Assembly (NCBI GenBank): GCA_026003335.1
Contig: BPHB01000004.1
Coordinates: 2,316 to 66,315 of the forward strand
Source of the DNA: Chitinophagales bacterium
GTDB lineage: Bacteria; Bacteroidota; Bacteroidia; Chitinophagales; CAIOSU01
Length of the DNA stretch: 64,000 bases
Direction of reading: 5' to 3'
The notes beneath the pieces were generated by a model that saw nothing but the letters and a program-made list of their open reading frames with translations, was not told the origin of the DNA and searched no databases. The translations under genes and the position numbers were made by a program. How positions within the stretch are numbered: position 1 is the stretch's first letter; every line of letters starts with the position of its first letter. This document shows positions 1 through 64,000 of this stretch, in pieces.

Positions 1-68
1 TTATTTTCTACCCCAAGCATTAGCTCTGATTTCTGTTTTTCGTTAAGCTTACTCAATAATTCTTCCAT
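1..68 (-). CDS. 5' end of a probable further 26-aa-repeat family protein (runs off the window)
   Basis: ATG at 68 follows the T/A junction motif. It reads MEELLSKLNEKQKSELMLGVEN, which resembles the N-termini of the neighbouring repeat proteins (e.g. FNERQLEQIRLGLEK). Confidence 0.6.
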   Translation of the reverse strand, partial: MEELLSKLNEKQKSELMLGVEN

Positions 69-108
69 AGCCTCTTTTTTTAAAAAAAGAGGGGCTATAA
101 AGTCCCTC

Positions 109-660
109 TTAAATCAAGCCTTTAAATTCTATTAAAAGATTCACTTTCTCTTCCATCTTGGCATAGTGAAGCTCAGGATTGGCGTACCAACTCACATCCA
201 CCCCCGCTTCCAATCCATACCGGATCATCCTCATCTGCTGATAATCAAACTCCGGCTTGGCATAGACACTCACATCTAAGCCCTCTTTTAGCCCAAGCCT
301 GATCTCTTCCATCTGTTTCCAGTTAAACTCCGTCTTGGCATACACGCTTACGTCCACGCCTGCTTGTAACCCTAATCTTATCTCATTCATCTGGTAATAA
401 TCAAACTCCGGCTTGGCATACCAGCTAACATCCACTCCTCTTTTTAGCCCTTGCCTAATTTGCAGCATGTGCAAACAATCGAACTCCGGCTTGGCGTACC
501 AACTGACGTCCAATCCCTCTTCCAGTCCAAGACGAATCTCCTCCATCTGCTGATAATCAAACTCCGGCTTGGCGTACCGGCTGACGTCTAAACCTTTTTT
601 AAGTCCTATTTTAATTTCTTGCCTTTGCATCTCTTTGAAGATATCCAAATCTAATTTCAT
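109..660 (-). CDS. 26-aa tandem-repeat protein (6 repeats)
   Basis: Repeat unit EIRLGLxxGLDVSxYAKPEFxxxQM; C-terminus EFKGLI. Confidence 0.9.
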   Translation of the reverse strand: MKLDLDIFKEMQRQEIKIGLKKGLDVSRYAKPEFDYQQMEEIRLGLEEGLDVSWYAKPEFDCLHMLQIRQGLKRGVDVSWYAKPEFDYYQMNEIRLGLQAGVDVSVYAKTEFNWKQMEEIRLGLKEGLDVSVYAKPEFDYQQMRMIRYGLEAGVDVSWYANPELHYAKMEEKVNLLIEFKGLI

Positions 661-695
661 AGTTTTTTAAAAAAAGAGAGGCTAAGCCTCCCTTT

Positions 696-1244
696 TCAGT
701 AAAGATCCTGATATCCTTTTACTTCTTTTATCCACTCATATATCTCATCATTCCCCACGGGGGTGGAGTCTTGTATGCCATGATACTTTTTGTACAAATC
801 ATAAATCATGTCCTGTATAACTGATATAAAAGCTCCTATATCCCAGTTTAAGCGTAAAACCAGTGTATTGGTTAATTCTATCTTTGCTGCCTGATAATTT
901 GGGTAAAAATCATCAAATTCTAAGGCTTCTTTATGAGGACACGATCCGGTAACGCATTTCATGTATCCATCCTCATCAGGGTAGGTTTGAACTGATACAT
1001 AATCTTTTTTAAACCCTTCTGCAAGAATCTTTTCATGATCGAATTCGATCTCTATCCACGCATATTGCGCCATACAATACCGGCATGGTAATTCGCCTGT
1101 TTTTGTGTAAACGGCTTCCAGGTTATCACACATTTCTTCCAGCTGCTTTTCCAGCTCTAACTCTAAATGGTTGCTCCATGATTTGATATCATTAGCTATT
1201 TCATCCAATTTCAAAATCTCTTTGATTCTTTCTATCTTCTCCAT
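696..1244 (-). CDS. hypothetical protein
   Basis: ORF 696..1310. The start is moved to ATG 1244 (MEKIERIKE) because the longer ORF runs through the junction motif. Confidence 0.75.
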   Translation of the reverse strand: MEKIERIKEILKLDEIANDIKSWSNHLELELEKQLEEMCDNLEAVYTKTGELPCRYCMAQYAWIEIEFDHEKILAEGFKKDYVSVQTYPDEDGYMKCVTGSCPHKEALEFDDFYPNYQAAKIELTNTLVLRLNWDIGAFISVIQDMIYDLYKKYHGIQDSTPVGNDEIYEWIKEVKGYQDLY

Positions 1245-1297
1245 AATCCTTATGCCATTTTTCAAAAAAAAGAGGGGGAGTACCCCTCCCCCCTTTT

Positions 1298-1987
1298 TTA
1301 TAATAAACACAAATAATCAGTTATGTTCTGAGGGGTGTTATCATACATCCATCCCTCATTTTCAATCTCCCTTAGGACATTCTCTGATTCTATTACTTCT
1401 ACTTCTTCGTAGCAATGCACATGGATATATCCCATATAGCCACATTCAATGAAAGCGGAGATATACTCATGTGAGTAAGGGTGATATAAATCGCAGTTAT
1501 TAATAATATAAGTAGGGGTTGAACAGTAATAATCGTCGTCGCAAACCTCGACTTCCACAACCAAGCTGAATTCAAAGAATTCAAGCATATCTTTGCTTTT
1601 AAAGCTAAGACAATCAATTGCCAGTAATTTTAATTGGTTTGATTTTATTTCGTTAACGGACCAGTAACAAAGGGTCCCATCCCCAATGATAAGCTCATCC
1701 CCAGGGGTGATAAGATCATACAATTCAGTCCCCCCCATGACTTTTACTTCATTAAATGTATAATAGTTTTCAGCTACTTCTTTAGTGTAAAAGTGCATGA
1801 TTCCATCATGCACATAGTCTTTGTTGACATACAAGATGTCTTTTTGTAGGTTAATAACCCCTGTGACCGGCCGGTAAAATCTTGGTGCGTAATTATCTAT
1901 CTTTTCCGGAAGGATCAGCAAGTAATCATTATGATACTGCCCTTCTATGGTCACATCTGCTTTGTAAAAGAACAATTTCTTTTCCAT
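1298..1987 (-). CDS. hypothetical protein
   Basis: 229-aa ORF with ATG directly after a junction motif. Confidence 0.8.
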   Translation of the reverse strand: MEKKLFFYKADVTIEGQYHNDYLLILPEKIDNYAPRFYRPVTGVINLQKDILYVNKDYVHDGIMHFYTKEVAENYYTFNEVKVMGGTELYDLITPGDELIIGDGTLCYWSVNEIKSNQLKLLAIDCLSFKSKDMLEFFEFSLVVEVEVCDDDYYCSTPTYIINNCDLYHPYSHEYISAFIECGYMGYIHVHCYEEVEVIESENVLREIENEGWMYDNTPQNITDYLCLL

Positions 1988-2031
1988 AGTTTATTAAAAA
2001 AAGTGTGGGGAGGTATTCCCTCCCACACACT

Positions 2032-2316
2032 TTAATCTTCGAGGCAGTCCTCTTCGTCCTCCTCTTCCTCTCCTTCATTGGCTGCTTCAACTAACTCATC
2101 CCAACTGATTTCATCTATACAAATGAAATCGGCAATAAAGTAATATCTTGAAGTGATCTCATCACATATACTTTCAAGATATTCTTTAAATTCATAAACA
2201 CCGTCAGTGGTAAAATCAAATCCCAATTCTGTAATCCACATGCTTGCAGCCCAAGTGGCATGATTCTTCCATCCGTTGTACCCTTTCATAGTTCTTTTTG
2301 TTTTTTGGTTTGACAT
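2032..2316 (-). CDS. small acidic phage protein with YNGWxNxxTW motif
   Basis: GYNGWKNHATW motif, seen in phage early proteins; acidic tail; ATG adjacent to the junction motif. Confidence 0.75.
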   Translation of the reverse strand: MSNQKTKRTMKGYNGWKNHATWAASMWITELGFDFTTDGVYEFKEYLESICDEITSRYYFIADFICIDEISWDELVEAANEGEEEEDEEDCLED

Positions 2317-2351
2317 TTTTTAAAAAAAACAGGCAGTGGTTGCCTGTTTTT

Positions 2352-2840
2352 TTAAATGAGGCCTTCGTATTCCTCATACATCAAAGCCCAAGTAAGAGCA
2401 TCTTCAAATGTAAGCCCGCTTCTACCTGTATGTTCTTCTGCAATGTCTATCAACACTTTACATATCTCATCCAAGTAGTTCTCCTGAACTTCAATTACAC
2501 GCTTTTGTACGGTATCAATAAATGCCGATATAGATTCATCAATAGAATGCGACATAAGCTGACAATCTATTAATTCCTCTCCCCCGCATTCGAGAAGACG
2601 CTCCCTGTTTATATCACAAAAGACAGCTAAATACCCCTCAAAGTCATAATAACATTCTATTGAGGTAGCTGCCTCTACACATTTTTTACAAGGTTTTTTA
2701 CCTATCTTTTTGATTTCTTTTCTTAGTTTTTCGGCCTCGGCTATCAACCTTGGGTGGATGACATTGTCCCAATAGTTCAAGTCTGTTGCCGCGTAATAAT
2801 CGCGCAACAACTCTTTGATTCTGATCAGGGTGTTGTTCAT
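2352..2840 (-). CDS. hypothetical protein (CxxC; C-terminal EYEGLI)
   Basis: 162-aa ORF bounded by junction motifs; KPCKKC resembles VPCEKC in 6230..6739. Confidence 0.8.
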   Translation of the reverse strand: MNNTLIRIKELLRDYYAATDLNYWDNVIHPRLIAEAEKLRKEIKKIGKKPCKKCVEAATSIECYYDFEGYLAVFCDINRERLLECGGEELIDCQLMSHSIDESISAFIDTVQKRVIEVQENYLDEICKVLIDIAEEHTGRSGLTFEDALTWALMYEEYEGLI

Positions 2841-2877
2841 AGTTTTTTTAAAAAAAACAGGGAATACATGTCCCTGT

Positions 2878-3195
2878 CTACAGTAATCCTTTAAATTCTA
2901 TCAATAGCTTAAGTATATCTTTCATTTTTTTTGCGCTAAACTCCGGCTTGGCATACACACTTACGTCTACGCCCTCTTCTAACCCATACCGTATTTGTGC
3001 CATCTGTTTCCAGTTAAACTCAGGCTTGGCATACCAACTCACATCCAACCCTTCTTTTAGTCCAAACCTGATCTCTTCCATCTGTTCCCACCTAAACTCC
3101 GGCTTAGCGTACCAGCTCACGTCTAATCCTTCTTCCAGTCCAAACTGGATTTGTTGCAACTGATTTTCACCGAAAAGTTCTTTGTTTATCTCCAT
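2878..3195 (-). CDS. 26-aa tandem-repeat protein (3 repeats)
   Basis: 105 aa, same repeat unit. Confidence 0.9.
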   Translation of the reverse strand: MEINKELFGENQLQQIQFGLEEGLDVSWYAKPEFRWEQMEEIRFGLKEGLDVSWYAKPEFNWKQMAQIRYGLEEGVDVSVYAKPEFSAKKMKDILKLLIEFKGLL

Positions 3196-3234
3196 AGCTT
3201 TTTTAAAAAAAACAGAGGGGATGTGCCCTCTGCT

Positions 3235-3786
3235 TTAAATCAATCCTTTAAGTTCTATCAATAGCTTAAGTATATCTTTCATTTTTTTTGCGCTAAACTC
3301 CGGCTTGGCATACCAGCTCACGTCTACGCCCTCTTCTAACCCAATCCGGATTTGTTCCATCTGTCCCCAGTCAAACTCAGGCTTGGCATAGACACTTACG
3401 TCTACGCCCTCTTCCAATCCATACCGGATCTTCCTCATCTGCTGATAATCAAACTCCGGATTGGCATACCAGCTCACATCTAATCCTTCTTCAAGCCCAA
3501 ATCTTATTTGCTCCATCTGATGATTGTCAAACTCCGGCTTGGCATACCAACTCACATCCAACCCTTTTTCAAGACCAAGTCTTATTTCCCTCATCTGTCC
3601 CCAGCCAAACTCCGGATTGGCATAGACACTCACGTCCACGCCTTTCCTAAGACCAAACCTGATCTCTCGCATCTGTTCCCAATTGAAATCAGGCTTGGCA
3701 TACCAGCTTACGTCTAATCCTTCTCCCAGTCCAAGCTGGATTTGTAGTAATTGCTCTCTACCGAAAAGTTTTTCGTTTATCTCCAT
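3235..3786 (-). CDS. 26-aa tandem-repeat protein (6 repeats)
   Basis: 183 aa = 105 + 3x26. Confidence 0.9.
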   Translation of the reverse strand: MEINEKLFGREQLLQIQLGLGEGLDVSWYAKPDFNWEQMREIRFGLRKGVDVSVYANPEFGWGQMREIRLGLEKGLDVSWYAKPEFDNHQMEQIRFGLEEGLDVSWYANPEFDYQQMRKIRYGLEEGVDVSVYAKPEFDWGQMEQIRIGLEEGVDVSWYAKPEFSAKKMKDILKLLIELKGLI

Positions 3787-3823
3787 AGCTTTTTTTAAAA
3801 AAACAGGGGATACATGTCCCTGT

Positions 3824-4609
3824 TTATAGTAATCCTTTAAATTCCATTAATGCTTCTCTTTTCTTTTTCATTTCAAGTGAGCCAAACTCCGGCTTAGCAT
3901 AGACACTCACATCCAACCCCTCTTCCAGTCCAAACCTGATTTGTTCCATCTGTCCCCAGTCAAACTCAGGCTTGGCATAGACACTCACATCTAATCCTTC
4001 TTCAAGCCCAAATCTTATTTGCTCCATCTGATGATTGTCAAACTCCGGCTTGGCGTACCAACTCACATCCAACCCCTCTTTTAGCCCAAACCTGATTTGT
4101 TCCATCTGTCCCCAGTCAAACTCAGGCTTGGCATAGACACTCACATCTAATCCTTCTTCAAGTCCAAATCTTATTTGCTCCATCTGATAATTGTTAAACT
4201 CCGGCTTGGCGTACCAACTCACATCCAACCCTGCCTTCAACCCAAGCCTGAGTTGTACCATCTGCCATTCATTGAATTCCGGCTTGGCGTACCAACTCAC
4301 ATCCACGCCCTCTTTCAAACCATACCTGATCTCTCGCATCTGCTTTGGCATGAATTCCGGCTTGGCATACACACTTACGTCTACGCCCTCTTCTAACCCA
4401 ATCCGGATTTGTTCCATCATCCCCCAAGCAAATTCCGGCTTGGCATAAATGCTTACGTCCAATCCTGCTTCCAATCCAAGACGAATCTCCTTCATCTTTT
4501 CCCAAATAAACTTAGGATCGGTATACCAACTCACATCCAACCCTTTTTCAAGGCCAAGACGTATCTGCTCTAATTGCCGTTCGTTAAAAATGTCTTTGTT
4601 TATCTCCAT
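3824..4609 (-). CDS. 26-aa tandem-repeat protein (9 repeats)
   Basis: 261 aa = 105 + 6x26. Confidence 0.9.
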   Translation of the reverse strand: MEINKDIFNERQLEQIRLGLEKGLDVSWYTDPKFIWEKMKEIRLGLEAGLDVSIYAKPEFAWGMMEQIRIGLEEGVDVSVYAKPEFMPKQMREIRYGLKEGVDVSWYAKPEFNEWQMVQLRLGLKAGLDVSWYAKPEFNNYQMEQIRFGLEEGLDVSVYAKPEFDWGQMEQIRFGLKEGLDVSWYAKPEFDNHQMEQIRFGLEEGLDVSVYAKPEFDWGQMEQIRFGLEEGLDVSVYAKPEFGSLEMKKKREALMEFKGLL

Positions 4610-4649
4610 AGCTTTTTTTTAAAAAAACAGAGGGGATGTGCCCTCTGCT

Positions 4650-5591
4650 TTAAAGCAATCCTTTAAGTTCTATCAATAGCTTAAGTATATCTTCCATCTT
4701 TTTTGCGCTAAACTCCGGCTTGGCATACACACTTACGTCTACGCCCTCTTCTAACCCAATCCGGATTTGTTCCATCTGTCCCCAATTGAAATCAGGCTTA
4801 GCATAGACACTCACATCCACGCCCGCTTCCAATCCAAACCGGATTTCTCTCATACTGCCCCAACTAAACTCTTTTTTGGCATACCAAGTAATGTCTAACC
4901 CCTTTTCCAGCCCATAACGTATCTCCCGCATTTGTTCCCAGCTAAACTCCGGTTTGAAATATATACTTACATCCAATCCTTTTTCCAACCCCAGTCGGAC
5001 TTCTTCCATCACCTTCCAAAAATACACTTTGTTAGCATACACACTAACATCTACCCTTGCTTTAAGACCATGCCGTATTTGAAACATCTGAGTGCTGTTA
5101 AACTCCGGCTTGGCATACCGGCTCACGTCCAAGCTTTCTTCCAGCCCAAGTCTTATTTCCTTCATTTGCCATTCATCGAATTCCGGCTTGGCATAAATGC
5201 TCACATCCAGGTCTTTTCCAAGACCAAGTCTTATTTCCATCATCTGTCCCCAGTTAAACTCCGGCTTGGCATACACACTTACGTCTACGCCCTCTTCTAA
5301 CCCAATCCGGATTTGCTCCATCTGTCCCCAATTGAAATCAGGCTTGGCATACCAACTCACATCCAACCCTTTCTCAAAACCAAGTCTTATTTCCCTCATC
5401 TGTCCCCAGCCAAACTCCGGCTTAGCATAGACACTCACGTCCAATCCCTCTTCCAGTCCAAGACGGATCTCCTCCATCTGCTGATAATCAAACTCCGGCT
5501 TGGCATACCAGCTTACGTCCAATCCTTCTTCCAGTCCAAACTGGATTTGTTGCAACTGATTTTCACCGAAAAGTTCTTTGTTTATCTCCAT
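4650..5591 (-). CDS. 26-aa tandem-repeat protein (11 repeats)
   Basis: Start at ATG 5591 (MEINKELFGENQ, identical to the 2878..3195 N-terminus); 313 aa = 105 + 8x26. Confidence 0.9.
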   Translation of the reverse strand: MEINKELFGENQLQQIQFGLEEGLDVSWYAKPEFDYQQMEEIRLGLEEGLDVSVYAKPEFGWGQMREIRLGFEKGLDVSWYAKPDFNWGQMEQIRIGLEEGVDVSVYAKPEFNWGQMMEIRLGLGKDLDVSIYAKPEFDEWQMKEIRLGLEESLDVSRYAKPEFNSTQMFQIRHGLKARVDVSVYANKVYFWKVMEEVRLGLEKGLDVSIYFKPEFSWEQMREIRYGLEKGLDITWYAKKEFSWGSMREIRFGLEAGVDVSVYAKPDFNWGQMEQIRIGLEEGVDVSVYAKPEFSAKKMEDILKLLIELKGLL

Positions 5592-5627
5592 AGCTTTCAC
5601 AGAAAAAAGAGAGACAAGACAGTCTCT

Positions 5628-6188
5628 CTAACCTAATAGGTCAAAATACAGAGATAACTCTTCTGCATAATTGAGTACCACCTGCACAAACCCCTCCTGC
5701 CCGGTCAACTCTTTGTATGCACGAGTCATCACCGGAATGATTTGTGACTTAAAATCACTTGCCGCAAAAACAAGCCTATTCCCAAACTTATTTTTGATAT
5801 CGGCAAGATATCTTTCATTTTTAAGTGATTTCAACGAAGGGTCATTGTAATAGGGCAAAGACCCCTCGATACACCCTACGCAGAAATCATGCTTGATGCA
5901 TGATTTCATCAATGAAAGCTTGCTTTTAATAAGCGATACATCCAGCTGCCCGTTATCAGTAATGATACTGATATGAAAGGCGTCTAATATTGCCTCAGGG
6001 CAACCGCTGCGTAGATCATCTTCATCTACTCTTATACTGTGTTTTTTCTTTACCTCCTCTATGACCTTTGAAAAGGCCTTATCAAGGAGTACCTTGTGCG
6101 CTTCCCCTCTACGTTCTACATCGCTCGCGAGGAGATAGTATTTGTAGAGGGTGTAAATTTCTTTTTTTAGAATGAAGTTATCTTTCAT
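5628..6188 (-). CDS. hypothetical protein
   Basis: 186-aa ORF bounded by junction motifs. Confidence 0.8.
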   Translation of the reverse strand: MKDNFILKKEIYTLYKYYLLASDVERRGEAHKVLLDKAFSKVIEEVKKKHSIRVDEDDLRSGCPEAILDAFHISIITDNGQLDVSLIKSKLSLMKSCIKHDFCVGCIEGSLPYYNDPSLKSLKNERYLADIKNKFGNRLVFAASDFKSQIIPVMTRAYKELTGQEGFVQVVLNYAEELSLYFDLLG

Positions 6189-6229
6189 AATCTATTTCTT
6201 AAAAAAACAGGGGCTTGACATAACCCCGG

Positions 6230-6739
6230 CTATATCAAGCCCCTGTATTCCCAAATGGAATAAGCCCATTCGAGAATTTCGTCTTTTTTCCAAGGGCCCT
6301 TCTTCTTTAAGCCCTTATAATACCCTAATAAGAGGTCGTAAGCCTCTTTCTTATATTCATCCATGATAGGGTCTACCATTTCATAGGCGTCACTACGAAC
6401 ACAACGCATAATCTGATCTACGTCTTTATCATGGATGTAGTTATAAGGGCTTCTATTATGACTGCAATTCCCCTTGGCACAGTTATCCACACGCTCCCAC
6501 CCGAAAGAGTAAAGCGTATAATGGAAGCCTATGCGTACGGGGTCCCATTCTGCGGTGATCTTCACCGCAGATAAAATACACTTCTCACAAGGAACTTTGC
6601 CTCTTTTAAAGGCAATGTCCCTTACTTTCTCATGCACATCGCGGAAAAGACCTCTTATATTCATGGTCTCCGCATAACATGCCGCCGCATAGTATTTAAT
6701 ATATGCGGCAATAACTTCTTTATAAATGTCTAATTCCAT
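6230..6739 (-). CDS. hypothetical protein (CxxC; C-terminal EYRGLI)
   Basis: 169-aa ORF; KYYAAA...VPCEKC layout resembles DYYAAT...KPCKKC in 2352..2840. Confidence 0.8.
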   Translation of the reverse strand: MELDIYKEVIAAYIKYYAAACYAETMNIRGLFRDVHEKVRDIAFKRGKVPCEKCILSAVKITAEWDPVRIGFHYTLYSFGWERVDNCAKGNCSHNRSPYNYIHDKDVDQIMRCVRSDAYEMVDPIMDEYKKEAYDLLLGYYKGLKKKGPWKKDEILEWAYSIWEYRGLI

Positions 6740-6777
6740 AGTTTTTTTAAAAAAAAGGGGTTACCCCCCTTTGATGG

Positions 6778-8010
6778 TCATTCTACATGAACAACCATCT
6801 TCGCTTTCTTTACCCCCGGCTTTGCACCCGTATACATCACAATCCCTACCGTCTTGCCGGGAAATTCTAATACATCATCTGAGTCGAGATAGCCATCAGT
6901 CAATACAATCACGACGTCATGCTTCTTGGCTATCTGCTTCAGATGGAGGCCGAGCTGAGTACCGGACCCCCTGGGAATAGAGGCTTTACGGATGTCTTTT
7001 ATTTTCTCGTACCCCACAATCTCGGTGTCTACATAGTACATATGTGTAGTGACACCTTTGATCAGCACCTGGCCAAGCAGGCGTTTGATCTCATCCTCAC
7101 TCATAGAGAGAGAGACATCCAGCAGCACAGCCATCTCACGGGAGATACGCTGCACACCAGGCAGCTCGCGCATATTGCGCCGGTTGGGACGCCCCCATGT
7201 GTCTATGGAGTCACGGCTGCCTAAGGCATGCTTTAGCAATGCCTTCACCCGATTGGCCCATCTGCCGGGCTTAATCGATGTGATAGACAGCGTGTCCCAT
7301 ACACCAGAGCCGGTCCCGGCAGCCTGAGCTACCTGACTTTTCATCCTTTCGGCTACCGCCGCGGCTTCGGCTGCCGTCGCGTCATCCATAGGCATATGAG
7401 TGTCCGTAGACCCCTCAGTTCCTTGAAGACGCTTAAGCATACCCTTGGCAGTCTCTCTTCCTCCATTTGAAGAAGAAGAGCCACCACGGGAGGCCGAACC
7501 TTTGTTGTCCTCCTCTTCATTCCCCTCACCATCGCCATCCCCTTCCTGCTGCATAGAGTCCTGCTCCTTACGAAGAAACTCATACAGTTCTTCAAAGAGC
7601 CACTCGCCTTCATAGTCAGAAGGCATACGGCATCCTCCTTCAATGAATTGAAGGTCATTAGGGTAGCGCTCAAGTAAGGAGTCATTGATGATGCAGTCCT
7701 GTGCAATATTCGACAGGAACGCATCTCTGTGTCCTACTCTGAGCAAATGAATATTGCTCAAATGCATCGCTTCATGCAAAAGCAAGAAACGAAGCTGAGC
7801 ATCATTTAACTCAGAGGATCTTGGTCCTATATGGAGGACAAATCCCTTCCTCCGTTTGTCGTAACTCACCGCACCATAAGGGACACTCTCATCGTACCTC
7901 TTATCACAAAGGGACAATAAGAGCCCCAGCGCACGGTAGTCTTCGCTCCGCGGTGACGACACTATCCCAAGAATAGTATCGTACACGCGGTTTAAAATGT
8001 CTAATTCCAT
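6778..8010 (-). CDS. metallopeptidase-like (HExxH) + VWA domain protein (DUF2201-like)
   Basis: LLHEAMH, NIAQDCIIND, MIDAS-like LLDVSLS, and LTDG. Start at ATG 8010 (MELDIL) after the junction motif. Confidence 0.8.
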   Translation of the reverse strand: MELDILNRVYDTILGIVSSPRSEDYRALGLLLSLCDKRYDESVPYGAVSYDKRRKGFVLHIGPRSSELNDAQLRFLLLHEAMHLSNIHLLRVGHRDAFLSNIAQDCIINDSLLERYPNDLQFIEGGCRMPSDYEGEWLFEELYEFLRKEQDSMQQEGDGDGEGNEEEDNKGSASRGGSSSSNGGRETAKGMLKRLQGTEGSTDTHMPMDDATAAEAAAVAERMKSQVAQAAGTGSGVWDTLSITSIKPGRWANRVKALLKHALGSRDSIDTWGRPNRRNMRELPGVQRISREMAVLLDVSLSMSEDEIKRLLGQVLIKGVTTHMYYVDTEIVGYEKIKDIRKASIPRGSGTQLGLHLKQIAKKHDVVIVLTDGYLDSDDVLEFPGKTVGIVMYTGAKPGVKKAKMVVHVE

Positions 8011-8066
8011 ACTTTTTTCAAAAAAAAGGCATAGGGACATAGTCCCCGCCTTTCAAACCTGCCATT

Positions 8067-9116
8067 TTAAATGGAGGAGATAATTTTCTTCAGTGTGTTT
8101 CTAAACCGATTATCCCCACCATTAAATTCACGGCTTGCCTGCCCCAAGACCTCCTTAGCCGGTTGTGCCATATTCTTGGCCTTGGTTAAGATGCCGCCGA
8201 CCAAGTCAATAGGCATCTTCTCGCAGGCACGGACGAGAAGTATGGCCTCTTTCTTGGTCACCTTCTCTCTACCCTCCATCCAATCCATGACACCTGTCGC
8301 CACATTAGCGGCGTTGGTGTCATTAATCATATCGATTAGCTTGGGGTCTTTCAGTATATTGACCCAAGTAATCTTACTCATCTCTTCAACCCAGGTGCCA
8401 AATGCAACGGCAGCCCGGGTACCAATTATACCCTTCAATTCCTCAATGCCCAACTCTATATGTTGAGACATTGAGATTACGAATTCCCAGCTTCTGGGGC
8501 TGGGAGCCCCAAATTCATCCCTCATTTCGGGCGCATTGAAATATTTGCGCTCCGACTTCAAAAACGTAACGACCATATTATCGCCGTACTTTTTAATTAT
8601 CCACTGAGACCATGCATCAAAGTCAAGGTCCCAGCGAATTGTCCAGAGACGTTCCCTCAAAGCCGAAGGCATCTCCTCCACAACAGACTCTGTGCCATCC
8701 TCTTCACCCAAGTTGCCGGTTGCGGCAATCTTGGCTTTTCCTGATATTTGGCGACCCTGCCACTCACGCTCATTAAAGAGCTGGTAGAAGGTCACCATCG
8801 TTTTCGGATGAGCCGCATTGAGCTCATCGAAAATGAACAGCGTGGGTTCTTTGCACTCCAGCATCTCCGTTATGATGGGAGAAGCCATGTATTCAAATGA
8901 CTTCTCCCCTAATTTCGGGATGCCTACAAAGTCCTCAGGTGGAGCCTGTACCGGCACCACACGGACGTTCCATCCCTTTGCGTGAGCTATCTCACGAAGG
9001 ATGGCACTTTTACCTGTACCCGGTGCTCCTACAAGGAAAGGCACCGGAACATAGCAATTGCCTTGTACTTCAAGCAAGGCGCTGATCTGGTTTCTTAAGT
9101 TTGTTTTCATGCTCAT
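8067..9116 (-). CDS. MoxR-like AAA+ ATPase
   Basis: Walker A GAPGTGKS, Walker B FIFDELN, ATGN, ALRER and PSPRSW. Adjacent to a VWA gene. Start at ATG 9116 after the junction motif. Confidence 0.85.
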   Translation of the reverse strand: MSMKTNLRNQISALLEVQGNCYVPVPFLVGAPGTGKSAILREIAHAKGWNVRVVPVQAPPEDFVGIPKLGEKSFEYMASPIITEMLECKEPTLFIFDELNAAHPKTMVTFYQLFNEREWQGRQISGKAKIAATGNLGEEDGTESVVEEMPSALRERLWTIRWDLDFDAWSQWIIKKYGDNMVVTFLKSERKYFNAPEMRDEFGAPSPRSWEFVISMSQHIELGIEELKGIIGTRAAVAFGTWVEEMSKITWVNILKDPKLIDMINDTNAANVATGVMDWMEGREKVTKKEAILLVRACEKMPIDLVGGILTKAKNMAQPAKEVLGQASREFNGGDNRFRNTLKKIISSI

Positions 9117-9157
9117 ATTTGTTTTTTCAAAAAAAACCCGCCATAAGGCGGGGCGCA

Positions 9158-9310
9158 TCACCCTCTTGCCATTTGGATGATGCGGGTCATTATATGGATC
9201 GGGGCATATACGATGGCAAACCCGATCCACCCCATGACTATATATCGCCATGCCATACAGGCAATGGCGATAATTAATATAATTAATATAGATAAAATCA
9301 TCTTTCTCAT
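9158..9310 (-). CDS. 50-aa hydrophobic membrane peptide (not in the ORF track)
   Basis: Read by hand: MRKMILSILIILIIAIACMAWRYIVMGWIGFAIVYAPIHIMTRIIQMARG*. It fills the space exactly between two junction motifs. Confidence 0.7.
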   Translation of the reverse strand: MRKMILSILIILIIAIACMAWRYIVMGWIGFAIVYAPIHIMTRIIQMARG

Positions 9311-9587
9311 AGTTTATCTAAAAAAAGTTGCCTATGCAACTATCTTGCCCCTTACATAAGTACCGGTCAATCTAATCTATATATTTATCTCATCATCGCG
9401 GACCGGCAAGAATATTTTGGGCTCCCACAAAAAAAGGCTATCAATCACGATAGCCGTGCCGGTATTCACTGCTTGATTATACGGCGTGCGTGCGCCCATG
9501 TTGCCATGAACGTCCCGGCTCACGCCTCTTTACCCGCCAGCCGCAATGCAATGTCAAGCTCATCACAATGCGACCGAGCAACGTGCT

Positions 9588-9887
9588 TTACCGGGCTACC
9601 ACGTTCACCTGATAGGTGACAGGTGAGCCGGCGATTTCACGCACGCGCTCAACGGGGAGGTCTTTCCCTCTGTCCTCGGGCGTCAATGCCAAGGGCACCT
9701 CAGTGACCCGTTCGGCAAGTGCCGCGAGGTGGAGAGGCAACACCCCGATGACGTGACGACCGCGTACATCGTCAGCACTTGCGTGCGACAGTACGGGCGT
9801 GTCAGGGGTAATCAGCCCAATCTCCAAGAGGTAGTCAACCAGACCCTGATGGCGGGTGACGACGATAGTGTCAGTCATCCCATCCAT
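9588..9887 (-). CDS. csx16: Csx16-like protein (putative cyclic oligoadenylate ring nuclease)
   Basis: VVTRHQGLVDYL...DVRGRHVIGVLPLHLAA...PEDRGKDL matches the recalled Csx16 pattern (TRHxGA...VIGxLPxxLAA...RGxEL). Confidence 0.7.
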   Translation of the reverse strand: MDGMTDTIVVTRHQGLVDYLLEIGLITPDTPVLSHASADDVRGRHVIGVLPLHLAALAERVTEVPLALTPEDRGKDLPVERVREIAGSPVTYQVNVVAR

Positions 9888-10133
9888 TTTATCTAAGGTC
9901 CTAACTACCGGTGCGTTGAAATAGGAGACGCACCCCTCCCACCGAAATCATCTTTTTAAAAAAATATCTCTAATTCATTTTCGTTGTCCCACCAATAGTT
10001 GGCTATGCAACTACCCGGTGACAGCGATGCCCCCTTGCATGCTCTGTGGTTCTCCACGCCCACCATCACCACCGCTTGTCACCCCTGTCCATCACCACGC
10101 CGGTGGTTATGGATAGGTAGGCGGGGAAAAAAA

Positions 10134-10547
10134 GCGCCGGTGACAGGGGAGTATCGCGAATCACCCTGTCCCGGCGACCGGCGTGTGCACCCGCCGGCAC
10201 CAGGTCCTTGCCTACCTGGCGTTTTTTTACATCCACGTCCTTCCCGGGTACAGCAGTGGGCAAGGTCTCAACGGTTGAACCGTCACTGCTACTGCCGGGT
10301 GCAGCCATCCCGTACACATGCGTGCAGGGATGGTACCCCCATGAGTGCTCAGACTTACGCGGTGGCCAGCCGACCAATGCTTCTTGCGGCGAAGACATTG
10401 GCTCCTTCTCACCGGGTTTTACGTAACCGGTCCCATGGGCGACCGGTTACAACCATCGTTATGCCGATGGTACAGCTTCCCCATCCCGGGCGAAGCAACC
10501 CCATGCCCCATGTCGCTGTACGTGCGTCAGCCGACAGGGGCAGCCTG
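10134..10547 (-). ncRNA. putative structured ncRNA, copy B
   Basis: No credible ORF; bounded by junction motifs; shares conserved blocks and covarying stems with 10667..10985. Strand inferred from the junction orientation. Confidence 0.55.
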
Positions 10548-10561
10548 TTTTTTAAAAAAAA

Positions 10562-10653
10562 GGCCGGCGCCTATGCCGGGGGCCTGGGCGACAAGGAAAG
10601 GAGTCGCTTGCGCCCACCGGCACACATCCTTCTTTTAATGGTAGTTGTGCCGG
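10562..10653 (-). ncRNA. putative ~90-nt small RNA between two junction motifs
   Basis: Stems ccggcaca/tgtgccgg and tgggcg/cgccca plus a terminal hairpin; no ORF. Confidence 0.35.
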
Positions 10654-10666
10654 TTTTTTAAAAAAA

Positions 10667-10985
10667 GCGGGGATGCCGCTCGCCCAACGGCAGAGCCCCG
10701 CACACCAGTCCATCCTCTCCCCAATGCGATGGTAGGACGAAATCCCATCCATGTGGGGTACATGGGCACCTCCCGGGCGGTGCCGCACTCCCATGAGCGC
10801 TCGGTTTTACGGGTGGCCAGCCCAACCTATGCAATGCATAGGGAACCTTCTTCCACGGTTTTACGCAGCTCATCCCATGGGCGACTCGCTGCAACCCGTT
10901 CCTACGGACGGGGTCTACCTTGCGGGCATTTGGCAGACACGTGCGTGCCCCTGCCAAACCCGGCCTGCCCCAATAAGGGGCATTC
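10667..10985 (-). ncRNA. putative structured ncRNA, copy A
   Basis: Homologous to copy B with compensatory stem changes; bounded by junction motifs. Confidence 0.55.
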
Positions 10986-11022
10986 TTTTTTGAAAAAAAA
11001 CCGGGCATAGCCCGGGCCTGGG

Positions 11023-11331
11023 TCAGTCCTTGTTGGACTTGACCCAGTCTATGATTTTCTCGCCTATGCGCTCCCAGACGCAGGTGGCATAGGCGTCAAG
11101 GTAGAGTTCCCAAGCTTCCTTGGGAGCTCCATTTAACCAACCCGGGACTTCAAGTCCCGGCAATTCAAACACCCCCTTGTCGAAGGGGGTGGGGGTTGCA
11201 TATATAGATTTCCCGTTTGTATACATGGACGGGGAATCTATATTGACCCACCGAACGAGGGTCATAAACCCTCGTTTGGGGTCTCTATCGAAATCTTCGA
11301 TAGAGACCCCAACGGCGTTTATATACATCAT
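11023..11331 (-). CDS. hypothetical protein, first gene of the leftward array
   Basis: ATG 11331 (MMYINAVG) lies directly after a junction motif. Confidence 0.7.
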   Translation of the reverse strand: MMYINAVGVSIEDFDRDPKRGFMTLVRWVNIDSPSMYTNGKSIYATPTPFDKGVFELPGLEVPGWLNGAPKEAWELYLDAYATCVWERIGEKIIDWVKSNKD

Positions 11332-11565
11332 ATTTTTTTTCAAAAAAAACCCCCGTGCATAGGGGTTTTTGAAAAAAAACCGGGCGTAGCCCGGTGGTGC
11401 GAGGTGTGGGTCAGAAGTCTATTCGAGACTTCTGACCTCACACCTCTTAGAGGTGCGAACTCTCACCTCAAAGTTACTGCTGAGCTGCGAAGCTACCTGC
11501 TGACGCAAGTAGCTGTGCCGCTGCGCTCACGCCGTCACGGACGGCGGCGTGAGCGCGGGGTCTCT

Positions 11566-11742
11566 CCGAAGTGGGGACGTCCGTAGTGGACGCCCCCGTT
11601 TCGGGCGCCCCCGAAGTGGGGACGTCCGTAGTGGACGCCCCCGTTTCGGGCGCCCCCGAATAGTCGGGGGCACCCTTCGGGTGCCCCCGAATAGTCGGGG
11701 GCCCCCGTTTCGGGTGCCCCCGAAGTGGGGCACCCGTAGTGG
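11566..11742. repeat. GC-rich palindromic tandem array (about 15-bp period; exact 45-bp duplication)
   Basis: 11566-11610 is identical to 11611-11655 (ccgaagtggggacgt ccgtagtggacgccc ccgtttcgggcgccc), followed by ccgaatagtcggggg x2 and variants. Confidence 0.9.
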
Positions 11743-11830
11743 ATTACGTTTCCGTTTCGTACTCATACTGCTTTTAGGGGGGGGTTTTGTAACAGTCCCT
11801 TGAAGCGCTGCGTATAAAAAATAAAAAAAT

Positions 11831-11860
11831 AAAAAAGGGAGGGGTATTGGATCCCCTCCC
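11831..11860 (-). terminator. intrinsic terminator downstream of 11884..12396
   Basis: gggagggg/cccctccc stem followed by a T-tract on the - strand. Confidence 0.7.
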
Positions 11861-11883
11861 GGCGACACGCGATGGTGACTGTT

Positions 11884-12396
11884 TTATGATGAGAGGCGTG
11901 CTTCTGCGATCACGTATTCATCGACCGTGTTGGTAAGGGTGATGGCTGGTTTTTGGTATTCTTCAAGCAGGGTATTGAGGAGGAAGTCAGGGACGTTCTT
12001 TTTGCAGGCGTAGTGGGCGATGCCGTACAGTTTGTTGAGGAGGTCGTAGGGTGGAGCTTCGTAGTCGCCGTATTCGTCTGTTGACTGCCGGATGACAGAC
12101 AGCAGCTTATTTAGTGCGGCATTGAATGCCCGTGCGTTATATCCTTTTTTCAGTACGATACGGATGAAGGTAATGATGGAAGTGCGTGCCTGTGATTTCA
12201 TGACGTCTTTGATGTCTTCTTTCATCCCGTCAATGACCTTGCTTATTGCTATGGCATCCTCTATGTTATGGTCTTTTATTTCGGGCACGTAGAAGTTAAT
12301 ATGATCAAACAGTTTCGGACGTTTAGCCCCTGTCTTGGCGGCTATGTAGTCGTTATACAGCCCGAACATAAGATATGGCGTCCTTGCATTGATCAT
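11884..12396 (-). CDS. hypothetical protein
   Basis: 170-aa ORF with an A-rich upstream region and a terminator downstream. Confidence 0.75.
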   Translation of the reverse strand: MINARTPYLMFGLYNDYIAAKTGAKRPKLFDHINFYVPEIKDHNIEDAIAISKVIDGMKEDIKDVMKSQARTSIITFIRIVLKKGYNARAFNAALNKLLSVIRQSTDEYGDYEAPPYDLLNKLYGIAHYACKKNVPDFLLNTLLEEYQKPAITLTNTVDEYVIAEARLSS

Positions 12397-12421
12397 AGTT
12401 TTGGGTTTTATATGTTATGGA

Positions 12422-12820
12422 TTACATCGGTTCAGTTTGCGTTCCCGTGGTTGCTTGTGGGTCTTGGGCTATCTCCGGGCTTGACACCTCTACTTCTCTC
12501 AGTCCTATCCGTTTGAACAGGAAATTAAACATTCCTTCATTGATGAGTTTGTTGAGTTCAAGGTTTACTCTTGGTGACCGGAAATATACCGGCTGTCCAT
12601 TAAAGACGAAATAGTTGTTATACAGAGACATGTATTGGGTAAGGAAATTCAAGAGCGTTGACAGTTCTTGTTGCGTGGAAGCTTTAGGTATTTCTGGCGG
12701 TGTCTCATTCCCCAGTGCTTTTTCGATGTCATAGGTGATTGAATACTGAGAGTTTGGGTAGTCATAGATTACTCTCACTTCTGACTTGTCTTCTGTCAAA
12801 ATTATCTGATTCATAGTCAT
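12422..12820 (-). CDS. hypothetical protein
   Basis: 132-aa ORF, divergent from 12883. Confidence 0.75.
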   Translation of the reverse strand: MTMNQIILTEDKSEVRVIYDYPNSQYSITYDIEKALGNETPPEIPKASTQQELSTLLNFLTQYMSLYNNYFVFNGQPVYFRSPRVNLELNKLINEGMFNFLFKRIGLREVEVSSPEIAQDPQATTGTQTEPM

Positions 12821-12882
12821 TTAAGTTTTGGTTTAATGCATGTAAAATACTAAATTTAGCGTATGAAATCAAGGATTTTACT

Positions 12883-14442
12883 ATGAAAAATATATTTTCA
12901 GGCATTACCAGAGATACGCTGGAGAAGTTATCCCCTTCCCTTGTAGTAATGGATAACAGAGTGGTTGGCGACACTCACTATATGTGGTTACGTCCCAAGA
13001 TAGCCGATTTGGAGGAGTTTATTTTAAGCAAGGTAGAGAATGGAGACAGCGGGTTAAAGGCTGTTTCAAGAGAGTATTTATTAGCCGGCTATGAGGATGT
13101 GATGGACTCATACGGATATCTTAACGACTTGATCTATGCTGATATTCAGAATGTACACGGTCTTGATCGTCTCATGGTAGCCATCTCGGCCAATTATGCA
13201 AACACGCTTGAAATACCATTTGAATTATCTTTTTTATTCAGGGCCAAGAGAGCTTTAATATATATAGACCACACTTTATTTAAGAAGAACTACCTTCATA
13301 ACGTAGGCATATACAGTGGTCTTGGTCGCGAGTGTGTCATATACCCTTATTTGAACATAAACAATTTGTTTGGAGGCAAGCTTGAAGAGCTGACCATCAT
13401 GAGTGATGGTCCGGTAGCCGTAAGCACCGGACGTCATGTCTATGTACCACGCCTGCTTGCAAATGGCACTACTTATGGAGGCACTGACTCTTATTATGCT
13501 AACGTATTAACTGTCAAGGGGTGCAATACACAGACGCCCGTATTGCTTCCTGATGCGATAGGGTATAGCCCTAACGCATTCCCTTACAACTATGCCCATT
13601 TAGGTGTATTAAGCAAGGAGGTCCCTTACAGCCCATTGGATGCGGATGTGCCTTATGAGATAAGATTAAGCCCTGCCGGTTCAAACTACGACTATGCCGC
13701 ATTGAACACCAATCTTTATTACCATTATTGGGGTATGGATTCAGCTTATTTGACCCCTTTGATAGAGAAGGATAAATACTTGATGGGTTATTATTACGGC
13801 ATGCCCAACGGGGAACGCTCTGCCACGAACACCATCCTTGATGACGGCTTACATGTCTGCTTACCAAACCGTGCGGTAACCAATGCGACCCCATTCCAAA
13901 CCAATCTCTTAGTACCGGTCTATGACCTGTCAAGAGAAGACGGCATCCCCGGTGCTTGTGTGTATATAGCTATCGAATTCAAGCGCAGGGGCAAGTATTC
14001 AAACCTGTATTCTAATGGCACTTACAGGAACCCTGTCTGGGCGTCCGGTATAATACACACGCTTTTACCCGATGACGGAGACCCATATTCATTTAAGTTA
14101 GCCCCTTACAACAGCTTTGCCGCCGGATCTTACGATGTGCAAACGCGTATTAACCATGGACCCGTTGACGCCCCTTATACCGTCAAGGCAGACAGCAAGT
14201 ATGATGAACGTGGTGAATATGTGTGGATAAAGATGAAGCATGGCGATACGTCTGTGTTATATGACGTATCCATCCCTTTATCAAGTTGGTCCGGGCGAAA
14301 TGACTATCGTGCCGGAGGCATCAGTTATGTGTTGCATGAGGTGATCATCACGGCAGAAGAGCTTGACAAGGAGCAGGAGAATAAGCTAATCAGCTCAGTA
14401 AATAAATTATGGGGGACGGCATACCCATTGCGTGATGAATAA
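12883..14442 (+). CDS. hypothetical protein (Tyr/Gly/Asn-rich, possibly virion-associated)
   Basis: 519-aa ORF followed by a terminator. Confidence 0.75.
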   Translation: MKNIFSGITRDTLEKLSPSLVVMDNRVVGDTHYMWLRPKIADLEEFILSKVENGDSGLKAVSREYLLAGYEDVMDSYGYLNDLIYADIQNVHGLDRLMVAISANYANTLEIPFELSFLFRAKRALIYIDHTLFKKNYLHNVGIYSGLGRECVIYPYLNINNLFGGKLEELTIMSDGPVAVSTGRHVYVPRLLANGTTYGGTDSYYANVLTVKGCNTQTPVLLPDAIGYSPNAFPYNYAHLGVLSKEVPYSPLDADVPYEIRLSPAGSNYDYAALNTNLYYHYWGMDSAYLTPLIEKDKYLMGYYYGMPNGERSATNTILDDGLHVCLPNRAVTNATPFQTNLLVPVYDLSREDGIPGACVYIAIEFKRRGKYSNLYSNGTYRNPVWASGIIHTLLPDDGDPYSFKLAPYNSFAAGSYDVQTRINHGPVDAPYTVKADSKYDERGEYVWIKMKHGDTSVLYDVSIPLSSWSGRNDYRAGGISYVLHEVIITAEELDKEQENKLISSVNKLWGTAYPLRDE

Positions 14443-14458
14443 TAAGCTTCATTGCAGG

Positions 14459-14492
14459 CGGGGGTGTAGTGATGCTGCACCCCTGTTTTTTT
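14459..14492 (+). terminator. intrinsic terminator
   Basis: ggggtgtag/ctgcacccc stem followed by T7. Confidence 0.75.
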
Positions 14493-14562
14493 ATCTGTTA
14501 AGACTTGTAATTTTGGTAAATTTACTGTATATTTATAAAAGTAAAACTAAAATTGCAATAAT

Positions 14563-15333
14563 ATGAAAAAGGTTTGTTTGTTGGTATGGTTATTCGTTTG
14601 CCCGCTGGTTTCTTTTAGTCAGACCGATGGTGATTTCAGCCTTGAAGGGCTCATAATCCGGTGTTTGGATTCATTGGATAAGGACACTGTTTTGTTGTTC
14701 TTTGAAGAAGACCATTATCCGGAATTGCCTTTTGATGAATCCTTTTACGACTATATAAATGACTGTTACCTTTATTATTCAAGGGTTGTCCCTATTGTTT
14801 ATGTGTTTGCGACAAGGGATGGTAGCGGTAATGTATTGATCTTTGACTATGGGTATTTGTTGCCTACTGAGTTTTACTTCCTGACGATGGAAGGTGTCTT
14901 GGATATTCATTGCTTAATCAGTCATGACGGACACAGTGTGTATTGGATATACCGGACTGAGGTGGTTGACCAGGGCAAACTACCGCCACAACTGAGGGTT
15001 GATTCAAAAGGGTCATTTTACTTACAGTACGGAGACAGGAAGGTATCATTAAACCGGACGTCGGATATGGAGTCCGGTTATGCAAGTTCTGCTTTGGTGT
15101 GGAATTACCCCTCGCTTTTCCTGTGGCGCAAGTTTGACATACGCAAGGCTGAGGACAGGGACTGTCTTCACTTCCTTCTGAACCTTCCGGTAGGATATAA
15201 GATTTACAATGTAGATGATGCAGGAGTGGAGACGGAGGTTTTCAAAAGGAAGTATACTCTTGACAGGTTTCAGGAGTATATGTGCCGCCTATACTTCTTT
15301 TGGGAAAACAATTACTCAGCCTTGTCTAAATAA
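14563..15333 (+). CDS. putative exported protein with signal peptide
   Basis: MKKVCLLVWLFVCPLVSFS-Q, a Bacteroidota-style signal peptide with Gln at +1. Confidence 0.7.
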   Translation: MKKVCLLVWLFVCPLVSFSQTDGDFSLEGLIIRCLDSLDKDTVLLFFEEDHYPELPFDESFYDYINDCYLYYSRVVPIVYVFATRDGSGNVLIFDYGYLLPTEFYFLTMEGVLDIHCLISHDGHSVYWIYRTEVVDQGKLPPQLRVDSKGSFYLQYGDRKVSLNRTSDMESGYASSALVWNYPSLFLWRKFDIRKAEDRDCLHFLLNLPVGYKIYNVDDAGVETEVFKRKYTLDRFQEYMCRLYFFWENNYSALSK

Positions 15334-15479
15334 GACTTGTAATATTTCTTTGATTTTAGTAAAATATTGAACTCTGTCTAATTGTTTATTTTCTTTCCTG
15401 AAAGAGCACCGGGAGCTTCTCCTTGTGCTCTTTGTTTTCCTTGGAGACGTCTTGTCCGTATCACCCTCTCAGAAGCCCG

Positions 15480-16148
15480 GAAACGGGCTCAGGAGCGAAG
15501 ATCTGTTTTCGCAAGTATAATCTATCATCTCAACATGAGATCGTCGTTTATACGCCGTTTAAAAGGCTTGCAGCTGATTCCCCCTGTTTTTTTTGCTTTT
15601 GCCTTTAGTTTCTTTTAGCTACTCAAGCGTCTATAGCAACCCGGTGTTGCAACTACGCTACAGTACCCCGTTACTGTAGCACGCTATAGTAACACGTAGT
15701 TGTATATATTATATATTATATATATTATACTATAGCGTGTACTATAGCACGTAATTGTACCGGGGTACTATAGCGACACGTGGGATGCAGGCTTATATGC
15801 CTCTAAAGCATATAAGCCTGCATCCCTTACTGTAGCGGGGTATTGTATATTTAGAGACTTAAGATTATTTCAATAGAGAAAGACTTAGATAGCTATTATT
15901 AGCTATAAATCAGAGAATTATACTTGAATCCTTCATGGATACTTGAGATTTATTCTCTTGGATGCTTTAGTTTCAAAGAGAAGCTAAAGCCGGTTGGTTT
16001 TGCTTGGTTTTAGCTTTCATGATTTGAGCTTTTTGGTTAAGACCTTGTCAGAGCAACAGAAACGGGCTCAGGAGCGAAGATCTATTTTCGCAAGTATAAT
16101 CTATCATCTCAACATGAGATCGTCGTTTATACGCCGTTTAAAAGGCTT
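15480..16148. repeat. two 90-bp direct repeats flanking a palindrome/iteron-rich non-coding core (candidate origin or terminus)
   Basis: 15480-15569 and 16059-16148 differ at one base. Perfect 19-bp inverted repeat at 15782-15826, about 7 (ta)ct(a/g)tagc-like units, and a TA-only tract at about 15703-15729. Confidence 0.85.
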
Positions 16149-16189
16149 TCTTATGTGAGTATGTCATGCCTAAAAAAAAGTGCCTTTTT

Positions 16190-16222
16190 TATTGAAGCGA
16201 AGTATGGTTTTTGTTACTTTTG
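16190..16222 (+). promoter_or_regulatory. Bacteroidota-type promoter (TTG...TAnnTTTG)
   Basis: attg-N20-tacttttg upstream of the structural operon. Similar cttg-N20-tatattt elements lie before 14563 and 16522. Confidence 0.45.
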
Positions 16223-16244
16223 TATTGAAAACTGATTTAATGTT

Positions 16245-16472
16245 ATGCGTTTTAATGTCAGATTTAATCTCAAAGCTCTTTTATCAAAATCCGGGGTTAA
16301 GTACACTGCCTATGGATTAATCTTTACTTCACTGTTTACTTACCTGCTTGTCATTGGCAAGATTGACTCGGTTGCTTACACTTCTTTGATTACCCTCTTC
16401 TTGCCTTCGTTGTTTATGGAGGATTCAGATGATTCAGAGAACAAAAATGACTCTTCTGTTGAAGAAGCTTGA
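16245..16472 (+). CDS. small two-TM membrane protein (holin-like)
   Basis: Two hydrophobic segments and a charged C-terminal tail. Confidence 0.55.
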   Translation: MRFNVRFNLKALLSKSGVKYTAYGLIFTSLFTYLLVIGKIDSVAYTSLITLFLPSLFMEDSDDSENKNDSSVEEA

Positions 16473-16521
16473 CAGGTAATGAAGAATAATTTATATTTAC
16501 GAAGGACAAAAAAATAATGTT

Positions 16522-17556
16522 ATGTCAGGGAAAAGAGAAATGTCGGTAAATATTGACAAGAGCATGTTGGAGGATTCAGTGGAAGACATGGATGATATTG
16601 TCATCGACGGTCTTGATGTGGAAGATGACTTTCAAGGGACGGAGGATGATGTAGAGGAGGATGGTTATTACCTTGATGAAGAGGAAGAAAGAGAAGTCTT
16701 AACAGATGAAGAGGGGGAATCATTGGATAAAGAAGAGGGGGAAGGTACCCCCCTCTCTTCTTTGTTTATAGAGTATTTGAAAGATAATGGTGTTGAAATA
16801 CCTGAAGGTGTTTCAACATATGAAGATTTGGTTTATCATCTGCTGAACGAGCCTAAAGAAGAAGAGGTAGATGATGATGTGAAAATCATCAAAGAGATAG
16901 GACTTGACAATTATCTGCGTGAACATCTGTTCGGACAGAAAGAATTGACGGAGAAGATAGAGCAAATCAATTCTTTTGGGGAAGCCGAATTGTTGTATGA
17001 GTACTTCAGAACGCTTGGATATGATGAAGACAAGATAAACGACAAAGTCAACAGAATCTTGTCAAGAAGCAAGGATTATGTGGAGTCTTATGTGTCTGAC
17101 GTAAAAGAAGAGCTTGTTTCAAGAGCAAAAAAAGAAGTAGAATCCACTGTCCGTGACCGTCTTGAAAAAATACTTTCGGAAACGAAAGAGCAAAGCAAAA
17201 CTGTTGAAGAAGCATATGCTTCTTTTGTACAGGAGGTGGATAAGGTGTTACCTTCCTTTAACCGTTTCCTTGACTTTGAAGTAGATGATTCAAGAAAAAA
17301 AGAATTGAGACGTTTCGTGACGGAAATGAACGAACAAGGGTATACTCATTTTGAATCATTCGTTCAGCAACCTGAAAACCTTGTGAAGATGGCTTATATG
17401 GCTTTGTATTTTGATGATATCATCAATTCGGTGTACAAAAAAGGTTATATTGAAGCACAAAGGAAACTTTTGAAAGACACTACCGTACCTCAACAAGGGA
17501 AAGGTAATGGGAATAGAGGTAACTCATTGAACCTTAACGTAATGAACGAATATTAA
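16522..17556 (+). CDS. acidic coiled-coil protein upstream of the capsid gene (putative scaffold)
   Basis: Very acidic N-terminus and helical body; position matches the crAss-like capsid module. Confidence 0.6.
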   Translation: MSGKREMSVNIDKSMLEDSVEDMDDIVIDGLDVEDDFQGTEDDVEEDGYYLDEEEEREVLTDEEGESLDKEEGEGTPLSSLFIEYLKDNGVEIPEGVSTYEDLVYHLLNEPKEEEVDDDVKIIKEIGLDNYLREHLFGQKELTEKIEQINSFGEAELLYEYFRTLGYDEDKINDKVNRILSRSKDYVESYVSDVKEELVSRAKKEVESTVRDRLEKILSETKEQSKTVEEAYASFVQEVDKVLPSFNRFLDFEVDDSRKKELRRFVTEMNEQGYTHFESFVQQPENLVKMAYMALYFDDIINSVYKKGYIEAQRKLLKDTTVPQQGKGNGNRGNSLNLNVMNEY

Positions 17557-17586
17557 TTATATTTGTAACGAAAACTTGTATATATT

Positions 17587-19014
17587 ATGAGAATAGCCAA
17601 TCAGGTAATGGACCTTAACGGGGATAAGACCTTCACCAAGTCGGCGCTTAGCCGCTTCCTGAAAGAGTCTACTCCGTTACAGAACAAAACATTCCGTTTG
17701 TTCCCTCAGTTCTCACTTCAGTATCTCTTACAGTCGATGGGGCGTATCCATGAAATCAAATATGACGGTACCCCTTCATTGACTACCAACAACTCTTATC
17801 TTGAGTGGGAACTTGAAACGAATCATTACGACTTAATCCCCATTACCGGTGACTTTACCGGTAATGAGACTAATGTCGGGGCTAACGTACAGCCTTTCAC
17901 CATCTGCTTTGCCCGCAAGTATTATTATCCTTTTGACCGTATCCGTCTTGAAAACGGCCAGATTTTAAGTGTGCTTGAGCCTGAGCCCGTACAAGTAGCC
18001 GCAAACAAATGGCGCTATACGGTTCGTCTTCAGACTAATGATCCTAACGAAGTAGTGGACGCACGCTATCTGGTTCCCGGTCGTATGACCAGCTTCATGT
18101 ATTCGGACTTCCCTGAATTGTCCGTTCGCGGTTATATGCGTATGAGCGGCAAAAAAGAAAGACACCGTGAATACTTGAAAGTAGAGCGTGTGTCTTTCAG
18201 CATTTCAGGGCATGCTGCAAGCACTTACTATGTGGTTGAAGACGAAAACTCAAAAGGCAAACAATTCTATTTCCTGAACAAAGCGGAGAAAGAAGCGCTT
18301 GAGGAGCTGGCGTACAAGAAAGAGATGTATCTGATCTACGGTAAGTCAAGCGTGGATGAGACAGGCAAGTGTTATCAACAGGATGCACGCGGCTTTGACA
18401 TCATATCCGGTAATGGTATCATCAACCAGATTGACCCCTCTTGCAAGGTGAACTACACCAAGTTGACCAAGCGCCTGTTGCAGGATATCATCACTGAGAT
18501 GATATTAAAGTCCGGGCGTGACGCGCAGGATGGTGTTGAGATCATATTGATGACAGGCATCCACGGCTATAATCTGTTCCAGCGTCTGATGGAAGACAGC
18601 ATGAAGCCGGGCACGGTGGTATATGAAAAACGCAACGGCGACAAGATTACGCTTGGCGGCAACTTCACCGAGTATATTTTCGGCAAAGGGCGTGTGATCC
18701 TTGCCCATAACTCGGTATTTGATGCTCCAAGCCTTGCTTCCGATGTGGACGAGAACGGTCATCGCCTGGAGTCGTACCGTATGCTCTTTATTGACAACTC
18801 CAAGTATGACGGGGAATACAATATTGCTACCTTTACCCGTAAAGGCCGTGCGTTGGTATATGGCGAGCTGTTGGGTCTTGGTGGCCGTGACGGTACCACC
18901 TCCGGTAAGATAGCGACCAGCGTGGACGGCAGTTCGTACCACTGGCTGAGTGAGATCGGAGTACGTATGCTGAACCCCTATTCTTCGTATATGCTTGAAA
19001 AAGTGATTGTTTGA
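17587..19014 (+). CDS. major capsid protein (crAss-like)
   Basis: 475 aa. LEWEL, FARKYY, WRYTVRL, FPELSVRG, SISGHA, ISGNGIINQI, MTGIHGYNLF, HNSVFD, LESYRM and ATSVDG match the recalled crAss-like capsid pattern. Confidence 0.85.
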   Translation: MRIANQVMDLNGDKTFTKSALSRFLKESTPLQNKTFRLFPQFSLQYLLQSMGRIHEIKYDGTPSLTTNNSYLEWELETNHYDLIPITGDFTGNETNVGANVQPFTICFARKYYYPFDRIRLENGQILSVLEPEPVQVAANKWRYTVRLQTNDPNEVVDARYLVPGRMTSFMYSDFPELSVRGYMRMSGKKERHREYLKVERVSFSISGHAASTYYVVEDENSKGKQFYFLNKAEKEALEELAYKKEMYLIYGKSSVDETGKCYQQDARGFDIISGNGIINQIDPSCKVNYTKLTKRLLQDIITEMILKSGRDAQDGVEIILMTGIHGYNLFQRLMEDSMKPGTVVYEKRNGDKITLGGNFTEYIFGKGRVILAHNSVFDAPSLASDVDENGHRLESYRMLFIDNSKYDGEYNIATFTRKGRALVYGELLGLGGRDGTTSGKIATSVDGSSYHWLSEIGVRMLNPYSSYMLEKVIV

Positions 19015-19032
19015 TTTTAAAAGATAGTATAT

Positions 19033-19920
19033 ATGACTTTGATTAAAGAGTCTCCCGGTAAAACGTATATAGGGACGCAAGAATATACCGATGAGTTTGG
19101 CAACAAGTTAACCAAGGTGGTTCTCCGCGTGAAAGACAAGAAGTATTCCGGGAGGGTGTTCCGTGTGTACCCGGTGATGGATCGTTCCGGGCGGCTGCTG
19201 AAAGACCAGCCGGACATACCGGAAGCAGAGCGTCCCAAGTATTTGTATGTAGTGGATAACGAGACCAATGTTGCCATATGGGATGGGTATACCCTGAATT
19301 TGGAAGATCCGAAAGACAATATAACGTGGGGTTGGCTACGTCACTGCACCCATATCATAGCTCCGTCGAAAGAGGAAGCACGGCGTAATGCCCGGTGTAT
19401 CTTTTATGTAGAGAACACCGTAGAAGAAGCTAAGAAGACGGTAAGCATGGAACGCCTGATCATAGAGTATAAGTCCAAGATCTTCAGGCTTGATGAGAAA
19501 GAGCAGCGCGACTTGTTGCGTTGTGCGAATGAGTTCATCGAGGACAAGACGAAAGAAGAGGTGGAAGCCTTGTTGTTAAAACGCATCGATGAAGAAGTAG
19601 AGCAGAAGATCGTAGACAAGCCGGGCACCGTCACTTTCTATTTAAACAACCCTGACCAGCGCCGTCGCCGTATCCTTGCTTTACGCCTGATTGAAGCCGG
19701 CAAGATCGTCCATGACCGCGGTATGTATTTCGCTGCGGGCGAAGCTATCGCTTCTTCATTGGATGAGCTGATGAAGTTCCTTGCCGACCCTAAACGGCGC
19801 CATATGGTGGAGCTATGGATGCAAGAGATATACGGATCGGCGGAGATGGAGGAAGCCCCGGAGGCAGAGTCAGATACTCCCGCCGTGGAGTCTAAGACTA
19901 AAAGTAAATCGAAATCATAA
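19033..19920 (+). CDS. conserved crAss-like protein downstream of the capsid gene
   Basis: DGYTLNLEDPKDNITWGWL...IIAPS...FYVE pattern and gene position. Confidence 0.6.
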   Translation: MTLIKESPGKTYIGTQEYTDEFGNKLTKVVLRVKDKKYSGRVFRVYPVMDRSGRLLKDQPDIPEAERPKYLYVVDNETNVAIWDGYTLNLEDPKDNITWGWLRHCTHIIAPSKEEARRNARCIFYVENTVEEAKKTVSMERLIIEYKSKIFRLDEKEQRDLLRCANEFIEDKTKEEVEALLLKRIDEEVEQKIVDKPGTVTFYLNNPDQRRRRILALRLIEAGKIVHDRGMYFAAGEAIASSLDELMKFLADPKRRHMVELWMQEIYGSAEMEEAPEAESDTPAVESKTKSKSKS

Positions 19921-19940
19921 TTTAAAAGATAGCGGTTGGT

Positions 19941-20567
19941 ATGGACAGCTTACAGTTATATGAGCGTTTCTTAATGGACATAGACAAATACCAGACTGCG
20001 GTTGCCGACATAGAGGAATTCAACCGTTATGCGGCCCGTGGTTTGGATGAGTTCATTGCCAACCGCTATGCTGAGTTTGAGATGGTACAAAAGCGTACGG
20101 ACGACTTGCGTTTGTTTGTGCGCCAGGCAACCCTGACACGGACATCGCAGTCCGTCCCTTTTGTACTTCCGGACGATTACCGTCATATGTTACTTGTGAC
20201 GGCTACAAGTCCGGGTGACGGGTGCCGCCCTGATTATAACGTCGTATTGAAGAAATATACGGCGGATATCAAAGGGTACGGCACCTTTAATTATTATTAT
20301 ATGCCGTCGGAAGATAATCGCTTCTATCAGATCATAGAAGACAGGCTGATTATCATGCCTGACGACCTGTTGTCTGTCTATATAGAATACATACACCAGC
20401 CGGTGGGCTTCTTCATAGACCCGTCTACGTTTCAACCCAATGGGTATGAACTGCCTGACCCGGTGTGTGAACAGATATTGCAGATTATGACAAGACAATA
20501 CAGGGGCGATGTCTTTGAATCGGCATACCAGATATCGGTTAATGAAACTCAGTTAAAAAAGAATTAA
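19941..20567 (+). CDS. tail ring/adaptor protein
   Basis: FEMVQKRTDDLR, LPDDYRHML, IEYIHQP and ELPDPVCEQI, typical of crAss-like ring proteins. Confidence 0.65.
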   Translation: MDSLQLYERFLMDIDKYQTAVADIEEFNRYAARGLDEFIANRYAEFEMVQKRTDDLRLFVRQATLTRTSQSVPFVLPDDYRHMLLVTATSPGDGCRPDYNVVLKKYTADIKGYGTFNYYYMPSEDNRFYQIIEDRLIIMPDDLLSVYIEYIHQPVGFFIDPSTFQPNGYELPDPVCEQILQIMTRQYRGDVFESAYQISVNETQLKKN

Positions 20568-20588
20568 GTACGGAAAACCTCATAAGTT

Positions 20589-21404
20589 ATGATATTTCAA
20601 GTAGAAAAGTACCTTGTCGTAAATGACGACTCTCAACTAAGGGTCTTCTTCTATAATAACGCCGGCGCTCAGATTACCACCTTCAATAATCCTGACGACC
20701 GGGTGTACATGGAAGGATTCGCCGAATTCAAGAAGAAAGAGATTGAGTGGCACGTCATAGACGACTACCAAGCCCCGTTGCCGGAGATCATAGAGATCGA
20801 TTTCTCTTCCGCTCCGGTCAACCTTGGAGATGAGTATATCGTCACGGTGAAGCTCTTCAATCTCCATTTCTGGACTGCCGAACAGGAACCTGTGGGTCAC
20901 TATTGGCGTACTAACTTCGTCGTAGACACAAGCGTGACTACCGTAGCGCAGCTGGTGAGCCGTCTGGCTGACCATATCAATTACGACGGGGTGTATAGCG
21001 ACAAGCCGCCATTTACGGCTACCGCTGCCGGTAACGTATTGCGTATTACTACCAAGCCCGGCGTGAAAGCTACCGTAGGCGTTGAGCGCCCGGATAATGT
21101 AGCACCTCTCCCTGTCACCATCGTGCAGCGTGCTGATGAGGGTAAAGGGACGTACGACATCGTGGCACGCCTTGTTAACGAAAAAGAGCGCAAGCCTTTG
21201 CAGCCTTCTTATGAATGGCATAACTCCCCCATCAAAGGGAACAAATACAAGACTTATGTGTGGAAGGTGCGCAAGCCCTATCCCGACATCATCGGAGGGC
21301 ATACGCTCCCCGGCGAGTCTCATGACCATTCAAACACCTTCTTTGTCTTCGTGAATACTGAGCTCACCCCGCTCATCACGGAACTTGATAAAGTAGTGCC
21401 ATAG
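20589..21404 (+). CDS. structural protein (possible auxiliary capsid protein)
   Basis: Beta-rich; GKGTY and PIKGNKY motifs; followed by a terminator. Confidence 0.55.
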   Translation: MIFQVEKYLVVNDDSQLRVFFYNNAGAQITTFNNPDDRVYMEGFAEFKKKEIEWHVIDDYQAPLPEIIEIDFSSAPVNLGDEYIVTVKLFNLHFWTAEQEPVGHYWRTNFVVDTSVTTVAQLVSRLADHINYDGVYSDKPPFTATAAGNVLRITTKPGVKATVGVERPDNVAPLPVTIVQRADEGKGTYDIVARLVNEKERKPLQPSYEWHNSPIKGNKYKTYVWKVRKPYPDIIGGHTLPGESHDHSNTFFVFVNTELTPLITELDKVVP

Positions 21405-21434
21405 GTATTAGCTTGGGTTTTAAAAAGGATCATT

Positions 21435-21470
21435 AAGCAGGGGATTCGCTTTGCGGTTTCCCTGCTTTTT
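21435..21470 (+). terminator. intrinsic terminator
   Basis: aagcaggg/ccctgctt stem followed by a T-run. Confidence 0.75.
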
Positions 21471-21498
21471 CTTATTTTAGAAGTGAAATAGACAGCTC

Positions 21499-22149
21499 AT
21501 GGCTACGTTAAGACAGATAGCCTCCATCGTCCAGAACTCTATAAGCGGAGGACGTGGTGTCACCAACGAAAGGCTCCCCTTCAACCAGATTGTCGACGAG
21601 GTGGTATTTACTTATGCCCGCATAGCGGACGAATACTACCGTCAAGGAGCATTTACCGTGGAGGAATACAATCAATTCTTTATGAGGGTGGATTGTGTTC
21701 CCGTGGAGTGTAAGCCTGCATGGGAGTGCTGTGACGGTCTCTCTTCCGATGAGAAAGTATTGGTGGCTGCCATCCCTAATACCAAACGCATACGCTGGGT
21801 AGGGACCGTGGATAATAAGCATACGTTCCCCTTGGTGATTGGCAGTGCGGGGCGTCATTACGGGCATTCACGCTTTATGAAGAAGAGCTATGCGTGGCTG
21901 GTGAACAGCAACCGGCTGGTGATCATGAATCCCCCAACCCCTTCGTTGAAGGTAATAGCCATAGAGGCGTTCTTTGAAGACCCGCGTAGGTTGACTTTTG
22001 AATGCTGCCCGGGTGGTATAGATACTGAATTGCCTGCCCCCAATAAGTTCATAGACCTGATTACCGGCAAGCTGATTGAGAGCTATATAAGACAGCTGGG
22101 AGCCGTCCCCTCTGTCAATCAGCCCAACACTCAAACCGATCAGATATGA
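21499..22149 (+). CDS. tail ring protein
   Basis: MATLRQIA...SGG, Cys cluster and AFFEDPR, a crAss-like ring protein pattern. Confidence 0.65.
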   Translation: MATLRQIASIVQNSISGGRGVTNERLPFNQIVDEVVFTYARIADEYYRQGAFTVEEYNQFFMRVDCVPVECKPAWECCDGLSSDEKVLVAAIPNTKRIRWVGTVDNKHTFPLVIGSAGRHYGHSRFMKKSYAWLVNSNRLVIMNPPTPSLKVIAIEAFFEDPRRLTFECCPGGIDTELPAPNKFIDLITGKLIESYIRQLGAVPSVNQPNTQTDQI

Positions 22150-22670
22150 AAGTGAGGGAAGTGATGCGTATCATACACTGGGCAGGAGATATATCTGTAT
22201 TTAAGCTGCAAGGGAACGTCCCCGGGCGTGATAAGAAGTCATTATATGGATTCCCGGTACTCAGAGGGTATCACCTGCTGCCCGCTTTCCTGTGGCGTAC
22301 TTTCACTTGGGGATTCAAGAAGAAAGAGAAAAAATACAAGCTCCTGAAGGTGATTGGCGACTTTATAGGGAAAGCCATCGCTTATATCTTGTTCGTCAAA
22401 GTCAAGCCTGTCAGGATGTGGGGGATTGAAATCATACCATGCCGGATGAACTACTATGAAATCAAACAGAATATACGGTTTGATTTGGATATAAGTAAGA
22501 AACAGCTGATGGCACTGGATTATCAGGTGCCTGTCGGTTTGATACGCAGGGTATCAAATAAAAAGAAAGTGTTGGCATACATATACCCTTCAAAGAGGTA
22601 TGTGACAGCGTTCATTGCTAACATGTATATGCTTAACGGAGAAAGCTATGCTGAAAGCAACTCAAAATAA
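22146..22670 (+). CDS. basic hypothetical protein (position of the IHF-like gene in crAss tail modules)
   Basis: 174 aa, Lys-rich; ATGA overlap with the upstream gene. Confidence 0.55.
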   Translation: MKVREVMRIIHWAGDISVFKLQGNVPGRDKKSLYGFPVLRGYHLLPAFLWRTFTWGFKKKEKKYKLLKVIGDFIGKAIAYILFVKVKPVRMWGIEIIPCRMNYYEIKQNIRFDLDISKKQLMALDYQVPVGLIRRVSNKKKVLAYIYPSKRYVTAFIANMYMLNGESYAESNSK

Positions 22671-23379
22671 CCTTAGGTGGGTGTCGTATAAGGTAGTCAT
22701 ACAGCGCCTGTATGACGAATATATGATACAGGATCTGCCGGAGCATGTCGTATTGCAACACATATGGGACTGCCTTGACGTCATTGGGGGACTGGGTGTC
22801 TCCCGGTATCTTGCAGTAGTGAAGATAGAGGATCATAAGTTTTACCTCCCTTGTAACCTCTTCGATATCATCTCTTTGACACGCAAGATAGATAACCGGC
22901 CGGCCCCGCCCCATCCATGGGAAATGACTTTCAGCGAATATGGCAATATGGAGAGGACGGCATTGGAACGCCGCCATTTCAAAGGGGAATACCAAGACAA
23001 CTATGTAAATATACCGCGCGGAGAGCGTGTCGATTACATCATAGATGATTCGTTCTATGATGAGAGAGGGTATTATGCAAAGACGAATGTAACCGGCATA
23101 GAGGCTTATCTTGAATATTCAGGATTGAAGCTTGATGAAGAAGGGTACCCTTTGATAGCTGAGAGCCACGTTCCGGCAGTGCTTGCTTATGTAGCTTACC
23201 GCTATGATTATGCCCGGTTCAGGGCTAAGATGCTGGAACCAGCTATCTATCAAGAGTCATACAGACAGTGGGAGATGGCTAAACAAGAAGCTATGCGTGG
23301 GCGGTTTAACAGGAATGAACTGGATAAAGCGCTTAAAGTACTGTATAGTTATAATAGAAATAACTACTGGGGTATATGA
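22648..23379 (+). CDS. tail tubular/ring protein (P22 gp4-like)
   Basis: YLPCNL and YSGLKLDEEGYPLI motifs. Start moved to ATG 22648. Confidence 0.65.
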   Translation: MLKATQNNLRWVSYKVVIQRLYDEYMIQDLPEHVVLQHIWDCLDVIGGLGVSRYLAVVKIEDHKFYLPCNLFDIISLTRKIDNRPAPPHPWEMTFSEYGNMERTALERRHFKGEYQDNYVNIPRGERVDYIIDDSFYDERGYYAKTNVTGIEAYLEYSGLKLDEEGYPLIAESHVPAVLAYVAYRYDYARFRAKMLEPAIYQESYRQWEMAKQEAMRGRFNRNELDKALKVLYSYNRNNYWGI

Positions 23380-26300
23380 AGAACGAACAGTTTGTCAATA
23401 GATTCAATAAAGGGATGGTGAAGGACGGACACCCTTCATTGCAACCTAATGACTCTTACCGCCATGCCGAAAACATACATGCCATCAATTTCGACGGTGA
23501 GAGTTTTATAGTCACCTCCGCCTTAGGTAATGAGCTTCGTTCTTCGCTCACCCGTGGCTTTCATGTCATAGGCCATGCCGAAGTGGGGGGGGTGTCCTAC
23601 CTGCTGTCTTATAACCCCGACACCAACCGGACGGAGTTGGGTATGTTCCCCTCTTTTGAAATAAATAATGACTTGCCGCAAGCCGGCATCGCCGATCCGG
23701 TAAGCAAGCGCAGGAATATAGTGTATGAATATAAGCCTCTATATAACTTCAATAATTCTGGTGTAAGGGCACCGTTCCGTACCGGCCAGCTGGGGTATGA
23801 CCATACCCCCGTGAAGATGATAGGACGCATAGACTATGACAATTCGGTCATACTGTATATGACCGACGGTAAAAGGCCTGTTTATAGGGTTAATACCGGC
23901 GTCCGTGTCTTTGAAGATTATATGCAGCTTAATGCCATCAGTTATGATGAAGCTTCATTGAAAGACATCGCTACGCTTGTCGGCTTCCCCGACTCCCTGC
24001 CTGTCATTGACTTTTTAAGACATGAGGATGGACGTCTCCCCTATGGCCGGTATATCTACCATATCTATTACCGTACAAGAGACGGCTTGGATACGCCTGT
24101 GTTGGCTTCCTCTTCATGGGTAGATGTGATATTGGACGGCACGTCGGACCGTAGCCCGCGCTATGAGAACACCAAATATGAGAATACCGGCTTGTATGAC
24201 AGTTATACAAGCAATAAATCAAATGTACTTCAGATATCAAACCTTGATAACCAGTTTGATTATGTGAGGGTAGTTGTGGAATATATAAGAGATAACGGTG
24301 AGCGCCATTATTATGAGATAGACAAAGATTACCCTATACAAGGATCATCGGTTACTATTGAACATACGTATATAGAAAACAAGATAGACGCCTCTCAGGA
24401 CGTAATCAATGAAGTGAGAAGCAACATATACACATGCGTGGATATGACGGAAGGCTTTGGCCGCCTTCTGCTTGCCAATATTAAGTCAGACATGGATGTA
24501 GATATAGACGCTGATTTGAGGGCATTCGCTAAGACCATACAAGTAGAGTTTGTGCCTCAGGCGTCAGAACAAGTCTTCTTTTACGGTAAGGGCTATACCA
24601 AAGGCGTAGATATACATAACCCCTACGGTTTAATAAAAAATACTTTTAATATCAGCAAAGAGACATTCGCAGCCTATGGCTATTGGTCTAATCCATACAA
24701 TATATATTATGATGTAGGCTACTTCCCCGGCGAATGCTATTCATTTGCAATAGAATTCGTATTGAGAGGGGGAATCAGGACCCAGGCATATAATATAGGT
24801 GAGTTCTGGGTACCTGATCAGTTCGTGAGGGTATTGAATGCCGGACAAGCCGGGGTCTATAATTATAAAGTCAAATTCTCCGTTCCTGTACTCCCGGCAT
24901 CTTTAAGGGATAAAGTGATTGCATTCCGTTTCCTGCGTAGTGAACGGAATGCTTATAAAGAATATGTAGGGGTATGTGTTAATATGTATGGATTTGTGGA
25001 GGGAAGCGATCAGTTCAATGAACACCTTGCATACAGGCTGGACAGCAATGGTGCCCCTTTAAATTTGCCTGATAAAGCAGGATATACCAAGCTTCAAAAC
25101 CCTTCTTGGGGACCTGTGAGAAAGTATGATTGGGATGAACGCGTAAATGATGATAAGATAAAAGGGATCCCTTTCAAGTATTACCCCGTCCCTTTTGGTA
25201 ACTTCCGCATGTATGGCGAACAGGAGGAGTCGACAGACAACCATCTCTATGAACAGTCTATCATGGGATTCTTCGCTTCTAAGCATCTGGCTTTTTATAG
25301 CCCGGACTTATTGATGGATATAAGGGAGCGGAACAATGAGCGCTTTTATTTTCATAAGATAGGGTATGTGGATGCGTATCCCTTCTCTTTCACTACCATA
25401 ATAGGAGGAGATCGCGATGCTTGGGTGAATGCAGCCGTAAGTCCCCTTGACTATTTCCATGCACCCCCTAATTCATTGGCATCCGCCTCTCCTGCCCCTT
25501 ATTCCGTCATGCTGGCACTGCATTATGAAGGAGATAACGCCCCTAACCCTCTGGATATGGGTGCCGCCATGCTGACAAAAGCTACGGATAAGGGTACAAG
25601 GATTGTGTTTTATGATGGAGGCAGTTCGGCGTGGGGTGCTGTTTACATGAGGGAAGAGAATCCGTACGTATGGAGTAAATACTACTCAATCCCCTCTTTG
25701 TCCGGAACTCCCGCCGTGGAGCCCGGCTTTAACACACCTACACATTACTTTACCGACGTGTATGAAAACAAGTATAAGTGTCACTTCAAAAACAACTACT
25801 ATGACGTTTATAGTCTTCAAGGGATAGCACCGGCAAACAAGGCTCATAGTATCTTTGGGCGCCATTTCGCTAATGCCATAGGACCCTTTGACGGAGCTTC
25901 TATGTTCTTAGGCTTGGATAACTCATTCACCGATGGGTCTGATGGCTATTCAAGGGCTGAATACAATGCGTTGCAAGGGCTTGTCGGCTTCCTTTCACGG
26001 TTCAGTGAGCGGCCTCAGGCTTCTGAACTGTATCCTGTCGAAGAAGTGCGGCAGTATAAATACATAAGTCAGTGGCATGAGCCTGAGTTGACTCCTGTCT
26101 TTTACACGGAAGGGATGGGTGACTGTTATCAAGGTGTATTCAGGTATAAGGTATATGAGCAGAAGGGTACGTCTAATATGCAATACATAACGATGATGTT
26201 ACCCATGTCATTCAACCCTTATGCCAGATATATTGACGTAGTGAATAATAAGGTGGCTGCCACCCATTTAAGACCGGAAAAAGATAGCGATAAAGAAGTG

Positions 26301-27560
26301 GTAACCCCACTGCCCGGCTTGGGCAACGGGTATGACATGAAGATAGGTAAAAGCATGTATGAGCTGATAGGGGCAAGCGAACCTGTGTCTCTGTTCAGGA
26401 ACCATGCAAGCGTCTTGTTCAATCTATTCTATCCTAACGTTTATGATTACTACACTTCTTCAAGCTATCCCGTACGTGTGATGTACAGTGCCCGTCAGGT
26501 GCAATCAAGCCCAGTAGATAACTACCGTGTATTTCGTGCCGTCGATTATCAAGATTATGATTACTCCATGGGGGAAGCTACGGCTATCAGGATGTGGGGA
26601 GACAAGTTAGTTCTTGTTCAGGAGCATGGCGTATCGGTTCTGCCTTTCGATGAGAAAGTGCTACTTGAAGATGGGGATATATTCATAGGAGGCTCCTCTG
26701 GTCTTGCCCCTTATCAACAGGTGATATCGCGCCAGTATGGCTCACAATTCAGAGATTCGGTATTGGTGAATGAGACCGGCGTTTACGGTGTGGACTGGGA
26801 TAAAAGGGACATCTGGTGTTTGCGTGGTGACGGCTTCAAACTGTTGGGTAGACATAAGATCTTTTCGTACCTGATGGATGCGGCAAGGGTAGGGGCAGAA
26901 AGCTGCGACCCGCTAAGGACGAAGCGTATATTTACTGCATATGACCCACGGTACCGCTATGTATACTTCTGCTTTCAAATGGTACGTGAAAACGACAGGA
27001 AAGAGCAGTTTACGCTTGCTTACAGTGAGGAGCTGGATGCGTGGGTCGGCTTCTTCTCATTCATACCGGCAGCTGTCATACCACTGCGTGAAGACCTGTA
27101 TAGTATAAATTATGATATAGATCAAGAAGGGATATGGTATCATTACTCAACCAGGGAGGAAGTGCCGGACTTGCAGGCATCCATAGCTAATTTCTATGGG
27201 CAACAACACGATGTTGTGATCCGTTTCATAGTGAACCCTGACCAGTTCATACAGAAAGTGTATGACACCCTCACTATCGTTAGCAACAAAGCTTATCCTG
27301 TACGTACGATATACAGGATAACGGATGATGAAGGAAATGTGATTGAGACTGATTTATTGTATAATGACGGTGTCCCTCAGAAACTTAATGTACTGACTAA
27401 CAGGTTTAAATATCGTGAAAATATTGTATATTCGTCTATACCCAAGACACCTACAAGGTGCAGGCAGAGGGACAAGTGGCTGGATGTGGAAATACATTAT
27501 CGTGCGTCTTGGCTTGAATTGCAACATATAATCACCGGGTACAGAAAATCAATGGTTTAA
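23376..27560 (+). CDS. tail muzzle/stabilization protein (P22 gp10-like)
   Basis: 1394 aa; NRFNKGMVKD...PNDSYRHAEN, LLLANI, GYFPGECY, YGSQ, LAYSEELDAWVGFFSF and RDKW. Confidence 0.75.
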   Translation: MKNEQFVNRFNKGMVKDGHPSLQPNDSYRHAENIHAINFDGESFIVTSALGNELRSSLTRGFHVIGHAEVGGVSYLLSYNPDTNRTELGMFPSFEINNDLPQAGIADPVSKRRNIVYEYKPLYNFNNSGVRAPFRTGQLGYDHTPVKMIGRIDYDNSVILYMTDGKRPVYRVNTGVRVFEDYMQLNAISYDEASLKDIATLVGFPDSLPVIDFLRHEDGRLPYGRYIYHIYYRTRDGLDTPVLASSSWVDVILDGTSDRSPRYENTKYENTGLYDSYTSNKSNVLQISNLDNQFDYVRVVVEYIRDNGERHYYEIDKDYPIQGSSVTIEHTYIENKIDASQDVINEVRSNIYTCVDMTEGFGRLLLANIKSDMDVDIDADLRAFAKTIQVEFVPQASEQVFFYGKGYTKGVDIHNPYGLIKNTFNISKETFAAYGYWSNPYNIYYDVGYFPGECYSFAIEFVLRGGIRTQAYNIGEFWVPDQFVRVLNAGQAGVYNYKVKFSVPVLPASLRDKVIAFRFLRSERNAYKEYVGVCVNMYGFVEGSDQFNEHLAYRLDSNGAPLNLPDKAGYTKLQNPSWGPVRKYDWDERVNDDKIKGIPFKYYPVPFGNFRMYGEQEESTDNHLYEQSIMGFFASKHLAFYSPDLLMDIRERNNERFYFHKIGYVDAYPFSFTTIIGGDRDAWVNAAVSPLDYFHAPPNSLASASPAPYSVMLALHYEGDNAPNPLDMGAAMLTKATDKGTRIVFYDGGSSAWGAVYMREENPYVWSKYYSIPSLSGTPAVEPGFNTPTHYFTDVYENKYKCHFKNNYYDVYSLQGIAPANKAHSIFGRHFANAIGPFDGASMFLGLDNSFTDGSDGYSRAEYNALQGLVGFLSRFSERPQASELYPVEEVRQYKYISQWHEPELTPVFYTEGMGDCYQGVFRYKVYEQKGTSNMQYITMMLPMSFNPYARYIDVVNNKVAATHLRPEKDSDKEVVTPLPGLGNGYDMKIGKSMYELIGASEPVSLFRNHASVLFNLFYPNVYDYYTSSSYPVRVMYSARQVQSSPVDNYRVFRAVDYQDYDYSMGEATAIRMWGDKLVLVQEHGVSVLPFDEKVLLEDGDIFIGGSSGLAPYQQVISRQYGSQFRDSVLVNETGVYGVDWDKRDIWCLRGDGFKLLGRHKIFSYLMDAARVGAESCDPLRTKRIFTAYDPRYRYVYFCFQMVRENDRKEQFTLAYSEELDAWVGFFSFIPAAVIPLREDLYSINYDIDQEGIWYHYSTREEVPDLQASIANFYGQQHDVVIRFIVNPDQFIQKVYDTLTIVSNKAYPVRTIYRITDDEGNVIETDLLYNDGVPQKLNVLTNRFKYRENIVYSSIPKTPTRCRQRDKWLDVEIHYRASWLELQHIITGYRKSMV

Positions 27561-27579
27561 TTCAAAATAGATAAGAGTT

Positions 27580-28980
27580 ATGTTCAAAGTGAAATTTCTT
27601 CAAAGAGGCGATAACTTTAAAGACTACTCTTATGTAGGCTCTGAACGTAATGTAGTGAAGGAGAACCCCGTCGATATAGAAGGGGCGGAAGGTAAGTTTA
27701 GAAAGAAGGGCGACCCTGATACCGTAAAGGAAGGTAACTTGCAAAATGCGGTAACCGGCGATGATCGCTATTATAAGGTCGTCTCCATAGATGAGCTAAA
27801 CAAGTATGCACGGAGCGATCTTCAACCCTTATGGGTAAATGAAAAAGAAGGGGTGGCGGTGCTTGCCAAGCCGGAAGTGTACGAAGAGTTTACCCGTTTC
27901 TATGATGAGTTCAGGAAAAATAAAGGAGTAGACAAGGGGGTCGAATTCACTGAGTTTATAGTGAATTATGGGAACAAATACAAAGTGAAGCCCGATGTGA
28001 TGGCTGCGGTAAACAATATCTTTGATATAGCTTCTTCAACTAATACGGGTACACAAGAAAATACTACTCCCTATTCCTATAAGGATGGGAAATATTATGC
28101 GGACACTTCTTATTCAGGGAGAACCGGCCGGCAGACTATTGCCGCTCATAGGGAGGAGGTGACCCCTACTAATATGGATAACAGGCCTGAATTGCCTGAC
28201 CAGTTTAAAGATATATTTTCGCGTTTCTCTTCGGATGAAGAGAGACGACAGTTTTTTGAAAGCAACTACTCCGCTTATGTGTCACGTAACCCGGCATTGA
28301 GGGATTTAATGGATAGAGCACGTCGTTACGGACTTACAAGGGATGGGTTAGATAGCGCAAAGAGGAGATATATAGAAGAACATAAAATCAGTGAGAAAGA
28401 CTTATCCAACCCGGATATCAAGTTCACATTGGATATGTTTGACCTCATCGGTCATGTGTATGGTGCCGTGGATTCCGGGGATAGTGAGAAAGAACGCTAT
28501 ACCGGGTGGCAATATATCCCGGGAACCGCTTCTGAATATAAAAGCACTCAGAAAAAATCTAAAGGTGGAATGATGACTTATAAACAGTATCTGAAATTCA
28601 AGAAGGGAGGCAAGATCCCTATGTTCCAAGCCGGTGGCATGACGCCGGCTGAGCCCATGGAGGCACCCGGTGCGCCGGAGGCAGCAGAGGTAGAAGGTGG
28701 TGAGCGTATCTTCAGTCAGGAAGATACGGCACAGATCGTTCAGATGGTACAACAGATATTACAGACACAAGACCAACAACAGCAGGCAGAGATGCTACTG
28801 CAGCTTGGTTTGTTTGTGGTTGAGACTGTTGTGAAGCATATGCAACAAGGGACTGAGATGACCGAAACGGATGCGCCACAAGAGCAAGCGGCGCTTGAAG
28901 GCGGCGCCCCCGCTGGACAGCCCATGATGAAAAAAGGGGGTAAGATGACGTATAATAAAAGTGTAATGGATGAGTATTGA
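27580..28980 (+). CDS. putative virion cargo protein
   Basis: KKGG/QAGG motifs and AEVEGGE; lies between the muzzle gene and the giant proteins. Confidence 0.6.
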   Translation: MFKVKFLQRGDNFKDYSYVGSERNVVKENPVDIEGAEGKFRKKGDPDTVKEGNLQNAVTGDDRYYKVVSIDELNKYARSDLQPLWVNEKEGVAVLAKPEVYEEFTRFYDEFRKNKGVDKGVEFTEFIVNYGNKYKVKPDVMAAVNNIFDIASSTNTGTQENTTPYSYKDGKYYADTSYSGRTGRQTIAAHREEVTPTNMDNRPELPDQFKDIFSRFSSDEERRQFFESNYSAYVSRNPALRDLMDRARRYGLTRDGLDSAKRRYIEEHKISEKDLSNPDIKFTLDMFDLIGHVYGAVDSGDSEKERYTGWQYIPGTASEYKSTQKKSKGGMMTYKQYLKFKKGGKIPMFQAGGMTPAEPMEAPGAPEAAEVEGGERIFSQEDTAQIVQMVQQILQTQDQQQQAEMLLQLGLFVVETVVKHMQQGTEMTETDAPQEQAALEGGAPAGQPMMKKGGKMTYNKSVMDEY

Positions 28981-29885
28981 TTATGTTTAGCGTACAGGGA
29001 TATAAGCGGAACAGCCCGGACAGGGATAAGCCTTATAACATCATAAAAGGGGGCCGTATTACGATGCAGGATGTTCCCCACCCCGTCATCGCCTTCCCGG
29101 TGAAGGGGGGCAAGATAGCGGGTGAGCCCAAGATGATGGAGCCGGGACAAGAGTATGACTTTGGTCAGGTAGATGCCGTAATAGAGATACCTTTGGTAGA
29201 AGGCATGTCCGAAGAGCATGTGAAGCAGGCGCTTGGGATGGCCATGGAAGAGATGGGGGTGGCAGTGCCTGCTGCCCAGACGGGTACAAAGCTTGAACAG
29301 CAAGGGGGCTTAACTAACACTTTTAATAAGTTCCAGAAAAAGATGAGTGAACCCCTTAAACTATTTGGGCAGGAAACGCAGATGACAAAGGGGGATGCCG
29401 TAGCTATGGGTGGTAACATGCTGCTTAACGCAGGCACTAACTTAGTCATGTCCCATATGGGAAGGAAAGCGAAGAAAGAACAGGATAAGTTATATAACGC
29501 ACGCAGCATGTATCAGAACGCAGTGAACCAGACTAATATGTATATGCAGGGGCTGGCTACTTATGCCAAGAAGGGGGGCAAGCTGGGATGCAGGGTGTGG
29601 AAGCGGCAAAGAGGAGGTACGGCCGACACGATAGATGGTGTTGCCGGCATGGTCGGTGGCGCTGTTTCTGCGGCAGGAGCGATCCTGCCGCCACCACTGG
29701 GCACGCTCGCATCGGCTGCCGGGGCGGGGGTGAAGGCGATAGGCTCTACGGTAGCTTCAGTCATAAGACATAAAGAAGCTATCGATAAGATGAAGAAAGA
29801 GACAAGGAAATACCTGAATATGAACAAGACTACGCAACAGCGTCTGTCTGCTTTGATGAACAGGAATCAGAGCTTGATGATATGA
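28977..29885 (+). CDS. putative virion cargo protein with Gly/Ala-rich hydrophobic helices
   Basis: GYKRNSPD...ITMQDV...MEPGQEYDF N-terminal domain; GxxxG-rich segments. Confidence 0.6.
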   Translation: MIMFSVQGYKRNSPDRDKPYNIIKGGRITMQDVPHPVIAFPVKGGKIAGEPKMMEPGQEYDFGQVDAVIEIPLVEGMSEEHVKQALGMAMEEMGVAVPAAQTGTKLEQQGGLTNTFNKFQKKMSEPLKLFGQETQMTKGDAVAMGGNMLLNAGTNLVMSHMGRKAKKEQDKLYNARSMYQNAVNQTNMYMQGLATYAKKGGKLGCRVWKRQRGGTADTIDGVAGMVGGAVSAAGAILPPPLGTLASAAGAGVKAIGSTVASVIRHKEAIDKMKKETRKYLNMNKTTQQRLSALMNRNQSLMI

Positions 29886-30199
29886 AGATAAAGTATATAA
29901 CGGATTATAGTGACGGAGGTATCGTCTTAGGCAAATCTCATGAGGAAGGAGGTGTCCCTACATATGCAAAAGGGCGGCTTATCGCAGAAATAGAGGGCGG
30001 TGAGCTTATATTGCCTTCAGACGTATCCAAAAGGGTAGATGCCCTTGTTGCCCGTTATTTGGAGGAAGAAGATGAAGGTGTATTGAAGCAGATAGGCATC
30101 GAAGTCTATTCTGCAGTAAGGGACATCTTAAACAAGATGCCTCTCTCGCTGAAAGAAAGGATGAAAAAAGGTAAAACACGAAAAATAAAAGAGTCATGA
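29882..30199 (+). CDS. small cargo-region protein
   Basis: GKSHEEGGV...EIEGGE motif. Confidence 0.65.
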   Translation: MKIKYITDYSDGGIVLGKSHEEGGVPTYAKGRLIAEIEGGELILPSDVSKRVDALVARYLEEEDEGVLKQIGIEVYSAVRDILNKMPLSLKERMKKGKTRKIKES

Positions 30200-31464
30200 T
30201 ACGTAGACCTCTTTTAAAGATAAACAAAGCTCAATCCGGGATGCAGTTCCCTGCTTTTAATTTTGATATAAAGAAGATTGTGTACCCGGCTTCTTATGTA
30301 GAAGCAAAACAGCTCCTGTTTGAAAGGTTTGGGGAAGCCGGTAATAAACCAGCCGCCTCCGCTAAGCCCCTCCCTAAGATGCCGTCCAAAGATGCATCTT
30401 CTTTACTTGATTTCTCTTCTAAGTTCAAACAGAAGTTTAAGGATATCTCACAGTTTGGTTTGCCGGCTTACACTCCGTCGCAAGAGACTGCCGCCTCCTC
30501 TAAGCCCCTCCCTAAGATGCCGTCCAAAGATGCATCTTCTTTACTTGATTTCTCTTCTAAGTTCAAACAGAAGTTTAAGGATATCTCACAGTTTAATTTG
30601 CCGGCTTACACTCCGTCGCAAGAGACTGCTGCCTCCTCTAAGCCCCTCCCTAAGATGCCGTCCAAAGATGCATCTTCTTTACTTGATTTCTCTTCTAAGT
30701 TCAAACAGAAGTTTAAGGATATCTCACAGTTTAATTTGCCGGCTTACACTCCGTCGCAAGAGACTGCTGCCTCCTCAACATTATCAGACAAGGCAAAAGC
30801 AGAACAATTGATTAATGAAGCTTTTGCAAAAAAGAAACAACATGATGCCTTGTCTTACATAAATGCAAGCATCAATTCGCTTGTGAACCAGATCACAAGT
30901 AACAGTATCGGGCTGAAGCCAACTCCGGTGCAGAATGTGCCACCTCCCAAGTTCGCAAGGACTTACCTGAGGCAGAAACCCAGCGGACATACGGCTACCA
31001 CCCTTGCTTTCATGAGTAGAAACTTGGGTAATATGGGTATGGATGCTGCCCGTTTGAAATCGATTATGAATGAGGGGGCTAAGCGTGATTATGAGGTAGA
31101 ACAGGCAAATATGGAGATTGCCCAGAAGACAGCTCAGTTTAATGATGATAAATTGAATGCTTACTTGCAAAACATGACGGCTGCGGCAAACCAAGCAGCC
31201 GCCAGCGATGTGAATAAGTTTAATGAATTATCTTTGAATAAATACCAACAGGCAGCGAATGCATACAATATGGCTGAGCAAGTGAAAGCACAGTCACTAA
31301 GTGAACTGTATAATAAATTCCCTGAACTCAAACAGCGTATAGAGTTGATGCTTGCCGATGCGATGCGTAAGGCGCGGTCTGTCGTTGATATAGACAGGGA
31401 AATTACAGATACTGGCTATGGTACTGAAAAAAAGAAAGAAAGAAAGTCTAAGAAAGAGGAATGA
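30196..31464 (+). CDS. putative cargo protein with an internal 46-aa triplication
   Basis: 422 aa; Ala/Gln/Asn-rich C-terminal half. Confidence 0.7.
   Translation: MIRRPLLKINKAQSGMQFPAFNFDIKKIVYPASYVEAKQLLFERFGEAGNKPAASAKPLPKMPSKDASSLLDFSSKFKQKFKDISQFGLPAYTPSQETAASSKPLPKMPSKDASSLLDFSSKFKQKFKDISQFNLPAYTPSQETAASSKPLPKMPSKDASSLLDFSSKFKQKFKDISQFNLPAYTPSQETAASSTLSDKAKAEQLINEAFAKKKQHDALSYINASINSLVNQITSNSIGLKPTPVQNVPPPKFARTYLRQKPSGHTATTLAFMSRNLGNMGMDAARLKSIMNEGAKRDYEVEQANMEIAQKTAQFNDDKLNAYLQNMTAAANQAAASDVNKFNELSLNKYQQAANAYNMAEQVKAQSLSELYNKFPELKQRIELMLADAMRKARSVVDIDREITDTGYGTEKKKERKSKKEE
30352..30776 (+). repeat. three near-identical 138-bp tandem repeats
   Basis: aagcccctccctaag recurs at 30364, 30502 and 30640. 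Confidence 0.95.
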
Positions 31465-31480
31465 CCGGTTCCCGCGTGTC

Positions 31481-33946
31481 ATGTATAAGATGCAGCGCGG
31501 TGGCGTGGTGCCCCCCGGCTTTGGGGTACAATCAACGCCGGTTACTTATTATTCCCCAATAAAACCAGATATAGTATCTGCTGATAAGCTTGCCATGCTG
31601 GATTATACCCCCACCCCCAGTTTTAACTTTAGTGTGGAGGTAGGGGAATCGCTTGGTATACAAAATACGGCGATATCGGCTAAGGTAAGCCTTATCAAAA
31701 AGGAAGCACAGAAGCTATCTCAGATGTATAGCTCAGGGCAGATATCTGAAGAAGAGTATAATCAAGGGATTAAGATAATCAGCAATGAGCTTGATAAGCT
31801 CGACTATGCGCTGGATCCTAAATTAAGTATGGATTATGAGCGCTTGAAATCGATGGAGGAGACCCTGAAGGGTCGTGATGGGGTTATGGTGAAAGGGTCC
31901 GCTTTTGTTGGTGATCCGCGCGAATGGTTACGCACGTACAATGGCGATATATTGTCAACGCCTGAGTTCATGCTATATGGTATTGAATTTGACCCGGAAA
32001 GACTGACTACCGATATAGGGCGAAGGACAGTGGTGCATGCGGAACCGGATGAAGCCAATAAGACCTTCTTAGAATATGCCATGAATGCTGGCTCCAATGA
32101 GTTTAAAAACAGGGTATCAAAAGACCTGTTTTTGACGAATGAGGGCAAGCTGTCCGAGCTTGGACTCCCGTATATAACCGACATGAGCCAGTATATCGTA
32201 GACCTGTATTATTATCAGACTTACAGGGAGGCGTCAGGTAGTGGGAGTAAGAGTAATTATAATCAGATTGACGCTGCGGCTAAACTATTCAGTGAATTCA
32301 ATAATGACGCAACTAAGGCTTATTTCTATAAGAAAGGGGCGGAACGTGCTGAGGCTGAGTTGCAGAAGTTATTTAATCAAGATGCAAGGCAAGGGCTTAC
32401 CCTCGTGGATGTCTCAGCGAATAAGATAGTGGTGGATAAAGCCAACCTGCTGGCAAGAAGGGATAGTTTATTGTCGTCAATCAAAGCCGCTGATGCGGAA
32501 ATAGCTGAGCTTGTAAAGAACAAGGCAAAGGAGAGTGAAATCAATAAAGTAGTTAAGAGGAAAGAGGAATTTCAAAAGGCGTTAAAGGAAGTAGATAATT
32601 CAATTAAAAGACTTGATGAACAGGAAGAGACCGCGAATAATATATTGCAGTCTCTTATGGCAGAGGTGCCGGAGGTATCCCGGCTTGGACCCGATTTCAC
32701 CGAAGCATTCATGGCCGCATTCAATATGGGGTTGATTGATTATGAGTACGATGAGAAATCAGGGGAATATATATTCGATAAGAACAGGGCATTGGAAGCT
32801 ATTAAAGCCTTGATGATAGCAAACCAAATGGAGGTGTCGGCTATCATCAACACCCCGGGTGGAATATCTATGATTACGCGTGCAGGTAACTATGCAAGCA
32901 TAGCTACTTCACAACAGGCTTTGGAGATGATATCCAAAAAGTATGGGGTGGACTATAATACCTTTAAAGCCGCTTCAAACGCCTTATATAATACGTTTAA
33001 CAGGTATGCAGCGTATATGGCTAATGAAGCGCATAAAGAGTTTGGAGCATACAGAAGTGCTGTGATGCGCTCCGCTTCGTCTGAGAGCTTCTATGAATGG
33101 GAAGTGGATGACGGATTCTTGAAGCCTGATAATACGGTCGGATCTCAAAAGATGAAGATGGACCTTATGAAAGACTTCCCTGCGTTTGCCATGGCTAACC
33201 CCAAAGATGCTAAGGACAGGGTAGAACAGATGGGAGGTACCGTGGACTCCAAGAGCTATCAAAAGAAGATAGGGGATGGGCTCGTTCAGGAAGTGAACTT
33301 CAATACATACAGTACAGGGCATTCTTCAGATATGAAGTTCAGCCTGCCTAAGACAGCCCGCGTGACAAGCAATAGCGCTGGGATCCTCCTGTCTATAGGG
33401 GATAATGTGAAAATTATCTTAGCCCCCACGGAAGGAAATGCCTATCAGCTTGAAGATATCGTGAAAGGGGGGTCTGTCGTAGCCGGGATAAATGAGAATG
33501 AATATAAGGCTAAGAGCTTCACTACAGTACACAAAAACGTAATAGGCAAGGGAGAAGACGGTAAAAGCCAAGTAGTCAATACTGAAACAAAACTGTACTT
33601 TGACGTAGGTAACTTAAAGCCGGACAAGATTGAAGTAGACAAAGAAAGCGGAGTCGTTAAAATAAATGATCTTGAGTTCAGGGTAATAGACCCCGGAGCT
33701 AACATATCCGGATCGCCTATTGACTATCTGGACACGAAGCTAAAGCAAGCAAAAGAGAACAAGTCTATAGTGTCCGTCGGTGTGAATGCACCACATGTTA
33801 AGATGAGCGATTACGACGTAGCTGACACCTTCCAAGCGATCGGATCCGAAGTGCAAGGGGGCATGGAACAGCCTGTACCTGCTAACGAGCGTGGAGGGAC
33901 AATCGCGTCCAACGCCTTCGATGATATAATAGAGATGCTGAAATAG
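31481..33946 (+). CDS. large ejected virion protein 1
   Basis: Likely start MYKMQRGG at 31481 (the ORF opens at 31418); first of three giant genes. Confidence 0.7.
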   Translation: MYKMQRGGVVPPGFGVQSTPVTYYSPIKPDIVSADKLAMLDYTPTPSFNFSVEVGESLGIQNTAISAKVSLIKKEAQKLSQMYSSGQISEEEYNQGIKIISNELDKLDYALDPKLSMDYERLKSMEETLKGRDGVMVKGSAFVGDPREWLRTYNGDILSTPEFMLYGIEFDPERLTTDIGRRTVVHAEPDEANKTFLEYAMNAGSNEFKNRVSKDLFLTNEGKLSELGLPYITDMSQYIVDLYYYQTYREASGSGSKSNYNQIDAAAKLFSEFNNDATKAYFYKKGAERAEAELQKLFNQDARQGLTLVDVSANKIVVDKANLLARRDSLLSSIKAADAEIAELVKNKAKESEINKVVKRKEEFQKALKEVDNSIKRLDEQEETANNILQSLMAEVPEVSRLGPDFTEAFMAAFNMGLIDYEYDEKSGEYIFDKNRALEAIKALMIANQMEVSAIINTPGGISMITRAGNYASIATSQQALEMISKKYGVDYNTFKAASNALYNTFNRYAAYMANEAHKEFGAYRSAVMRSASSESFYEWEVDDGFLKPDNTVGSQKMKMDLMKDFPAFAMANPKDAKDRVEQMGGTVDSKSYQKKIGDGLVQEVNFNTYSTGHSSDMKFSLPKTARVTSNSAGILLSIGDNVKIILAPTEGNAYQLEDIVKGGSVVAGINENEYKAKSFTTVHKNVIGKGEDGKSQVVNTETKLYFDVGNLKPDKIEVDKESGVVKINDLEFRVIDPGANISGSPIDYLDTKLKQAKENKSIVSVGVNAPHVKMSDYDVADTFQAIGSEVQGGMEQPVPANERGGTIASNAFDDIIEMLK

Positions 33947-34027
33947 CATGATTCCCCCAGTTATTTAGATCCTATTGTTTTTTATGTTTAAAGTCAGTAT
34001 ATTGCTTCTTAATAAAAGGATAGCAAT

Positions 34028-37000
34028 ATGCTGACTCCCCCTTATAAGTTTCTTTTCCAGCAAGATAATACGGATGTGGTCTCAGGTGCCGGCTCCACAG
34101 ACCAGTCTTCTCCTCAGGATAATGGGGGGAATGACCCGGCTATAATGAATATTGCGGCCAGTGGTATGGCTAAGCTGCAGTCAGGGTTGCCGGTGGAGTT
34201 GTCTGAGGAAGAAGAGACCGCTATCATGACTTCTTCGGACATGATACCTGACCCTAAGTTGCGCAGCGAGGTGCAGGATTTCTATAAAAAAAGGATTGCG
34301 GAGCATAAGCAGTTTGTAGGGGCGGTCAAGCAGGCGGCGCCTGTTTTTTATATCAATGACAGGAGATTCAGGGATTCGGTCAGCGGGGCGTTGACGGTAG
34401 CTACTACCGGACGCCAAATTTACGGTACACTTGGGAATATATTATCCGCTACAGGGAAGACATTCACCCCTATTTTTGATTCCCCGCAGACACAGTTCGC
34501 TTACTACAACAGTGAGCAAACACTCAATACCGTAGCCCCCATCATAGCCGGGGTGGATATGGATGGCATCCATGCGGTGCGTACAGGGCTGAATCATGAA
34601 ATCATAGCTCCTATAGCGGAATACAACAGTGTATATAATCTTGGCAAACTGTATGTGGGGAGGCCTGATACAGGGAGCGGGGAAGACGTCACTTTCACTG
34701 ACAAGATGGTGAAAGCCGGGGCTGACCAGCTCTTGTTGGGCGGCGGTAATACACTTATAGAAGAGGCATGGAAGGCTGCCGAAGATGCAGGGTACTCAAA
34801 AGATGAAGTAAAGAGTATCCTGTTAAGACGTGATGACAAGGGTGCTTATCTTGACCTGAGAGACCTCCCCTTCGATGAGCGTCGTGGCAAATTCATGGAG
34901 TCGTTGCAAACAAGGATAGACGACAAGGTGTCCGATGCGGTAGGTATCTTTGATTTCAGCCAAGATTATTCCGATGAGGAACGCAGCTTCATGGCTGATA
35001 ACGGTTTGGTGTTTGAGTATGACCCTGAGAAAAAGCGCTTCTATACCAAGAGCGTCCTCATGACAATGGGTGATGCCTATGATTACTCTATGAAGTATGG
35101 GGGTGCTTCTTTGTACAGACGGCTGATGACCCCGGGTGACCTTGTCGAATTCAATGAATATGCCACAAAGAATTTTTTCAATCGCTTCGGAAGTGCTTTT
35201 GTCAACTCAGCCGAGACATTATTGAATACGGTATGGGTAGCGAAATGGAATAAACTGAGCCAGTCATCCGTAAAGAAAGAGCTTGAGAAGCGTTTTGAGG
35301 AGTCGCGCGCTATCTTTGAAAAGAGACGCCGGGAAGATCCTGTCTTCGCAGAAGAATACAAGTCATTTGAAGAGTTTGAGCGTGACCAGCGCGACTTGCT
35401 GGTTAAGATTGCGACGGCGGATAACTCACTGTATTACAGTGAGACTCATCATACCTTGTCTTGGTATCAGGGGGCCAAGCTGGGCGAGCTGTCAGGTGAC
35501 CTGACCGCCCAGATCGCGCTGACACTACCCCTTACTGCCGGGGCAGGTGCCATAGTAAGGGGGGCCGGTGTCTTAGGTGCCCGTGTCTTGGCTTCTTCGC
35601 CCAAGATAGCCCGGTTATTGGGTTTTGGCACACAGACAGGCGCACGCCTCTTCCAGAGAGCCTCTGAGGTGGCGTCGAAGACATCCAAGATCTCTTCCCG
35701 GATGGCACGTTCCGTAATCGGGCGGCGTCTGGCAAGCGCTTATGCTTTCAGTGCTTCTTATATGAAGAAGTATGGAGCACAGGTGCTATTAAACCCCGGT
35801 GCTTACGTAGGAGGCTTATATGCTGAACACCTGTCATACGTTGAAGCACGGGAGAAGGGGTTGAATGTAGATGCGGCTTCAACATACGCTGACTTCGCTT
35901 TCTATGGGGCATGGTTGACCGAAGCGACCATGGGGTTGGTGTCAAGCATGTCCGGCAAGATGCTGGGGTTGGCGGGGCGTGAGGCAGATGAGTTCGTGGA
36001 TGCTTTCAGGAAGGAATTGACAAACAGCATAGGTTCGATACTGGAGCGTCCGTCAGCGAAGGCATTAGCTACCGGTGCGGGTAAGAGTCTTTCGAAAAAG
36101 CTCGTAGGTGGTATTGGTACAGGCGTCGGTGCTGTAGGCCGCTTCGCAGGGAAGATGTATGGCGGCTATTCCAAGTTCATGGAGAAATACTTCCTGACTA
36201 ACGTAATCAAAGAGTCGATAGAAGAGGGGGCTCAGGAGACGGTAGAGGAATTCGTCAATATGCTTGGCGGGGAATATACCGAAATGAAGTATGGGTTAAG
36301 TGACTCTACCTTCGTTTATGACCCTGATATGCTCTTTACTGAGGTATTCCTTGCTACGGCTCTTGGTTCATTGCACGTGTCTGCCCTTTCCGCCGGGCTG
36401 CATACACTACGTAACCGCCGGTCTTGGGGATACAATGTAAGTAAGGATGCACAGGGCAACCTCACTTCAATGCTTGTCAAGTATGTGGTAGAGGGGAAAC
36501 AGAAGGCTTTGTATGACGTGATCGGTGAGTTCTCAAAGAACAAAATGATTGGCGTATATAATAAGAAATATGCCTTGCCTGCAAGCTTGCGCGGCAAAGC
36601 AGAAGATATGTCCAAGTTCTTTGAAGCTATGATGACGCAGCAGGTGCGTATCATAGAAGAGGAAGTGAAGCGTGAAAAAGAAAGATATAAAAAGCTCAAC
36701 CTTACCAAAGCTGAGATTGCGGATAAGGTATTTGAGACCGTCAGCAACAGGCTTAAAAAGAGAACGGAGTCTATCACAGAAAAGTCTTTATTTAAGCTGA
36801 ATGAAGAGGAGTTAAAGCAAGAAGATGGGCGTCTTGAACAAGCAAGAGCTGATCTGCGACAAGCGATAGACTCGGGTGACTTGGTGAGAGCCGTATTACT
36901 GAATAACGTATTAGCTAATGAAGAGCTTGCCTACTCAGAACTAAACCTTGCAAACAGTATCGTTGCCCTTTCTGAACGCAAACAGAAGAAAGAGGGCGAA

Positions 37001-40000
37001 GAGCGTACCGTAGTAGTCGAGCATGTTTATTCATTCAAAGGCAAAGACTACGTACTCAATCCCCTCACTCAGACTTGGGAAGACTATGACCCATCCCGTC
37101 ACAAGTTATTGAAGGACTTTGACATGGATGCTGTCCTGTCAAATGAAGATATGGTCAAAGCAACCTTCGGGGATCAGTCAGCAACGGTGATGGAAGCGAT
37201 GAATAAAGTACGGCGGCTGAAGCAAAAGCATAATGCCGTCTCATTGCTTGGTTTGATATTGCTGGCTGAGGATTCGGACAGGTTGCTTTCGGATCAAGAC
37301 TACGTGTCGGAGCTCTTAAATGAGAATGTAATCTCTGATTTCGTTGGGTCGTTTAGTACCGCTTTCGAAGAGATGAAGGTAAATGAGGCGTTTAAAGAGA
37401 AGCTATCGGAAGACCCTGAATTAAATAAACTATACGACCGTCTGATCTCTGCTTTGAGTGAGGTAGAGGCGGCAGGGAATTCTGTCCCTGCCTTGATGGC
37501 TGCGTTTAAAGAATTACGTAATATCATCTTTGAAAACAGGAATACGCCATTCATGCGTGAGATAATGAAACGCATGGATGCTCTTAATACCTCAGCAACT
37601 GTAGCTTCAAAAGAAGTATATGGGCTATTAAAGACCTTGGCAGGGCCGGATGATGATAATGATGTGAGGGGAGCAGTAAATGCGTTTAAACATTATGCCG
37701 TAGCCAAGCTATACAACCGTCACCTGTATAATAATGCGGTCACTACGGTATTGCGTGAGGTGATGGATGATAAAGCGATGTTTTTGCTTGGTGCTAACTT
37801 TGACACCACCTCGGTACTGTCAGACTCATTGCGCTATATGATATGGCTGTATATGGAGCGGGATGAGCCTGCCTTGGATATAAAATCTGTTTTTACGCTC
37901 TCTTCTAAAAAATTGCTGAATATTGAAGATGATGATGAAGTCATCAATGAAGAGACATCCTTACTTTTAGATACTGCAAAAGAGCTTGTTTCAGGACTCG
38001 GTAAGGAAGAGGCAGCCGGAGTGCCTGACGTAGATAGGCTTAAAAAGGCAATAGATGATTATAAGGAAGCAAGAGAGAAACTCAAAGAAGCAAGGGATGA
38101 GTTGTATTCCGGTGCTAAGACACATGAAGAAGTCATAGCAAGCCTGAATGCCTTCAATGAAGCCATTGGCAACCATATCGCCTCTTACAGAGCCTTAGGA
38201 GAGCTGATCAATAAGATATTAGACAATATGCCTAAGGTGGAAGAGGCGTATAAGGCGCGTAAGATAGATGAGCTGAGGGCTAAGGTGCGTGCGCAAATAG
38301 AGTCATCTATACAGCAGGAACAGACCGCTCCTGAAGAAAATGTAGAGGCTACGAAAGAGGCGACAGCCGAACCTGAACAAGCAACTACCGAAGAGGTAAA
38401 GGCTGAGACGGAAGAACAAGCAACTCAAGAAGAGAAAGCAACTGAGGAAGAGGCTAAGGCGGAAGTACCGCCTGCTGCCGAAGAGCAAGCACCTGTTGAA
38501 GAGGTGCCTGCTGAGGAGGCGCCTGCCACAGAAGAAGAAGCTGCCGCTGAAAGCAAAGCCCCTTCTGAGGAAGAAATCAATGCTTTGGTTGAGGAAACGC
38601 TGAGTGCTCTTGTTCCAAATATAGAAGAGGCGGTAACTAATACAAAGCATGCATTCATATCTGCGGTAATGAATATACATGCCGTGGCTTATCCTGACTC
38701 CGTGAATGCTTACATAGATGGCACTTCGTTCTTAAATGAAGTGCTCAATAAGGAAAAAAGCGTTGCGCAAGCCATAGAGTATGCCAAGGTGTTTGACGGT
38801 TTTGACAAGATATATAATGTAATCACGGACACCAAAGATAAGTTTGCAAGGATACTCAGCTCCGACGTTCTATCCGAATCTGTCGGCGAGTTCACTGATA
38901 AATTAGTGGCAAGGCATGAGGAGCTTATTAGCAAAATGAAGTTGCATTATGTGGATAAGCCGGCAAGGTATATGCATGAATTTGACGTGCTTGCCCCCTT
39001 CTTGGATGATGCTGAGAAAGAAGCTGTAGAGACTGCCTTTGCTGCTTATATGCTGTATCAGGACAGGGATATATTTGAACAGATAGTACCTCCGGATGTG
39101 CTGGAGCGCTTCCTGAATGAATCCGAGGCCCTTCATAAAGCATCTAAGTTTTTTGAGACGTTGGCGATGGCTCTTGTCGTTTCCTTCGGTTTGAATAATT
39201 CGTTAAACAAAGAAAGAGGAAAAGAAAAAGACAAGGCTCTTGGTGATTCCGGACTGGCAGGAGAGAAGTCCGTTTATGTTGATAGCATGATCGATGATAT
39301 CAATGTGATGCTTTCTTTCTTAGGGTCTATGTCAAAGATAGTAGAAGAGCTGGGTGACCCTACCCTTGGTTACATGGTGACACAGGCAAGCAACTTAAAA
39401 GCGTTTTATAATGGCGAATATGAAGCTTCCGGCTTCCCGCCTTACAATGGCCCTGTCAACTATCAAGAAAAGGAAGCGCTGATAAAAAAAGCTTTTGAGA
39501 AATATGACCAATTCCGTTCGCCGGACAAGCCTACCTTATCTACGCTGGCTACCTTGTCCAAGCCGATCAAAGGGCGTGAGAAAAGACACGACATCCCTTA
39601 TACTTCGTTTAAAAAAGCTTTATACAATGCATCGCTTGCATTGAAAGACACCCCACACCTGTCTCCTGAGCAGGAGTACTTCGTTTACAAGGTATTGCTC
39701 GATGTCTTCAACCCGGATCGTTCGATAGCTCATGTGTTGCAGGCTATGGCCGGTGCGGGTAAAACTACAACTATGCTATACTTGATGAAGACGCTTGATT
39801 ATCTGATAGAGTTAGGGAAGAAAGAAGGGGCTCCATGGGCAAAAGACATTAAGGGTAGCTTCACTATACAGATGATAGTGCCGTTTGGCGGATTGTATGA
39901 TAAGCTAAATAAGACGCTGAAAGAGATAGGATTCAAGAACTTGTCCGTTAAAGTCAAACTGTTTGATTTGCCTATCAAAAAGGCTAACGAGTCTAATGAA

Positions 40001-42061
40001 GCATATGCCAAGCGTTATGTTGCGGAATACAGACGCTTTTTGGGTACAATTGAAAAAGCTGACATTACCATCATCGATGAATATCAGGTAGTTCCGGTTG
40101 GGGTTATCGGTCAGGTCAAAAAACTAAATAAAGCTGCTAAGGTAGTGATGTCAGGCGACTTGGCACAGGCAGTGAGCCTGCCTGTATATTTGGGTGAGAC
40201 GTTTCTGTCAAAGAATGAAGATGTAGATGCCATACCTGTAGGTACGCTCAGCCATTTTACTGAGGGGGTATCTGCGAATAAGCCCGATGTGTTATTCCTT
40301 CCTGGGCGCACTCTGGAGCCAGATGAAGAAACCGGTAAGATTTCTTTAGCTAACTCCCCAAATATATTGACAGAGCCATATCGCTTGTCCATGCGTTTCC
40401 GGTCAGGCTATAGTGTCCTTTCGGATTTCTTGGATAGCTTATCATCAAAAATCAATTTCTATATAGCATCAGGCACCCCCTTTGATAAGGATGCACATGA
40501 GATGGTTTCTGACATGCTGAACAGGGCAGCATCAAATGATTCGGTGAAGTATACGTATGACAGCAGTGGGCGTATCCAAGGGCTGTATGCGACCAATACC
40601 GAAAGTGACTTCATGGAACAGGTGATAAAGTTTGTCACATCGGTGTACTATGGTGAAGGAGGGGGGAAGTCAGTCAGCATCAAAGACGACCATATCTTTT
40701 TGGTATCAGATAAGACGCGTTTCAGGGAGAAACTGTCGGAGCGATTCAGTAGTGATGTGGTGGATTCGGTGATGAGGAAAACATATACCTTATCTGATGA
40801 ATTGAAGCTGAATGGCGTAGAGATAGATTATGTGTTTGTGGATACAGACGCTTTTGCCGGCTTGCCGGATGCGGGAGAAAGCGTAACCCAGAATAAGATG
40901 AATGTGATCCTTTCGCGTGCGAAGAAAGGGTTGGTTATATTAAACAGCGGCTTTAAGGGAATGGCGAAGCATGTAAACCGGCTGTCTGCGGCTTCTGCAC
41001 GCAACTTTAAAGAAGTGAAGGAGGCTAACTTGCAGGCATTAGCTGAGGTGTGGTTTGGCGGTGAAGACGCTACGCTGAAGATGACTTCGTCTTCAAAAAC
41101 GGTAACTTCGGATACAAGCAGCAAGGCAGATACGGGTGAAGAAGCCAAGTCAGAGGGATCTGAGGAGGCTGTAACGGCAACCCCTCCGCCGGCGCCTAAA
41201 GACGGAGACGGCAGTGGCGGTGCGGAAGTTGAGACCGGCGCGGAAGGTAAAGGTAGTGAAGCAGGGAAGACCTCTGATGAACTTGATAACGTTGAGATTG
41301 AAAAAGGAGAGGACCTTAAAGAAAAGAAATTGACCGGTGTCGAAGGGGAAGAGGGAGAGACAACCACGGAAGAAGGAACTACTACTACTGAAGGGGAATC
41401 GACTACGGAAGCAGGGACTACTGAGGAAGAAACTACTACTACGGAAGAAGAAGGTACTACTGAGGAAGGGACTACCGTAGTGGAAGAGGAACCCAAGAAA
41501 AAGGAGAAGAAGAGGAAGAAGGAAAGAAAGAAAAAAGAGAGGAAACCAAAGGAATCTGCGGTTGTTGAAGATGGCGTGACCAGTGAAGATAAAGGGAAGG
41601 CTAAGTCCTCGGCAACTGACACCTCTACTGAGACTGAGCCCGAAGGGGAGCTTGGTGAAGAGAAAGGGGATGAGACACAGAAAAAAGATGTAATAGATAA
41701 AGCAAAAGAAACATTAGATATGCGTAGTGATTTTGATGAAGCTAAGGCTAAGGACATTTTAAACCTCATTGGTAAATCATTAAAAGGCGAACTTACCAGT
41801 GAGGAACTTGACAGGCTCCATTCTTATTCAAGCCTCATTGACGGTATGTCTGAGACTGAGCGGGCTATTCTTGAGGATACGCTCAGAAGCCAAGTCAGAA
41901 GAAGCCGTGCGGCAGTTGAGTCTCTCTTGAATGAGGCTGCCGCCCAGTTGGGGGTGCCTGTTGACGAACTCCCATCCAGCATCAAAGAAATTGTTGAAGA
42001 CAGTATCAAAAAGATTGATGATACTGAAAAGATCATTGACGGTTTATGTAGAATCAAATAA
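34028..42061 (+). CDS. giant ejected virion protein 2 with an SF1-helicase-like P-loop domain
   Basis: 2677 aa. AMAGAGKTT, IIDEYQ, SGDLAQ, RFRSG and ILSRAKKG motifs; Gly/Ala hydrophobic segments; acidic linkers. Confidence 0.8.
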   Translation: MLTPPYKFLFQQDNTDVVSGAGSTDQSSPQDNGGNDPAIMNIAASGMAKLQSGLPVELSEEEETAIMTSSDMIPDPKLRSEVQDFYKKRIAEHKQFVGAVKQAAPVFYINDRRFRDSVSGALTVATTGRQIYGTLGNILSATGKTFTPIFDSPQTQFAYYNSEQTLNTVAPIIAGVDMDGIHAVRTGLNHEIIAPIAEYNSVYNLGKLYVGRPDTGSGEDVTFTDKMVKAGADQLLLGGGNTLIEEAWKAAEDAGYSKDEVKSILLRRDDKGAYLDLRDLPFDERRGKFMESLQTRIDDKVSDAVGIFDFSQDYSDEERSFMADNGLVFEYDPEKKRFYTKSVLMTMGDAYDYSMKYGGASLYRRLMTPGDLVEFNEYATKNFFNRFGSAFVNSAETLLNTVWVAKWNKLSQSSVKKELEKRFEESRAIFEKRRREDPVFAEEYKSFEEFERDQRDLLVKIATADNSLYYSETHHTLSWYQGAKLGELSGDLTAQIALTLPLTAGAGAIVRGAGVLGARVLASSPKIARLLGFGTQTGARLFQRASEVASKTSKISSRMARSVIGRRLASAYAFSASYMKKYGAQVLLNPGAYVGGLYAEHLSYVEAREKGLNVDAASTYADFAFYGAWLTEATMGLVSSMSGKMLGLAGREADEFVDAFRKELTNSIGSILERPSAKALATGAGKSLSKKLVGGIGTGVGAVGRFAGKMYGGYSKFMEKYFLTNVIKESIEEGAQETVEEFVNMLGGEYTEMKYGLSDSTFVYDPDMLFTEVFLATALGSLHVSALSAGLHTLRNRRSWGYNVSKDAQGNLTSMLVKYVVEGKQKALYDVIGEFSKNKMIGVYNKKYALPASLRGKAEDMSKFFEAMMTQQVRIIEEEVKREKERYKKLNLTKAEIADKVFETVSNRLKKRTESITEKSLFKLNEEELKQEDGRLEQARADLRQAIDSGDLVRAVLLNNVLANEELAYSELNLANSIVALSERKQKKEGEERTVVVEHVYSFKGKDYVLNPLTQTWEDYDPSRHKLLKDFDMDAVLSNEDMVKATFGDQSATVMEAMNKVRRLKQKHNAVSLLGLILLAEDSDRLLSDQDYVSELLNENVISDFVGSFSTAFEEMKVNEAFKEKLSEDPELNKLYDRLISALSEVEAAGNSVPALMAAFKELRNIIFENRNTPFMREIMKRMDALNTSATVASKEVYGLLKTLAGPDDDNDVRGAVNAFKHYAVAKLYNRHLYNNAVTTVLREVMDDKAMFLLGANFDTTSVLSDSLRYMIWLYMERDEPALDIKSVFTLSSKKLLNIEDDDEVINEETSLLLDTAKELVSGLGKEEAAGVPDVDRLKKAIDDYKEAREKLKEARDELYSGAKTHEEVIASLNAFNEAIGNHIASYRALGELINKILDNMPKVEEAYKARKIDELRAKVRAQIESSIQQEQTAPEENVEATKEATAEPEQATTEEVKAETEEQATQEEKATEEEAKAEVPPAAEEQAPVEEVPAEEAPATEEEAAAESKAPSEEEINALVEETLSALVPNIEEAVTNTKHAFISAVMNIHAVAYPDSVNAYIDGTSFLNEVLNKEKSVAQAIEYAKVFDGFDKIYNVITDTKDKFARILSSDVLSESVGEFTDKLVARHEELISKMKLHYVDKPARYMHEFDVLAPFLDDAEKEAVETAFAAYMLYQDRDIFEQIVPPDVLERFLNESEALHKASKFFETLAMALVVSFGLNNSLNKERGKEKDKALGDSGLAGEKSVYVDSMIDDINVMLSFLGSMSKIVEELGDPTLGYMVTQASNLKAFYNGEYEASGFPPYNGPVNYQEKEALIKKAFEKYDQFRSPDKPTLSTLATLSKPIKGREKRHDIPYTSFKKALYNASLALKDTPHLSPEQEYFVYKVLLDVFNPDRSIAHVLQAMAGAGKTTTMLYLMKTLDYLIELGKKEGAPWAKDIKGSFTIQMIVPFGGLYDKLNKTLKEIGFKNLSVKVKLFDLPIKKANESNEAYAKRYVAEYRRFLGTIEKADITIIDEYQVVPVGVIGQVKKLNKAAKVVMSGDLAQAVSLPVYLGETFLSKNEDVDAIPVGTLSHFTEGVSANKPDVLFLPGRTLEPDEETGKISLANSPNILTEPYRLSMRFRSGYSVLSDFLDSLSSKINFYIASGTPFDKDAHEMVSDMLNRAASNDSVKYTYDSSGRIQGLYATNTESDFMEQVIKFVTSVYYGEGGGKSVSIKDDHIFLVSDKTRFREKLSERFSSDVVDSVMRKTYTLSDELKLNGVEIDYVFVDTDAFAGLPDAGESVTQNKMNVILSRAKKGLVILNSGFKGMAKHVNRLSAASARNFKEVKEANLQALAEVWFGGEDATLKMTSSSKTVTSDTSSKADTGEEAKSEGSEEAVTATPPPAPKDGDGSGGAEVETGAEGKGSEAGKTSDELDNVEIEKGEDLKEKKLTGVEGEEGETTTEEGTTTTEGESTTEAGTTEEETTTTEEEGTTEEGTTVVEEEPKKKEKKRKKERKKKERKPKESAVVEDGVTSEDKGKAKSSATDTSTETEPEGELGEEKGDETQKKDVIDKAKETLDMRSDFDEAKAKDILNLIGKSLKGELTSEELDRLHSYSSLIDGMSETERAILEDTLRSQVRRSRAAVESLLNEAAAQLGVPVDELPSSIKEIVEDSIKKIDDTEKIIDGLCRIK

Positions 42062-42079
42062 TCATAAAAAGATATAGAT

Positions 42080-45000
42080 ATGGCTTGCTTGGACAAAGAC
42101 ACTTTGTTTTCACTTGTATTTGACCTTACCGACATAGTAGAAGACGCTAAAAGCAAAGTAGCTGCCGCCATCAAACAGGCAGTGAAGTCTGATAAAGAAG
42201 ATGTATTGAATAAAGCCATTGAGGAGGTGATTTCAACATCGCCTGTCCAATACCGTCCAGGTAAGATCAATGAATCTGATGGTGCTTCACCTGTCCTGAT
42301 TAAACTGGCGGATATGAATGCCGCCGGCAGCGGGCATTTTTCTTTTACCTTGGATGATTTTTTTGAAGCGGTAAAGAAAGCGTCAAGTAAGGAGCATGTG
42401 CGTGCTATCAACTACGCTATCGAAAAGTTCGGCGGGAAAGGGGGGTTGGTCTCCTTTGTAAATGGCTTGGCGGACATAGGTAATGGCTATTATATTAAGA
42501 TAGTTGACGGCCGGGAGTATACTTCCCCTTTATTCCCCCCAAACTTCTTCTATAACATAGAGAAGGAAGGACGTATGCGTAACCTTCTGGCAATAGGTAC
42601 ATACAAGAATGGTGATTTTGAGCCTATCGCCAGCTTAGGGTTTACCCGCCGTTCCGTCAAGTTTGGCAAGCCGGATGATCCGGGTTTATTCTACATCAGG
42701 TTTGACCCGCGTCGCTTTGCACAGCCTGATATCGGCACTTATGTAGATAAAGAAAACTATAAGAAAGGGAAGCGTAGACATGATATAACGATATCGAAGC
42801 TGAGGGAAAACCTTGGCGACGGTGTTTCCATGAGTGATGTAATGATCTATCACAAAGACTCCTTTGCCGGGGATGACCTGAAACGGCTTTATCCTTTCCT
42901 AAAGGACGGGACGCCTTTCGTGGTTATAGGGTATGAAGGCGGTGGGCGTGATGCCGGTACTAACCGTGACCTGTTCATAACATTAATGAACAGGCCGGAT
43001 AATTATAAGGAGCTGATGAGAGAGTATAAGCTCAGTGGTATCACTGACATCCTTCCTTATGTAAGCCTGTTACGTGTCAGCGCTTACGTTGACTTATATG
43101 ATGAGAACGGGGCTCTGTCTGATGATTTCTTAGAAGCATACCGTATTGCTTTCTCAAACTTGATTGGCTATTACTCTGATAAGAAAGGGCGTCCTACCCC
43201 CCTTGAGATCTCATTCGTTGACAAGAGTAAAAAAATCATCGAAGACAAAGCTATATTTAAAGACCCGCACAGGTACAAGATCGTAGATGCCACTGCATTA
43301 CAGTATATCAACAGAAGTAACATATTCAGGAAAGAACGGATACAGGACAATGCTTTATATGTGCTGACACATTATATAAGACAAGGGCTGGAGAAACTGC
43401 ATAAAGCCAAGAATGAGGACTTGTCGCCTGAGCTGCTCCGGCTGAAAAGGGAACTTGACACTGGAGGTTGGCTGGGATATGTGAATAAGCTATTGTCTAC
43501 ATATGACATCCTCCGTATCAATGGTAACAGGGATATACGTATAAACCACTACCCTATCGTATACATGGCGGCGCTGATGTCCAGAAACTATAACGAATTT
43601 TTCGGGGGGATTGATTCGGTCCCGGAAGAAAAAGAACGCATTTCAGTTCGCCGGTCGGTACAAGAGGTAACACCTGCTCCTAACAAACAGACAATAGAAG
43701 TACCGGCTGAGGATAAGCGTAAGTTCTTGTTAAACATAATTTATGATAACCCGGGAGATCTAAAGTCGGGTATGCGGCTAATCCCGGCGGCTACCTTCAT
43801 GGAAGATTTTGTTACTACCCGTGAGTCCGGGATAGGGATACCTATGATTTCGTCTTCTAATCCAATACATGCAAAAGCAGAGAAGAAAGTAGAGAGCGAC
43901 AAGGCGGCCGGTGTGGAGGTCGTCACGGCCGCCGACTTGGATAAAGAAGTCGATGACTCCGATACCGTCACGTCGGTTCAGGAGATGGATGACTTCTTGG
44001 ATCCTTTCGCCGGTGAGTCGGATGTATTTATAGACGAAGGAGAAACGCCACCTGCACAGAAGCCAAATTCAGGCTGGTTTAATAATACTATAAGCAGTGA
44101 TGATGGCATGTCATTGCGTCGTGTGGACCTGAATGACGGGATATCCTATGAACATGATGTAGAATATGTCAGCGGTATCATCAATGACTTGTTTGATGGC
44201 AAAGTAGAAGTGTCCTTTGCCGATTCGCTCTTTTATCGCGGGTCGGCATTGCATGGCCTTGCTACCAAAGCGTCGATAGTACTGCGTAAAGAACATGATA
44301 AGGCATCGCGTAGGGTGGCTGTCCATGAAGCCATACACCAGTTGAAATACTTCCTTTCTCCGGATCGTTATGAAGCCCTCTTGGCTGAGACTGCCGACGA
44401 TGCATTACGCCTCAAAGGGGATGATATCAGCAAGGCTACCAAAAAAGAGAAAGAAGAGTACCTTGCCAGGTGGGTAGAAGAATATGTAGATAAATTCTTG
44501 GATGATATCATATTAGGTAATTACTATAAGATAAGAAGAAGGCTGCCGTCTGCTATCAAGAGGGTGCTTGATATCCTTGTTAACCTGTATTTTAGAGCGC
44601 TCAAAGCACTGGGTGTTCTGGATAGCAATGCCCCCATCAATACTTTGTTCACACTCTTTTCAGGGGAGCTGCAGGATACCGAAGTGAAGCCTGTCAGCGA
44701 ATCTTTCGATACACGCATGGATGACAGCCCCGTGTATAAGGTAATGAATGCCATGTACGATGCGACGCGTTCGGTACTCAAAGGGGCATATGCGGCAACT
44801 AACGACATGGCTAAGCGCTTGTCTAAGGAAGCTAAGTCTTTATACGATGACAAGCAAGCCAACACATTGCTGTTTGAGCTGTTATATGCAAGTAAGACTG
44901 AGGTCGTACAGAACGTATTGAATAAGCTCATCAACGCCCATGGTAAGTTCAATTACCCGCCGGCTGATATAAATAATACTATAGCCCTCTTGAATTATTA

Positions 45001-48000
45001 CAAGCAAGCCGACTTGCCCCCGGAAGAGAAGCAAGCCGGCATCAGGATATTCACTAAAAAGCTACACAATATAATCAACCTGCTTACGGTTACTGACTAT
45101 GGTATCTTTGATTATGCAGCCATCCCCGGTGACATCTCAGAGTCTAAGTCCTACTTGAAAGGGTTTATTGAATTCGCAAAGAAGCAGGAGCTCTTTGGTG
45201 TTGACCGCTTCGGTGAATATGATATCAGCGACGCAAAGACCGCTGCCCGTTTCCTTGGGGAGTACAGACCGGGGGCTTTGAGTGCCTACCTCTTTGCGAT
45301 GGCTTATGTGGACCTGTACAATCAGAAATTAAAGGAATCAAATATTGATCTTCCTGAGATAACCGTCAATGACCTATACCTCTATAATAGGGAGACAGGG
45401 AGCAGTCATAATGTGATCATCACCGGGAGTTTCCTGTTCGCTTCCTTACTGTCTGACCAGGATAATGCTAAAAAATTGATGCGCAGTCCGTTCGCCTCAG
45501 AGGTGCTTCACCGTTTTATCAAGCTGTCGGTGCCACTGATGGATGAGTCTTCATTACGGATTTTGTATACTCAAATAATGAACAAAGATGGTGATGTAGA
45601 GTTCGTAGACGGCAAAGTAGTAACTAAGCTTGACAAAGCAAAAGAAGAGGGTATAAAAGAAGTAGAAGAGGCTAATATAGAAGAGATATATGATAATATA
45701 GAAGACTTCATTGAAGATATACTACTGTATTACAGGGAGAACATCGAAAATACGGTGATAGCCTCAGATGAGGTTACATGGCGCGATCAAGAGGAACAGA
45801 TGACCTTTAACTTTTCCGGTGCCATCCGTTTCTTAGTAAGCAGCACGCCTATCCTTAATTACAATACCTTAGGTGTCAGCAAGTCAGCCAAGTTACTTGA
45901 CAGTAAGGCTCAAAGCAAGGTGGTAGACATCAAGCGCTTGATGTCTTCCATCAAGGAAGGGGGGAGCAAAGAGAAGGCGCAAGCGTTCCTGAAAAAGGTG
46001 AGAGAAGACATGGAGTCGGGACGTGGGGCTCCTATCCTAAGGAAGATGAAGGATAACAACGGGGATGACCTGTATATATTTGAAAACTACGACCTGAGAG
46101 GGACTAATAAAGCGCTCAGAGAGGCTTTCTATGATTTCAGCACGATCACTTATTCTACCTATTCCAATTCAGACATAGTAACCTTAGGCAAGCTACTCCA
46201 GCTGTCTATCGGCTATGTGAATGACTATATCGAATTGGCAAAGATTGCAGGGGAGGAGATCACAAAAGACACTTATATTGAAGCGTTCAACTATGCTTTT
46301 TCCCAGTCAGGGAAGGCAGGGCTTGAATTTCATCGATTCTTCTCTTCTTTCTTTGTCCATTATGTACTCCCGGCGCTTGATGATAATAAGAAGTTGCGCT
46401 CATTGATGGTCACTTATAATAGCGACTATATCGCAAAGACACTGTCGTCGGTACTGCCTGCCTTGAGGTCGTTAAAAGAGAGTGTATCGGAAGATCCTGA
46501 TTTGAATACCCCTGAGATCAATGAGCTGATAGATAAGGTCATTGGGCGTAAGGGTAAGATGTCATATGTGTATACCCTATACAATACTAAGCGGGCGGAA
46601 TATGAGCGTAACGTGAAGGAAGGGCTCACCCAGCTCCTGAGTTATTATCCTTTTGAGCACCTTGAAGTAGACCTGACCGATAGTGATATTATAAAGCAAG
46701 AAGACGTAAAGAGTGGTATTAAGATAGAAAAAGTAGGGGCTGCGGAACTGCTGGCAAACAAGCTAATCAATCTGTTTTTCAGGAAAGCATCTACCGGCGA
46801 TGACTTCTTCTTCGGTGAGATGGTTTATGGGCATGGTAAGAGCGCCAAGCAGTATCAGCTGTTGGAAGCATTCAATAATGAATACATCCCATCGGTCGCT
46901 CATATCGCCAGTACTGTAAGTAGCCATTATGGTTACTTGACGGCTTCCGGGGTTAAGAAAGGCCCCATGATATCCGATAATCTCAGCTTAGATAAGTTTT
47001 TTGACCCGGTTTCAAAAGTAAATCTGCTGTCTGCCTTGCATGGGGAAGAACTATCCCCGGCAGCTGGCTTAGGAGTCGGCTTCATCACATCAAAGAGAGT
47101 GAAAGCACAGCTCCTGTCTGTACTCAGAAGTAAAGAGATAAAAGAGCTGCCTACTTCGAAAGATGCGGTAGATACGGTCATTAAAGAATATACAACGCAG
47201 TTTGGCACTAAGTACAAGGTGATAGGGGTAGGCGAGGTGCAGGTAGCCTACTTGGGTGAAATACACTCTTTCAAAGAGTCGCACCGTAGTGTCTTCTCTG
47301 TCAATTACGGTGATAACACCTTCGTAATCAGGACGATGGATGTATCCGACTTGCCTGAGCGTATTGCAAATAAATTAAGTCTTAAGTATAGCGAAGGGAG
47401 TCACGGTAAGCTGGGTATGACCGAAAGCGATGAAGCAGTGCGTGTGATGTCGTCACTGGCAAATACATTCTTTAGCCCGACGGACTACGGCTTTGTCGAT
47501 GTCAAGTCTTTCTTGAATGCGTTCGTATCGAATGTGTTCAATGCTTTATACTATTACTTTGAAGGGGATGAAGAGCCTGATAATAAGTATGAAAAGAGAA
47601 TAAGAGACAGTGTGCTCTCCTCTGTATATAAGCTTGGGGAGTTTACCGTTGAGTCGTCTGCTTATACAATGCAGACTTTGGCGGCGGCCAATAACGTCAT
47701 CCGCCTTGAGAGCGGGGATACCATCAACCCTTATTCGCTGTATAATGTAGCTCATGGTGTGTCGCGTACTTACGGTATGGGGGTTGCCCCTTTGCGCTTC
47801 GAACGCGTGAAAGGGCTTGAGCTCCCGGCACCCAAGTATGTAACCGAGGCAGGATATGGTTCGGTGTCTGAGGCAGTAGGGGCCGGCCACCTGAGGGGGA
47901 AGGCCGCTATCGTCGCCTCAGTGAAATCCATCCTTGATAACACATGGCATAGTGTGGATGACATGAAAGACCATGACTTCGCAGTCATGTCTTATTTCGG

Positions 48001-51000
48001 CATATTCTCCATCCCGGCGGTAGGTAAGAAGACATTCTTATCGCTACTCAATTCGATGGCTTATGACAAAGAGCAGTCTTGGCAGTTCCGCGAAAAGTAC
48101 TTCCCGGCAGTGGTGGCTGAGATCTACGCTGTGATAAAGGGGATTGAGGAAATAGAGGTGCCTGATACTGCGGGACTGGCGTCCATGGTTAATGAGATTG
48201 AATCCTACTACAAGTCGCTGGTAGGCAAGGATGAGCGCTCAGCAATGCTTGAATTGCGCAGCAAAGACTTAATCCCCGGAGTTACCTTCTCCATGTCAGT
48301 AGAGAATGGGAAGGTGAAGAGCTTATCCCTCCCTGATGCCCTCATGAAGATGATTGAACCCTTGATGAAAGGGCGCCGGGATGTTTTTGTAACCAACATC
48401 CTTGACACAGTAATCAAGGATGTTGAAGGCCTCTTCGAAATGATGGTAGGGGAAGCGCCTCTGTCGTCGGGAGCGTTGGTAGACATCGCTTCTGAGTTGG
48501 CTATGGGTCAAACGAACAAGAAGCTGGATGTGATCACGACGCTTGCGGTAGAGTATACTTATTACAACGCTGTAAAGGGCTATCTCTCCTCCGGGGATCT
48601 AAGTTACCTTGCACCGTGGGCAAGCAAGCGCGGGATGGAGCGTTTGAATGCCATGATACTTGAAGGCAAGCAGAGAGGCGAGAGTGAAAGTGAGATACGT
48701 GCGAAAGTGGCGTTGTTTGTGCTGGGCAGTGCGGCTGACGGTGAGGGGGCTCATTTCTCAGTCAAGCTTCCCTTCCTCAGCCCTACCGTCTATATCAAGA
48801 ACGACGGGGCTGCCAATGCCGTTGAGCAGTTTCTGGAAGACCTTGTCGAAGGTAAAAAAGACATACTGAATGAACTTGCAAGGAACACAAGTGACGGCTC
48901 TGCCATGTTGATAGAAGAGCTCACGGTAGATGATTTGTTAAGCAAACTGTTGGGAGAAGCATATGAACCGGCAAATAATAACGATACCCAGTTAAAAGTA
49001 TCTGAGACTAAGGCATATAAGCAATCAGTATTCCGTGAAGCTATATCGGACGCTCTCCATCATAGTGAGACAGCTAATCAGGCATACACATTTGTATTGC
49101 TACTTGAGCTCATAGACAGCTACCGTAACCATATCAAAGAGGAATACAGGCACTACATGGCTACGGCCGCCAACCAGACCTTGAAGAGCTTATTGACTCA
49201 ATTACGGTCACGGGAACGGAATAAGATCGTCGATGATGAAGATGGAGGACTGAAACGGGATGAGCGTGTCGCATCAGTCCTCTATAAACTCATATATACA
49301 GGATATAATAGTACTCTCTACCGCAGCCCGGTCAGCGTGTGGAAAGACACCGTCGTGAAGGAAGCGGAGCGCTCAGGATACATCGATTATATTCGTTCCA
49401 TCACAGGGAATGCTTCTTCTATCGAAGAGTTCGTGTCCATCCTTAAAGACAGGGTTGGCAAGGAGCTGATTGATTATATGGATGGTAGCTCGTTTATGCT
49501 CCCTGCCGAAGTAAGTGAAGGCGTATTTGAGAACTCAGAATACAGGGCGATTCTGATTAAAGGCTTCTATAATTTCCTTGACTTACTGTCTGATCCCGGC
49601 ACGCGTAATGAAGTCCTCACAAAAGACGGTCAGGACGCCTTCAGGAAGGGCAGGATAGAAGAGATACTTCTTGGGTTCTTTGACAAAGGCAGCGCTTATG
49701 GTGCCAATGTTAAATTCAGCCCTGCCTTCTACCGTAAGTTCGATGCCATCATTGACCGTTACTTGTTCCGGCATGCATCTATGATAGATGCGACAAGAAG
49801 TGAGGTCGTTCTGGAAGGGGCACCCTATCTGCCGTCGGATAACCGTGCCAAACGTGGCGGGGTGGAGAGCGGCTTCTCTACCGACTATGGATTCAATAAC
49901 CTGCAGGCATGGCATATGGGTATAGCCTTCTTTAGTGCTGCCGTCTCGTACCTTGGCAATCCATTACAGTTCGGTAGCATCGAAAATATGGTTAAGCGTT
50001 ATATCTATGTGCAAACCAGCCACAGCCGCGTATTCCCGGCTCCTATCCCTTACCTCTATTCCGGCAACTTGTTACGTTCTGATATACCTCAGAAAGGGCG
50101 CGCGGTCGTATTTAAAGGGCATACGTTCAATGAATTCCCCTTCTATGCCTCATTTGATTACGGGGCAACCTCCAAGTCTATGCCGGCTGACCAAGCCTTT
50201 GGTAGAGGGTATAATTTCCACAACCATCTGTCGTCACTGGGTATAGTGAAGCCGGCTACCAACGAAGTGAATGACGGTGGTGGGTATGCCTTGCCTTATG
50301 TCGTAGGTAATATACTCGGTCTTGAAAGCAAGCTGGCGCCCATCTATAAAGATACCGTAACTCAACCCTATAACAAGTTTGGAGGGTTTAGTGCCTTTAT
50401 CAAACATGCGCTTGTAGGGATAACGCCTTATATAGCCCTCAACTTTTCAGACAGGGCTTGGAATGTTTTGCATACCTTGTCAAGAAGTGAGAATGAAGAC
50501 CTGCATAATGAACTCTCCGGTATCTTCAAGCAAAAGCTTGATGAGTATCTGTCGAAACACAATAAAGACAATACCAAAGCAGCTATTGATTTCTTGGCAT
50601 GGCTGAGCAGTAATGACGGTGCCGAAGCTATTGAGAAGGTTTATGTCCGGCATATAAAAGACCTGAAATACACGATGGCTATCCCGCCCTCAGGGACTAA
50701 GATAGCTAAGAACTACTATGAACTCGATCTGTCACAGATAGCTGATGAGGATGCCAAGGTCATAGATACCGCTTCCATAGAATTCGATATAGAGAACTTC
50801 GGGCAGGTAACCAACCTGCATCAAGACATAGGCAGCAAGACCGATATTATCCTCCCGCGCCAGCACAAGCAAGTATTGCAAGCCACCGCCGCCAACATCA
50901 GCCTGTACGAAGACATAGAAGAGATATATGCTGAGATCCTTGATAACAAACGGGTGGTGATTGGTAGTATCCTGCTGTCAGTGTTAAAACATGGGGCTAA

Positions 51001-54000
51001 GGAAGGTACTGTCCGTAAGAAGATATACGACATGATAAAGGGGTCCTCATCTAATGGTCAGTGGGATGAGAAGAAGTACATAGAAGCGATCATGCTGCTA
51101 CATGCGGTGGCTATCAATGACTCAGACATGGCTTACAAGATAGATAAATCAATCAATAGTGAAGATGTAGCAGCAGAGTCAGACTCCCTCCGTGAAGACT
51201 TAATACGTATAGTCGGTATGATCGCTGAGCGGTATGGGTTAAGCCGTGAGTTGGCTGGCATGGACAATGAAAGCCAAATAAATACCGCTCATGCTTATGC
51301 TATGAGTTCGGCTTTTGCAAGGGTGTATGGTAATGAGTTGTTCCGTGGCCGTGGTATACGTATGATCCTGTCCGGTGCCACTGAGCTTTCGGAAGTAGTG
51401 GAGGTATTCAAAAAGAATGAAGAGACGGGCGAATATGAAAGCTTCGTATATACGAAGCATGATGCGATGAAGCTTGGGTATGTGGAAGGCTCAATTGAAC
51501 TGGACGAAGTGTCCGGATTGCCTAAGCTTAAAGTGAAACCCAAGCCTTCATCAGGGGATGTCCGTGTGATCATACGTCCTCTTCAAGGGCACAGGCTCTT
51601 GAAAGTAGGTAAAGGGGGTATGCTTGAGACACTGGCAGATGATGAATTAAAGCGCCTGAGAGAGGAATATGAAGAAGTGAACACAAGCGTTTTGACGGCA
51701 GAGGATGCTGTTGAAGCGCTGAAAGCAAAACAATGGGATAAGTACCGGGTGGTAAAAGGGGAGATCGTCTTAGGTAATATCTTCCTTACCGATTTCCTCA
51801 TGCGTAGCGGCATGACCATCGCCGACTACGACAAGGACTACATCATGTTCACACAGCTTGTCGATGAAGCCGGCTTGACAAGCCGCTATATGGCAGACCC
51901 CCACCAATCACCGGAGTCTTTTGTCAATCGACGGTCAGTGTTTATGGCTGAGATAAAACATATAGTGGATGAAGAGGGAAATCCTGTAAAACTGGGGGAT
52001 TTGTTAGTGAGTGAGAAACGAGGTGAAGAGACGGTCTTTTATCCCAAAGTAGACGTAAGCAAGCTGTCTAAGTACAAGGTTAAATTCAATACGGAAGTAA
52101 AATCAAGACGTAAGGAAGAGAAGAAGAAAGTCAAGCCTACCAAAGCCAATAAGAAGATATCCAATGCAAATAGCGCGGGGCTTACGGATGTGCTCGTATC
52201 TAATGACATGCAATTAGATGAGTACATGCAGACAATTACTTCTGCGGTTCAGAAGTCATTTGATAAAGCTCTCAACTCATTGCTTGCTACGCGTATCCCC
52301 GTGTCTAACATGAATGCCATCCGTTCATACCGTGTCGTCGGCTTTGTCGATGCTGCCAATATCGTCTTCATCCCTTCTGAGTATATGTTCATCGCCGGTG
52401 AGGACGCCGACGGTGACGCCCTCACGACCCAGATTCTGGATACCGTGGCCGGCATACAGAAATCCACCTTGCGTAATAAAGAATTGATGAGAAAAGAGGA
52501 ATTGTTGTATAACCGTCTCAACTTCCTCTCGACCATCTTTGAATTGGATATCGATGATACCATCAAGTCGTTCGCTGACATGTATGACCGCGTCTACGGG
52601 GAAAGCAAGGTGGACAAGGCTCAGACTATGTTTATGATGTCGCAGGCAGCTGCACGTAGTAATACCAACACCGTATCACGAAAGTTGATTGGATTGAATG
52701 TGAAGATGGTGGAAGCACTGATGTTGCTACGTTCGGCTGCCGTAAAAAGCGGTATGACGGACGCCCTTGAGATGGCTATTGCCTCTGCTTTATTCCGCAA
52801 TCCGGAAGAGGGAGAGAGCATACCTTTTGTTAATAAGATACGCGGGGTAAGGACAGACAGCAAAGGCAACCGCCTCACTTTTGAGACAGGCATGGTGTTG
52901 AACCCACAAGTTGAAGCCCCGATATATGTTGAAGGCAAGGAAGAGAAATACAAACGCCAAGCCTTGCTTGTACAGCTCTTTGAACGCTATTTGAACATAG
53001 CCCTTGACGCTAACAAGTACGACCTGTCAAAGATGAACCTGTCCGTGGATACGGGGCAGTATATCGTATCCCTGCTTGCGATAGGGATGCCGGAACCGTT
53101 CGTTCAGGGCTTCATCCTGTCTCCGTTAATGGTGGCCTTGGTTCGTGCAGCGAACGCCTCCGGCAAGGACTTGGCTTCCGTCCTGCGCTATAACGTAGGT
53201 AGTTCGATGATGGAGGATGTCATGCGCTCGGCTACGGACGTGATGTTGTCTTCGCCTAAAGGGCGGGATATGATGTATAAAGCCATACTGAGTGACGGCA
53301 GCGTTGATTTAGATGTGGTAACACGATACGTTAAGGAGGTAGCTGAAGCGACCGGCGTATTCAGTATAGAGTATGATGAGAAAACATATAATGTATCCAT
53401 CTCTGATGACATAAAAGTAGTGATAGCCAATGCCATCGCCCGCCGTGGGGTGAAGCGGGTAACTCCTGCTATATTGAGAGATGCCATCACGGATGCCATG
53501 CGCCCTTACTATAAGAGCATGGTTGAAGTGTTGAATGTGGCTGACCGGGTACGGCGCAGCATCCAGAATGTAATATCAGTGCTTGAGACCTTCCAAGACC
53601 AAGCCTCCGACCATTATAAGTTCGCAATGCAGTTCTTGAAGGTGACGCGGTCGCTGATTTCAAATCCAAGTGCTTCCTATAATACGTCACTGTATGAGGC
53701 GCTTGTCAAAGGGACAGGGGTGCCTACGCTCCTCCGGTCTATGCTGAAAGGCTCTTCTTTCTTCCGTAAGGGGGTATCTACCTTCGTTGAGCGTGATGCT
53801 TTCGTATCCTCATTCTTTGACTTCATGAGTGCCGATGTGATCCGGGCTATGGCTACCATGTTCAACATACGTGGTACACGAAACTCAAAGAAAGTACGCC
53901 TTGTCATGGAGGCGATACAACGGATGGTATCGGTAGAGTATATTACCAAAGTATTTTCTGATGAAGAAAACATAAAAGAAGTAATTAACATACTGAAAGA

Positions 54001-57000
54001 AGACAAGACACCGGCTACGCGTAATATATCACAACAGTTATTGAAGGACATAGAGTCGGTCATGAACGACCAGACAATGAGTCCCCTTGATAAGTCGATA
54101 GCCGTAGCCTACGCCTTATCTGCCCGCTTTGCATTCGCCTTGCGTGCTGTCCTCCCTTCATATAGCGACTTCAACATAATCCTTGACGACCGTGGGGAGA
54201 TAGTGACCGTGCGTATAGGTTCTGAGTTCGGGATGGATGCAAGCACCAAAGCCCGTAATTACACGATAATATCCGGGGTGGTGAAGAACTCTCCCGTACT
54301 TGCATTGATGGCTTATGCCCATGTGATGATGACGAACCCTACCGACTCAGGGTTTGGCCGTGCTATCCTTGAAGTGATGTCCAATCCCCCGGCACCGTAC
54401 AATAAGATACGCTATACCCGGTTTATAAATGAATCCTCAATCATGAGGAAAGTCCGTGACTTCGCAGATAAAGTGAATAACCTGCCTAAGTACTCTGCGA
54501 TGGATCTCATCCATTCTATAGGCAAAGACCTCACTTACCTGCTTGCTATCAATGAGATGGTCTATGCTTCAAATAAAAACCTGAGTCTCCTTGACTCTCT
54601 TGATATCACCGTAACCCGCATGAGTGGGGGTGGCTTCCGCTATCGTACTAACCGCCGGAAGGTGTCATTCTCCGGTAACCTGTATGTGAAACGTTTCATC
54701 ATCAAATCGCCTCCTCATGATGTAACCGGAGAAGTAGTATCGTATGATGATGAGGAACGCCGTCTGACCGATATAGTGATAGCTCAGGTGGGGATACCCT
54801 ATTCTTTCTCTCTAAGCCAAAACAAGACGTTAGTGGGTCTCCGGGATTTCATGTATATGAAATCGAAGATGAGCTCTTATCCTATCATATACTACAAACC
54901 TAAATTATCCACACTGAACCCCTTCTTGTATACGATACTGAGGGGGGTAAGGATTGAGGATACGGAAGAGGATGTCAGTGTGGTGAAGAATCTTACTGAC
55001 CTTGATTACTTCACTGCTTTCGCTTATGTGGATAAATACCTGACAACGGAGATAGGGCGTAGTCTGAAGAACCTCTTATTCAGAGATAAAAAAGCAAATA
55101 CCGCATTCAATAAGTTCGTTCACCGTCTGTTCAGGGATATCATCAAGTCGAATGTGAAATTGCCTGAGACAGATGATGATACTGTTATCTTGAATGCCTT
55201 GCGTGATTATGTGAAAGACAAGATAGAGGGAGATACTGGCTCTTTGAAGAAATACATGGGACAGGGATTGAGGCAGGAAGCAGCAGAGGCTATTGCCCAG
55301 CTGCTATTGAAGATCATGAAAGTATCGGAAGACCCTGTCTTCTCAGAACTGATAAGAGAGATAGAGACGAAAGCCGGGACTGCCGGCTTTGGAGTCCTGC
55401 AGCGTAACATCATGACGCTGTTATTCTTCCGTGGCATCTTGCGTGCCGGCATGGAAGAACGGATAAGAGAGGAACGGGAAGCCAAGGCTGATGAAGAAGG
55501 CGTCCCGGCGGATCAAAATCAAGGAGATGGTAATGAGCAAGAGGAAGACGCAGTGCTCTCCGATACCATAGGGTTAGGCATCAAGGAAGCATTTGCGGCC
55601 ATTGCCCGCGGTTCTTCAAGCGTGGACTTGTTTGAAGGATATGAGAAGGACAATGAAGTGATTACGGATGAGCGTCTCTTATATCTTGACACTGCATACC
55701 GTATCATGGCAGAGTCATTGAGAGACATCATCACGTCTGTATCCAAGGAAAGAGGGGAGGTAGAGAAGACATCCATGATGACACGTACCGACTATGCCGT
55801 ACTTAGCCGGATAGCCAACTTACCTAAGTTGAAAAAACTGCCTAAGGAGAAGCGCGTTGAGATCGTTGGCGAAGAAGAGTTGGCACAATACATAGACAGC
55901 AACATAGATACCGATAACGATGCATATGTGCAAGACATCATAGGGGCGTCAACGGCTTCCCAAGAGGCAGACAGCACGGACAAGTATAGTATCAAGATAG
56001 TGCCTAAGATGACTAAGTTTGGCATCTGGGACGTGAGTATGAGCAATACCGTCGACGGGAAAAAAGCAAAAATCAATTTTGTAAATATCAATGCAGTCCT
56101 TGCCAGTGATGATAACGAATTGCAAAACAGCGTCTTGTTGAAGACACCTCATGTCGGTCTTGAAGACATAACCACCCTCCTTGGATACATGGAAGGGGAA
56201 GAGATCAAGTATAAACCCTTGCTGTACAAAGCATATGAAAAAGTGGTTATTAAGAGGGAACGACGTCAGCAGGATAAAAAACAAGTTGATGTAGCCCTGC
56301 TTGAGATGGCTGATGAATCAGGGGTGCTGATTAACGCTTCGATAGAGCATATATCCAAGTCATTAGGGATTGATGTAGAGACTTATCATGACCCTGAATC
56401 CCCCGTAAAAGGCTATGTTAGAGACGGTAAGGTATTTATTAACACGGCAAGAGCCACGATTGACACCCCTTGGCATGAGGTGTCCCACCTGTTCTATGCC
56501 GTCTTGAAGGAAGAGAATACTCCTTTGTTTAACCGCATACGCAGAGCTATCCTTAACGGCAACGTCCCGGTGTCTGTCCTCCGGTCACTGGGGGTAAATA
56601 GCATAGACGAACTCATGGCTAAGCTGCGTGAAGAGTATGCGGAAGGGGACGTGGAAGAGGAAGCCATAGTGACGGTGCTTGGGGTGATGGCAGGGAAGAG
56701 ACAGCTGGCATCCCGGACGCTGCTTGGGCGTATGATACAGGCGGCAAAAGAAGCATTCTATAAAATATTGAATGCGATAGGACTTGGTACCTATCCCTAT
56801 GTGCTACTTGAGAATGCCGTGTCCGATATGATGTCCGGGCGCTATCGTACCTCCCGTGAGATGTCCCGTTTCTTAGGGCTGAAATACAGTAAGGAGCTTG
56901 ATAAAACTAAACCGTTCTATTCGTTCATAAAAAACAACGGACTCACGCTTGATGAACGCATAGAAGCAGCCATCCGCTCATCCAACCCTGCGGTAGATGA

Positions 57001-60000
57001 GGCCTCTGCTCACGTAGCCGGATATAAGGTGAAATTATTAAAAGCAGATGTTGAGTCCTCTATAGCGAACGCCAAAAAGGTGGTGGGGGATATGCTGTCT
57101 CACGACAAGATCACAAGCATCCTCTCCAAGACAGATAAAGCCTTGGACCCGGCTACTTCGCTTGCTGAGCATCTGCGTATGTTCTCAATCATACGGAACG
57201 AGAAGAACCAAGCCCGTAAGAAGTACAACATACCGAGAAGCAAAGTATCACGTTTCATTTATTTCATACGGCGCATCACCACTAATATGGCTGGGCGTAC
57301 GTATGCCTTACAGTTGAACAAAGACAACTTAGTCAAGGTATTTGGGGTGGATGCCGAACTGGCGGAAGCTATCATGTCGCTATGGGGCGGCGGAGATAGC
57401 TATATCATCATGCGTCCGGTGGGTAAGCGCCTTGTAGTGAATATATTCAATATGATCACTTCCTATTCAATTGAGGAGAGTGAACACCTGTTGAAGAAGC
57501 TGATTAAAAGTAAAAAATGGAATGCAATCGCTTCAAGCATTGGCGTGGACTTCACAAACAGCGAACAAGACCTTGCTACGCTGAGGTCTGCTTTGTTGTA
57601 CGCGGCATTGAGAAATGCAAAGCAAATAAATCATATGGAGCTTGGTGATGGCTCTTTTGATATCAGCTTCGGTTCTATCGTCAATTATGACACTTCAACG
57701 AACTACATAGCAGAAGCACATCCAACTTCCGCCTACCAGTTCTTTGTCCGGGCTGCACAGCGGCTGTCACGCATGCGTTCAGCATTGCCTGATGTGCTTG
57801 TTCAATTCGCTGATAACCTGACTGATGATGCTTCTGTGATCTTTAAAAAAGACTTCCTCGCTGAGTTCTTCATGTCAATGGATTCATTCCTGTCGGCAGA
57901 GAATGTGGATAATGACTTCGTAAAAGACAACATAGAGAGCTTATCATCTACCCTCTATGCCCTGTATACCGACATGGGTGAATCCAGTCAAATGACTGCT
58001 TTGCTTGGCAAGGCAAGACGGCTTGTGATTAACATCATGTCTTACATAAACAGCAAGACGGCAAACCCTGAAAACGATGAAGCCTTCTCAATGTTGTCTC
58101 AGCTATTATTACAATTAGACTCATTCGATGGCGACATATTTGCAAACCCGGAACAAGACATCAGTAAGCTAAGCTACATGATGACGCCTGCATTGCAGAC
58201 GACAAACCCTGTCCTTGCTTTCTTTAACAGGGTTAATGCGCGTATCAATACCGTCCGTGCCCAGCTGTTTAAAGAGGTGTCGGACGATATAAGAGAGGCG
58301 GTAAGTAAGTACAAAGAGAAGATGTCCGGGAAAGGGATACAAGGAGAAGGGGATAAGTATGAACGCTTATTTAAGTATGAAGAGCGTGTCGTAAACGGAG
58401 AGAAAGTAAAGATCAATACATATAAGCTTATTTGGAAGACAGACCCGGAATGGTCGTCGCTGTCAAAAGAAGAGCAAGACTTTATCATCAAGACGAACGA
58501 ATTACTTGAACAGGAAGTCAGACGTTCAGTGATGTCCAAGTTCCTGCATGAGGGCTTCTCATCGGAAGAAGCCGAAGGCATGGTTGAAGCGTGGATGGAA
58601 TCGAACTACGTGCCCGGCTTGCTCCCTGTGTATGACAGCAAGCTGATAGAAGCCTTGTATAATAACCTGTTATACAACCGTGAACGTATATCGCAAGCCT
58701 TCTCCGGATTCAGCTATAATGAACGTGTGAAGGTGGGCGAAAACAGCTTCCACTTAAAGAACATGCTTTTGGCGCAATACGACGGAAGCTCAAAATACGG
58801 ATCCATCTACAGGCAGAAGATGTTGGGTCTCTTGGGGAATGAGGTTGACATTGAACGGAATAAGTCCCTGACCAAAGACATAGGCAAGATACTGCTTACA
58901 TCTGCTTTCTTCTCTGTCAAGTACTCTTTATACAAAGAGCTGGAGGTGATATACAGGGCAGCAAGAGCCTTGCTGATTGCCCGGGAGCGTATGACAGGCT
59001 ATCAGCTTGGGAATATCTTGACGCAGCTCGATGATATAGCTCAGGCGGTCATCTATGGACGCCGTCTCAAGACATCGCCTACCTCTACCGAACGTGCCGT
59101 CGGCAAGCTGGTACAGGTGGTGAATAACGTATCGACGGTGATGCTCTTGGGTATGTCGGTAAAGACCGCAACGGCCAACTTGTTGTCAGGGGTGCAGGCT
59201 ATCCTGCGTGATACGCTCATAAAGAATAAAGGGACAGACCGCTTCCAAGATGCAGACGTCCGTTTCGCAGTAAATGAGCTGACTAATCACTTTGATAAAG
59301 TGATGGCCGTGCTCCGGGCATCTGGCATATTCCAAGCTGACGATATAGACTTGCTTACCAAGCGGTTCTGGGGTAATAACAAAGATAAGTTCACAATCAA
59401 TGATCTCTTTATCATGGATGAGTTCGGTGACCGCATGCTGAGAGGCGTACTCACCGTAGCTCAGATGAGAAGGGATGGGCTCTACGACGGATTTGTGTAT
59501 GACAAAGAGACAGGCAAGCTATCGTATGATGAATCGAAGCTGTTTAATGACAAACCTAAGGATGAGCGTGAATTACTCATTAAATATATCAAAGACAAGC
59601 AAAAGATTGAGGGGGTAGGCGATGGCAAGACCTTGCAGCATCCTTTCTATTCAACCATCAGCGCCCGCCTGCAAGGTATTGTCAATGAGACTCTGGGTAG
59701 CTTCTCTGACGTGGATAAAGCTGCCGTTTCAACGAACGCTATCTTCGCTTCCGTGATGAAACTACGGACGTACCTGTTCACCATGTATGCCCGTGCCGTG
59801 TCACCTGAAAAATACAATCCGTCGATCAAGAAACTCGTAGTGAAAGAGGGTGAGGTGATGGAGCTCAACTCATTTGAAGTAGGCATTATCACTTCTCTGA
59901 AGAAAGCCCTGGTGTATGCTTTCACAAAAGACGAATGGGATAATTCACCGCTTACTGATGAGGATAAGCGTAATATAAACATCACCTTGTATACACTCAT

Positions 60001-60547
60001 ACTGTTTGCGTCGATGTACTTCATAGGTGCATTCGCTATGGGTGATGATGATGACGACCCCCGGACCAAGAACTTGGCTCAGCGCCTGTATATGAACATG
60101 ATGGATGATATCTTGTCGATAATGTTCGTAGGGAATGTGCATGGTATATTGTCTAACCCACTCATCACTTACAGCTTCGTTACACGCGTAGCAAGGGGCC
60201 TGTGGGGGTTGATTTCCCTTGACTGGCGCAAGACAGGCAACTCTCTCGTGTCGTCGGTAGGTTTCATTAACAGCTTGGATGCGCTGGTCGCTACCTTCTA
60301 TCCGTTGAAGCCTACGATCGGAGAATCGATGGCGGTATGGTCTGATAACATACGTGAGATGCTTGGGCTGCAGCGCCTTGAAGACAAGATAAAAGAGAAG
60401 CAGCGTGAATCGGCTATACGTGGGCGTATCAGAGCGAAGCTGAGAGCGCTGTATGAAGAGGGAGAGATTACATTAGAGGAATATCAGTATTATTATGAAG
60501 CAGAACTCGAGAAGTATGGTTTAAGCCGCAAAAACTGGATAGAGTAA
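42080..60547 (+). CDS. giant virion RNA polymerase polyprotein (two-barrel type) with two zincin motifs
   Basis: 6155 aa. RIP...VVGF...IP...GEDADGD (52403-52417) parallels the crAss virion RNAP catalytic region. HEAIH at 44324 and HEVSH at 56474. Confidence 0.8.
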   Translation: MACLDKDTLFSLVFDLTDIVEDAKSKVAAAIKQAVKSDKEDVLNKAIEEVISTSPVQYRPGKINESDGASPVLIKLADMNAAGSGHFSFTLDDFFEAVKKASSKEHVRAINYAIEKFGGKGGLVSFVNGLADIGNGYYIKIVDGREYTSPLFPPNFFYNIEKEGRMRNLLAIGTYKNGDFEPIASLGFTRRSVKFGKPDDPGLFYIRFDPRRFAQPDIGTYVDKENYKKGKRRHDITISKLRENLGDGVSMSDVMIYHKDSFAGDDLKRLYPFLKDGTPFVVIGYEGGGRDAGTNRDLFITLMNRPDNYKELMREYKLSGITDILPYVSLLRVSAYVDLYDENGALSDDFLEAYRIAFSNLIGYYSDKKGRPTPLEISFVDKSKKIIEDKAIFKDPHRYKIVDATALQYINRSNIFRKERIQDNALYVLTHYIRQGLEKLHKAKNEDLSPELLRLKRELDTGGWLGYVNKLLSTYDILRINGNRDIRINHYPIVYMAALMSRNYNEFFGGIDSVPEEKERISVRRSVQEVTPAPNKQTIEVPAEDKRKFLLNIIYDNPGDLKSGMRLIPAATFMEDFVTTRESGIGIPMISSSNPIHAKAEKKVESDKAAGVEVVTAADLDKEVDDSDTVTSVQEMDDFLDPFAGESDVFIDEGETPPAQKPNSGWFNNTISSDDGMSLRRVDLNDGISYEHDVEYVSGIINDLFDGKVEVSFADSLFYRGSALHGLATKASIVLRKEHDKASRRVAVHEAIHQLKYFLSPDRYEALLAETADDALRLKGDDISKATKKEKEEYLARWVEEYVDKFLDDIILGNYYKIRRRLPSAIKRVLDILVNLYFRALKALGVLDSNAPINTLFTLFSGELQDTEVKPVSESFDTRMDDSPVYKVMNAMYDATRSVLKGAYAATNDMAKRLSKEAKSLYDDKQANTLLFELLYASKTEVVQNVLNKLINAHGKFNYPPADINNTIALLNYYKQADLPPEEKQAGIRIFTKKLHNIINLLTVTDYGIFDYAAIPGDISESKSYLKGFIEFAKKQELFGVDRFGEYDISDAKTAARFLGEYRPGALSAYLFAMAYVDLYNQKLKESNIDLPEITVNDLYLYNRETGSSHNVIITGSFLFASLLSDQDNAKKLMRSPFASEVLHRFIKLSVPLMDESSLRILYTQIMNKDGDVEFVDGKVVTKLDKAKEEGIKEVEEANIEEIYDNIEDFIEDILLYYRENIENTVIASDEVTWRDQEEQMTFNFSGAIRFLVSSTPILNYNTLGVSKSAKLLDSKAQSKVVDIKRLMSSIKEGGSKEKAQAFLKKVREDMESGRGAPILRKMKDNNGDDLYIFENYDLRGTNKALREAFYDFSTITYSTYSNSDIVTLGKLLQLSIGYVNDYIELAKIAGEEITKDTYIEAFNYAFSQSGKAGLEFHRFFSSFFVHYVLPALDDNKKLRSLMVTYNSDYIAKTLSSVLPALRSLKESVSEDPDLNTPEINELIDKVIGRKGKMSYVYTLYNTKRAEYERNVKEGLTQLLSYYPFEHLEVDLTDSDIIKQEDVKSGIKIEKVGAAELLANKLINLFFRKASTGDDFFFGEMVYGHGKSAKQYQLLEAFNNEYIPSVAHIASTVSSHYGYLTASGVKKGPMISDNLSLDKFFDPVSKVNLLSALHGEELSPAAGLGVGFITSKRVKAQLLSVLRSKEIKELPTSKDAVDTVIKEYTTQFGTKYKVIGVGEVQVAYLGEIHSFKESHRSVFSVNYGDNTFVIRTMDVSDLPERIANKLSLKYSEGSHGKLGMTESDEAVRVMSSLANTFFSPTDYGFVDVKSFLNAFVSNVFNALYYYFEGDEEPDNKYEKRIRDSVLSSVYKLGEFTVESSAYTMQTLAAANNVIRLESGDTINPYSLYNVAHGVSRTYGMGVAPLRFERVKGLELPAPKYVTEAGYGSVSEAVGAGHLRGKAAIVASVKSILDNTWHSVDDMKDHDFAVMSYFGIFSIPAVGKKTFLSLLNSMAYDKEQSWQFREKYFPAVVAEIYAVIKGIEEIEVPDTAGLASMVNEIESYYKSLVGKDERSAMLELRSKDLIPGVTFSMSVENGKVKSLSLPDALMKMIEPLMKGRRDVFVTNILDTVIKDVEGLFEMMVGEAPLSSGALVDIASELAMGQTNKKLDVITTLAVEYTYYNAVKGYLSSGDLSYLAPWASKRGMERLNAMILEGKQRGESESEIRAKVALFVLGSAADGEGAHFSVKLPFLSPTVYIKNDGAANAVEQFLEDLVEGKKDILNELARNTSDGSAMLIEELTVDDLLSKLLGEAYEPANNNDTQLKVSETKAYKQSVFREAISDALHHSETANQAYTFVLLLELIDSYRNHIKEEYRHYMATAANQTLKSLLTQLRSRERNKIVDDEDGGLKRDERVASVLYKLIYTGYNSTLYRSPVSVWKDTVVKEAERSGYIDYIRSITGNASSIEEFVSILKDRVGKELIDYMDGSSFMLPAEVSEGVFENSEYRAILIKGFYNFLDLLSDPGTRNEVLTKDGQDAFRKGRIEEILLGFFDKGSAYGANVKFSPAFYRKFDAIIDRYLFRHASMIDATRSEVVLEGAPYLPSDNRAKRGGVESGFSTDYGFNNLQAWHMGIAFFSAAVSYLGNPLQFGSIENMVKRYIYVQTSHSRVFPAPIPYLYSGNLLRSDIPQKGRAVVFKGHTFNEFPFYASFDYGATSKSMPADQAFGRGYNFHNHLSSLGIVKPATNEVNDGGGYALPYVVGNILGLESKLAPIYKDTVTQPYNKFGGFSAFIKHALVGITPYIALNFSDRAWNVLHTLSRSENEDLHNELSGIFKQKLDEYLSKHNKDNTKAAIDFLAWLSSNDGAEAIEKVYVRHIKDLKYTMAIPPSGTKIAKNYYELDLSQIADEDAKVIDTASIEFDIENFGQVTNLHQDIGSKTDIILPRQHKQVLQATAANISLYEDIEEIYAEILDNKRVVIGSILLSVLKHGAKEGTVRKKIYDMIKGSSSNGQWDEKKYIEAIMLLHAVAINDSDMAYKIDKSINSEDVAAESDSLREDLIRIVGMIAERYGLSRELAGMDNESQINTAHAYAMSSAFARVYGNELFRGRGIRMILSGATELSEVVEVFKKNEETGEYESFVYTKHDAMKLGYVEGSIELDEVSGLPKLKVKPKPSSGDVRVIIRPLQGHRLLKVGKGGMLETLADDELKRLREEYEEVNTSVLTAEDAVEALKAKQWDKYRVVKGEIVLGNIFLTDFLMRSGMTIADYDKDYIMFTQLVDEAGLTSRYMADPHQSPESFVNRRSVFMAEIKHIVDEEGNPVKLGDLLVSEKRGEETVFYPKVDVSKLSKYKVKFNTEVKSRRKEEKKKVKPTKANKKISNANSAGLTDVLVSNDMQLDEYMQTITSAVQKSFDKALNSLLATRIPVSNMNAIRSYRVVGFVDAANIVFIPSEYMFIAGEDADGDALTTQILDTVAGIQKSTLRNKELMRKEELLYNRLNFLSTIFELDIDDTIKSFADMYDRVYGESKVDKAQTMFMMSQAAARSNTNTVSRKLIGLNVKMVEALMLLRSAAVKSGMTDALEMAIASALFRNPEEGESIPFVNKIRGVRTDSKGNRLTFETGMVLNPQVEAPIYVEGKEEKYKRQALLVQLFERYLNIALDANKYDLSKMNLSVDTGQYIVSLLAIGMPEPFVQGFILSPLMVALVRAANASGKDLASVLRYNVGSSMMEDVMRSATDVMLSSPKGRDMMYKAILSDGSVDLDVVTRYVKEVAEATGVFSIEYDEKTYNVSISDDIKVVIANAIARRGVKRVTPAILRDAITDAMRPYYKSMVEVLNVADRVRRSIQNVISVLETFQDQASDHYKFAMQFLKVTRSLISNPSASYNTSLYEALVKGTGVPTLLRSMLKGSSFFRKGVSTFVERDAFVSSFFDFMSADVIRAMATMFNIRGTRNSKKVRLVMEAIQRMVSVEYITKVFSDEENIKEVINILKEDKTPATRNISQQLLKDIESVMNDQTMSPLDKSIAVAYALSARFAFALRAVLPSYSDFNIILDDRGEIVTVRIGSEFGMDASTKARNYTIISGVVKNSPVLALMAYAHVMMTNPTDSGFGRAILEVMSNPPAPYNKIRYTRFINESSIMRKVRDFADKVNNLPKYSAMDLIHSIGKDLTYLLAINEMVYASNKNLSLLDSLDITVTRMSGGGFRYRTNRRKVSFSGNLYVKRFIIKSPPHDVTGEVVSYDDEERRLTDIVIAQVGIPYSFSLSQNKTLVGLRDFMYMKSKMSSYPIIYYKPKLSTLNPFLYTILRGVRIEDTEEDVSVVKNLTDLDYFTAFAYVDKYLTTEIGRSLKNLLFRDKKANTAFNKFVHRLFRDIIKSNVKLPETDDDTVILNALRDYVKDKIEGDTGSLKKYMGQGLRQEAAEAIAQLLLKIMKVSEDPVFSELIREIETKAGTAGFGVLQRNIMTLLFFRGILRAGMEERIREEREAKADEEGVPADQNQGDGNEQEEDAVLSDTIGLGIKEAFAAIARGSSSVDLFEGYEKDNEVITDERLLYLDTAYRIMAESLRDIITSVSKERGEVEKTSMMTRTDYAVLSRIANLPKLKKLPKEKRVEIVGEEELAQYIDSNIDTDNDAYVQDIIGASTASQEADSTDKYSIKIVPKMTKFGIWDVSMSNTVDGKKAKINFVNINAVLASDDNELQNSVLLKTPHVGLEDITTLLGYMEGEEIKYKPLLYKAYEKVVIKRERRQQDKKQVDVALLEMADESGVLINASIEHISKSLGIDVETYHDPESPVKGYVRDGKVFINTARATIDTPWHEVSHLFYAVLKEENTPLFNRIRRAILNGNVPVSVLRSLGVNSIDELMAKLREEYAEGDVEEEAIVTVLGVMAGKRQLASRTLLGRMIQAAKEAFYKILNAIGLGTYPYVLLENAVSDMMSGRYRTSREMSRFLGLKYSKELDKTKPFYSFIKNNGLTLDERIEAAIRSSNPAVDEASAHVAGYKVKLLKADVESSIANAKKVVGDMLSHDKITSILSKTDKALDPATSLAEHLRMFSIIRNEKNQARKKYNIPRSKVSRFIYFIRRITTNMAGRTYALQLNKDNLVKVFGVDAELAEAIMSLWGGGDSYIIMRPVGKRLVVNIFNMITSYSIEESEHLLKKLIKSKKWNAIASSIGVDFTNSEQDLATLRSALLYAALRNAKQINHMELGDGSFDISFGSIVNYDTSTNYIAEAHPTSAYQFFVRAAQRLSRMRSALPDVLVQFADNLTDDASVIFKKDFLAEFFMSMDSFLSAENVDNDFVKDNIESLSSTLYALYTDMGESSQMTALLGKARRLVINIMSYINSKTANPENDEAFSMLSQLLLQLDSFDGDIFANPEQDISKLSYMMTPALQTTNPVLAFFNRVNARINTVRAQLFKEVSDDIREAVSKYKEKMSGKGIQGEGDKYERLFKYEERVVNGEKVKINTYKLIWKTDPEWSSLSKEEQDFIIKTNELLEQEVRRSVMSKFLHEGFSSEEAEGMVEAWMESNYVPGLLPVYDSKLIEALYNNLLYNRERISQAFSGFSYNERVKVGENSFHLKNMLLAQYDGSSKYGSIYRQKMLGLLGNEVDIERNKSLTKDIGKILLTSAFFSVKYSLYKELEVIYRAARALLIARERMTGYQLGNILTQLDDIAQAVIYGRRLKTSPTSTERAVGKLVQVVNNVSTVMLLGMSVKTATANLLSGVQAILRDTLIKNKGTDRFQDADVRFAVNELTNHFDKVMAVLRASGIFQADDIDLLTKRFWGNNKDKFTINDLFIMDEFGDRMLRGVLTVAQMRRDGLYDGFVYDKETGKLSYDESKLFNDKPKDERELLIKYIKDKQKIEGVGDGKTLQHPFYSTISARLQGIVNETLGSFSDVDKAAVSTNAIFASVMKLRTYLFTMYARAVSPEKYNPSIKKLVVKEGEVMELNSFEVGIITSLKKALVYAFTKDEWDNSPLTDEDKRNINITLYTLILFASMYFIGAFAMGDDDDDPRTKNLAQRLYMNMMDDILSIMFVGNVHGILSNPLITYSFVTRVARGLWGLISLDWRKTGNSLVSSVGFINSLDALVATFYPLKPTIGESMAVWSDNIREMLGLQRLEDKIKEKQRESAIRGRIRAKLRALYEEGEITLEEYQYYYEAELEKYGLSRKNWIE

Positions 60548-62370
60548 TGTCTAAATTCCATAAAAGCTTCTACGAAGGGCGTAACCCCCCGGATTACCCG
60601 GAGGGGTCATACGCTTATGAGGAATGGTGGGCTGAACAAAAGCGCCGCTGCCTTGAAGGATACAAGGTGGATGCCGAGCACTGGATTACAGGCATGCACT
60701 ACTACTATATTAACTTCTGCAAGATCGACAGGTTGAATGAGGAAGGGGTAGTCGTCTTTGATTATCCCCGCTACTCAACCATAGACCATGAACTATATAC
60801 TTACCTGTATGAATGCAAGAAACAGGGGAAGGGGTTTATGCTGCTTACCGCACGTGGGTTCGGTAAGTCGTATTTCGTGTCATCCGTAGTGGATTATCAC
60901 TTTACCTTCTTCCCCAAAAGCGAATGTATCGTTTCGGCATCTATTGAGCTGTACGCCAATAAGTTATGGAATAAGATCAAAGAGATGCTTGAAGCCAAAG
61001 AGGAATTCTATCATGCGAAGCTCATAGCTAATGAATTCAAGATAATCTCCGGTTACAGGTATAAGAATGAAAGGAATGAGGAGCGCATCGGCGGGTATCA
61101 GTCTAAGATTGAAAAGGTGATATATGAAAACAAAGCGGGTAAAACCCGTGGTGGACGCCCTACCGTGCATGTGTTTGAAGAGGTGGGGGCTTGGACAGGG
61201 GGTGCTTCACTCAAAGACTGCTATAATATGTCGTCAGCTTCGTGGTGGAGGGGTAAGTATTTTACCTGCCTACCGATACTTATAGGTACCGGAGGTGAGA
61301 TGAAGACGGGAGGTACGGCAGATGCTAAAGAGATGTTTTACAACCCGGATGAATTTAACTTGCTTGCTTTTAAAGACCCTGAAACGCAAAAGAAAAAGTG
61401 CTTCTTTGTTCCTGCATACGTAAAGGCAGAAGGGTTCTATGATGAGTACGGAATACGGACGGAGGAAGCAAAAAAGTTTTTTGAAGAGCAGAGGGCTTTA
61501 AAAGAGTCTGAGCGTGAAGTGTATGAGCAATACATACAGGAATACCCGTTCACTGAGAATGAGATGTTTTACTCATCCAATGAGTCCCCCTTCGCTTTCC
61601 TCCAGACACGTCTATATGAGCTTGAAATGGGCATTGATACAAGGCCATGCAAGCGTGGTTATATGAGACGCTCATCAGATGGACATGCGGAGTTTGTAGA
61701 ACATAAAGACGGTGCTATCATCCTGCTTGAAGACCCGGTGAAAGGGCGCGATGGAACAATTCCGGAAAACCTGTATGTAGCGGGGATTGATAGCTATGAT
61801 CAATCCGTAGCGTACAGCTCCGAATCCAAGGGGGCAATGGCTATATTCAAACGGCAGTATGGGACATCGGGGCGCTATTTTGTAGGGCTTTATTATGACA
61901 GGCCTCAGGATGTGTATGAATTCTATGAGCAGTGTATGTTACTTGCCGAATACTTCAACATAAAGTATAACGTACTTATCGAATACACAAGGATAGGTAT
62001 CATACAGTATTTTGAACAACACAATAAATCATTATATTTAGCAAGGTCGCCCGAGAGCGCCTATAACTCTATTAAACGATCCGTAGCAAGGAATAAGTAC
62101 GGATTCCAGATGAACTACCATACCAAGGTGTATGCGGTAGATTTATATAGGAACTATTGTATTGAAAACAAACATTTATTCTATATAAAAGAGATGGTGG
62201 AAGATCATATCGAATTCAATATGAATGAAGGCAAGTTCGATATCACCATCGCTGCCATGCTTGCCCTCGTTCAGGATGTTGAGCTGACAGAGGTAAAAGT
62301 TGAAGAGATGACCAATCCAAAGAGGATGCCGCGATGGCGTCGTGTCAATGGTAAATTTGTGTTTGAATGA
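60547..62370 (+). CDS. terL: terminase large subunit
   Basis: ITGMHYYYINF, Walker A ARGFGKS, Walker B FEEVG, GTGG, nuclease GIDSYD and YYDRP; TAATG overlap with the RNAP gene. Confidence 0.9.
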   Translation: MSKFHKSFYEGRNPPDYPEGSYAYEEWWAEQKRRCLEGYKVDAEHWITGMHYYYINFCKIDRLNEEGVVVFDYPRYSTIDHELYTYLYECKKQGKGFMLLTARGFGKSYFVSSVVDYHFTFFPKSECIVSASIELYANKLWNKIKEMLEAKEEFYHAKLIANEFKIISGYRYKNERNEERIGGYQSKIEKVIYENKAGKTRGGRPTVHVFEEVGAWTGGASLKDCYNMSSASWWRGKYFTCLPILIGTGGEMKTGGTADAKEMFYNPDEFNLLAFKDPETQKKKCFFVPAYVKAEGFYDEYGIRTEEAKKFFEEQRALKESEREVYEQYIQEYPFTENEMFYSSNESPFAFLQTRLYELEMGIDTRPCKRGYMRRSSDGHAEFVEHKDGAIILLEDPVKGRDGTIPENLYVAGIDSYDQSVAYSSESKGAMAIFKRQYGTSGRYFVGLYYDRPQDVYEFYEQCMLLAEYFNIKYNVLIEYTRIGIIQYFEQHNKSLYLARSPESAYNSIKRSVARNKYGFQMNYHTKVYAVDLYRNYCIENKHLFYIKEMVEDHIEFNMNEGKFDITIAAMLALVQDVELTEVKVEEMTNPKRMPRWRRVNGKFVFE

Positions 62371-62723
62371 TGGACGATATGCTAAAGTACCCCGGCACGT
62401 TTATGCTCCCCTACTTCATCAAAGTACACTGGAGCGTAAATAAAAAATACATCCCTTCCTTGCTTAAAGGGATGTATATAGGCAGCTATCCTGAGAAAGC
62501 CACGAACGCTTTACTCGAGTTGAGCCTGTTGTCTTATTGGAAGTGGCATCAGCCGTATATGGAGGAGGAGATAAAGAAGTGCATCATAGACCATTTCGCT
62601 TGTTACGGGATAAACGTAAAAGACATCGTCATGGCCGATGAATATTTAAATGGCGTGGATTTTGATATAATAAATCACGAAGGGGACAATGAACTTCCTA
62701 AACTGGTAGTATATGAAGGGTAA
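62367..62723 (+). CDS. hypothetical protein
   Basis: 118 aa; ATGA overlap with terL. Confidence 0.7.
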   Translation: MMDDMLKYPGTFMLPYFIKVHWSVNKKYIPSLLKGMYIGSYPEKATNALLELSLLSYWKWHQPYMEEEIKKCIIDHFACYGINVKDIVMADEYLNGVDFDIINHEGDNELPKLVVYEG

Positions 62724-62907
62724 AATCTTTTTTTTAGGGTATTTGTTTTATATTTCGTTTTTTGTTTTTATATTTATTCTTGCGTGGGAAGATATAGGCT
62801 TCCTCCCCGCTCTGCTACTGTTGTCAGTTTCATCTGGCGGGTTATGGGAAGCACCAGCTCTTGTCCGCATTTTGCGTTCAAGAGCTGGTGCTAAGCCTAA
62901 AGAGTGA
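62713..62907 (+). CDS. small membrane protein
   Basis: 64 aa with two hydrophobic segments. Confidence 0.55.
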   Translation: MKGKIFFLGYLFYISFFVFIFILAWEDIGFLPALLLLSVSSGGLWEAPALVRILRSRAGAKPKE

Positions 62908-62922
62908 TCATCAGCAAAATGG

Positions 62923-62957
62923 GGAAGGCAGGTTGCGATGCGACCTGCCTTCCTTTT
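62923..62957. terminator. terminator between convergent genes
   Basis: ggaaggcaggttgc/gcgacctgccttcc stem followed by T4. Confidence 0.65.
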
Positions 62958-63342
62958 AAAACAGCTTCCCATGTTTGTATGGACGCCGCTGGTTGTACTT
63001 TAATTTCATTTTGATGTGGAAATCAAGGTCTATCCCCAGCCATCCTGCAAGGTCAAACAGGCGTATCATCGTGTCGGCTATCTCGTCCTCAAAGGTGTCT
63101 TTAATCATCGCCTTAAAGTCGGCAACTGACATATTATAGCCGTTCGACTTAATATACTTATCTTTGTTTGCGCGTTCCCCCTCCCTGTAAGCTTCCATCG
63201 CTTCTCCTAACTCAGATACTATCAACATAAGCGCCGTGCCGACTTCCTTGGGTTCATCATAAAACCCTTTTTCTTTGTTCATTTTATGGATCTCTTTGGC
63301 GGCAAGGTTCAGGAATTCCAAGTTGACGTTTTCAAGATTCAT
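62956..63342 (-). CDS. MazG-like nucleotide pyrophosphohydrolase
   Basis: LIVSELGEAMEA...EDEIADTMIRLFDL...KLKYNQRRPYKHGK. Start at ATG 63342, with TATATTTG upstream. Confidence 0.85.
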   Translation of the reverse strand: MNLENVNLEFLNLAAKEIHKMNKEKGFYDEPKEVGTALMLIVSELGEAMEAYREGERANKDKYIKSNGYNMSVADFKAMIKDTFEDEIADTMIRLFDLAGWLGIDLDFHIKMKLKYNQRRPYKHGKLF

Positions 63343-63406
63343 AACTCGTCTTTTTTGTTTGTAGATAAGACAAATATAGTTATATTTACAATAAAGTATA
63401 AAAAAG

Positions 63407-64000
63407 ATGAGGGTATTAAAAAAATGGTTTTTTGAAATTACGGCCACCCCTCTCAAGCGTGGCACAAGGTTTCTTCGCCTTGACCAGCCTGTAGAACAAA
63501 CTTACAGAAACCTTGTCGATTCCGTCCCTTTCTTTGAAGAACAGGAGGATAGGGCAAAAGATACACAGCAAGGCTTAGTGTATGCAGCTACAGATGCCGA
63601 AGCCAAGTCTTTTGACGAATCGGAGTTGAGTTCCAAAACGAAAGCGGTGCAGCCGCACCAGCTGCCGGAAGTGACTTCTGAATCACAGACTATCTCCTTG
63701 CCGGATGGGTCCACCTATTCCGGGGAGGTTGTAGAAGTAGAGATAAGCAACACACTCCCTTCTTCGGATAAGCGTAACATCTATGTCGTAAAGATAAATG
63801 AGTTTGTGCTGGGGGTATACACCTCAGTGATACAAACATTACAGTCTGCTTTAACAGCTCTTGAAACAGCCTTTAACGCTTTCCGGAATTTGTTTACTGG
63901 CGGTACCACAGGGCAAGTACTTGCCAAAAACAGTAATGGTGACTTCAACTTCTCGTGGCAATCAATACAAGAGTCAGACTATGTCAGTTTTATATTACCT
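63407..64000 (+). CDS. probable tail fibre protein (runs off the window; not in the ORF track)
   Basis: Open frame MRVLKKWFF...FLRLDQPVEQTYRNLVDS...AKDTQQGLVYAATDAE...GGTTGQVLAKNSNGDFNFSW, with motifs typical of phage fibres. Confidence 0.7.
   Translation, partial: MRVLKKWFFEITATPLKRGTRFLRLDQPVEQTYRNLVDSVPFFEEQEDRAKDTQQGLVYAATDAEAKSFDESELSSKTKAVQPHQLPEVTSESQTISLPDGSTYSGEVVEVEISNTLPSSDKRNIYVVKINEFVLGVYTSVIQTLQSALTALETAFNAFRNLFTGGTTGQVLAKNSNGDFNFSWQSIQESDYVSFILP

Follow-up and report, generated by a model that had tools for sequence, protein, structure and literature searches.

The early region of a hot-spring crAss-like phage, carried on an 86-kb contig (C4), is punctuated by a compact element in which a GC hairpin, a T7-8 run and an A-run lie between the stop codon of one gene and, usually, the start codon of the next. 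In the 64,000-nucleotide stretch analyzed here (the window), the minus strand of 71..11394 contains exactly 23 runs of at least six Ts, and the whole motif is present at 19 of them, far above the level in shuffled sequence; the array of about 23 copies described in a first-pass annotation of this DNA is thereby borne out. We propose, with slightly less than even confidence, that the virion polymerase of the phage reads these junctions as a stop-start signal, which would give one-gene RNAs with short leaders. This reading is based on the terminator anatomy of the element, the A-run in front of non-coding units, the misplaced leader, the lack of host promoters, a polymerase motif and, at the T/A tract, an abrupt change in the identity between paralogous units.

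Anatomy and chance level of the junctions

Copies were scored as full where a GC hairpin ended at a T7-8 run with at least five As in the next 8 nt. The other four T-runs are partial copies: those at 10133 and 9435 lack the A-run, that at 9964 lacks the hairpin, and that at 5608 consists of T6 and three As. Junctions span 30-55 bp, and their T-run lies 19-29 nt past the stop codon (39 nt in one case). The hairpin abuts a run of T7-9 in 19 of the 23; a GC stem directly followed by U7-9 at this distance from a stop codon is the anatomy of an intrinsic terminator, as had been claimed. A gene is entered from 15 of the 19 full copies, with the ATG 5-13 nt past the T-run in 14 and 19 nt past it in one. 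The remaining four (11379, 11000, 10666 and 10561) open onto non-coding units or the next hairpin.

The motif was also said to bound non-coding units and to form a tandem pair with no gene in between (11333-11394). Both observations are confirmed, and the A-run is kept before four non-coding units. The statement that it marks every early unit holds for nearly all of them; gene 9588-9887 and several in the distal early block at C4 76557-83489 have no junction. None was found in the structural operon, in agreement with the same annotation.

Chance levels were derived from 200 dinucleotide shuffles. A strict scan located a hairpin with at least six Ts at 17 sites (shuffle mean 0.19, maximum 2), and 15 of these matches remained when an A-run was demanded (mean 0.015, maximum 1). 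Positions 12800-64000 of the window hold two terminators per strand, none with an A-run. At least five As occur in the 7 nt past the T-run in 23 of 28 early terminators versus 23 of 662 terminator-like sites in the host, and a purine follows the T-run at 25 of 28 junctions versus 51 of 78 in the host. The 3' arm of the stem is pyrimidine-rich (4.3/6 in 26 distinct stems, against 3.0 in 78 from the host). Ordinary terminators of the host and the late operon differ from the junctions in having no A-run and in rarely being followed by a start codon; a nearby ATG with an in-frame stop codon upstream accompanies 4 of the 662 host sites. The conserved letters of the junction are the T-run and the A-run only, the hairpin sequences having diverged with their pairing retained.

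Table 1. Junctions and other features of the early region, with two phage genes outside it (window coordinates).
Feature	Position	Strand	Remarks
Junction 1	11366..11394	-	hairpin, T8, C, A5; no gene after; near-copy of the 11000 junction
Junction 2	11333..11365	-	adjoins junction 1; opens onto gene 11023-11331
Orphan gene, 102 aa	11023..11331	-	
Junction 3	10986..11015	-	opens onto non-coding unit 1
Non-coding unit 1, GC-rich	10702..10985	-	paralog of unit 2; no Rfam match
Junction 4	10654..10701	-	opens onto short non-coding unit
Junction 5	10548..10584	-	opens onto non-coding unit 2
Non-coding unit 2, GC-rich	10127..10547	-	fold z -4.8; long closing stem and T7 at 10127-10133
Partial copy	9953..9964	-	T7-A5, hairpin missing
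Partial copy	9429..9455	-	hairpin and T7, A-run missing
Junction, weak hairpin	9311..9340	-	precedes 50-aa gene 9158-9310
Junction	9117..9152	-	precedes AAA+ ATPase gene
AAA_5 ATPase gene	8067..9116	-	presumably MoxR-like
Junction	8011..8050	-	precedes DUF2201 gene
DUF2201_N gene, putative metallopeptidase / vWA-type partner	6778..8010	-	
Junction	6740..6772	-	precedes family-B gene 6230-6739
Junction	6189..6245	-	precedes family-B gene 5628-6188
Partial junction (T6, 3 A)	5592..5628	-	precedes family-A gene 4650-5591
Junction	4610..4647	-	precedes family-A gene 3824-4609
Junction	3787..3822	-	precedes family-A gene 3235-3786
Junction	3196..3232	-	precedes family-A gene 2878-3195
Junction	2841..2876	-	precedes family-B gene 2352-2840
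Junction	2317..2346	-	precedes gene 2032-2316 (DUF7249)
Junction	1988..2030	-	precedes family-C gene 1298-1987
Junction	1245..1293	-	precedes family-B gene 696-1244
Junction	661..692	-	precedes family-A gene 109-660
Junction	69..108	-	precedes 28-aa ORF leaving the window
Palindrome zone, long, GC-rich	11396..11760	.	ahead of array, near GC-skew switch
TAnnTTTG in palindrome zone	11469-11476	-	
Virion RNA polymerase candidate, 6155 aa	42080..60547	+	catalytic-loop motif aa 3440-3446 (~52397-52417)
crAss-type major capsid protein	17587..19014	+	phage marker

Tests for host promoters and ribosome leaders at the junctions

The host uses the sequence TAnnTTTG, whose matches peak at 124 in the interval 20-39 nt upstream of 2265 ORFs, with about 15 per bin far away. 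A copy is present in the 120 nt ahead of one of the 23 junction-led genes, where it stands upstream of a terminator, and ahead of 4 of 31 late genes. Sigma70-like sites are at chance in the array (21, versus 18.9 +/- 4.5 in shuffles), and none is placed for a start at the A-run. Both scans support the earlier view that the junctions carry no host promoter. The argument then offered for it, that there is no intergenic room for one, is invalid alone, because the promoters of the PeSL elements described in PMC2839356 overlap their stem-loop; motif tests were needed.

The A-run had been taken for a Bacteroidota translation leader, and this is not supported. The translation-initiation region reported for Bacteroidota has A at -3, -6 and -11 to -15 (PMC7366714). 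Late genes of the phage have A at 98 of 155 positions from -15 to -11 (63%), with a peak of 87% at -13, compared with 23 of 115 (20%) in junction genes, which have T at -11 to -17. Junction genes instead concentrate their A at -10 to -4 (120 of 161 positions, versus 87 of 217 in late genes). The run is thus misplaced for such a leader, and it also fronts non-coding units. Neither a Shine-Dalgarno sequence nor a leader equivalent to that of the host was found at the junction genes.

Extent of the array, relatives and non-coding units

Membership of the phage in Crassvirales is indicated by Pfam matches to Crass_capsid (6e-44), Ring_1, Ring_2 and MUZ, and by a crAss-type terminase with 25-27% identity to Crassvirales. 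A scan of the whole contig, suggested in the first-pass annotation, revealed that the array continues beyond the window with eight further junctions on C4 (1417, 795, 85787, 85108, 84540, 83965, 82976 and 78961), the A-run being worn in three of them. Both ends of the contig lie inside a repeat gene.

Such an array is absent from five reference Crassvirales genomes, phi14:2 among them, in which the density does not exceed 2 terminators per 12 kb (21 here); the family as a whole therefore does not share the signal in its present form. In cr118_1, 8 relaxed matches per 12 kb were obtained, mostly weak T5 sites and most with no ORF after them. Scans of viral contigs by ATPase, capsid, junction pattern, capsid alignment and RNA pattern found no relative with an early region, and the capsid gene was present in 0 of 60 related host genomes. 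One metagenome locus encodes a capsid of 40% identity, and its sequence stops short of the early region. A link through the repeat family was rejected: in 244-kb phages (loci L005-L007 inspected), arrayed genes for this repeat protein have stop and start codons that overlap, and no junction lies between them.

The whole window gave no Rfam match at gathering score. Between 9300 and 12000 there are 28 weak matches, all below gathering score and none a ribozyme; a supposed twister-sister ribozyme likeness of the non-coding units finds no support.

A candidate virion polymerase

The proposal that ORF 42080..60547 contains a virion RNA polymerase is supported at the level of a motif. Its RIP..VVG..GxDxDGD sequence aligns with the catalytic loop of phi14:2 gp66 via P0007 and P0008, making the ORF a candidate crAss two-barrel type virion RNA polymerase. 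It has no direct match to gp66, to the PDB (first 5000 aa searched) or, by tblastn, to named phages, and its single-sequence fold is poor (pLDDT 36). As reported for phi14:2, gp66 transcribes early genes and acts on single-stranded or denatured DNA (bioRxiv 2020.03.07.982082).

Probable gene exchange at the T/A tract

Cassette exchange at junctions, also suggested previously, is supported by switches of identity at the T/A tract in pairs of paralogs. From the ATG onward, 45 nt are 100% identical between junctions 5608 and 3212, against 29% upstream, and junction 2857 matches 3803 and C4:85787 at 89-93% upstream and 27-29% downstream. The first 16 nt of the DUF2201_N gene are the same as those of the unrelated gene 6230-6739. 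In a sister strain, gene 11023-11331 is missing from a contig of run X3, the break falling within the T/A tract; this joint is a weak one, as one of its sides comprises just 29 nt with a likeness of 82%. A bridging contig of run X6 has no room for this gene. In three of four runs, a replacement begins at the T-run that closes non-coding unit 2 (10127-10133). Among 15 of 54 joints, those in unique sequence fell at a T-tract in two of four cases and elsewhere in the other two, the 11 joints in repeat genes being excluded as uninterpretable. Genes have likely been exchanged at the T/A tract. Intergenic DNA tolerates indels in any case.

Three paralog families hold 17 of the 24 genes that end at junctions, and a C-terminal tag is common to 14 of the 24 cassette proteins, from three unrelated families. 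The tag was rejected as a host tmRNA tag (GEVNYAMAA), with which it has only Tyr at -5 in common. The predicted family-B fold (pLDDT 86) has no PDB or BFVD match at E<=0.001, and matches in the ESM Atlas are confined to unnamed or doubtful clusters.

A proposed stop-start signal and its alternatives

The first-pass annotation had set out four alternatives with no preference among them. Each junction boxes one early gene or small RNA. If the stop-start reading is correct, the U-run is where the injected virion polymerase would release the upstream RNA, and the purine directly past the T-run is where it would begin the next. It might do so by opening the AT-only T/A run, or it might remain on the DNA once the RNA is free. 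Messages would carry leaders of about 10 nt, and host RNA polymerase would be excluded from the array. The shared T/A tract is probably also the site of the crossovers by which genes are gained, lost and duplicated. A further proposal, possible and rather doubtful, is a code of shape and homopolymers for the crAss two-barrel polymerase, plus a C-terminal address tag read by a phage partner such as the AAA+/vWA pair. Any hairpin with T8 would then release RNA, the adjoining A-run would restart synthesis, and host polymerase could not read the array; such a code, if true, would explain the missing early promoter motif in phi14:2.

The array could also be read through as one long transcript from upstream, starting in the palindrome zone or at its TAnnTTTG, with hairpins that stop ordinary host RNA polymerase and a U/A run that provides a single-stranded ribosome landing pad. 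The enzyme would be either a virion polymerase for which intrinsic terminators are no obstacle or an antiterminated host polymerase. The 13-22 nt between hairpin end and ATG in 20 of 23 genes would suit a landing pad on continuous RNA too, a host-type -7 box and long hairpins stand just ahead of two tandem terminators, and the early genes of phi14:2 lie close together on a single strand and are rifampicin-resistant. We consider read-through unlikely, as it explains neither the A-run before four non-coding units nor a copy after every gene; moreover, U takes the place of the late genes' A at -11 to -15, and a single TAnnTTTG is no more than chance would give, the minus strand having 31 of them in 86 kb.

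It appears improbable that the junctions are processing sites, at which a host or phage endonuclease would cut a long precursor in the single-stranded U/A run and the hairpin would shield the upstream piece, leaving every gene on an RNA of its own. RNase E-type enzymes cleave AU-rich RNA, and processing would fit a hairpin at the RNA level, the A-run before non-coding units and short leaders. However, a strict T7-9 right after the stem is a terminator signature that cutting does not need, the polymerase must still pass up to 28 terminators, and no early nuclease was identified.

An alternative-sigma host promoter, of a type outside our scan, might overlap the gene end and hairpin as in PeSL elements proper, the array being mostly a footprint of duplication. 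Known PeSL promoters do overlap stem-loops (PMC2839356), and the predominance of three paralog families fits duplication. We regard this as very improbable, given that no column upstream of the stem is conserved (<0.45 bit from -60 to -19 in 28 junctions aligned on the T-run) and that the motif, with hairpins diverged and pairing kept, flanks unrelated genes and RNAs too.

An N4-type promoter, whose hairpin would form in the template DNA and whose ruler to +1 would be the template A-run, is likewise very improbable: the geometry is that of N4, where four As are the ruler (PMC4496689), and the CCGGGC-GTA-GCCCGG template hairpin with its GNA loop noted earlier is real (11380-11394; 7 bp, C-GTA-G, at 11385), but loops at the 28 junctions are 3-9 nt long with no common sequence, GNA occurs at one of them, the sister-strain loop differs (5 nt in one X2 contig), and the N4 enzyme is T7-like, the present one of two-barrel type. 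The bias of mismatches also leans toward the RNA strand, in line with a terminator; 27 distinct stems have 10 G-U and 3 A-C oppositions on the mRNA strand, a weak excess (one-sided p 0.046) in which some of the 13 are products of forced ungapped stems and p-values are overstated by the kinship of junctions through duplication.

The junction is a testable candidate for the start signal of the polymerase that crAss-like phages inject; in the one study that mapped crAss-like early 5' ends, the early transcripts of phi14:2 had no common upstream motif (bioRxiv 2020.03.07.982082). Its 28 natural variants of a minimal element supply exact templates and predicted starts for an in vitro test of the polymerase domain. 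If the stop-start reading is true, one element would serve a phage enzyme as both terminator and start signal, which would explain the adding and shuffling of early genes as self-contained units; failing that, the array still shows cassettes evolving in PeSL-like fashion outside the T4 group, and does so with unusual clarity.

Comparison with known systems

The architecture has a known analogue in the PeSL cassettes described in the T4-type phages RB49/phi1, PST and nt-1 (PMC2839356, PMC4122927); the mechanism we infer. In the cassettes described there, as here, a stop codon, a terminator stem-loop and the next gene start follow one another between orphan early genes, and the breakpoints of gene gain and loss fall within this element. 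PeSL are ~100 bp long with a sigma70 -35/-10 promoter and a Shine-Dalgarno sequence, whereas the shorter junctions have neither and the phage encodes its own candidate virion polymerase.

The crAss-like phage phi14:2 resembles this one in the catalytic-loop pattern of its giant virion protein, in having its early strand opposite the structural operon and in the long non-coding RNAs that open its early block (bioRxiv 2020.03.07.982082). It differs in its few terminators and, as reported, in the lack of a shared motif upstream of its early transcripts. In N4, a hairpin, a coding-strand T-run and then the start, here a predicted one, are read by an injected polymerase, and stem pairing matters more than stem sequence (PMC4496689, PMC6027278). 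The N4 system described there comprises three promoters, whose 3-nt loop is conserved and which have four template As, and a T7-like enzyme; the present array has 28 sites with variable loops, T7-9 (A7-9 on the template) and a two-barrel candidate. Thermus phage P23-45 is likewise thermophilic with a two-barrel virion polymerase, and its first-injected region holds 14 AT-rich starts and 7 repeated terminators (bioRxiv 2022.12.01.518664). Promoter and terminator are separate conserved motifs in that phage, whereas here one variable element would serve as both.

The phage and its candidate virion polymerase

The window covers bases 2316-66315 of C4, an 86,145-bp contig in a 3.9-Mb assembly of 24 contigs. 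Pfam matches on C4 to a crAss capsid protein, two ring proteins and the muzzle, and a terminase 25-27% identical to those of Crassvirales, identify it on sequence as a divergent crAss-like phage. The ORFs scanned, a subset of the total, include a DnaB helicase and a DUF6371/zinc-ribbon protein but yielded no DNA polymerase. C4 begins and ends within a repeat gene; the minus-strand block therefore carries on past the start of the window and across to the far end of the contig. We call this block early from its layout, in parallel with phi14:2. The sequencing run with the best coverage of the phage is a hot-spring metagenome, which may be its source, and strains occur in three other runs (X2, X3 and X6), with long pieces roughly 91-98% identical.

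The 6155-aa ORF is, at the level of motifs, a virion RNA polymerase candidate. Three database proteins match the stretch around its putative catalytic loop, and two of these also match phi14:2 gp66 at its catalytic loop; a predicted fold of the ORF gave no confirmation of polymerase identity. On the near-duplicate contigs C14 and C18 lies part of another giant protein resembling a virion polymerase (27% identity, catalytic loop kept); the bin thus includes a second crAss-like phage. As described in the preprint text, gp66 makes early RNA and accepts DNA templates that are single-stranded or denatured, and the regions upstream of phi14:2 early transcripts showed no shared motif (bioRxiv 2020.03.07.982082).

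A dense array of junctions in the early block

The junctions of hairpin, T-run and A-run constitute a real array. The first-pass annotation had counted about 23 copies between 71 and 11394; we recovered 23 minus-strand T-runs, of which 19 have the hairpin, T7-8 and A-run and four are partial. A strict scan returned 15 full motifs against a shuffle mean of 0.015. The annotation was right that the structural operon lacks the motif, as the 51-kb structural part has none, and eight further junctions lie on C4 beyond the window. The densest 12 kb holds 21 terminators here, compared with 0-2 in five reference Crassvirales (ProJPt-Bp1, cr118_1 and crAss002, with phi14:2 and crAss001 truncated at 100 kb), or 23 compared with 1-8 under relaxed limits. 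Isolated terminators near an ATG are present in these references, and the literal junction pattern was not found in any of 10 Bacteroidota-type phage records; what is unusual here is terminator density combined with the A-run. In phi14:2 the early strand opens with a hairpin-T9-G at 97798, followed by a second T8-G (about 97770-97820; 47770-47820 of the segment scanned).

The stem adjoins T7-9, the T-run lying 19-29 nt past the stop codon (39 nt in one case), and the loops of 3-9 nt have no consensus. Strand-neutral scoring of 27 distinct stems gave 10 G-U pairs on the mRNA strand against three A-C, with 10 other mismatches (p 0.046, a significance overstated, like all statistics on the junctions, by their common ancestry); this excess weakly favours a hairpin acting at the RNA level. 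The six positions of the 3' stem arm contain on average 4.3 pyrimidines at junctions and 3.0 in the host.

Features of C4 and related contigs (window coordinates unless a contig is named)
Feature	Coordinates	Description
Tag-bearing proteins	109-6739; C4:816-2383; C4:83450-86089	three unrelated families
Family A		24-residue repeats
Family B		160-190 aa, CxxC-type motif
Family C		two members
Cas_VVA1548 match	9588-9887	strong Pfam match (CRISPR-associated) within early block; no full junction in front
Non-coding units	10127-10547; 10702-10985 (-)	paralogous, GC-rich, structured; common core motifs; junction ahead of each; no Rfam match
Palindrome zone	11396-11760	closely packed long GC palindromes; z -14 to -17 for DNA folding; near GC-skew minimum at 11176
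Hairpin in palindrome zone	11679	12-bp C-GAA-G
Copied segment	13701-15325; C21:1405-3027	98% copy of the window segment on another contig of the assembly, flanked by two parts of a type I restriction-modification methylase-like ORF; insertion or assembly chimera
AT-only repeat	15703-15729	27 nt, in non-coding gap ahead of capsid operon
Virion RNA polymerase candidate	42080..60547 (+)	loop RIP..VVG..GEDADGD, aa 3440-3446

The palindrome zone may be an origin, a genome end or an entry promoter.

The A-run and the proposed start of RNA

At least five A occur in the 7 nt after the T-run at 23 of 28 early sites but at only 23 of 662 host terminator-like sites; the A-run is not a component of ordinary terminators here. 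Nor does it behave as the Bacteroidota translation leader that had been proposed: late genes have A at 98 of 155 positions in the interval -15 to -11 (87% at -13), whereas junction genes have T there (A at 23/115) and place their A-run at -10 to -4. The A-run is also retained ahead of four non-coding units. Most simply, these features would mark a new RNA 5' end at the T-to-purine step. The base right after the T-run is a purine at 25 of 28 junctions, as against 51 of 78 host sites. The early block contains 23 AT-only runs of at least 14 nt, roughly half of which are junctions; the late block contains eight.

We tentatively favour a model in which the virion polymerase would end the upstream RNA at each junction and start the next at the T-to-purine step. 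We infer these RNA-level steps from the A-run tests, the behaviour of gp66, the AT-only run counts, and the negative results for host sigma and N4-type promoters. That transcription instead reads through the junctions is possible though distinctly less probable, and processing of a longer RNA at the junctions is doubtful. A hidden host promoter is improbable. The host box is the Bacteroidota motif TAnnTTTG (described in PMC7366714). Among the 23 genes led by a junction, one has this box within 120 nt, on the upstream side of a terminator; among late genes the count is 4 of 31. Sigma70-like sites occur about as often as expected by chance and no column is conserved upstream of the stems, so that the host primary sigma appears not to start RNA at junctions. 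An N4-type promoter, suggested in the first-pass annotation, is the least probable: the geometry matches the template hairpin with four As as a ruler outlined for N4 in PMC4496689, but the conserved loop fails, the GNA loop occurring at one junction only, a near-copy of which at 11000 has a different loop, as has one low-depth X2 contig (5 nt) at the GNA junction itself.

Cassette exchange and strain variation

The proposal that junctions are cassette-exchange sites held within the genome, where the T/A tract is the point at which paralogs change from alike to unlike. Junctions 5608 and 3212 match completely over 45 nt from the ATG and are 29% alike upstream, while junction 2857 is 89-93% alike upstream and 27-29% downstream to 3803 and C4:85787; the unrelated genes 6778-8010 and 6230-6739 have their first 16 nt in common. 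Between strains, 15 of 54 joints (likeness 82, contigs only) were considered, 11 in repeat genes being set aside and four lying in unique sequence. Joint 10966-11336 (X3) removes gene 11023-11331 with its break in the T/A tract, weakly placed by 29 nt on one side, and joint 10041-10127 (X2, X3, X6) replaces sequence up to the T-run belonging to the 10133 terminator; the other two of these four among those listed, 8975-9106 and 9579-9667, are away from junctions. One X6 contig has 218 letters in place of 755 from 11016 to 11772, merging two non-coding units into one. Small length changes in X3 at 75, 662, 1269 and 2315 all fall inside T/A runs (among 12 of 158 rows).

Many cassette proteins share a C-terminal tag

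Most cassette genes belong to three families, with no cross-family matches below E 0.01. The 24-residue repeat of family A has no Pfam model; this repeat family also forms long arrays, with overlapping stop-start codons between genes, in 244-kb low-GC phages (three loci inspected). A terminal pattern picked post hoc, [YF]xx[LI][LIY]-stop, ends 14 of 24 cassette-end genes, 5 of 2895 host ORFs and none of 31 late genes; a 28-aa ORF beyond the 14 matches as well, and one of the 14, at C4:83450, has no terminator after it. Information at tag codons -4 to -2 is 0.07-0.25 bit in the third position but 0.9-1.7 bit in the second, and the constraint thus acts on the peptide. Among 10 family B sequences at 18-27% identity (one 95%), five columns do not vary, and the tag Tyr is one of these. 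As a candidate reader of the tag we infer only the AAA_5 and DUF2201 pair of the same array.

Comparison with known systems

In openly available papers and preprint texts we found no description of such an array or of an early promoter in crAss-like phages; in the text of a 2023 review (PMC10136315) the words 'promoter' and 'terminator' are absent. The junctions are not N4 promoters. They would work much as the promoter-early stem-loop (PeSL) cassettes of T4-type phages do, but they are not PeSLs because they lack the sigma promoter and the Shine-Dalgarno site. In Thermus phage P23-45, according to the preprint text, a thermophilic two-barrel virion polymerase serves many AT-rich starts together with repeated terminators (bioRxiv 2022.12.01.518664).

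Follow-up and report, generated by a model that had tools for sequence, protein, structure and literature searches.

The 86-kb contig C4 represents a crAss-like phage from a hot spring, which carries within its small-gene block a family of repeat genes that exchange sub-unit tracts of DNA in register. This mosaicism is new, as is a short hydrophobic C-terminal tail common to 16 of the block's 19 proteins, including most of those unrelated to the repeat family; the repeat family itself is already in print as MhoF/MhoH. The repeat proteins are predicted to be acidic helical solenoids, and we give an even chance to the reading that they form a recombining set of protein binders directed against host proteins in early infection.

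Five complete repeat genes lie on the minus strand of the window (the whole 64,000-nucleotide stretch of C4 under analysis): g1 (109..660; 183 aa, six units, with the shared tail), g2 (2878..3195; 105 aa, three units), g3 (3235..3786; 183 aa, six units), g4 (3824..4609; 261 aa, nine units), and g5 (4650..5591; 313 aa, 11 units). All five are intact, and successive unit anchors are 26 aa apart without exception, which confirms the gene and unit counts of the preliminary description as well as its claim that lengths differ by exact multiples of 26 aa. A sixth gene had been anticipated at the window edge. In this assembly, the site holds a 28-aa stub ORF (1..68, minus strand, with its end 18 nt left of the window) that comprises an N-cap and the tail with zero repeats, but its start codon (66-68) reads in frame into repeat units in contigs of two other samples (runs X3 and X5). 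Outside the window, C4 encodes five further paralogues (C4 coordinates 1-780, 816-1379, the degenerate 83187-83489, 85133-85768, and 85808 to the contig end), which brings the total to about ten in one co-oriented block.

The scaffold of the unit is nearly fixed, with G8, D14, and Y18 invariant in all 57 units extracted from C4. Variation resides, as described before, in positions 24-26 (the three residues after PEF) and position 7 (the residue after IR), to which the equally variable positions 3 and 17 have to be added; position 24, the first residue ahead of the predicted helix, is mostly D, N, or S. Among 46 helices, 31 different variable triplets and 43 different signatures occur. Position 25 is aromatic in 55% of 56 C4 units, position 17 in 45%, and position 7 in 34%, and the aromatic share at position 25 amounts to 38-55% in every homologue group. 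The conserved acidic residues E4, E10, and D14, plus E22 in C4, are accompanied by the conserved basic residues R6 and K20, and the net charge per unit is -1.3 to -2.3 over all groups (-1.4 in C4), with a pI of 4.7-5.0.

The repeat genes contain 44 exact tracts of at least 30 nt, all of them in register. The 38 that connect different genes contrast with 0.49 on average, and five at most, in 200 codon-column shuffles, and 73% of the DNA of g2 lies in exact tracts of at least 24 nt common to other repeat genes. Other samples connect the pieces differently, keeping the register in 13 of 13 joints tested; this strain comparison relies on contigs placed on the window, because scans with the terminase, the ATPase, the vWA protein, and one of its distant homologues yielded no close relatives. 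In two 244-kb phages, the members of an orthologue pair (112 versus 138 aa) are exactly one unit apart. Shuffling by recombination, as proposed at the outset, is borne out by the in-register tracts and the rearranged joints, but the 78-bp unit is not the exchange module: none of 56 units is identical in DNA to another, and tract ends occur at most unit positions, with breakpoints anywhere inside the unit. The exact unit order may partly be an assembly choice, since none of the contigs listed for the probable source run covers a whole repeat gene.

With an input of 112 sequences, the g4 protein is modelled at a pLDDT of 97.8 and a pTM of 0.89; a single-sequence fold with beta-alpha units (pLDDT 63.5) was dropped in favor of this model. 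Each modelled unit has one 12-residue helix (positions 25-10) and a 3-residue turn, consistent with the helical solenoid postulated before. Variability is periodic along the helix (permutation p = 0.006), and positions 25, 26, 3, 7, and 10 are predicted to form one exposed, W/Y/F-rich helix face, as had been expected of the variable residues; both statements refer to ideal helix geometry rather than to model coordinates.

At the codon level, the scaffold is under purifying selection (pN/pS 0.05). The variable face displays a pN/pS of 1.39 (36/139 versus 39/210, p = 0.11; 14 non-independent pairs) and, for 30 pairs from a second pair of phages, of 1.14, while all-pairs pN/pS is saturated (pS 0.78) and was left out of any selection claim. 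The variable sites are indistinguishable from neutral, relaxed constraint accounts for their ratios equally well, and the positive selection looked for at these codons did not emerge. Variable-site ratios not significantly above one would also be expected from a tolerated expansion, an alternative we regard as rather unlikely: A recombination-prone scaffold would perform one generic job (dosage, spacer, or non-specific sink), and its variable sites would be unconstrained surface that is shuffled without value for specificity. The repeat-less stub in one sample agrees with such an expansion, and in-register gene conversion is expected from sequence similarity alone. However, the W/Y/F bias of the exposed face is strong across unrelated elements, and the five window genes are all intact. 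Moreover, the repeat was amplified independently in several unrelated mobile elements: one 244-kb phage has ten loci with 49 distinct repeat ORFs in all, plasmid pFMC has nine such ORFs within 40.7 kb, and a 6.6-kb contig piece has five.

PHROG matches on C4 comprise a terminase and a major head protein of crAss type, and the 15 best phage matches listed for the terminase come mainly from crAss-like records, with identities of 25-27%. Two ORFs of 2677 and 6155 aa are present, and D-x-D-x-D motifs were found as candidates for the catalytic DFDxD motif of the giant virion RNA polymerase. No match to C4 was found among the 69 scored CRISPR spacers of the binned genome (best, five mismatches), and the repeat occurs in 0 of 40 related genomes.

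Given its position, the small-gene block is probably expressed early in infection. It contains, all on the minus strand, a DUF2201 metallopeptidase-vWA protein with HExxH and DxSxS (6778..8010) and a MoxR-type AAA+ ATPase (AAA_5; 8067..9116), both without the shared tail. A Csx16 (Cas_VVA1548) homologue (9588..9887, minus strand), which probably counters type III CRISPR as a ring nuclease (PMC12409355, in part), is located inside the same block as the repeat genes. A second paralogue family with an invariant CxxC...C...H pattern is encoded on the minus strand at 696..1244 (variant tail), 2352..2840, and 6230..6739 (both with the shared tail); neither Pfam nor Atlas gives a match for this family, and just eight are found in 1.84 billion representatives. 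The tail is absent from the repeat proteins of other phages. Genes of the block are separated by boundary elements in which a hairpin, a T-run, and an A-run precede the ATG of the next gene, as at 3196..3234 (minus strand), with elements of like kind at 69-108, 661-695, 2841-2877, 3787-3823, and 4610-4649 and a variant at 5592-5627. The hairpin reaches -6 kcal/mol or lower in 20 of 21 elements; the hairpins differ in sequence, and the ATG lies within ~10 nt after the T-run/A-run. Inspection of 28 upstream regions by eye revealed no conserved host-type promoter in these elements.

Beyond C4, homologues of the repeat number 896 and 1969 in two length classes. Plasmids and other phages carry the repeat, and it is also part of polyvalent proteins and of FapA fusions encoded on chromosomes. 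The repeat has no family in Pfam, PHROG, NCBIfam, or the PDB. Searches of the repeats with Pfam, PHROG, NCBIfam, and PADLOC gave sub-threshold or spurious matches only, and Atlas matches fell into unnamed clusters with weak "Organ specific" labels. The repeat ORFs of pFMC, which include two 300-aa members matching g4, are situated among SSB, zincin, and JAB genes with an adjoining relaxase, a setting that resembles leading-region anti-defence islands (PMC11541004, in part). Among the 120 longer homologues listed, 71 contain FapA and 23 contain polyvalent-protein domains (ArdC-N, MPTase, LPD1, LPD25, PBECR4, RadC, YodL, or Toprim). An HD-domain gene lies directly downstream at all three FapA loci checked, and this FapA and HD setting is compatible with a protein-interaction module.

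Ocr and ArdA are DNA mimics that block host DNA-binding enzymes, and the conserved acidic residues of the repeat could likewise imitate the phosphate backbone as a decoy, with the variable residues tuning the target. The conservation of E4, E10, and D14 (E22 in C4) and the net negative charge in every group are in keeping with this role, as are the leading-region and polyvalent-protein contexts, which are rich in anti-restriction genes (partly from PMC11541004, in part). Yet the charge (-1.4 per C4 unit) is moderate, with R6 and K20 balancing part of it, and chromosomal FapA fusions are ill-suited to a mimic, making this explanation distinctly unlikely.

If the proteins are instead recombining protein binders, the aromatic face would stack along the solenoid into a binding surface whose shape is altered by recombination and unit number. 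Targets would be host defence or regulatory proteins, and the common tail might serve as a docking or turnover signal. The helical model with its periodic variability, the negative charge in all groups, the in-register recombination, the Csx16 homologue in the block, the pFMC and FapA/HD contexts, the fusions to polyvalent-protein domains, the aromatic variable face, and the constraint on the scaffold count for the binder reading. Against it count the best PDB fold rows, which are weak but belong to nucleic-acid binders (TALE, PPR), the fusion partners that act on DNA (several, including ArdC-N and Toprim), the variable-face ratios, and the lack of the tail in repeat proteins of other phages. 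A more specific version, to which we attach a small likelihood, is a putative adaptor library: The solenoids and the Cys/His family would capture host defence proteins, and the tail would dock on the MoxR ATPase and the vWA-metallopeptidase at the block head, or on a host protease, so that the captured protein is unfolded or destroyed. If true, phages would possess an equivalent of ankyrin-F-box adaptors, and the 26-residue repeat would be a naturally occurring scaffold for binders.

The TALE/PPR-like logic suggested by the preliminary description would have each unit read one base via its variable residues, with recombination reprogramming the DNA or RNA target. PPR proteins vary at positions 35 and 5, and their units are net acidic too; the pair formed here by the N-cap and the fifth residue after it recalls these positions. 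The top Foldseek PDB rows are weak matches to TAL effectors (E 7e-3, TM 0.26, rmsd 15.6 Å), a designed PPR appears, again weakly, in the second VIA row (Z 7.9, rmsd 19.2 Å), further TALE rows have Z 6.7-6.8 and rmsd 14-17 Å, and MhoF/MhoH have been threaded on TALE/BurrH (PMC6813540, in part). Nevertheless, such a code is improbable for these acidic proteins. The 26-aa unit is modelled as one long helix with no hairpin, a PDB sequence search to E 1 gave nothing, and Pfam TALE and PPR do not match. Furthermore, the 46 helices, with their 31 triplets and 43 signatures, do not follow a four-state alphabet, the six-residue loop insert that holds the RVDs proposed for MhoF (PMC6813540, in part) is absent from the 26-aa unit, and the three-unit g2 would read three bases only.

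It is highly improbable that the shuffling is mostly an assembly artefact of mixed strains and repeats: Source-run contigs do break within repeats, and C4 may mix strains at the stub because the stub-bearing piece has a depth of 8.6 versus 21-30.5 for adjoining pieces, but single contigs of 206-449 nt are near-exact to the window inside repeat genes, mosaic tracts terminate within units, contigs from other studies have in-frame joints of their own, and the 112- and 138-aa orthologues of the 244-kb phages differ by exactly one unit.

The repeat is a widespread module without a model, amplified by unrelated phages, plasmids, and ICEs in small-gene regions. With proteins of 3 to 11 units from a thermophilic habitat, C4 offers a compact set made by nature in which ligands can be sought and the "TAL-like" label tested, and the common tail gives simple access to the question of docking versus degradation. 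If tunable binders, the proteins would be pointers to host defence targets and supply a small repeat scaffold.

MhoF/MhoH are the only prior descriptions that we found; neither the crAss-like expansion nor the tail appeared in the literature covered, which included Fig S4 of PMC6813540 as its one supplement. In the main text of PMC5512222, "repeat" occurs twice, neither time for this family, and the "26-residue repeat" of a Lactococcus plasmid paper refers to surface lipoproteins (PMC6458302, in part). MhoF and MhoH of Mycoplasma hominis ICEHo were named "TAL-like" from Phyre2 threading alone on TALE/BurrH, and in BLAST they match best to a Finegoldia protein of 300 aa (Meygret et al, 2019; PMC6813540, in part). 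By eye against the C4 profile, MhoF (supplementary Fig S4, PMC6813540) fits the scaffold Q-M-x-x-I-R-x-G-L-x-x-G-x-D-[VI]-S-x-Y. MhoH is multi-copy, with 0-3 copies (PMC7648426), and is expressed (PMC12228374, in part). Like the C4 proteins, MhoF/MhoH stand alone on a mobile element and have a C-terminal motif in common with unrelated neighbors (PMC6813540, in part). In contrast, their unit spans 32 aa with a loop insert, whereas the C4 unit is six residues shorter and lacks the proposed RVD loop, and they reside on an ICE rather than a lytic-type phage, in 1-3 rather than about ten copies and with a different tail.

The boundary elements resemble the PeSL promoter-terminator cassettes of T4-like phages (PMC2839356 and PMC4122927, both in part), in that almost every small gene of a variable region is set apart from the next by a terminator-like hairpin, but the C4 hairpins are mutually different and no promoter was seen by eye. 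Homologous repeats also stand beside ArdC-N, MPTase, LPD1, LPD25, PBECR4, RadC, and YodL in polyvalent proteins, a class known from conjugative elements and phages (Iyer et al, 2017), whereas the window proteins are repeat-only, without ArdC-N, MPTase, or LPD fusion.

TAL effectors, BurrH, and PPR proteins also combine tandem helical repeats and a fixed scaffold with few variable residues. However, TAL effector and BurrH units are two-helix hairpins of 33-35 residues whose RVD sits in the loop between the helices, while the variable sites of the 26-aa unit lie on the helix, and the PPR unit is a 35-residue helix-turn-helix whose positions 5 and 35 carry a small polar code, compared with 43 signatures among the 46 helices here. 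Ankyrin repeats differ by their 33 aa and two helices, and Pfam Ank does not match; DARPins and viral ankyrins do appear as weak fold rows (E 0.01 or worse), and a G-x-D-V turn closes both the second ankyrin helix and the helix of the 26-residue unit. In the way they might work, the C4 proteins are analogous to ankyrin/DARPin and poxvirus ankyrin-PRANC proteins, in which a variable aromatic face on repeats is combined with a constant C-terminal docking element.

The five intact minus-strand genes g1 to g5 (window 109-660, 2878-3195, 3235-3786, 3824-4609, and 4650-5591) encode 6, 3, 6, 9, and 11 units, as first described, and all unit spacings are exactly 26 residues. Five further paralogues lie outside the window on the same contig, C4. 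Across 57 units, the scaffold proved nearly fixed, with G8, D14, and Y18 invariant, and the variation expected after PEF and after IR was recovered: positions 24, 25, 26, and 7 are among the most variable sites, as are positions 3 and 17. A model of g4 built from a 112-sequence alignment (pLDDT 97.8, pTM 0.89) predicts that each unit forms one 12-residue helix (positions 25-10) followed by a 3-residue turn. On ideal helix geometry, variability along this helix is periodic, with positions 25, 26, 3, 7, and 10 at 0-100° and conserved positions at 180-340° (p = 0.006). Model and periodicity thus agree with the anticipated helical solenoid displaying its variable residues on one helix face. Position 24, mostly D, N, or S, immediately precedes the helix and probably acts as its N-cap. 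We regard the feature as real and hold, with moderate confidence, that it most likely represents a set of protein-binding solenoids, which would be reshuffled by in-register recombination and deployed against host proteins early in infection.

The scaffold is maintained by selection. In 14 close unit pairs, pN/pS amounts to 0.05 for the scaffold and 1.39 for the variable face (p = 0.11); 30 best-match unit pairs from two other phages yield 0.22 and 1.14, respectively. Diversifying selection on the variable face is possible, and a merely tolerated expansion of the repeat family appears conceivable, if rather improbable. The units are net acidic in all homologue groups (pI 4.7-5.0), and aromatic residues are frequent at positions 25, 17, and 7. 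A role as DNA mimic is unlikely.

The TALE/PPR-like logic initially suggested was not supported, and a nucleic-acid reader of this type is doubtful. A Foldseek search of the g4 model against the PDB returned nothing at E up to 0.001; TAL effectors occupy the top rows, with TM 0.26 and an rmsd of about 15 Å. Each unit has a single predicted helix and is missing the insert that carries the proposed RVDs (the variable pair of TAL effector repeats) in the published description of MhoF (PMC6813540). In VIA-align, a designed protein scored Z 9.2, a PPR 7.9, and the LRR variant 1lrv 7.6; these values fall inside the range that the tool calls common for repeats. The only two strong viral fold matches are uncharacterised siphovirus proteins.

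Recombination between the repeat genes is homologous and in register. No DNA-identical unit pairs exist among 56 units, and synonymous sites between units are saturated on average (pS 0.78). Nine genes compared nevertheless share 44 exact tracts of at least 30 nt, all in register, of which 38 join different genes; shuffling codons within columns of the concatenated units 200 times gave a mean of 0.49 and a maximum of 5. Exact tracts of at least 24 nt common to another gene cover 52% to 73% of each window gene, and the divergent paralogue at C4 816-1379 shares none with the other repeat genes. Tract starts are spread over 20 of the 26 positions in the unit. Thus, shuffling by recombination stands, with patches rather than whole 78-bp units as its currency. 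Of two orthologue pairs compared between a pair of related 244-kb phages, one shows a length difference of exactly one unit. Among the joints listed in contigs of other samples, all 13 with intervening letters shown keep register, an outcome favored by alignment to repeats. Other samples also show a different arrangement: in a contig from X3 and X5, two sequencing runs of one study, the start codon at the window edge runs directly, in frame, into repeat units, and the preceding gene terminates in g4's C-cap rather than that of g1. The probable sixth gene suspected there is a 28-aa stub on C4 and enters repeats in these runs. In the probable source run, the stub-bearing contig has a depth of 8.6 versus 21-30.5 in neighboring pieces, depth being no share of cells; the assembly may mix strains here, and an artefactual origin of the shuffling as a whole is very improbable.

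By its sequence, C4, an 86,145-bp contig of which the window covers bases 2316-66315, is a crAss-like phage. A hot-spring metagenome that contains this stretch may be its source. PHROG searches found a terminase and a major head protein, and the best phage matches of the terminase, among those listed, are mostly crAss-like records (25-27% identity). Two giant ORFs encode 2677 and 6155 aa; an adjoining ORF of 422 aa (window 30196-31464) contains three nearly exact copies of a ~50-aa segment. The 1620 bp of window 13701-15320 match contig C21 from this bin at 98% identity, and proteins distantly related to the 6155-aa one are encoded on contigs C14 and C18, pointing to further related phages in the bin. 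C4 is interrupted within a same-strand repeat gene at either end. Relatives of genes from both ends appear in cluster listings on one 31,716-bp contig, which fits a circular map; consequently, the repeat genes would form one co-oriented small-gene block of about 17 kb. Its layout suggests early expression. The block's opening genes encode a Csx16 homologue (window 9588-9887) and a pair of MoxR AAA+ ATPase and DUF2201 metallopeptidase-vWA protein (window 6778-9116). Csx16 is described as a cA4 ring nuclease family (PMC12409355), and the phage homologue is likely a ring nuclease against type III CRISPR. The binned genome has RAMP genes near a CRISPR array on contig C3.

Upstream of nearly every block gene, a hairpin, T-run, A-run, and ATG follow in this order (window 69-11380, minus strand, and C4 83944-85790). 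Within 16.9 kb we counted 21 such elements, of which 20 have a hairpin and 17 an ATG within 10 nt; host strands totalling 6.9 Mb contain 4. The block elements are terminator-like and appear to leave no space for a host promoter; they may serve the virion polymerase as signals for start, stop, or processing. In phi14:2, early genes are reportedly made by the virion polymerase and share no motif upstream (bioRxiv 2020.03.07.982082). Credible ORFs are few in window 9900-11900, a GC-rich (57%) candidate origin or non-coding RNA region at the GC-skew switch, which has several hairpin/T/A elements lacking an ATG as well as short tandem repeats.

On C4, the repeat proteins share the C-terminus E-[FL]-K-G-L-[LI]. 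A nearly identical ending occurs in the six paralogues (162-182 aa; window 696-1244, 2352-2840, 6230-6739; C4 83450-85090) of a second, unrelated family with invariant CxxC...C...H, which has no match in Pfam or Atlas and 8 among 1.84 billion representatives. Compared between both families, the final six residues show 44% identity and the preceding six 4%. Only 41 of 92 residues common to both tails use the same codon, which argues for protein-level constraint. The pattern [YFL]-x-x-[LI]-[LIY]-stop, derived from the block genes themselves, ends 16 of 19 minus-strand block ORFs of at least 90 aa and 9 of 2664 ORFs of at least 150 aa on three large host contigs. One of the second family's two distant homologues matches it, and the other fails at the last residue. 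Repeat proteins of other phages lack the tail, which therefore appears specific to the phage group of C4. Hypothetical docking of the tail to the MoxR-vWA pair, itself tailless, would allow a captured protein to be unfolded or destroyed; the virion-assembly role that Iyer et al (2021) proposed for this type of pair in jumbo phages (PMC7824862) counts against this idea.

No curated family covers the repeat in the databases searched, yet the family is already in print, uncharacterised, and the crAss-like phage form is a new variant. At least 896 homologues have similar length, and 1969 occur among longer proteins; 120 listed longer ones include polyvalent-protein domains in 23 and FapA in 71. 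In all three loci checked, an HD-domain gene follows the Lachnospiraceae-type FapA/DUF342 gene, whose repeat is N-terminal (L087:4965-7806, L101:4995-8192, L134:4944-8631); two of these HD-domain genes carry a receiver domain. Finegoldia plasmid pFMC (NC_010371.1 9762-50505) has 9 repeat ORFs within 40.7 kb, where SSB, zincin, and JAB genes also lie, beside the relaxase; many repeat proteins are encoded there in a 35-kb array of co-oriented small genes, which a type I-E cas operon bounds. At least 49 repeat ORFs were counted in one 244-kb phage and five on a contig of about 274 kb, and five tandem repeat genes with a common 80-residue N-terminal domain lie on a contig assigned to a Woesearchaeota bin (L076:3201-6631). 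Mycoplasma prophage-like loci contain 26-aa versions. The Mycoplasma hominis ICE proteins MhoF and MhoH were named TAL-like via Phyre2 threading (Meygret et al, 2019; PMC6813540). In its published sequence, MhoF has the same scaffold as the C4 unit but six extra loop residues, and its proposed RVDs sit within this insert. MhoF and MhoH also possess a C-terminal motif of their own, different from the C4 tail and likewise common to unrelated ICE proteins.

Follow-up and report, generated by a model that had tools for sequence, protein, structure and literature searches.

A contig of a crAss-like phage was found to carry a stand-alone gene of the Csx16 family, csx16, and our analyses suggest that its product is a cA4 ring nuclease that serves the phage as an anti-CRISPR against type III systems. 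This functional reading draws on the sequence of the protein, on its predicted structure, and on analogy with characterized enzymes, and we give it a probability of about 0.6. The product is a member of the Pfam Csx16 family, and it is neither the CRISPR-associated equivalog nor AcrIII-1. The window, by which we mean the whole 64,000-nucleotide stretch of DNA that was analysed, belongs to contig C4 (86,145 bp) within a 3.9-Mb assembly (the bin). An initial annotation of the window had proposed that csx16 encodes a phage-borne ring nuclease, and its family assignment, phage context, and anti-type-III reading hold as our best inference.

Comparison of the csx16 product with profiles of known families revealed a clear family membership with one exception. 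The initial annotation described a 99-aa gene with a TRHxG / VIGxLPxxLAA / RGxxL pattern, and this was borne out, as the 99-codon frame is open and contains TRHQG, VIGVLPLHLAA, and RGKDL. It also suggested a search with Csx16 profiles, the outcome of which depended on the profile used. Pfam PF09652 (Csx16) matched the product at 64 bits (cut-off 25) over model positions 2–90 of 91, and the PADLOC Csx16 model matched it with an E-value of 1.2e-16, but TIGR02620, the profile of the CRISPR-associated Csx16 equivalog, gave 16.7 bits, which is below its cut-off of 46.35. A match to the product was not found among PHROGs. Sequence matches to DARPins in the PDB were rejected, because the resemblance is a short look-alike (G-x-x-P-L-H-L-A-A) and the model of the csx16 product shows an alpha/beta fold. 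The gene had also been called stand-alone, with neither cas genes nor an array nearby, and this holds across the contig: no array, Cas10, or RAMP was detected anywhere on C4, and the Cas10 and RAMP matches of the assembly sit on another contig, C3.

Six positions (H13, G48, L50, P51, R73, and L77) do not vary among 119 homologues of the phage protein; R12 is retained by 118 of these and H35 by 115. The positions R12, H13, H35, G48, L50, P51, and R73 are 100% conserved in 18 chromosomal or plasmid CRISPR-type copies and 98–100% conserved in the rows from mobile elements. The residues that putatively bind or cleave cyclic oligoadenylate (cOA), R12, H13, H35, R73, and D76 (E in most), are all kept in the phage protein, and its two closest relatives (89% and 80% identity) retain every key residue. 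Histidine, arginine, and acidic residues are the basis on which activity was predicted for Csx16 in the accessible text of PMC8284326, where a histidine is also proposed as the general acid of AcrIII-1. The phage branch has features of its own as well. Position 49 is V in 119/119 of its homologues and T/S in CRISPR-type Csx16, position 63 is E in 118/119 and H/N in CRISPR-type Csx16, and L16 and Y19 are further branch-wide differences.

An AlphaFold2 model of the product, built from the 119 homologues, had a pLDDT of 93.5. Its best fold match among 48,161 chains was AFV3-109/DUF1874 (Z 4.6, rmsd 2.8, 75 aligned), a weak match with a Z that can arise by chance, and the second was the Crn2 part of Marinitoga Csx1-Crn2 (Z 4.1), also weak. 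A likewise weak value (Z 4.8) has been published for cellular Csx16 against AFV3-109, and the resemblance of the Csx16 fold to DUF1874/Crn2 was found there too (PMC12409355, accessible text). With Foldseek, the model had no match at E<=0.001 in either the PDB or BFVD, and hhalign of the csx16 profile with SIRV1 gp29 was negative (prob 0.3). PF08960 (DUF1874) had no match anywhere in the assembly, in a search in which the control was recovered. The initial annotation regarded AcrIII-1 (DUF1874) as a different family, which stands at the level of sequence and profile, but the two should not be called wholly unrelated given that the best fold matches of the model are DUF1874 and Crn2. AcrIII-1/Crn2 proteins (e.g., SIRV1 gp29, AFV3-109) are similarly small and virus-borne, and the same job and His-dependent chemistry are presumed for phage Csx16 (based on the accessible text of PMC8284326).

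Relatives of the phage gene were numerous in the sets searched here. A protein search gave 247 matches at E<=0.001 and, among the matches listed, 119 non-self proteins were 53–89% identical to the query. The survey of phage homologues that the initial annotation called for yielded 32 viral loci in IMG/VR (53 pattern matches) and 6 genome loci (31 pattern matches) in a scan with an alignment-derived pattern; in metagenomes the scan gave 165 stretches (217 pattern matches), of which 80 were kept. These scans select for the phage branch and cannot measure the CRISPR-type one, because the pattern includes GVLPL. A scan of viral contigs with a single sequence found nothing, but the alignment-based scan did recover loci. 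PHROG matches beside 128 chosen ORFs were to terminases, integrases, methyltransferases, RNA polymerases, and portal proteins of unrelated viruses, and the nearest Atlas clusters were 83–100% viral (of members with a record). Orphan Csx16 was also observed on plasmids of Deinococcus, Allomeiothermus, Paenibacillus, and archaea, and on conjugative plasmids, where its neighbours are small hypothetical genes. Two-domain forms of the protein were seen as well: in a 261-kb virus a stand-alone Csx16 is followed by a two-domain copy (L011:7968-9311), and a Thermaceae plasmid and a Deinococcota genome likewise carry two-domain Csx16 (L129:9007-9789; L154:979-1878).

No RAMP or Cas10-palm match was found in the 32 viral Csx16 records (0/32), which were searched over the whole record and of which only 6 are at least 90% complete; a CRISPR-bearing control plasmid was recovered in this search. 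At MAG and metagenome loci, none of the 147 neighbour ORFs scanned (out of 297) had a cas-family NCBIfam match, and flanks of 1 kb were available on each side for only 36/90 distinct Csx16 loci. A tblastn search with the cas proteins of the bin against 117 loci gave no match either, but no weight is given to this result because the control cas1 was missed too. Chromosomal Csx16 had a cas-family neighbour within 1.5 kb in 13/18 loci, a figure that derives from 51/65 ORFs scanned, includes three matches that were below cut-off or partial, and describes Pseudomonadota loci in 401 genomes that were sampled around an alphaproteobacterial MAG.

The initial annotation further held that the phage had captured an off-switch from its host, which our data do not support as a recent event. 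In a careful tree of 41 rows (18 CRISPR-type, all from the Pseudomonadota sample; 20 random mobile or metagenome sequences; the query; and two plasmid rows), the mobile group makes up one side of a branch with 100/100 support and a length of about 3 substitutions per site. A quick-mode tree of 120 rows separated the two groups as well, at lower support (SH-aLRT 81/87). Recent host capture is unlikely because of this separate mobile branch, the low identity (25–38%) of the query to 18 chromosomal, mostly CRISPR-linked Csx16, and the finding of Csx16 in 0/400 other genomes of the bin's phylum. Judged from these sequences, csx16 more likely represents a long-separated virus/plasmid branch. The idea that it is a recently captured host cas accessory gene, carried as a passenger, is largely refuted and can be given very little credence. 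Its GC3 is indeed raised (0.67 vs 0.45–0.58 in five neighbours), and an AU test that forced the query with the CRISPR group did not formally reject that grouping (delta lnL 28, p 0.056), but the gene is far closer to mobile or metagenome copies (60–89%) than to chromosomal ones and falls in the fully supported mobile branch. The claim that the gene has a higher GC content than its neighbours was confirmed (0.60 vs 0.48–0.50 in the two large downstream genes and 0.45 in contig C4). However, this is no sign of recent capture, because the adjoining non-coding block (10001-11000) is likewise about 0.60 and the Csx16 gene is GC-richer than its own locus in 29/32 viral relatives (median +0.06). High GC is a trait of the family and not a mark of recent capture.

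Contig C4 was assigned to a crAss-like phage because its capsid, two tail-ring, and muzzle proteins exceed the Pfam cut-offs for Crassvirus proteins (PF23898, 150.8 bits; PF25702; PF24228; PF25731). It is probably a near-complete genome that was broken at repeats, as both of its ends lie in repeated genes. Within it, csx16 is the fourth ORF of a minus-strand array and the first past a 1.1-kb ORF-poor block (Table 1). The initial annotation placed the gene near the start of an early array; its position is as described, but "early" is a reading of gene order. A 20-nt element of the csx16 leader recurs at 9323-9342. Rfam searches over window 9000-13000 gave nothing near gathering scores, and sigma-70 sites were at chance level only. 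The gene is covered in place by related strains from three other studies at about 90% DNA identity, and in one of these three contigs about 80 bases at its 3' end are replaced. Among the sources of the phage DNA, the best and three others are hot-spring metagenomes and one is sediment.

Table 1. Features of the csx16 locus and of contig C4 (window coordinates unless marked C4).
Feature	Position	Strand	Remarks
csx16	9588..9887	-	Csx16-family, mobile-element branch; 99 aa, or 96 aa from second ATG
csx16 leader	9888..10013	-	TTAGATAAA before ATG, common with next gene
ORF-poor GC-rich block (about 0.60)	9900..11020	.	Hairpin/T-run modules; GC-skew minimum; upstream of csx16
Terminator-like hairpin and T-run	9436..9455	-	Downstream of csx16; consensus match only
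50-aa hydrophobic ORF	9158..9310	-	Next cassette of array; no PADLOC match
MoxR-like AAA ATPase (AAA_5, phrog_1297)	8067..9113	-	Profile match; context
DUF2201 metallopeptidase-VWA partner (phrog_1314)	6778..8040	-	Profile match; context
Crassvirus major capsid protein	17587..19014	+	Identifies phage, with ring and muzzle genes (21499-27560)
~24-aa-repeat paralogues	109-660, 2878-3195, 3235-3786, 3824-4609, 4650-5600	-	Minus-strand array
~24-aa-repeat paralogues, further copies	C4 816-1379, 85133-85768, 85808-86134		

The array has several other features of note. Most of its genes (window 660-11400, minus strand) are arranged like cassettes, with a hairpin, a T-run, and an A-rich leader that ends at the ATG. 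Several hairpin/T-run modules in 9900-11400 are not followed by an ORF; these have a 51-nt repeat in common and may be non-coding RNAs. The pair of AAA ATPase and DUF2201/VWA genes (window 6778-9113) is found within about 2 kb after csx16 in another viral contig too (L001:10323-12663). At least eight paralogous genes of ~24-aa repeats occur among the other small genes of the array, and both ends of C4 break inside such genes. Their Atlas neighbours are unnamed phage and bacterial repeat proteins, with PF10950 on a minority of members, and they are possibly a diversifying family involved in host takeover. At window 11566-11743, near the GC-skew minimum, is a GC-rich (0.71) region of tandem and inverted repeats that is a candidate origin or genome-end structure.

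The assembly offers a candidate target for the phage protein. Because SusC and GldK exceed their cut-offs, we take the co-binned genome to be Bacteroidota, and a Bacteroidota host for the phage is likely. Contig C3 has an intact-looking type III-A locus (L045:5482-17886) with cas6, cas10 (HD and GGDD motifs), csm2, csm3, a csm4-like ORF, csm5, a 482-aa CARF-HEPN protein, an SF1 helicase, cas1, a CRISPR-associated primase-polymerase (CAPP), cas2, and a 29-repeat array. Neither a stand-alone Csx16 nor DUF1874 was found at this locus, and the bin also carries two Cas9 loci. More widely, Cas10 palm was over its cut-off in 30/201 genomes of the bin's order and Csm1-type Cas10 was present in 2/41 close relatives of the bin genome (the bin's own being included in each figure). 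The CARF-HEPN effector of C3 is a divergent CARF-6H-HEPN protein with the invariant R-N-x4-H HEPN motif; it had no PDB sequence match, and its model has a pLDDT of 89.9. In whole-chain fold comparisons, cA6-activated Csm6 was best (Z 17.7 and 17.3), followed by the Can2 CARF (cA4; Z 14.5) and cA4 TtCsm6 (Z 13.5), and in Foldseek EiCsm6 and TtCsm6 tied. The model comparisons thus lean to cA6 as its signal, which would be a poor fit with a cA4-only enzyme.

A specific link between C4 and this genome was not observed in any of the comparisons made. After 23 "spacers" of a C1 tandem repeat had been dropped, 172 spacers from four arrays were matched to C4, and the best had at least 6 mismatches, equal to the host-window controls; the type III array reaches the contig end, and spacers are therefore missing. 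The tetranucleotide distance of C4 to the chromosome was 0.268 vs <=0.117 for host windows, so that composition gives no link, and window 1-20000 had chance-level matches only against 40 relatives. A 1.6-kb piece of phage DNA (window 13701-15325; 98% identical) is also present at C21:1405-3027, inside a gene for a type I R-M-like methyltransferase; it was rejected as a host link because C21 does not join C1–C3. The sister contig C16 does not have this insert, which could be a chimera or real recombination. The bin does contain at least one spacer-targeted element, contig C7, a phage to which a type II spacer from the bin aligns with 2 mismatches.

In the accessible text of PMC12409355, cellular Csx16 is described as degrading cA4 completely, and not cA3 or cA6, in the presence of EDTA, and as modelling as a dimer. 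We propose that the csx16 product acts in a similar manner. From gene order, it would be made early in infection; it would then dimerise and, by analogy with AcrIII-1, bind cA4 across its two-fold axis with arginines on the phosphates. The ring would be opened by attack of a 2'-OH with a histidine as the acid, in a metal-independent reaction. The loss of cA4 would leave CARF effectors inactive, so that type III CRISPR would be silenced and the phage protected.

Several observations count against this reading. The product misses the TIGR02620 cut-off, V49 and E63 are branch-wide, the best structural Z is a weak 4.6, and the comparison with the gp29 profile was negative; in addition, the co-binned effector best matches a Csm6 activated by cA6, which cellular Csx16 does not cleave. 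An alternative that we regard as unlikely, but worth serious attention, is that the protein counters nucleotide signalling in another way than as a cA4 nuclease, as a cOA sponge or by acting on another signal (cA6; cA3, CBASS). The substitutions V49 and E63, the distance to CRISPR-type Csx16 (about 3 substitutions per site), and the leaning of the co-binned effector would all be consistent with this, as would the report that some Csx15 proteins are sponges (PMC13148439, accessible text). However, every His and Arg that is invariant in CRISPR-type copies is retained, the CARF domain of the effector on its own is a good match to Can2, which binds cA4 (Z 14.5, rmsd 2.3), the best PADLOC model for the effector is named Csx1, and the bin genome may not be the host.

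It is also conceivable, and in our view distinctly improbable, that the product does work as an enzyme or binder but serves the infection otherwise than as an anti-CRISPR, for instance because it is expressed too late or because its target is a host protein. There is a precedent in SIRV2 gp37, as the accessible text of 10.1101/2023.01.10.523387 indicates that this viral ring nuclease does not necessarily act as an anti-CRISPR when the infection is natural and protects only if expressed from a plasmid, and many viral carriers of Csx16 have no known host with a type III system. This is countered by the location of csx16 close to the start of the minus-strand array of small genes, where it would precede the replication genes in a circularly permuted contig, and by the repeated retention of Csx16 in unrelated viruses and plasmids, which fits a role in neutralising defence. 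A more ambitious form of the ring-nuclease reading, which we consider a long shot, is that virus-borne Csx16 constitutes a third large family of ring-nuclease anti-CRISPRs in phages, much more frequent in uncultured viruses than in phages that have been cultured and retuned (V49, E63) to cA6, and that the phage disarms the co-binned Csm6-like type III-A system. If true, inhibitor and effector would be a matched pair, and this would be the first crAss-like ring-nuclease anti-CRISPR found in these searches.

In comparison to cellular Csx16 (Cas_VVA1548; PF09652, TIGR02620), as described in the accessible text of PMC12409355, the phage protein is of the same size, matches the same Pfam/PADLOC profile, has the same weak fold match to AFV3-109, and shares the invariant motifs R-H, H, G-x-L-P, and R-G-x-E/D-L, but it is encoded alone, belongs to a separate and deep branch, and carries V49 and E63 where the cellular protein has T/S and H. 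That text also lists Csx16 in 68 type III loci and in 2/28,114 phage genomes, and phage-borne Csx16 is therefore already in print from two genomes. These two genomes (INPHARED/Millard) probably correspond to Bacillus phage Shbh1, the only phage recovered in our search of phage records (2/50,697 records, 37% identity). Shbh1 gp42 ("CRISPR related domain") is likewise a Csx16 on a phage without cas genes, but it is 180 aa long, does not have H35 and R73, and has its own long branch. AcrIII-2/Crn5 (SAVED fold) and phage or plasmid Crn4b are also mobile ring nucleases that act, or are proposed to act, against type III systems; they differ in having unrelated folds and, for Crn4, a broad cA3/cA4/cA6 specificity (PMC13148439 and PMC12830947, accessible text). 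A literature search that covered few subscription papers did not find a description of a Csx16 branch specific to viruses or of a ring nuclease from a crAss-like phage. If the protein is active, a widespread and apparently undescribed virus/plasmid branch of Csx16 would join AcrIII-1, AcrIII-2, and Crn4b, and a ring nuclease would be placed in a crAss-like phage whose assembly also contains a candidate for the cognate effector. It would be a new example of a known viral strategy and not a new idea, and the gain would be incremental unless its specificity differs, because the concept is established and phage Csx16 has already been published.

During these analyses we noted signs of other phages in the bin. 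A phage-like contig, C8, has a mini-array of 4 repeats (C8:19942-20199, L046) with a 37-nt repeat like that of the bin's type III-A system and no cas genes in its ORF list, making it a candidate virus-borne mini-array or RNA decoy. Contigs C14 and C18 contain giant ORFs that are 27–29% identical to the 6155-aa protein of the csx16-bearing phage, which suggests a second crAss-like phage in the bin.

Follow-up and report, generated by a model that had tools for sequence, protein, structure and literature searches.

The nearest precedent for the locus described here, judged by analogy, would be the crAss-like Cellulophaga phage phi14:2, for which two very abundant early non-coding RNAs (g004-g005 and g005-g006) have been reported, their role being given as unknown in the part of the source that treats them (bioRxiv 10.1101/2020.03.07.982082). 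In our Rfam comparison, one non-coding region of that phage (NC_021806, our L067, 4031-4502) was tmRNA-like at 46 bits, against a cut-off of 47 (E 3e-16), and the other (about 2905-3590) had no Rfam match. Racrs and solitary repeat units, according to excerpts of PMC10651486, are intergenic CRISPR-repeat mimics that phages carry beside anti-CRISPR genes, the solitary repeat units being recognised by at least 90% identity over at least 90% of a known repeat. The put element of phage HK022 is an RNA of about 70 nt with two stems located just downstream of the promoter (PMC9378689, in part).

Here we describe two related units, copies A and B, in the early region of a phage, which represent a real, conserved and uncatalogued structured element, probably an early phage RNA. 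We are fairly confident that the element functions, in one way or another, as a minus-strand RNA, and our main reading, to which we assign a probability of roughly 40%, is that A and B are free early RNAs acting as counter-defence decoys. The window (the whole stretch of DNA that was analysed, 64,000 nt, in which all positions are numbered unless stated otherwise) is part of an 86,145-nt contig (C4) of assembly G000. It represents a hot-spring crAss-like phage, with a major capsid protein of crAss type (PF23898, E 6e-44) that has at best 26% identity to named phages, as well as terminase and DnaB helicase genes, and the public runs matching the region were mostly hot-spring metagenomes. No RNA run was found among the public runs listed as carrying the region. 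The contig also encodes a protein of 6,155 aa that carries a DxDGD motif (residue 3442) and, from its sequence, is a candidate virion RNA polymerase.

The array genes left of 12.8 kb all lie on the minus strand and are separated by a junction motif that, read on this strand, consists of a GC hairpin, a U-tract, one base and an A-tract. The 86-kb contig has 23 such junctions, all on the minus strand, with an ATG no more than 8 nt after the motif in 15 of them; elsewhere in the assembly the motif was almost absent from other small contigs and present at about one tenth of the density on chromosome-sized contigs. The 23 junctions bound nearly every unit of an array of about 20 kb (window 75-11366 together with contig C4 76633-83457, minus strand), and cassettes have been gained and lost at them among relatives. 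A-rich gene starts are typical of Bacteroidota, and in sequence the junction reads as an intrinsic-terminator-like end followed by an A-rich start of Bacteroidota type. The junctions may serve the virion polymerase as terminator-restart modules, or be sites of recombination; N4-type hairpin promoters, which were also considered, were unsupported as such, the loops not being conserved. Several genes of the array (window 109-5600) are made up of 26-aa tandem repeats (78-nt units), and the contig end overlaps this repeat-gene region, suggesting a circular genome. A MoxR-type AAA ATPase gene adjoins a DUF2201 metallopeptidase-like gene at 6778-9113 (minus strand). To the right of the array, 1.6 kb (13701-15325) showed 98% identity to positions 1405-3027 of contig C21 of G000, hinting that genes have been exchanged with the chromosome or with a second strain, and a second gene-free stretch with long inverted repeats (arms of 36 and 19 bp) lies at 15656-15850, upstream of structural genes.

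Copy A is predicted to form a transcript unit of about 325 nt (10660-10985, minus strand), based on junctions at both ends, folds and a terminator scan, and runs from a 5' hairpin (P1) through the core and unrelated 3' hairpins to a terminator-like hairpin with a U-tract. The junction 5' of this copy lies at 10986-11015 (minus strand), with others at 10654, 10548, 11333 and 11366. Copy B, predicted from the junction at 10548 and from folding, is a unit of about 420 nt (10127-10547, minus strand) with P1, the core, unrelated 3' hairpins and a final hairpin followed by seven U. Its folding z-score was -4.69 on the minus strand (none of 100 shuffles as stable) and -5.09 on the plus strand, and that of A was -1.72 (matched by 5 of 100 shuffles) and -1.55, respectively. 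Local alignment of the two copies scored 43, whereas the best of 500 dinucleotide shuffles scored 38. Moreover, a covariance model built from B alone on a hand-drawn structure (R1; source 10332-10503, minus strand) found A over all 172 positions on the minus strand with 49.9 bits (E 2e-12), the next best match reaching 14.9 bits, and the 3.9-Mb assembly held exactly two copies. From this match and the pair counts, the conserved core of A was placed at 10784-10963 (minus strand). The 3' halves of A and B are hairpin-rich and unrelated, with 477 of 500 shuffles scoring as high. The preliminary description of this locus, which reported two copies of a structured RNA of about 300 nt set between gene-like junctions and lacking a shared reading frame, was thus borne out in the presence and position of the copies and in the junctions, found at both ends of A and at 10548 for B, but not in the length, as only about 172-180 nt are homologous. 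Its statement on reading frames also held: six-frame comparison gave no shared ORF, indels and stops break the frame, and the start codon is not kept, the ATG after the A-tract of A being absent from the junction letters of the relative X4 and B having no ATG.

According to the predicted fold, P1 follows the A-tract with the same six pairs in both copies, and the core forms a four-way junction in which an invariant P2 closes a free P3, P4 and P5. P5 is capped by an invariant 8-nt loop, L5 (B 10433-10440; A 10875-10882, minus strand), which is identical in the two copies and contains a 6-nt palindrome, and an invariant A-rich strand leads from there back to P2. Between P7 and its cap P6 lies an internal loop rich in purines, both sides of which are conserved, and a second A-rich linker joins P7/P6 to the hairpin P8 (B 10335-10346; A 10785-10800, minus strand), which shows two one-sided G-U changes. 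On an alignment of these two paralogues fitted to the structure of B, 13 of 47 pairs changed on both sides, and 94% of the cells paired compared with 31-46% when the partners were slid. This upholds the covarying stems claimed at the outset, though six of the 13 double changes fall in P3, whose arms have no sequence in common and may not be homologous. On the other hand, the case for a further stem with an invariant 8-nt loop proved weak: a shared 8-mer occurred in 16% of shuffles, the helix that carries the loop is not the same in A as in B, and the relative X7 has a change in it at 10524.

L5 is predicted by modelling to be a pseudoknot or kissing partner, and P8 may alternatively serve as the 3' partner of an L5 pseudoknot. 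The pseudoknot suggested earlier rests on 8 bp of complementarity between L5 and the loop and stem of P8, and on a duplex of -12.1 kcal/mol; because its bases are invariant, covariation gives it no support, and on the model the L5-P8 pseudoknot is likely. L5 could also pair with itself, raising the alternative that A and B are free RNAs whose palindromic loops join them as homo- or heterodimers or as cages, after the manner of ROOL, GOLLD, ARRPOF or manA, and whose role lies outside CRISPR (scaffold, storage, or stress or translation control). Palindromic kissing loops together with A-minor contacts build such assemblies, according to parts of bioRxiv 10.1101/2024.12.08.627333, PMC12990946 and 10.64898/2026.07.01.735769; here the palindrome is invariant in both copies and the conserved junction strands are A-rich. 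However, the self-duplex (-8.4 kcal/mol) is weaker than the intramolecular L5-P8 pairing, the core is far smaller than ROOL or GOLLD, the contig carries no tRNA island, with no tRNA or tmRNA genes found by ARAGORN in the window and the contig, and at gathering threshold the 64-kb window had no match to the Rfam models for ROOL, GOLLD, ARRPOF, manA, tmRNA, RNase P or ribozymes. We therefore consider assembly of this kind unlikely.

The arrangement of the units bears on whether they could instead be cis-acting antiterminators of the put or EAR type, working on the nascent RNA to allow read-through of the terminator-laden array, as the preliminary description had proposed. The copies lie close to the start of an array that has about 20 terminator-like junctions, copy A of X4 comes directly after the first junctions, a host-type -7 box is present at 11476-11469 (minus strand), and put acts over 10 kb (PMC9378689, in part). 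Nevertheless, three junction terminators (11379-11395, 11350-11365 and 11001-11015) precede A, so that read-through or re-initiation would be needed before any copy is made, although the true promoter may lie elsewhere. Thus the copies cannot be what first licenses read-through, which points to restart at the junctions or to read-through set further upstream. Moreover, each copy has its own terminator, two tandem copies are left unexplained, the -7 box is common (about 70 instances in the scan), and the phage carries a candidate virion polymerase motif, making antitermination quite unlikely.

The preliminary description had read the element on the plus strand. The direction of genes and terminators and the G-U bias indicate that it is very probably read on the minus strand. 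The neighbouring array genes and terminator-like junctions all point this way, and the hand-picked helices contain ten G-U pairs on the minus strand and none on the plus strand, a count biased by their having been picked while reading the minus strand. An unbiased count beside helices made of Watson-Crick pairs only gave a G-U excess of 10 against 3.2 +/- 3.7, reached in 7 of 150 shuffles; an earlier automated count over all possible stems was too noisy for use. Furthermore, reading the minus strand gives tandem G-A pairs in P5 of A, where the plus strand would have pyrimidine mismatches. Folding z-scores of full copies or cores did not separate the strands, and a change at 10427 in X7 suits the plus strand better, being a wobble there and disrupting P5 pairing on the minus strand, but may be an error at a contig depth of 3.2.

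The same region might act as DNA, namely as a structured single-stranded signal for priming, origin or entry beside the replication origin. Consistent with this, the contig's cumulative GC skew reaches its minimum at position 11176, the stretch 11000-11800 is packed with long hairpins and 15-nt repeats, z-scores with DNA parameters resemble those for RNA (B -3.0, A -1.7, minus strand), and the G-T bias fails to separate DNA from RNA. Against it, a multibranch junction, tandem G-A pairs and a pseudoknot are RNA-like features, the units are bounded by terminator-like junctions exactly as genes are, the skew largely follows the coding strand, and the hairpin block is replaced in the relative X3; we consider a DNA signal improbable. 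The stretch 11000-11850, at the skew minimum, is nonetheless a candidate origin or genome end. It is dense in perfect hairpins, some of them within an ORF of about 102 aa, with GC-rich 15-nt repeats at 11566-11743, and in X3 it is swapped for 218 other letters. The ORF itself (11023-11331, minus strand), upstream of A, appears to be an optional cassette by its joints in X2, X3 and X4, in all of which it is missing or replaced. Neither this ORF nor its neighbour at 11884-12396 matched a protein family, and their atlas matches were all below 0.9.

Close relatives retain the element. In a variant comparison of X2, X3 and X4 covering the best-supported 40 of 439 variant rows, X2 and X4 kept both copies in one piece, while X3 had a single fused copy on an 8.9-kb contig, with the 5' part of A joined to the 3' part of B at 10873/10409 and the unit that links the copies absent; the fusion makes the halves of A and B look interchangeable. 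The RNA region diverged by 3.6% in X2, 5.4% in X3 and 7.5% in X4, compared with 3.5%, 4.1% and 4.9% for the coding stretch 11771-13000 and 9-10% in all three for 9000-10041. Hence, the RNA region is about as little diverged as the neighbouring coding stretch in X2 and X3, and more diverged in X4. The contrast was sharper in X7, where four of 288 nt were substituted in the RNA parts (three of them in the 184 nt matching copy B, 10362-10545) against 13 of 115 nt in the linker (Fisher p 4e-5), the latter accompanied by several indels over 10546-10660.

Candidate structured RNAs outside Rfam reportedly exist, in large metagenomic and phage catalogues and as theta ribozymes. That no known RNA family is involved agrees with the preliminary description: Rfam 15 gave no hit at gathering score over the 64-kb window, and the rows overlapping the copies at E up to 10 (P10, Hrs1 and SorX only) were at chance level, with 14-20 bits and E of at least 0.15. 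A ribozyme, also put forward there and taken here as a new self-cleaving or processing one that trims the early transcript, is very improbable. The core is compact and combines a four-way junction, an internal loop rich in purines and a pseudoknot with invariant unpaired bases among free stems, which would suit one, but no Rfam ribozyme matched even at E 10, the junction terminators already define the units, and by eye the internal loop does not resemble hairpin-ribozyme loops, nor the core an HDV-type nested double pseudoknot.

Distant homologues were sought by blastn, which gave no match in 50,697 phage records and one 38-nt chance match in 72,556 plasmids, and by a DNA search of 40 relatives, in which nine short matches (E 0.02-0.1) were found and none judged true. 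Exact patterns retrieved 0, 4, 25 and 1 stretches from viral contigs, 14 from metagenome contigs and seven from genome contigs; all were inspected and had neither the flanking stems nor the second block. The two-sequence covariance model (R2) found nothing in phi14:2 and four distant crAss-like records (0 of 5), reached at best 11 bits in 72 viral Csx16 loci, and gave one match of 18.9 bits in 61 genomes of the family of genome G045, located in a response-regulator-like coding stretch and judged to be chance. Since exact patterns assume conserved letters and R2 is insensitive, distant members could escape both. Within these searches no homologue was found outside this close lineage. The literature searched listed no description of the RNA, and the passages of PMC8375218 that were consulted contained nothing on phage ncRNA.

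The neighbourhood of the copies is suggestive of counter-defence. A Csx16 (Cas_VVA1548) gene lies 250 nt downstream of copy B (9588-9887, minus strand; PF09652, E 1.5e-17, over the cut-off), and from its sequence the product is predicted to be a cA4 ring nuclease and anti-CRISPR. At 60%, the GC content of this gene exceeds that of the genes on either side. Members of the family degrade cA4, and the family is reported from two of 28,114 phage genomes in the part of PMC12409355 concerned with it; in IMG/VR we found 72 further viral loci with Csx16 relatives, far above these two phages.

A junction-bounded unit of about 95 nt (10562-10653, minus strand), variable in relatives, links the two copies and contains at 10626-10641 (minus strand) a 16-nt exact piece of a Bacteroidota CRISPR repeat, identical to the repeat found in G045, which belongs to the same order as G000. 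The piece is predicted to lie in crRNA sense on the minus strand, and it is clamped in a strong stem within the unit. It covers 16 of 37 repeat positions exactly (43%) and 20 of 37 overall by hand count, occurs once in the contig, is intergenic and lies 740 nt from Csx16. A match of 16 nt to the G045 repeat is expected 7e-5 times in the contig, a figure to be read in light of the several repeat families that could have been considered; that of G045 was singled out because a spacer-like contig in run X1 ties it to the phage. The fragment was unchanged in X7 (0 of 22 sites at 10626-10647, against 13 of 93; p 0.07), and related repeats form arrays in genomes G658, G531 and G063. On this sequence basis, the linker unit is a candidate partial Racr-like element. 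An apparently solitary, near-full repeat of the same family was also seen on another viral contig (L079, about 1480-1520, minus strand). Copies A and B themselves are neither repeat mimics nor anti-repeats; their pairing with the CRISPR repeat was no better than that of shuffles, 117 and 101 of 300 being as good.

The X1 contig follows copy A as far as 10951, then carries the first six letters of the repeat and goes on to match from 10626; extra depth in two bins fits about 30 and 19 nt by hand calculation. The contig thus appears to be a host spacer plus repeat matching copy A, with an inferred protospacer at about 10922-10951. If the repeat runs in the conventional direction, as assumed here, the sense of the apparent spacer is that of RNA A, so that the two could not pair. 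In G045, a Cas10-like gene belongs to what looks like a type III cluster, the genes beyond Cas10 being judged by eye, and no Cas3 scored over the cut-off; close relatives of the same repeat family adjoin cas3 in G658 and G531, so the CRISPR type is not certain. None of the 28 spacers of the type III-A array of G000 matched the phage, nor did any of 32 partly redundant flanking stretches from G045 and G680, and a 21-mer search at two mismatches in 401 genomes of the order gave single scattered matches only. The repeat of G000 agrees with the phage fragment at 15 of 23 positions, and because of this difference G000 may not be the host.

Covariation, conservation, terminator-bounded units and the lack of an Rfam or ORF account together support a new structured phage ncRNA, here a prediction, as the preliminary description supposed. 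Its further suggestion of an anti-defence decoy gains circumstantial support from Csx16, the repeat fragment and the apparent spacer on A, the link being one of neighbourhood only. Given this counter-defence island, a decoy is the most economical reading. Under the decoy explanation, A and B would be transcribed early from the minus strand as separate, stable, free RNAs, with each junction ending one RNA and starting the next, by re-initiation or processing, to yield about 325 and 420 nt. Since both end in their own terminators, they would be released as discrete RNAs, their ends protected by P1 and the 3' hairpin. The four-way junction and the L5-P8 pseudoknot would hold the invariant unpaired strands as a protein-binding surface, and free stems around invariant unpaired strands suggest a tertiary fold recognised by a partner. 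The RNAs would then work in trans, decoying a host protein of defence that most likely belongs to type III CRISPR, and duplication with different outer helices could broaden or dose the decoy. The locus could thus form a three-part island, in which the ring nuclease removes cA4, the repeat fragment engages Cas6 and the structured RNA titrates a further component.

A bolder form of the decoy reading, which we put forward with little confidence, is that the folded RNA is itself an anti-CRISPR whose tertiary surface traps a type III component (Cas6, Csm/Cmr or a cA4-sensing effector) without copying the repeat, that it works with the partial repeat decoy and the ring nuclease in a three-layer island, and that the virion polymerase uses a terminator-restart junction to make each unit as a separate transcript. 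Nearly all structured phage RNAs in this size range are, to our knowledge, orphans, and the context here is unusually specific in combining a ring nuclease, a repeat fragment and an apparent host spacer. If A and B inhibit type III CRISPR, they would constitute a new class of RNA anti-CRISPR; if they are oligomeric, they would be a small thermophilic addition to the RNA-only assemblies. Two natural paralogues, a natural fusion and a thermostable 175-nt core make function and structure directly testable, and the junction motif offers a handle on how crAss-like virion polymerases define early transcripts.

Compared with known systems, A and B share with put that they are phage RNA elements near the head of a terminator-rich early region, and differ from it in having a branched 175-nt core, in being duplicated and in having terminators before and after. 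With ROOL, GOLLD, ARRPOF and manA they share a phage-borne, multibranch architecture with pseudoknot or kissing-loop potential and no established function, whereas the small core, the unrelated 3' halves, the absence of tRNA genes nearby and the counter-defence island set them apart. The linker unit resembles Racrs and solitary repeat units in being solitary, intergenic and near an anti-CRISPR gene, but at 43% exact coverage of the 37-nt G045 repeat it falls short of the 90% coverage rule, and A and B, not being repeat mimics, are unlike Racrs. As for phi14:2, R2, a two-sequence model with limited reach on an AT-rich genome, had no match there, and the RNAs of that phage were shown to be expressed while A and B are known here from sequence alone; in both cases, however, a crAss-like phage carries two neighbouring gene-free units in its early region, in the same sense as the early genes.
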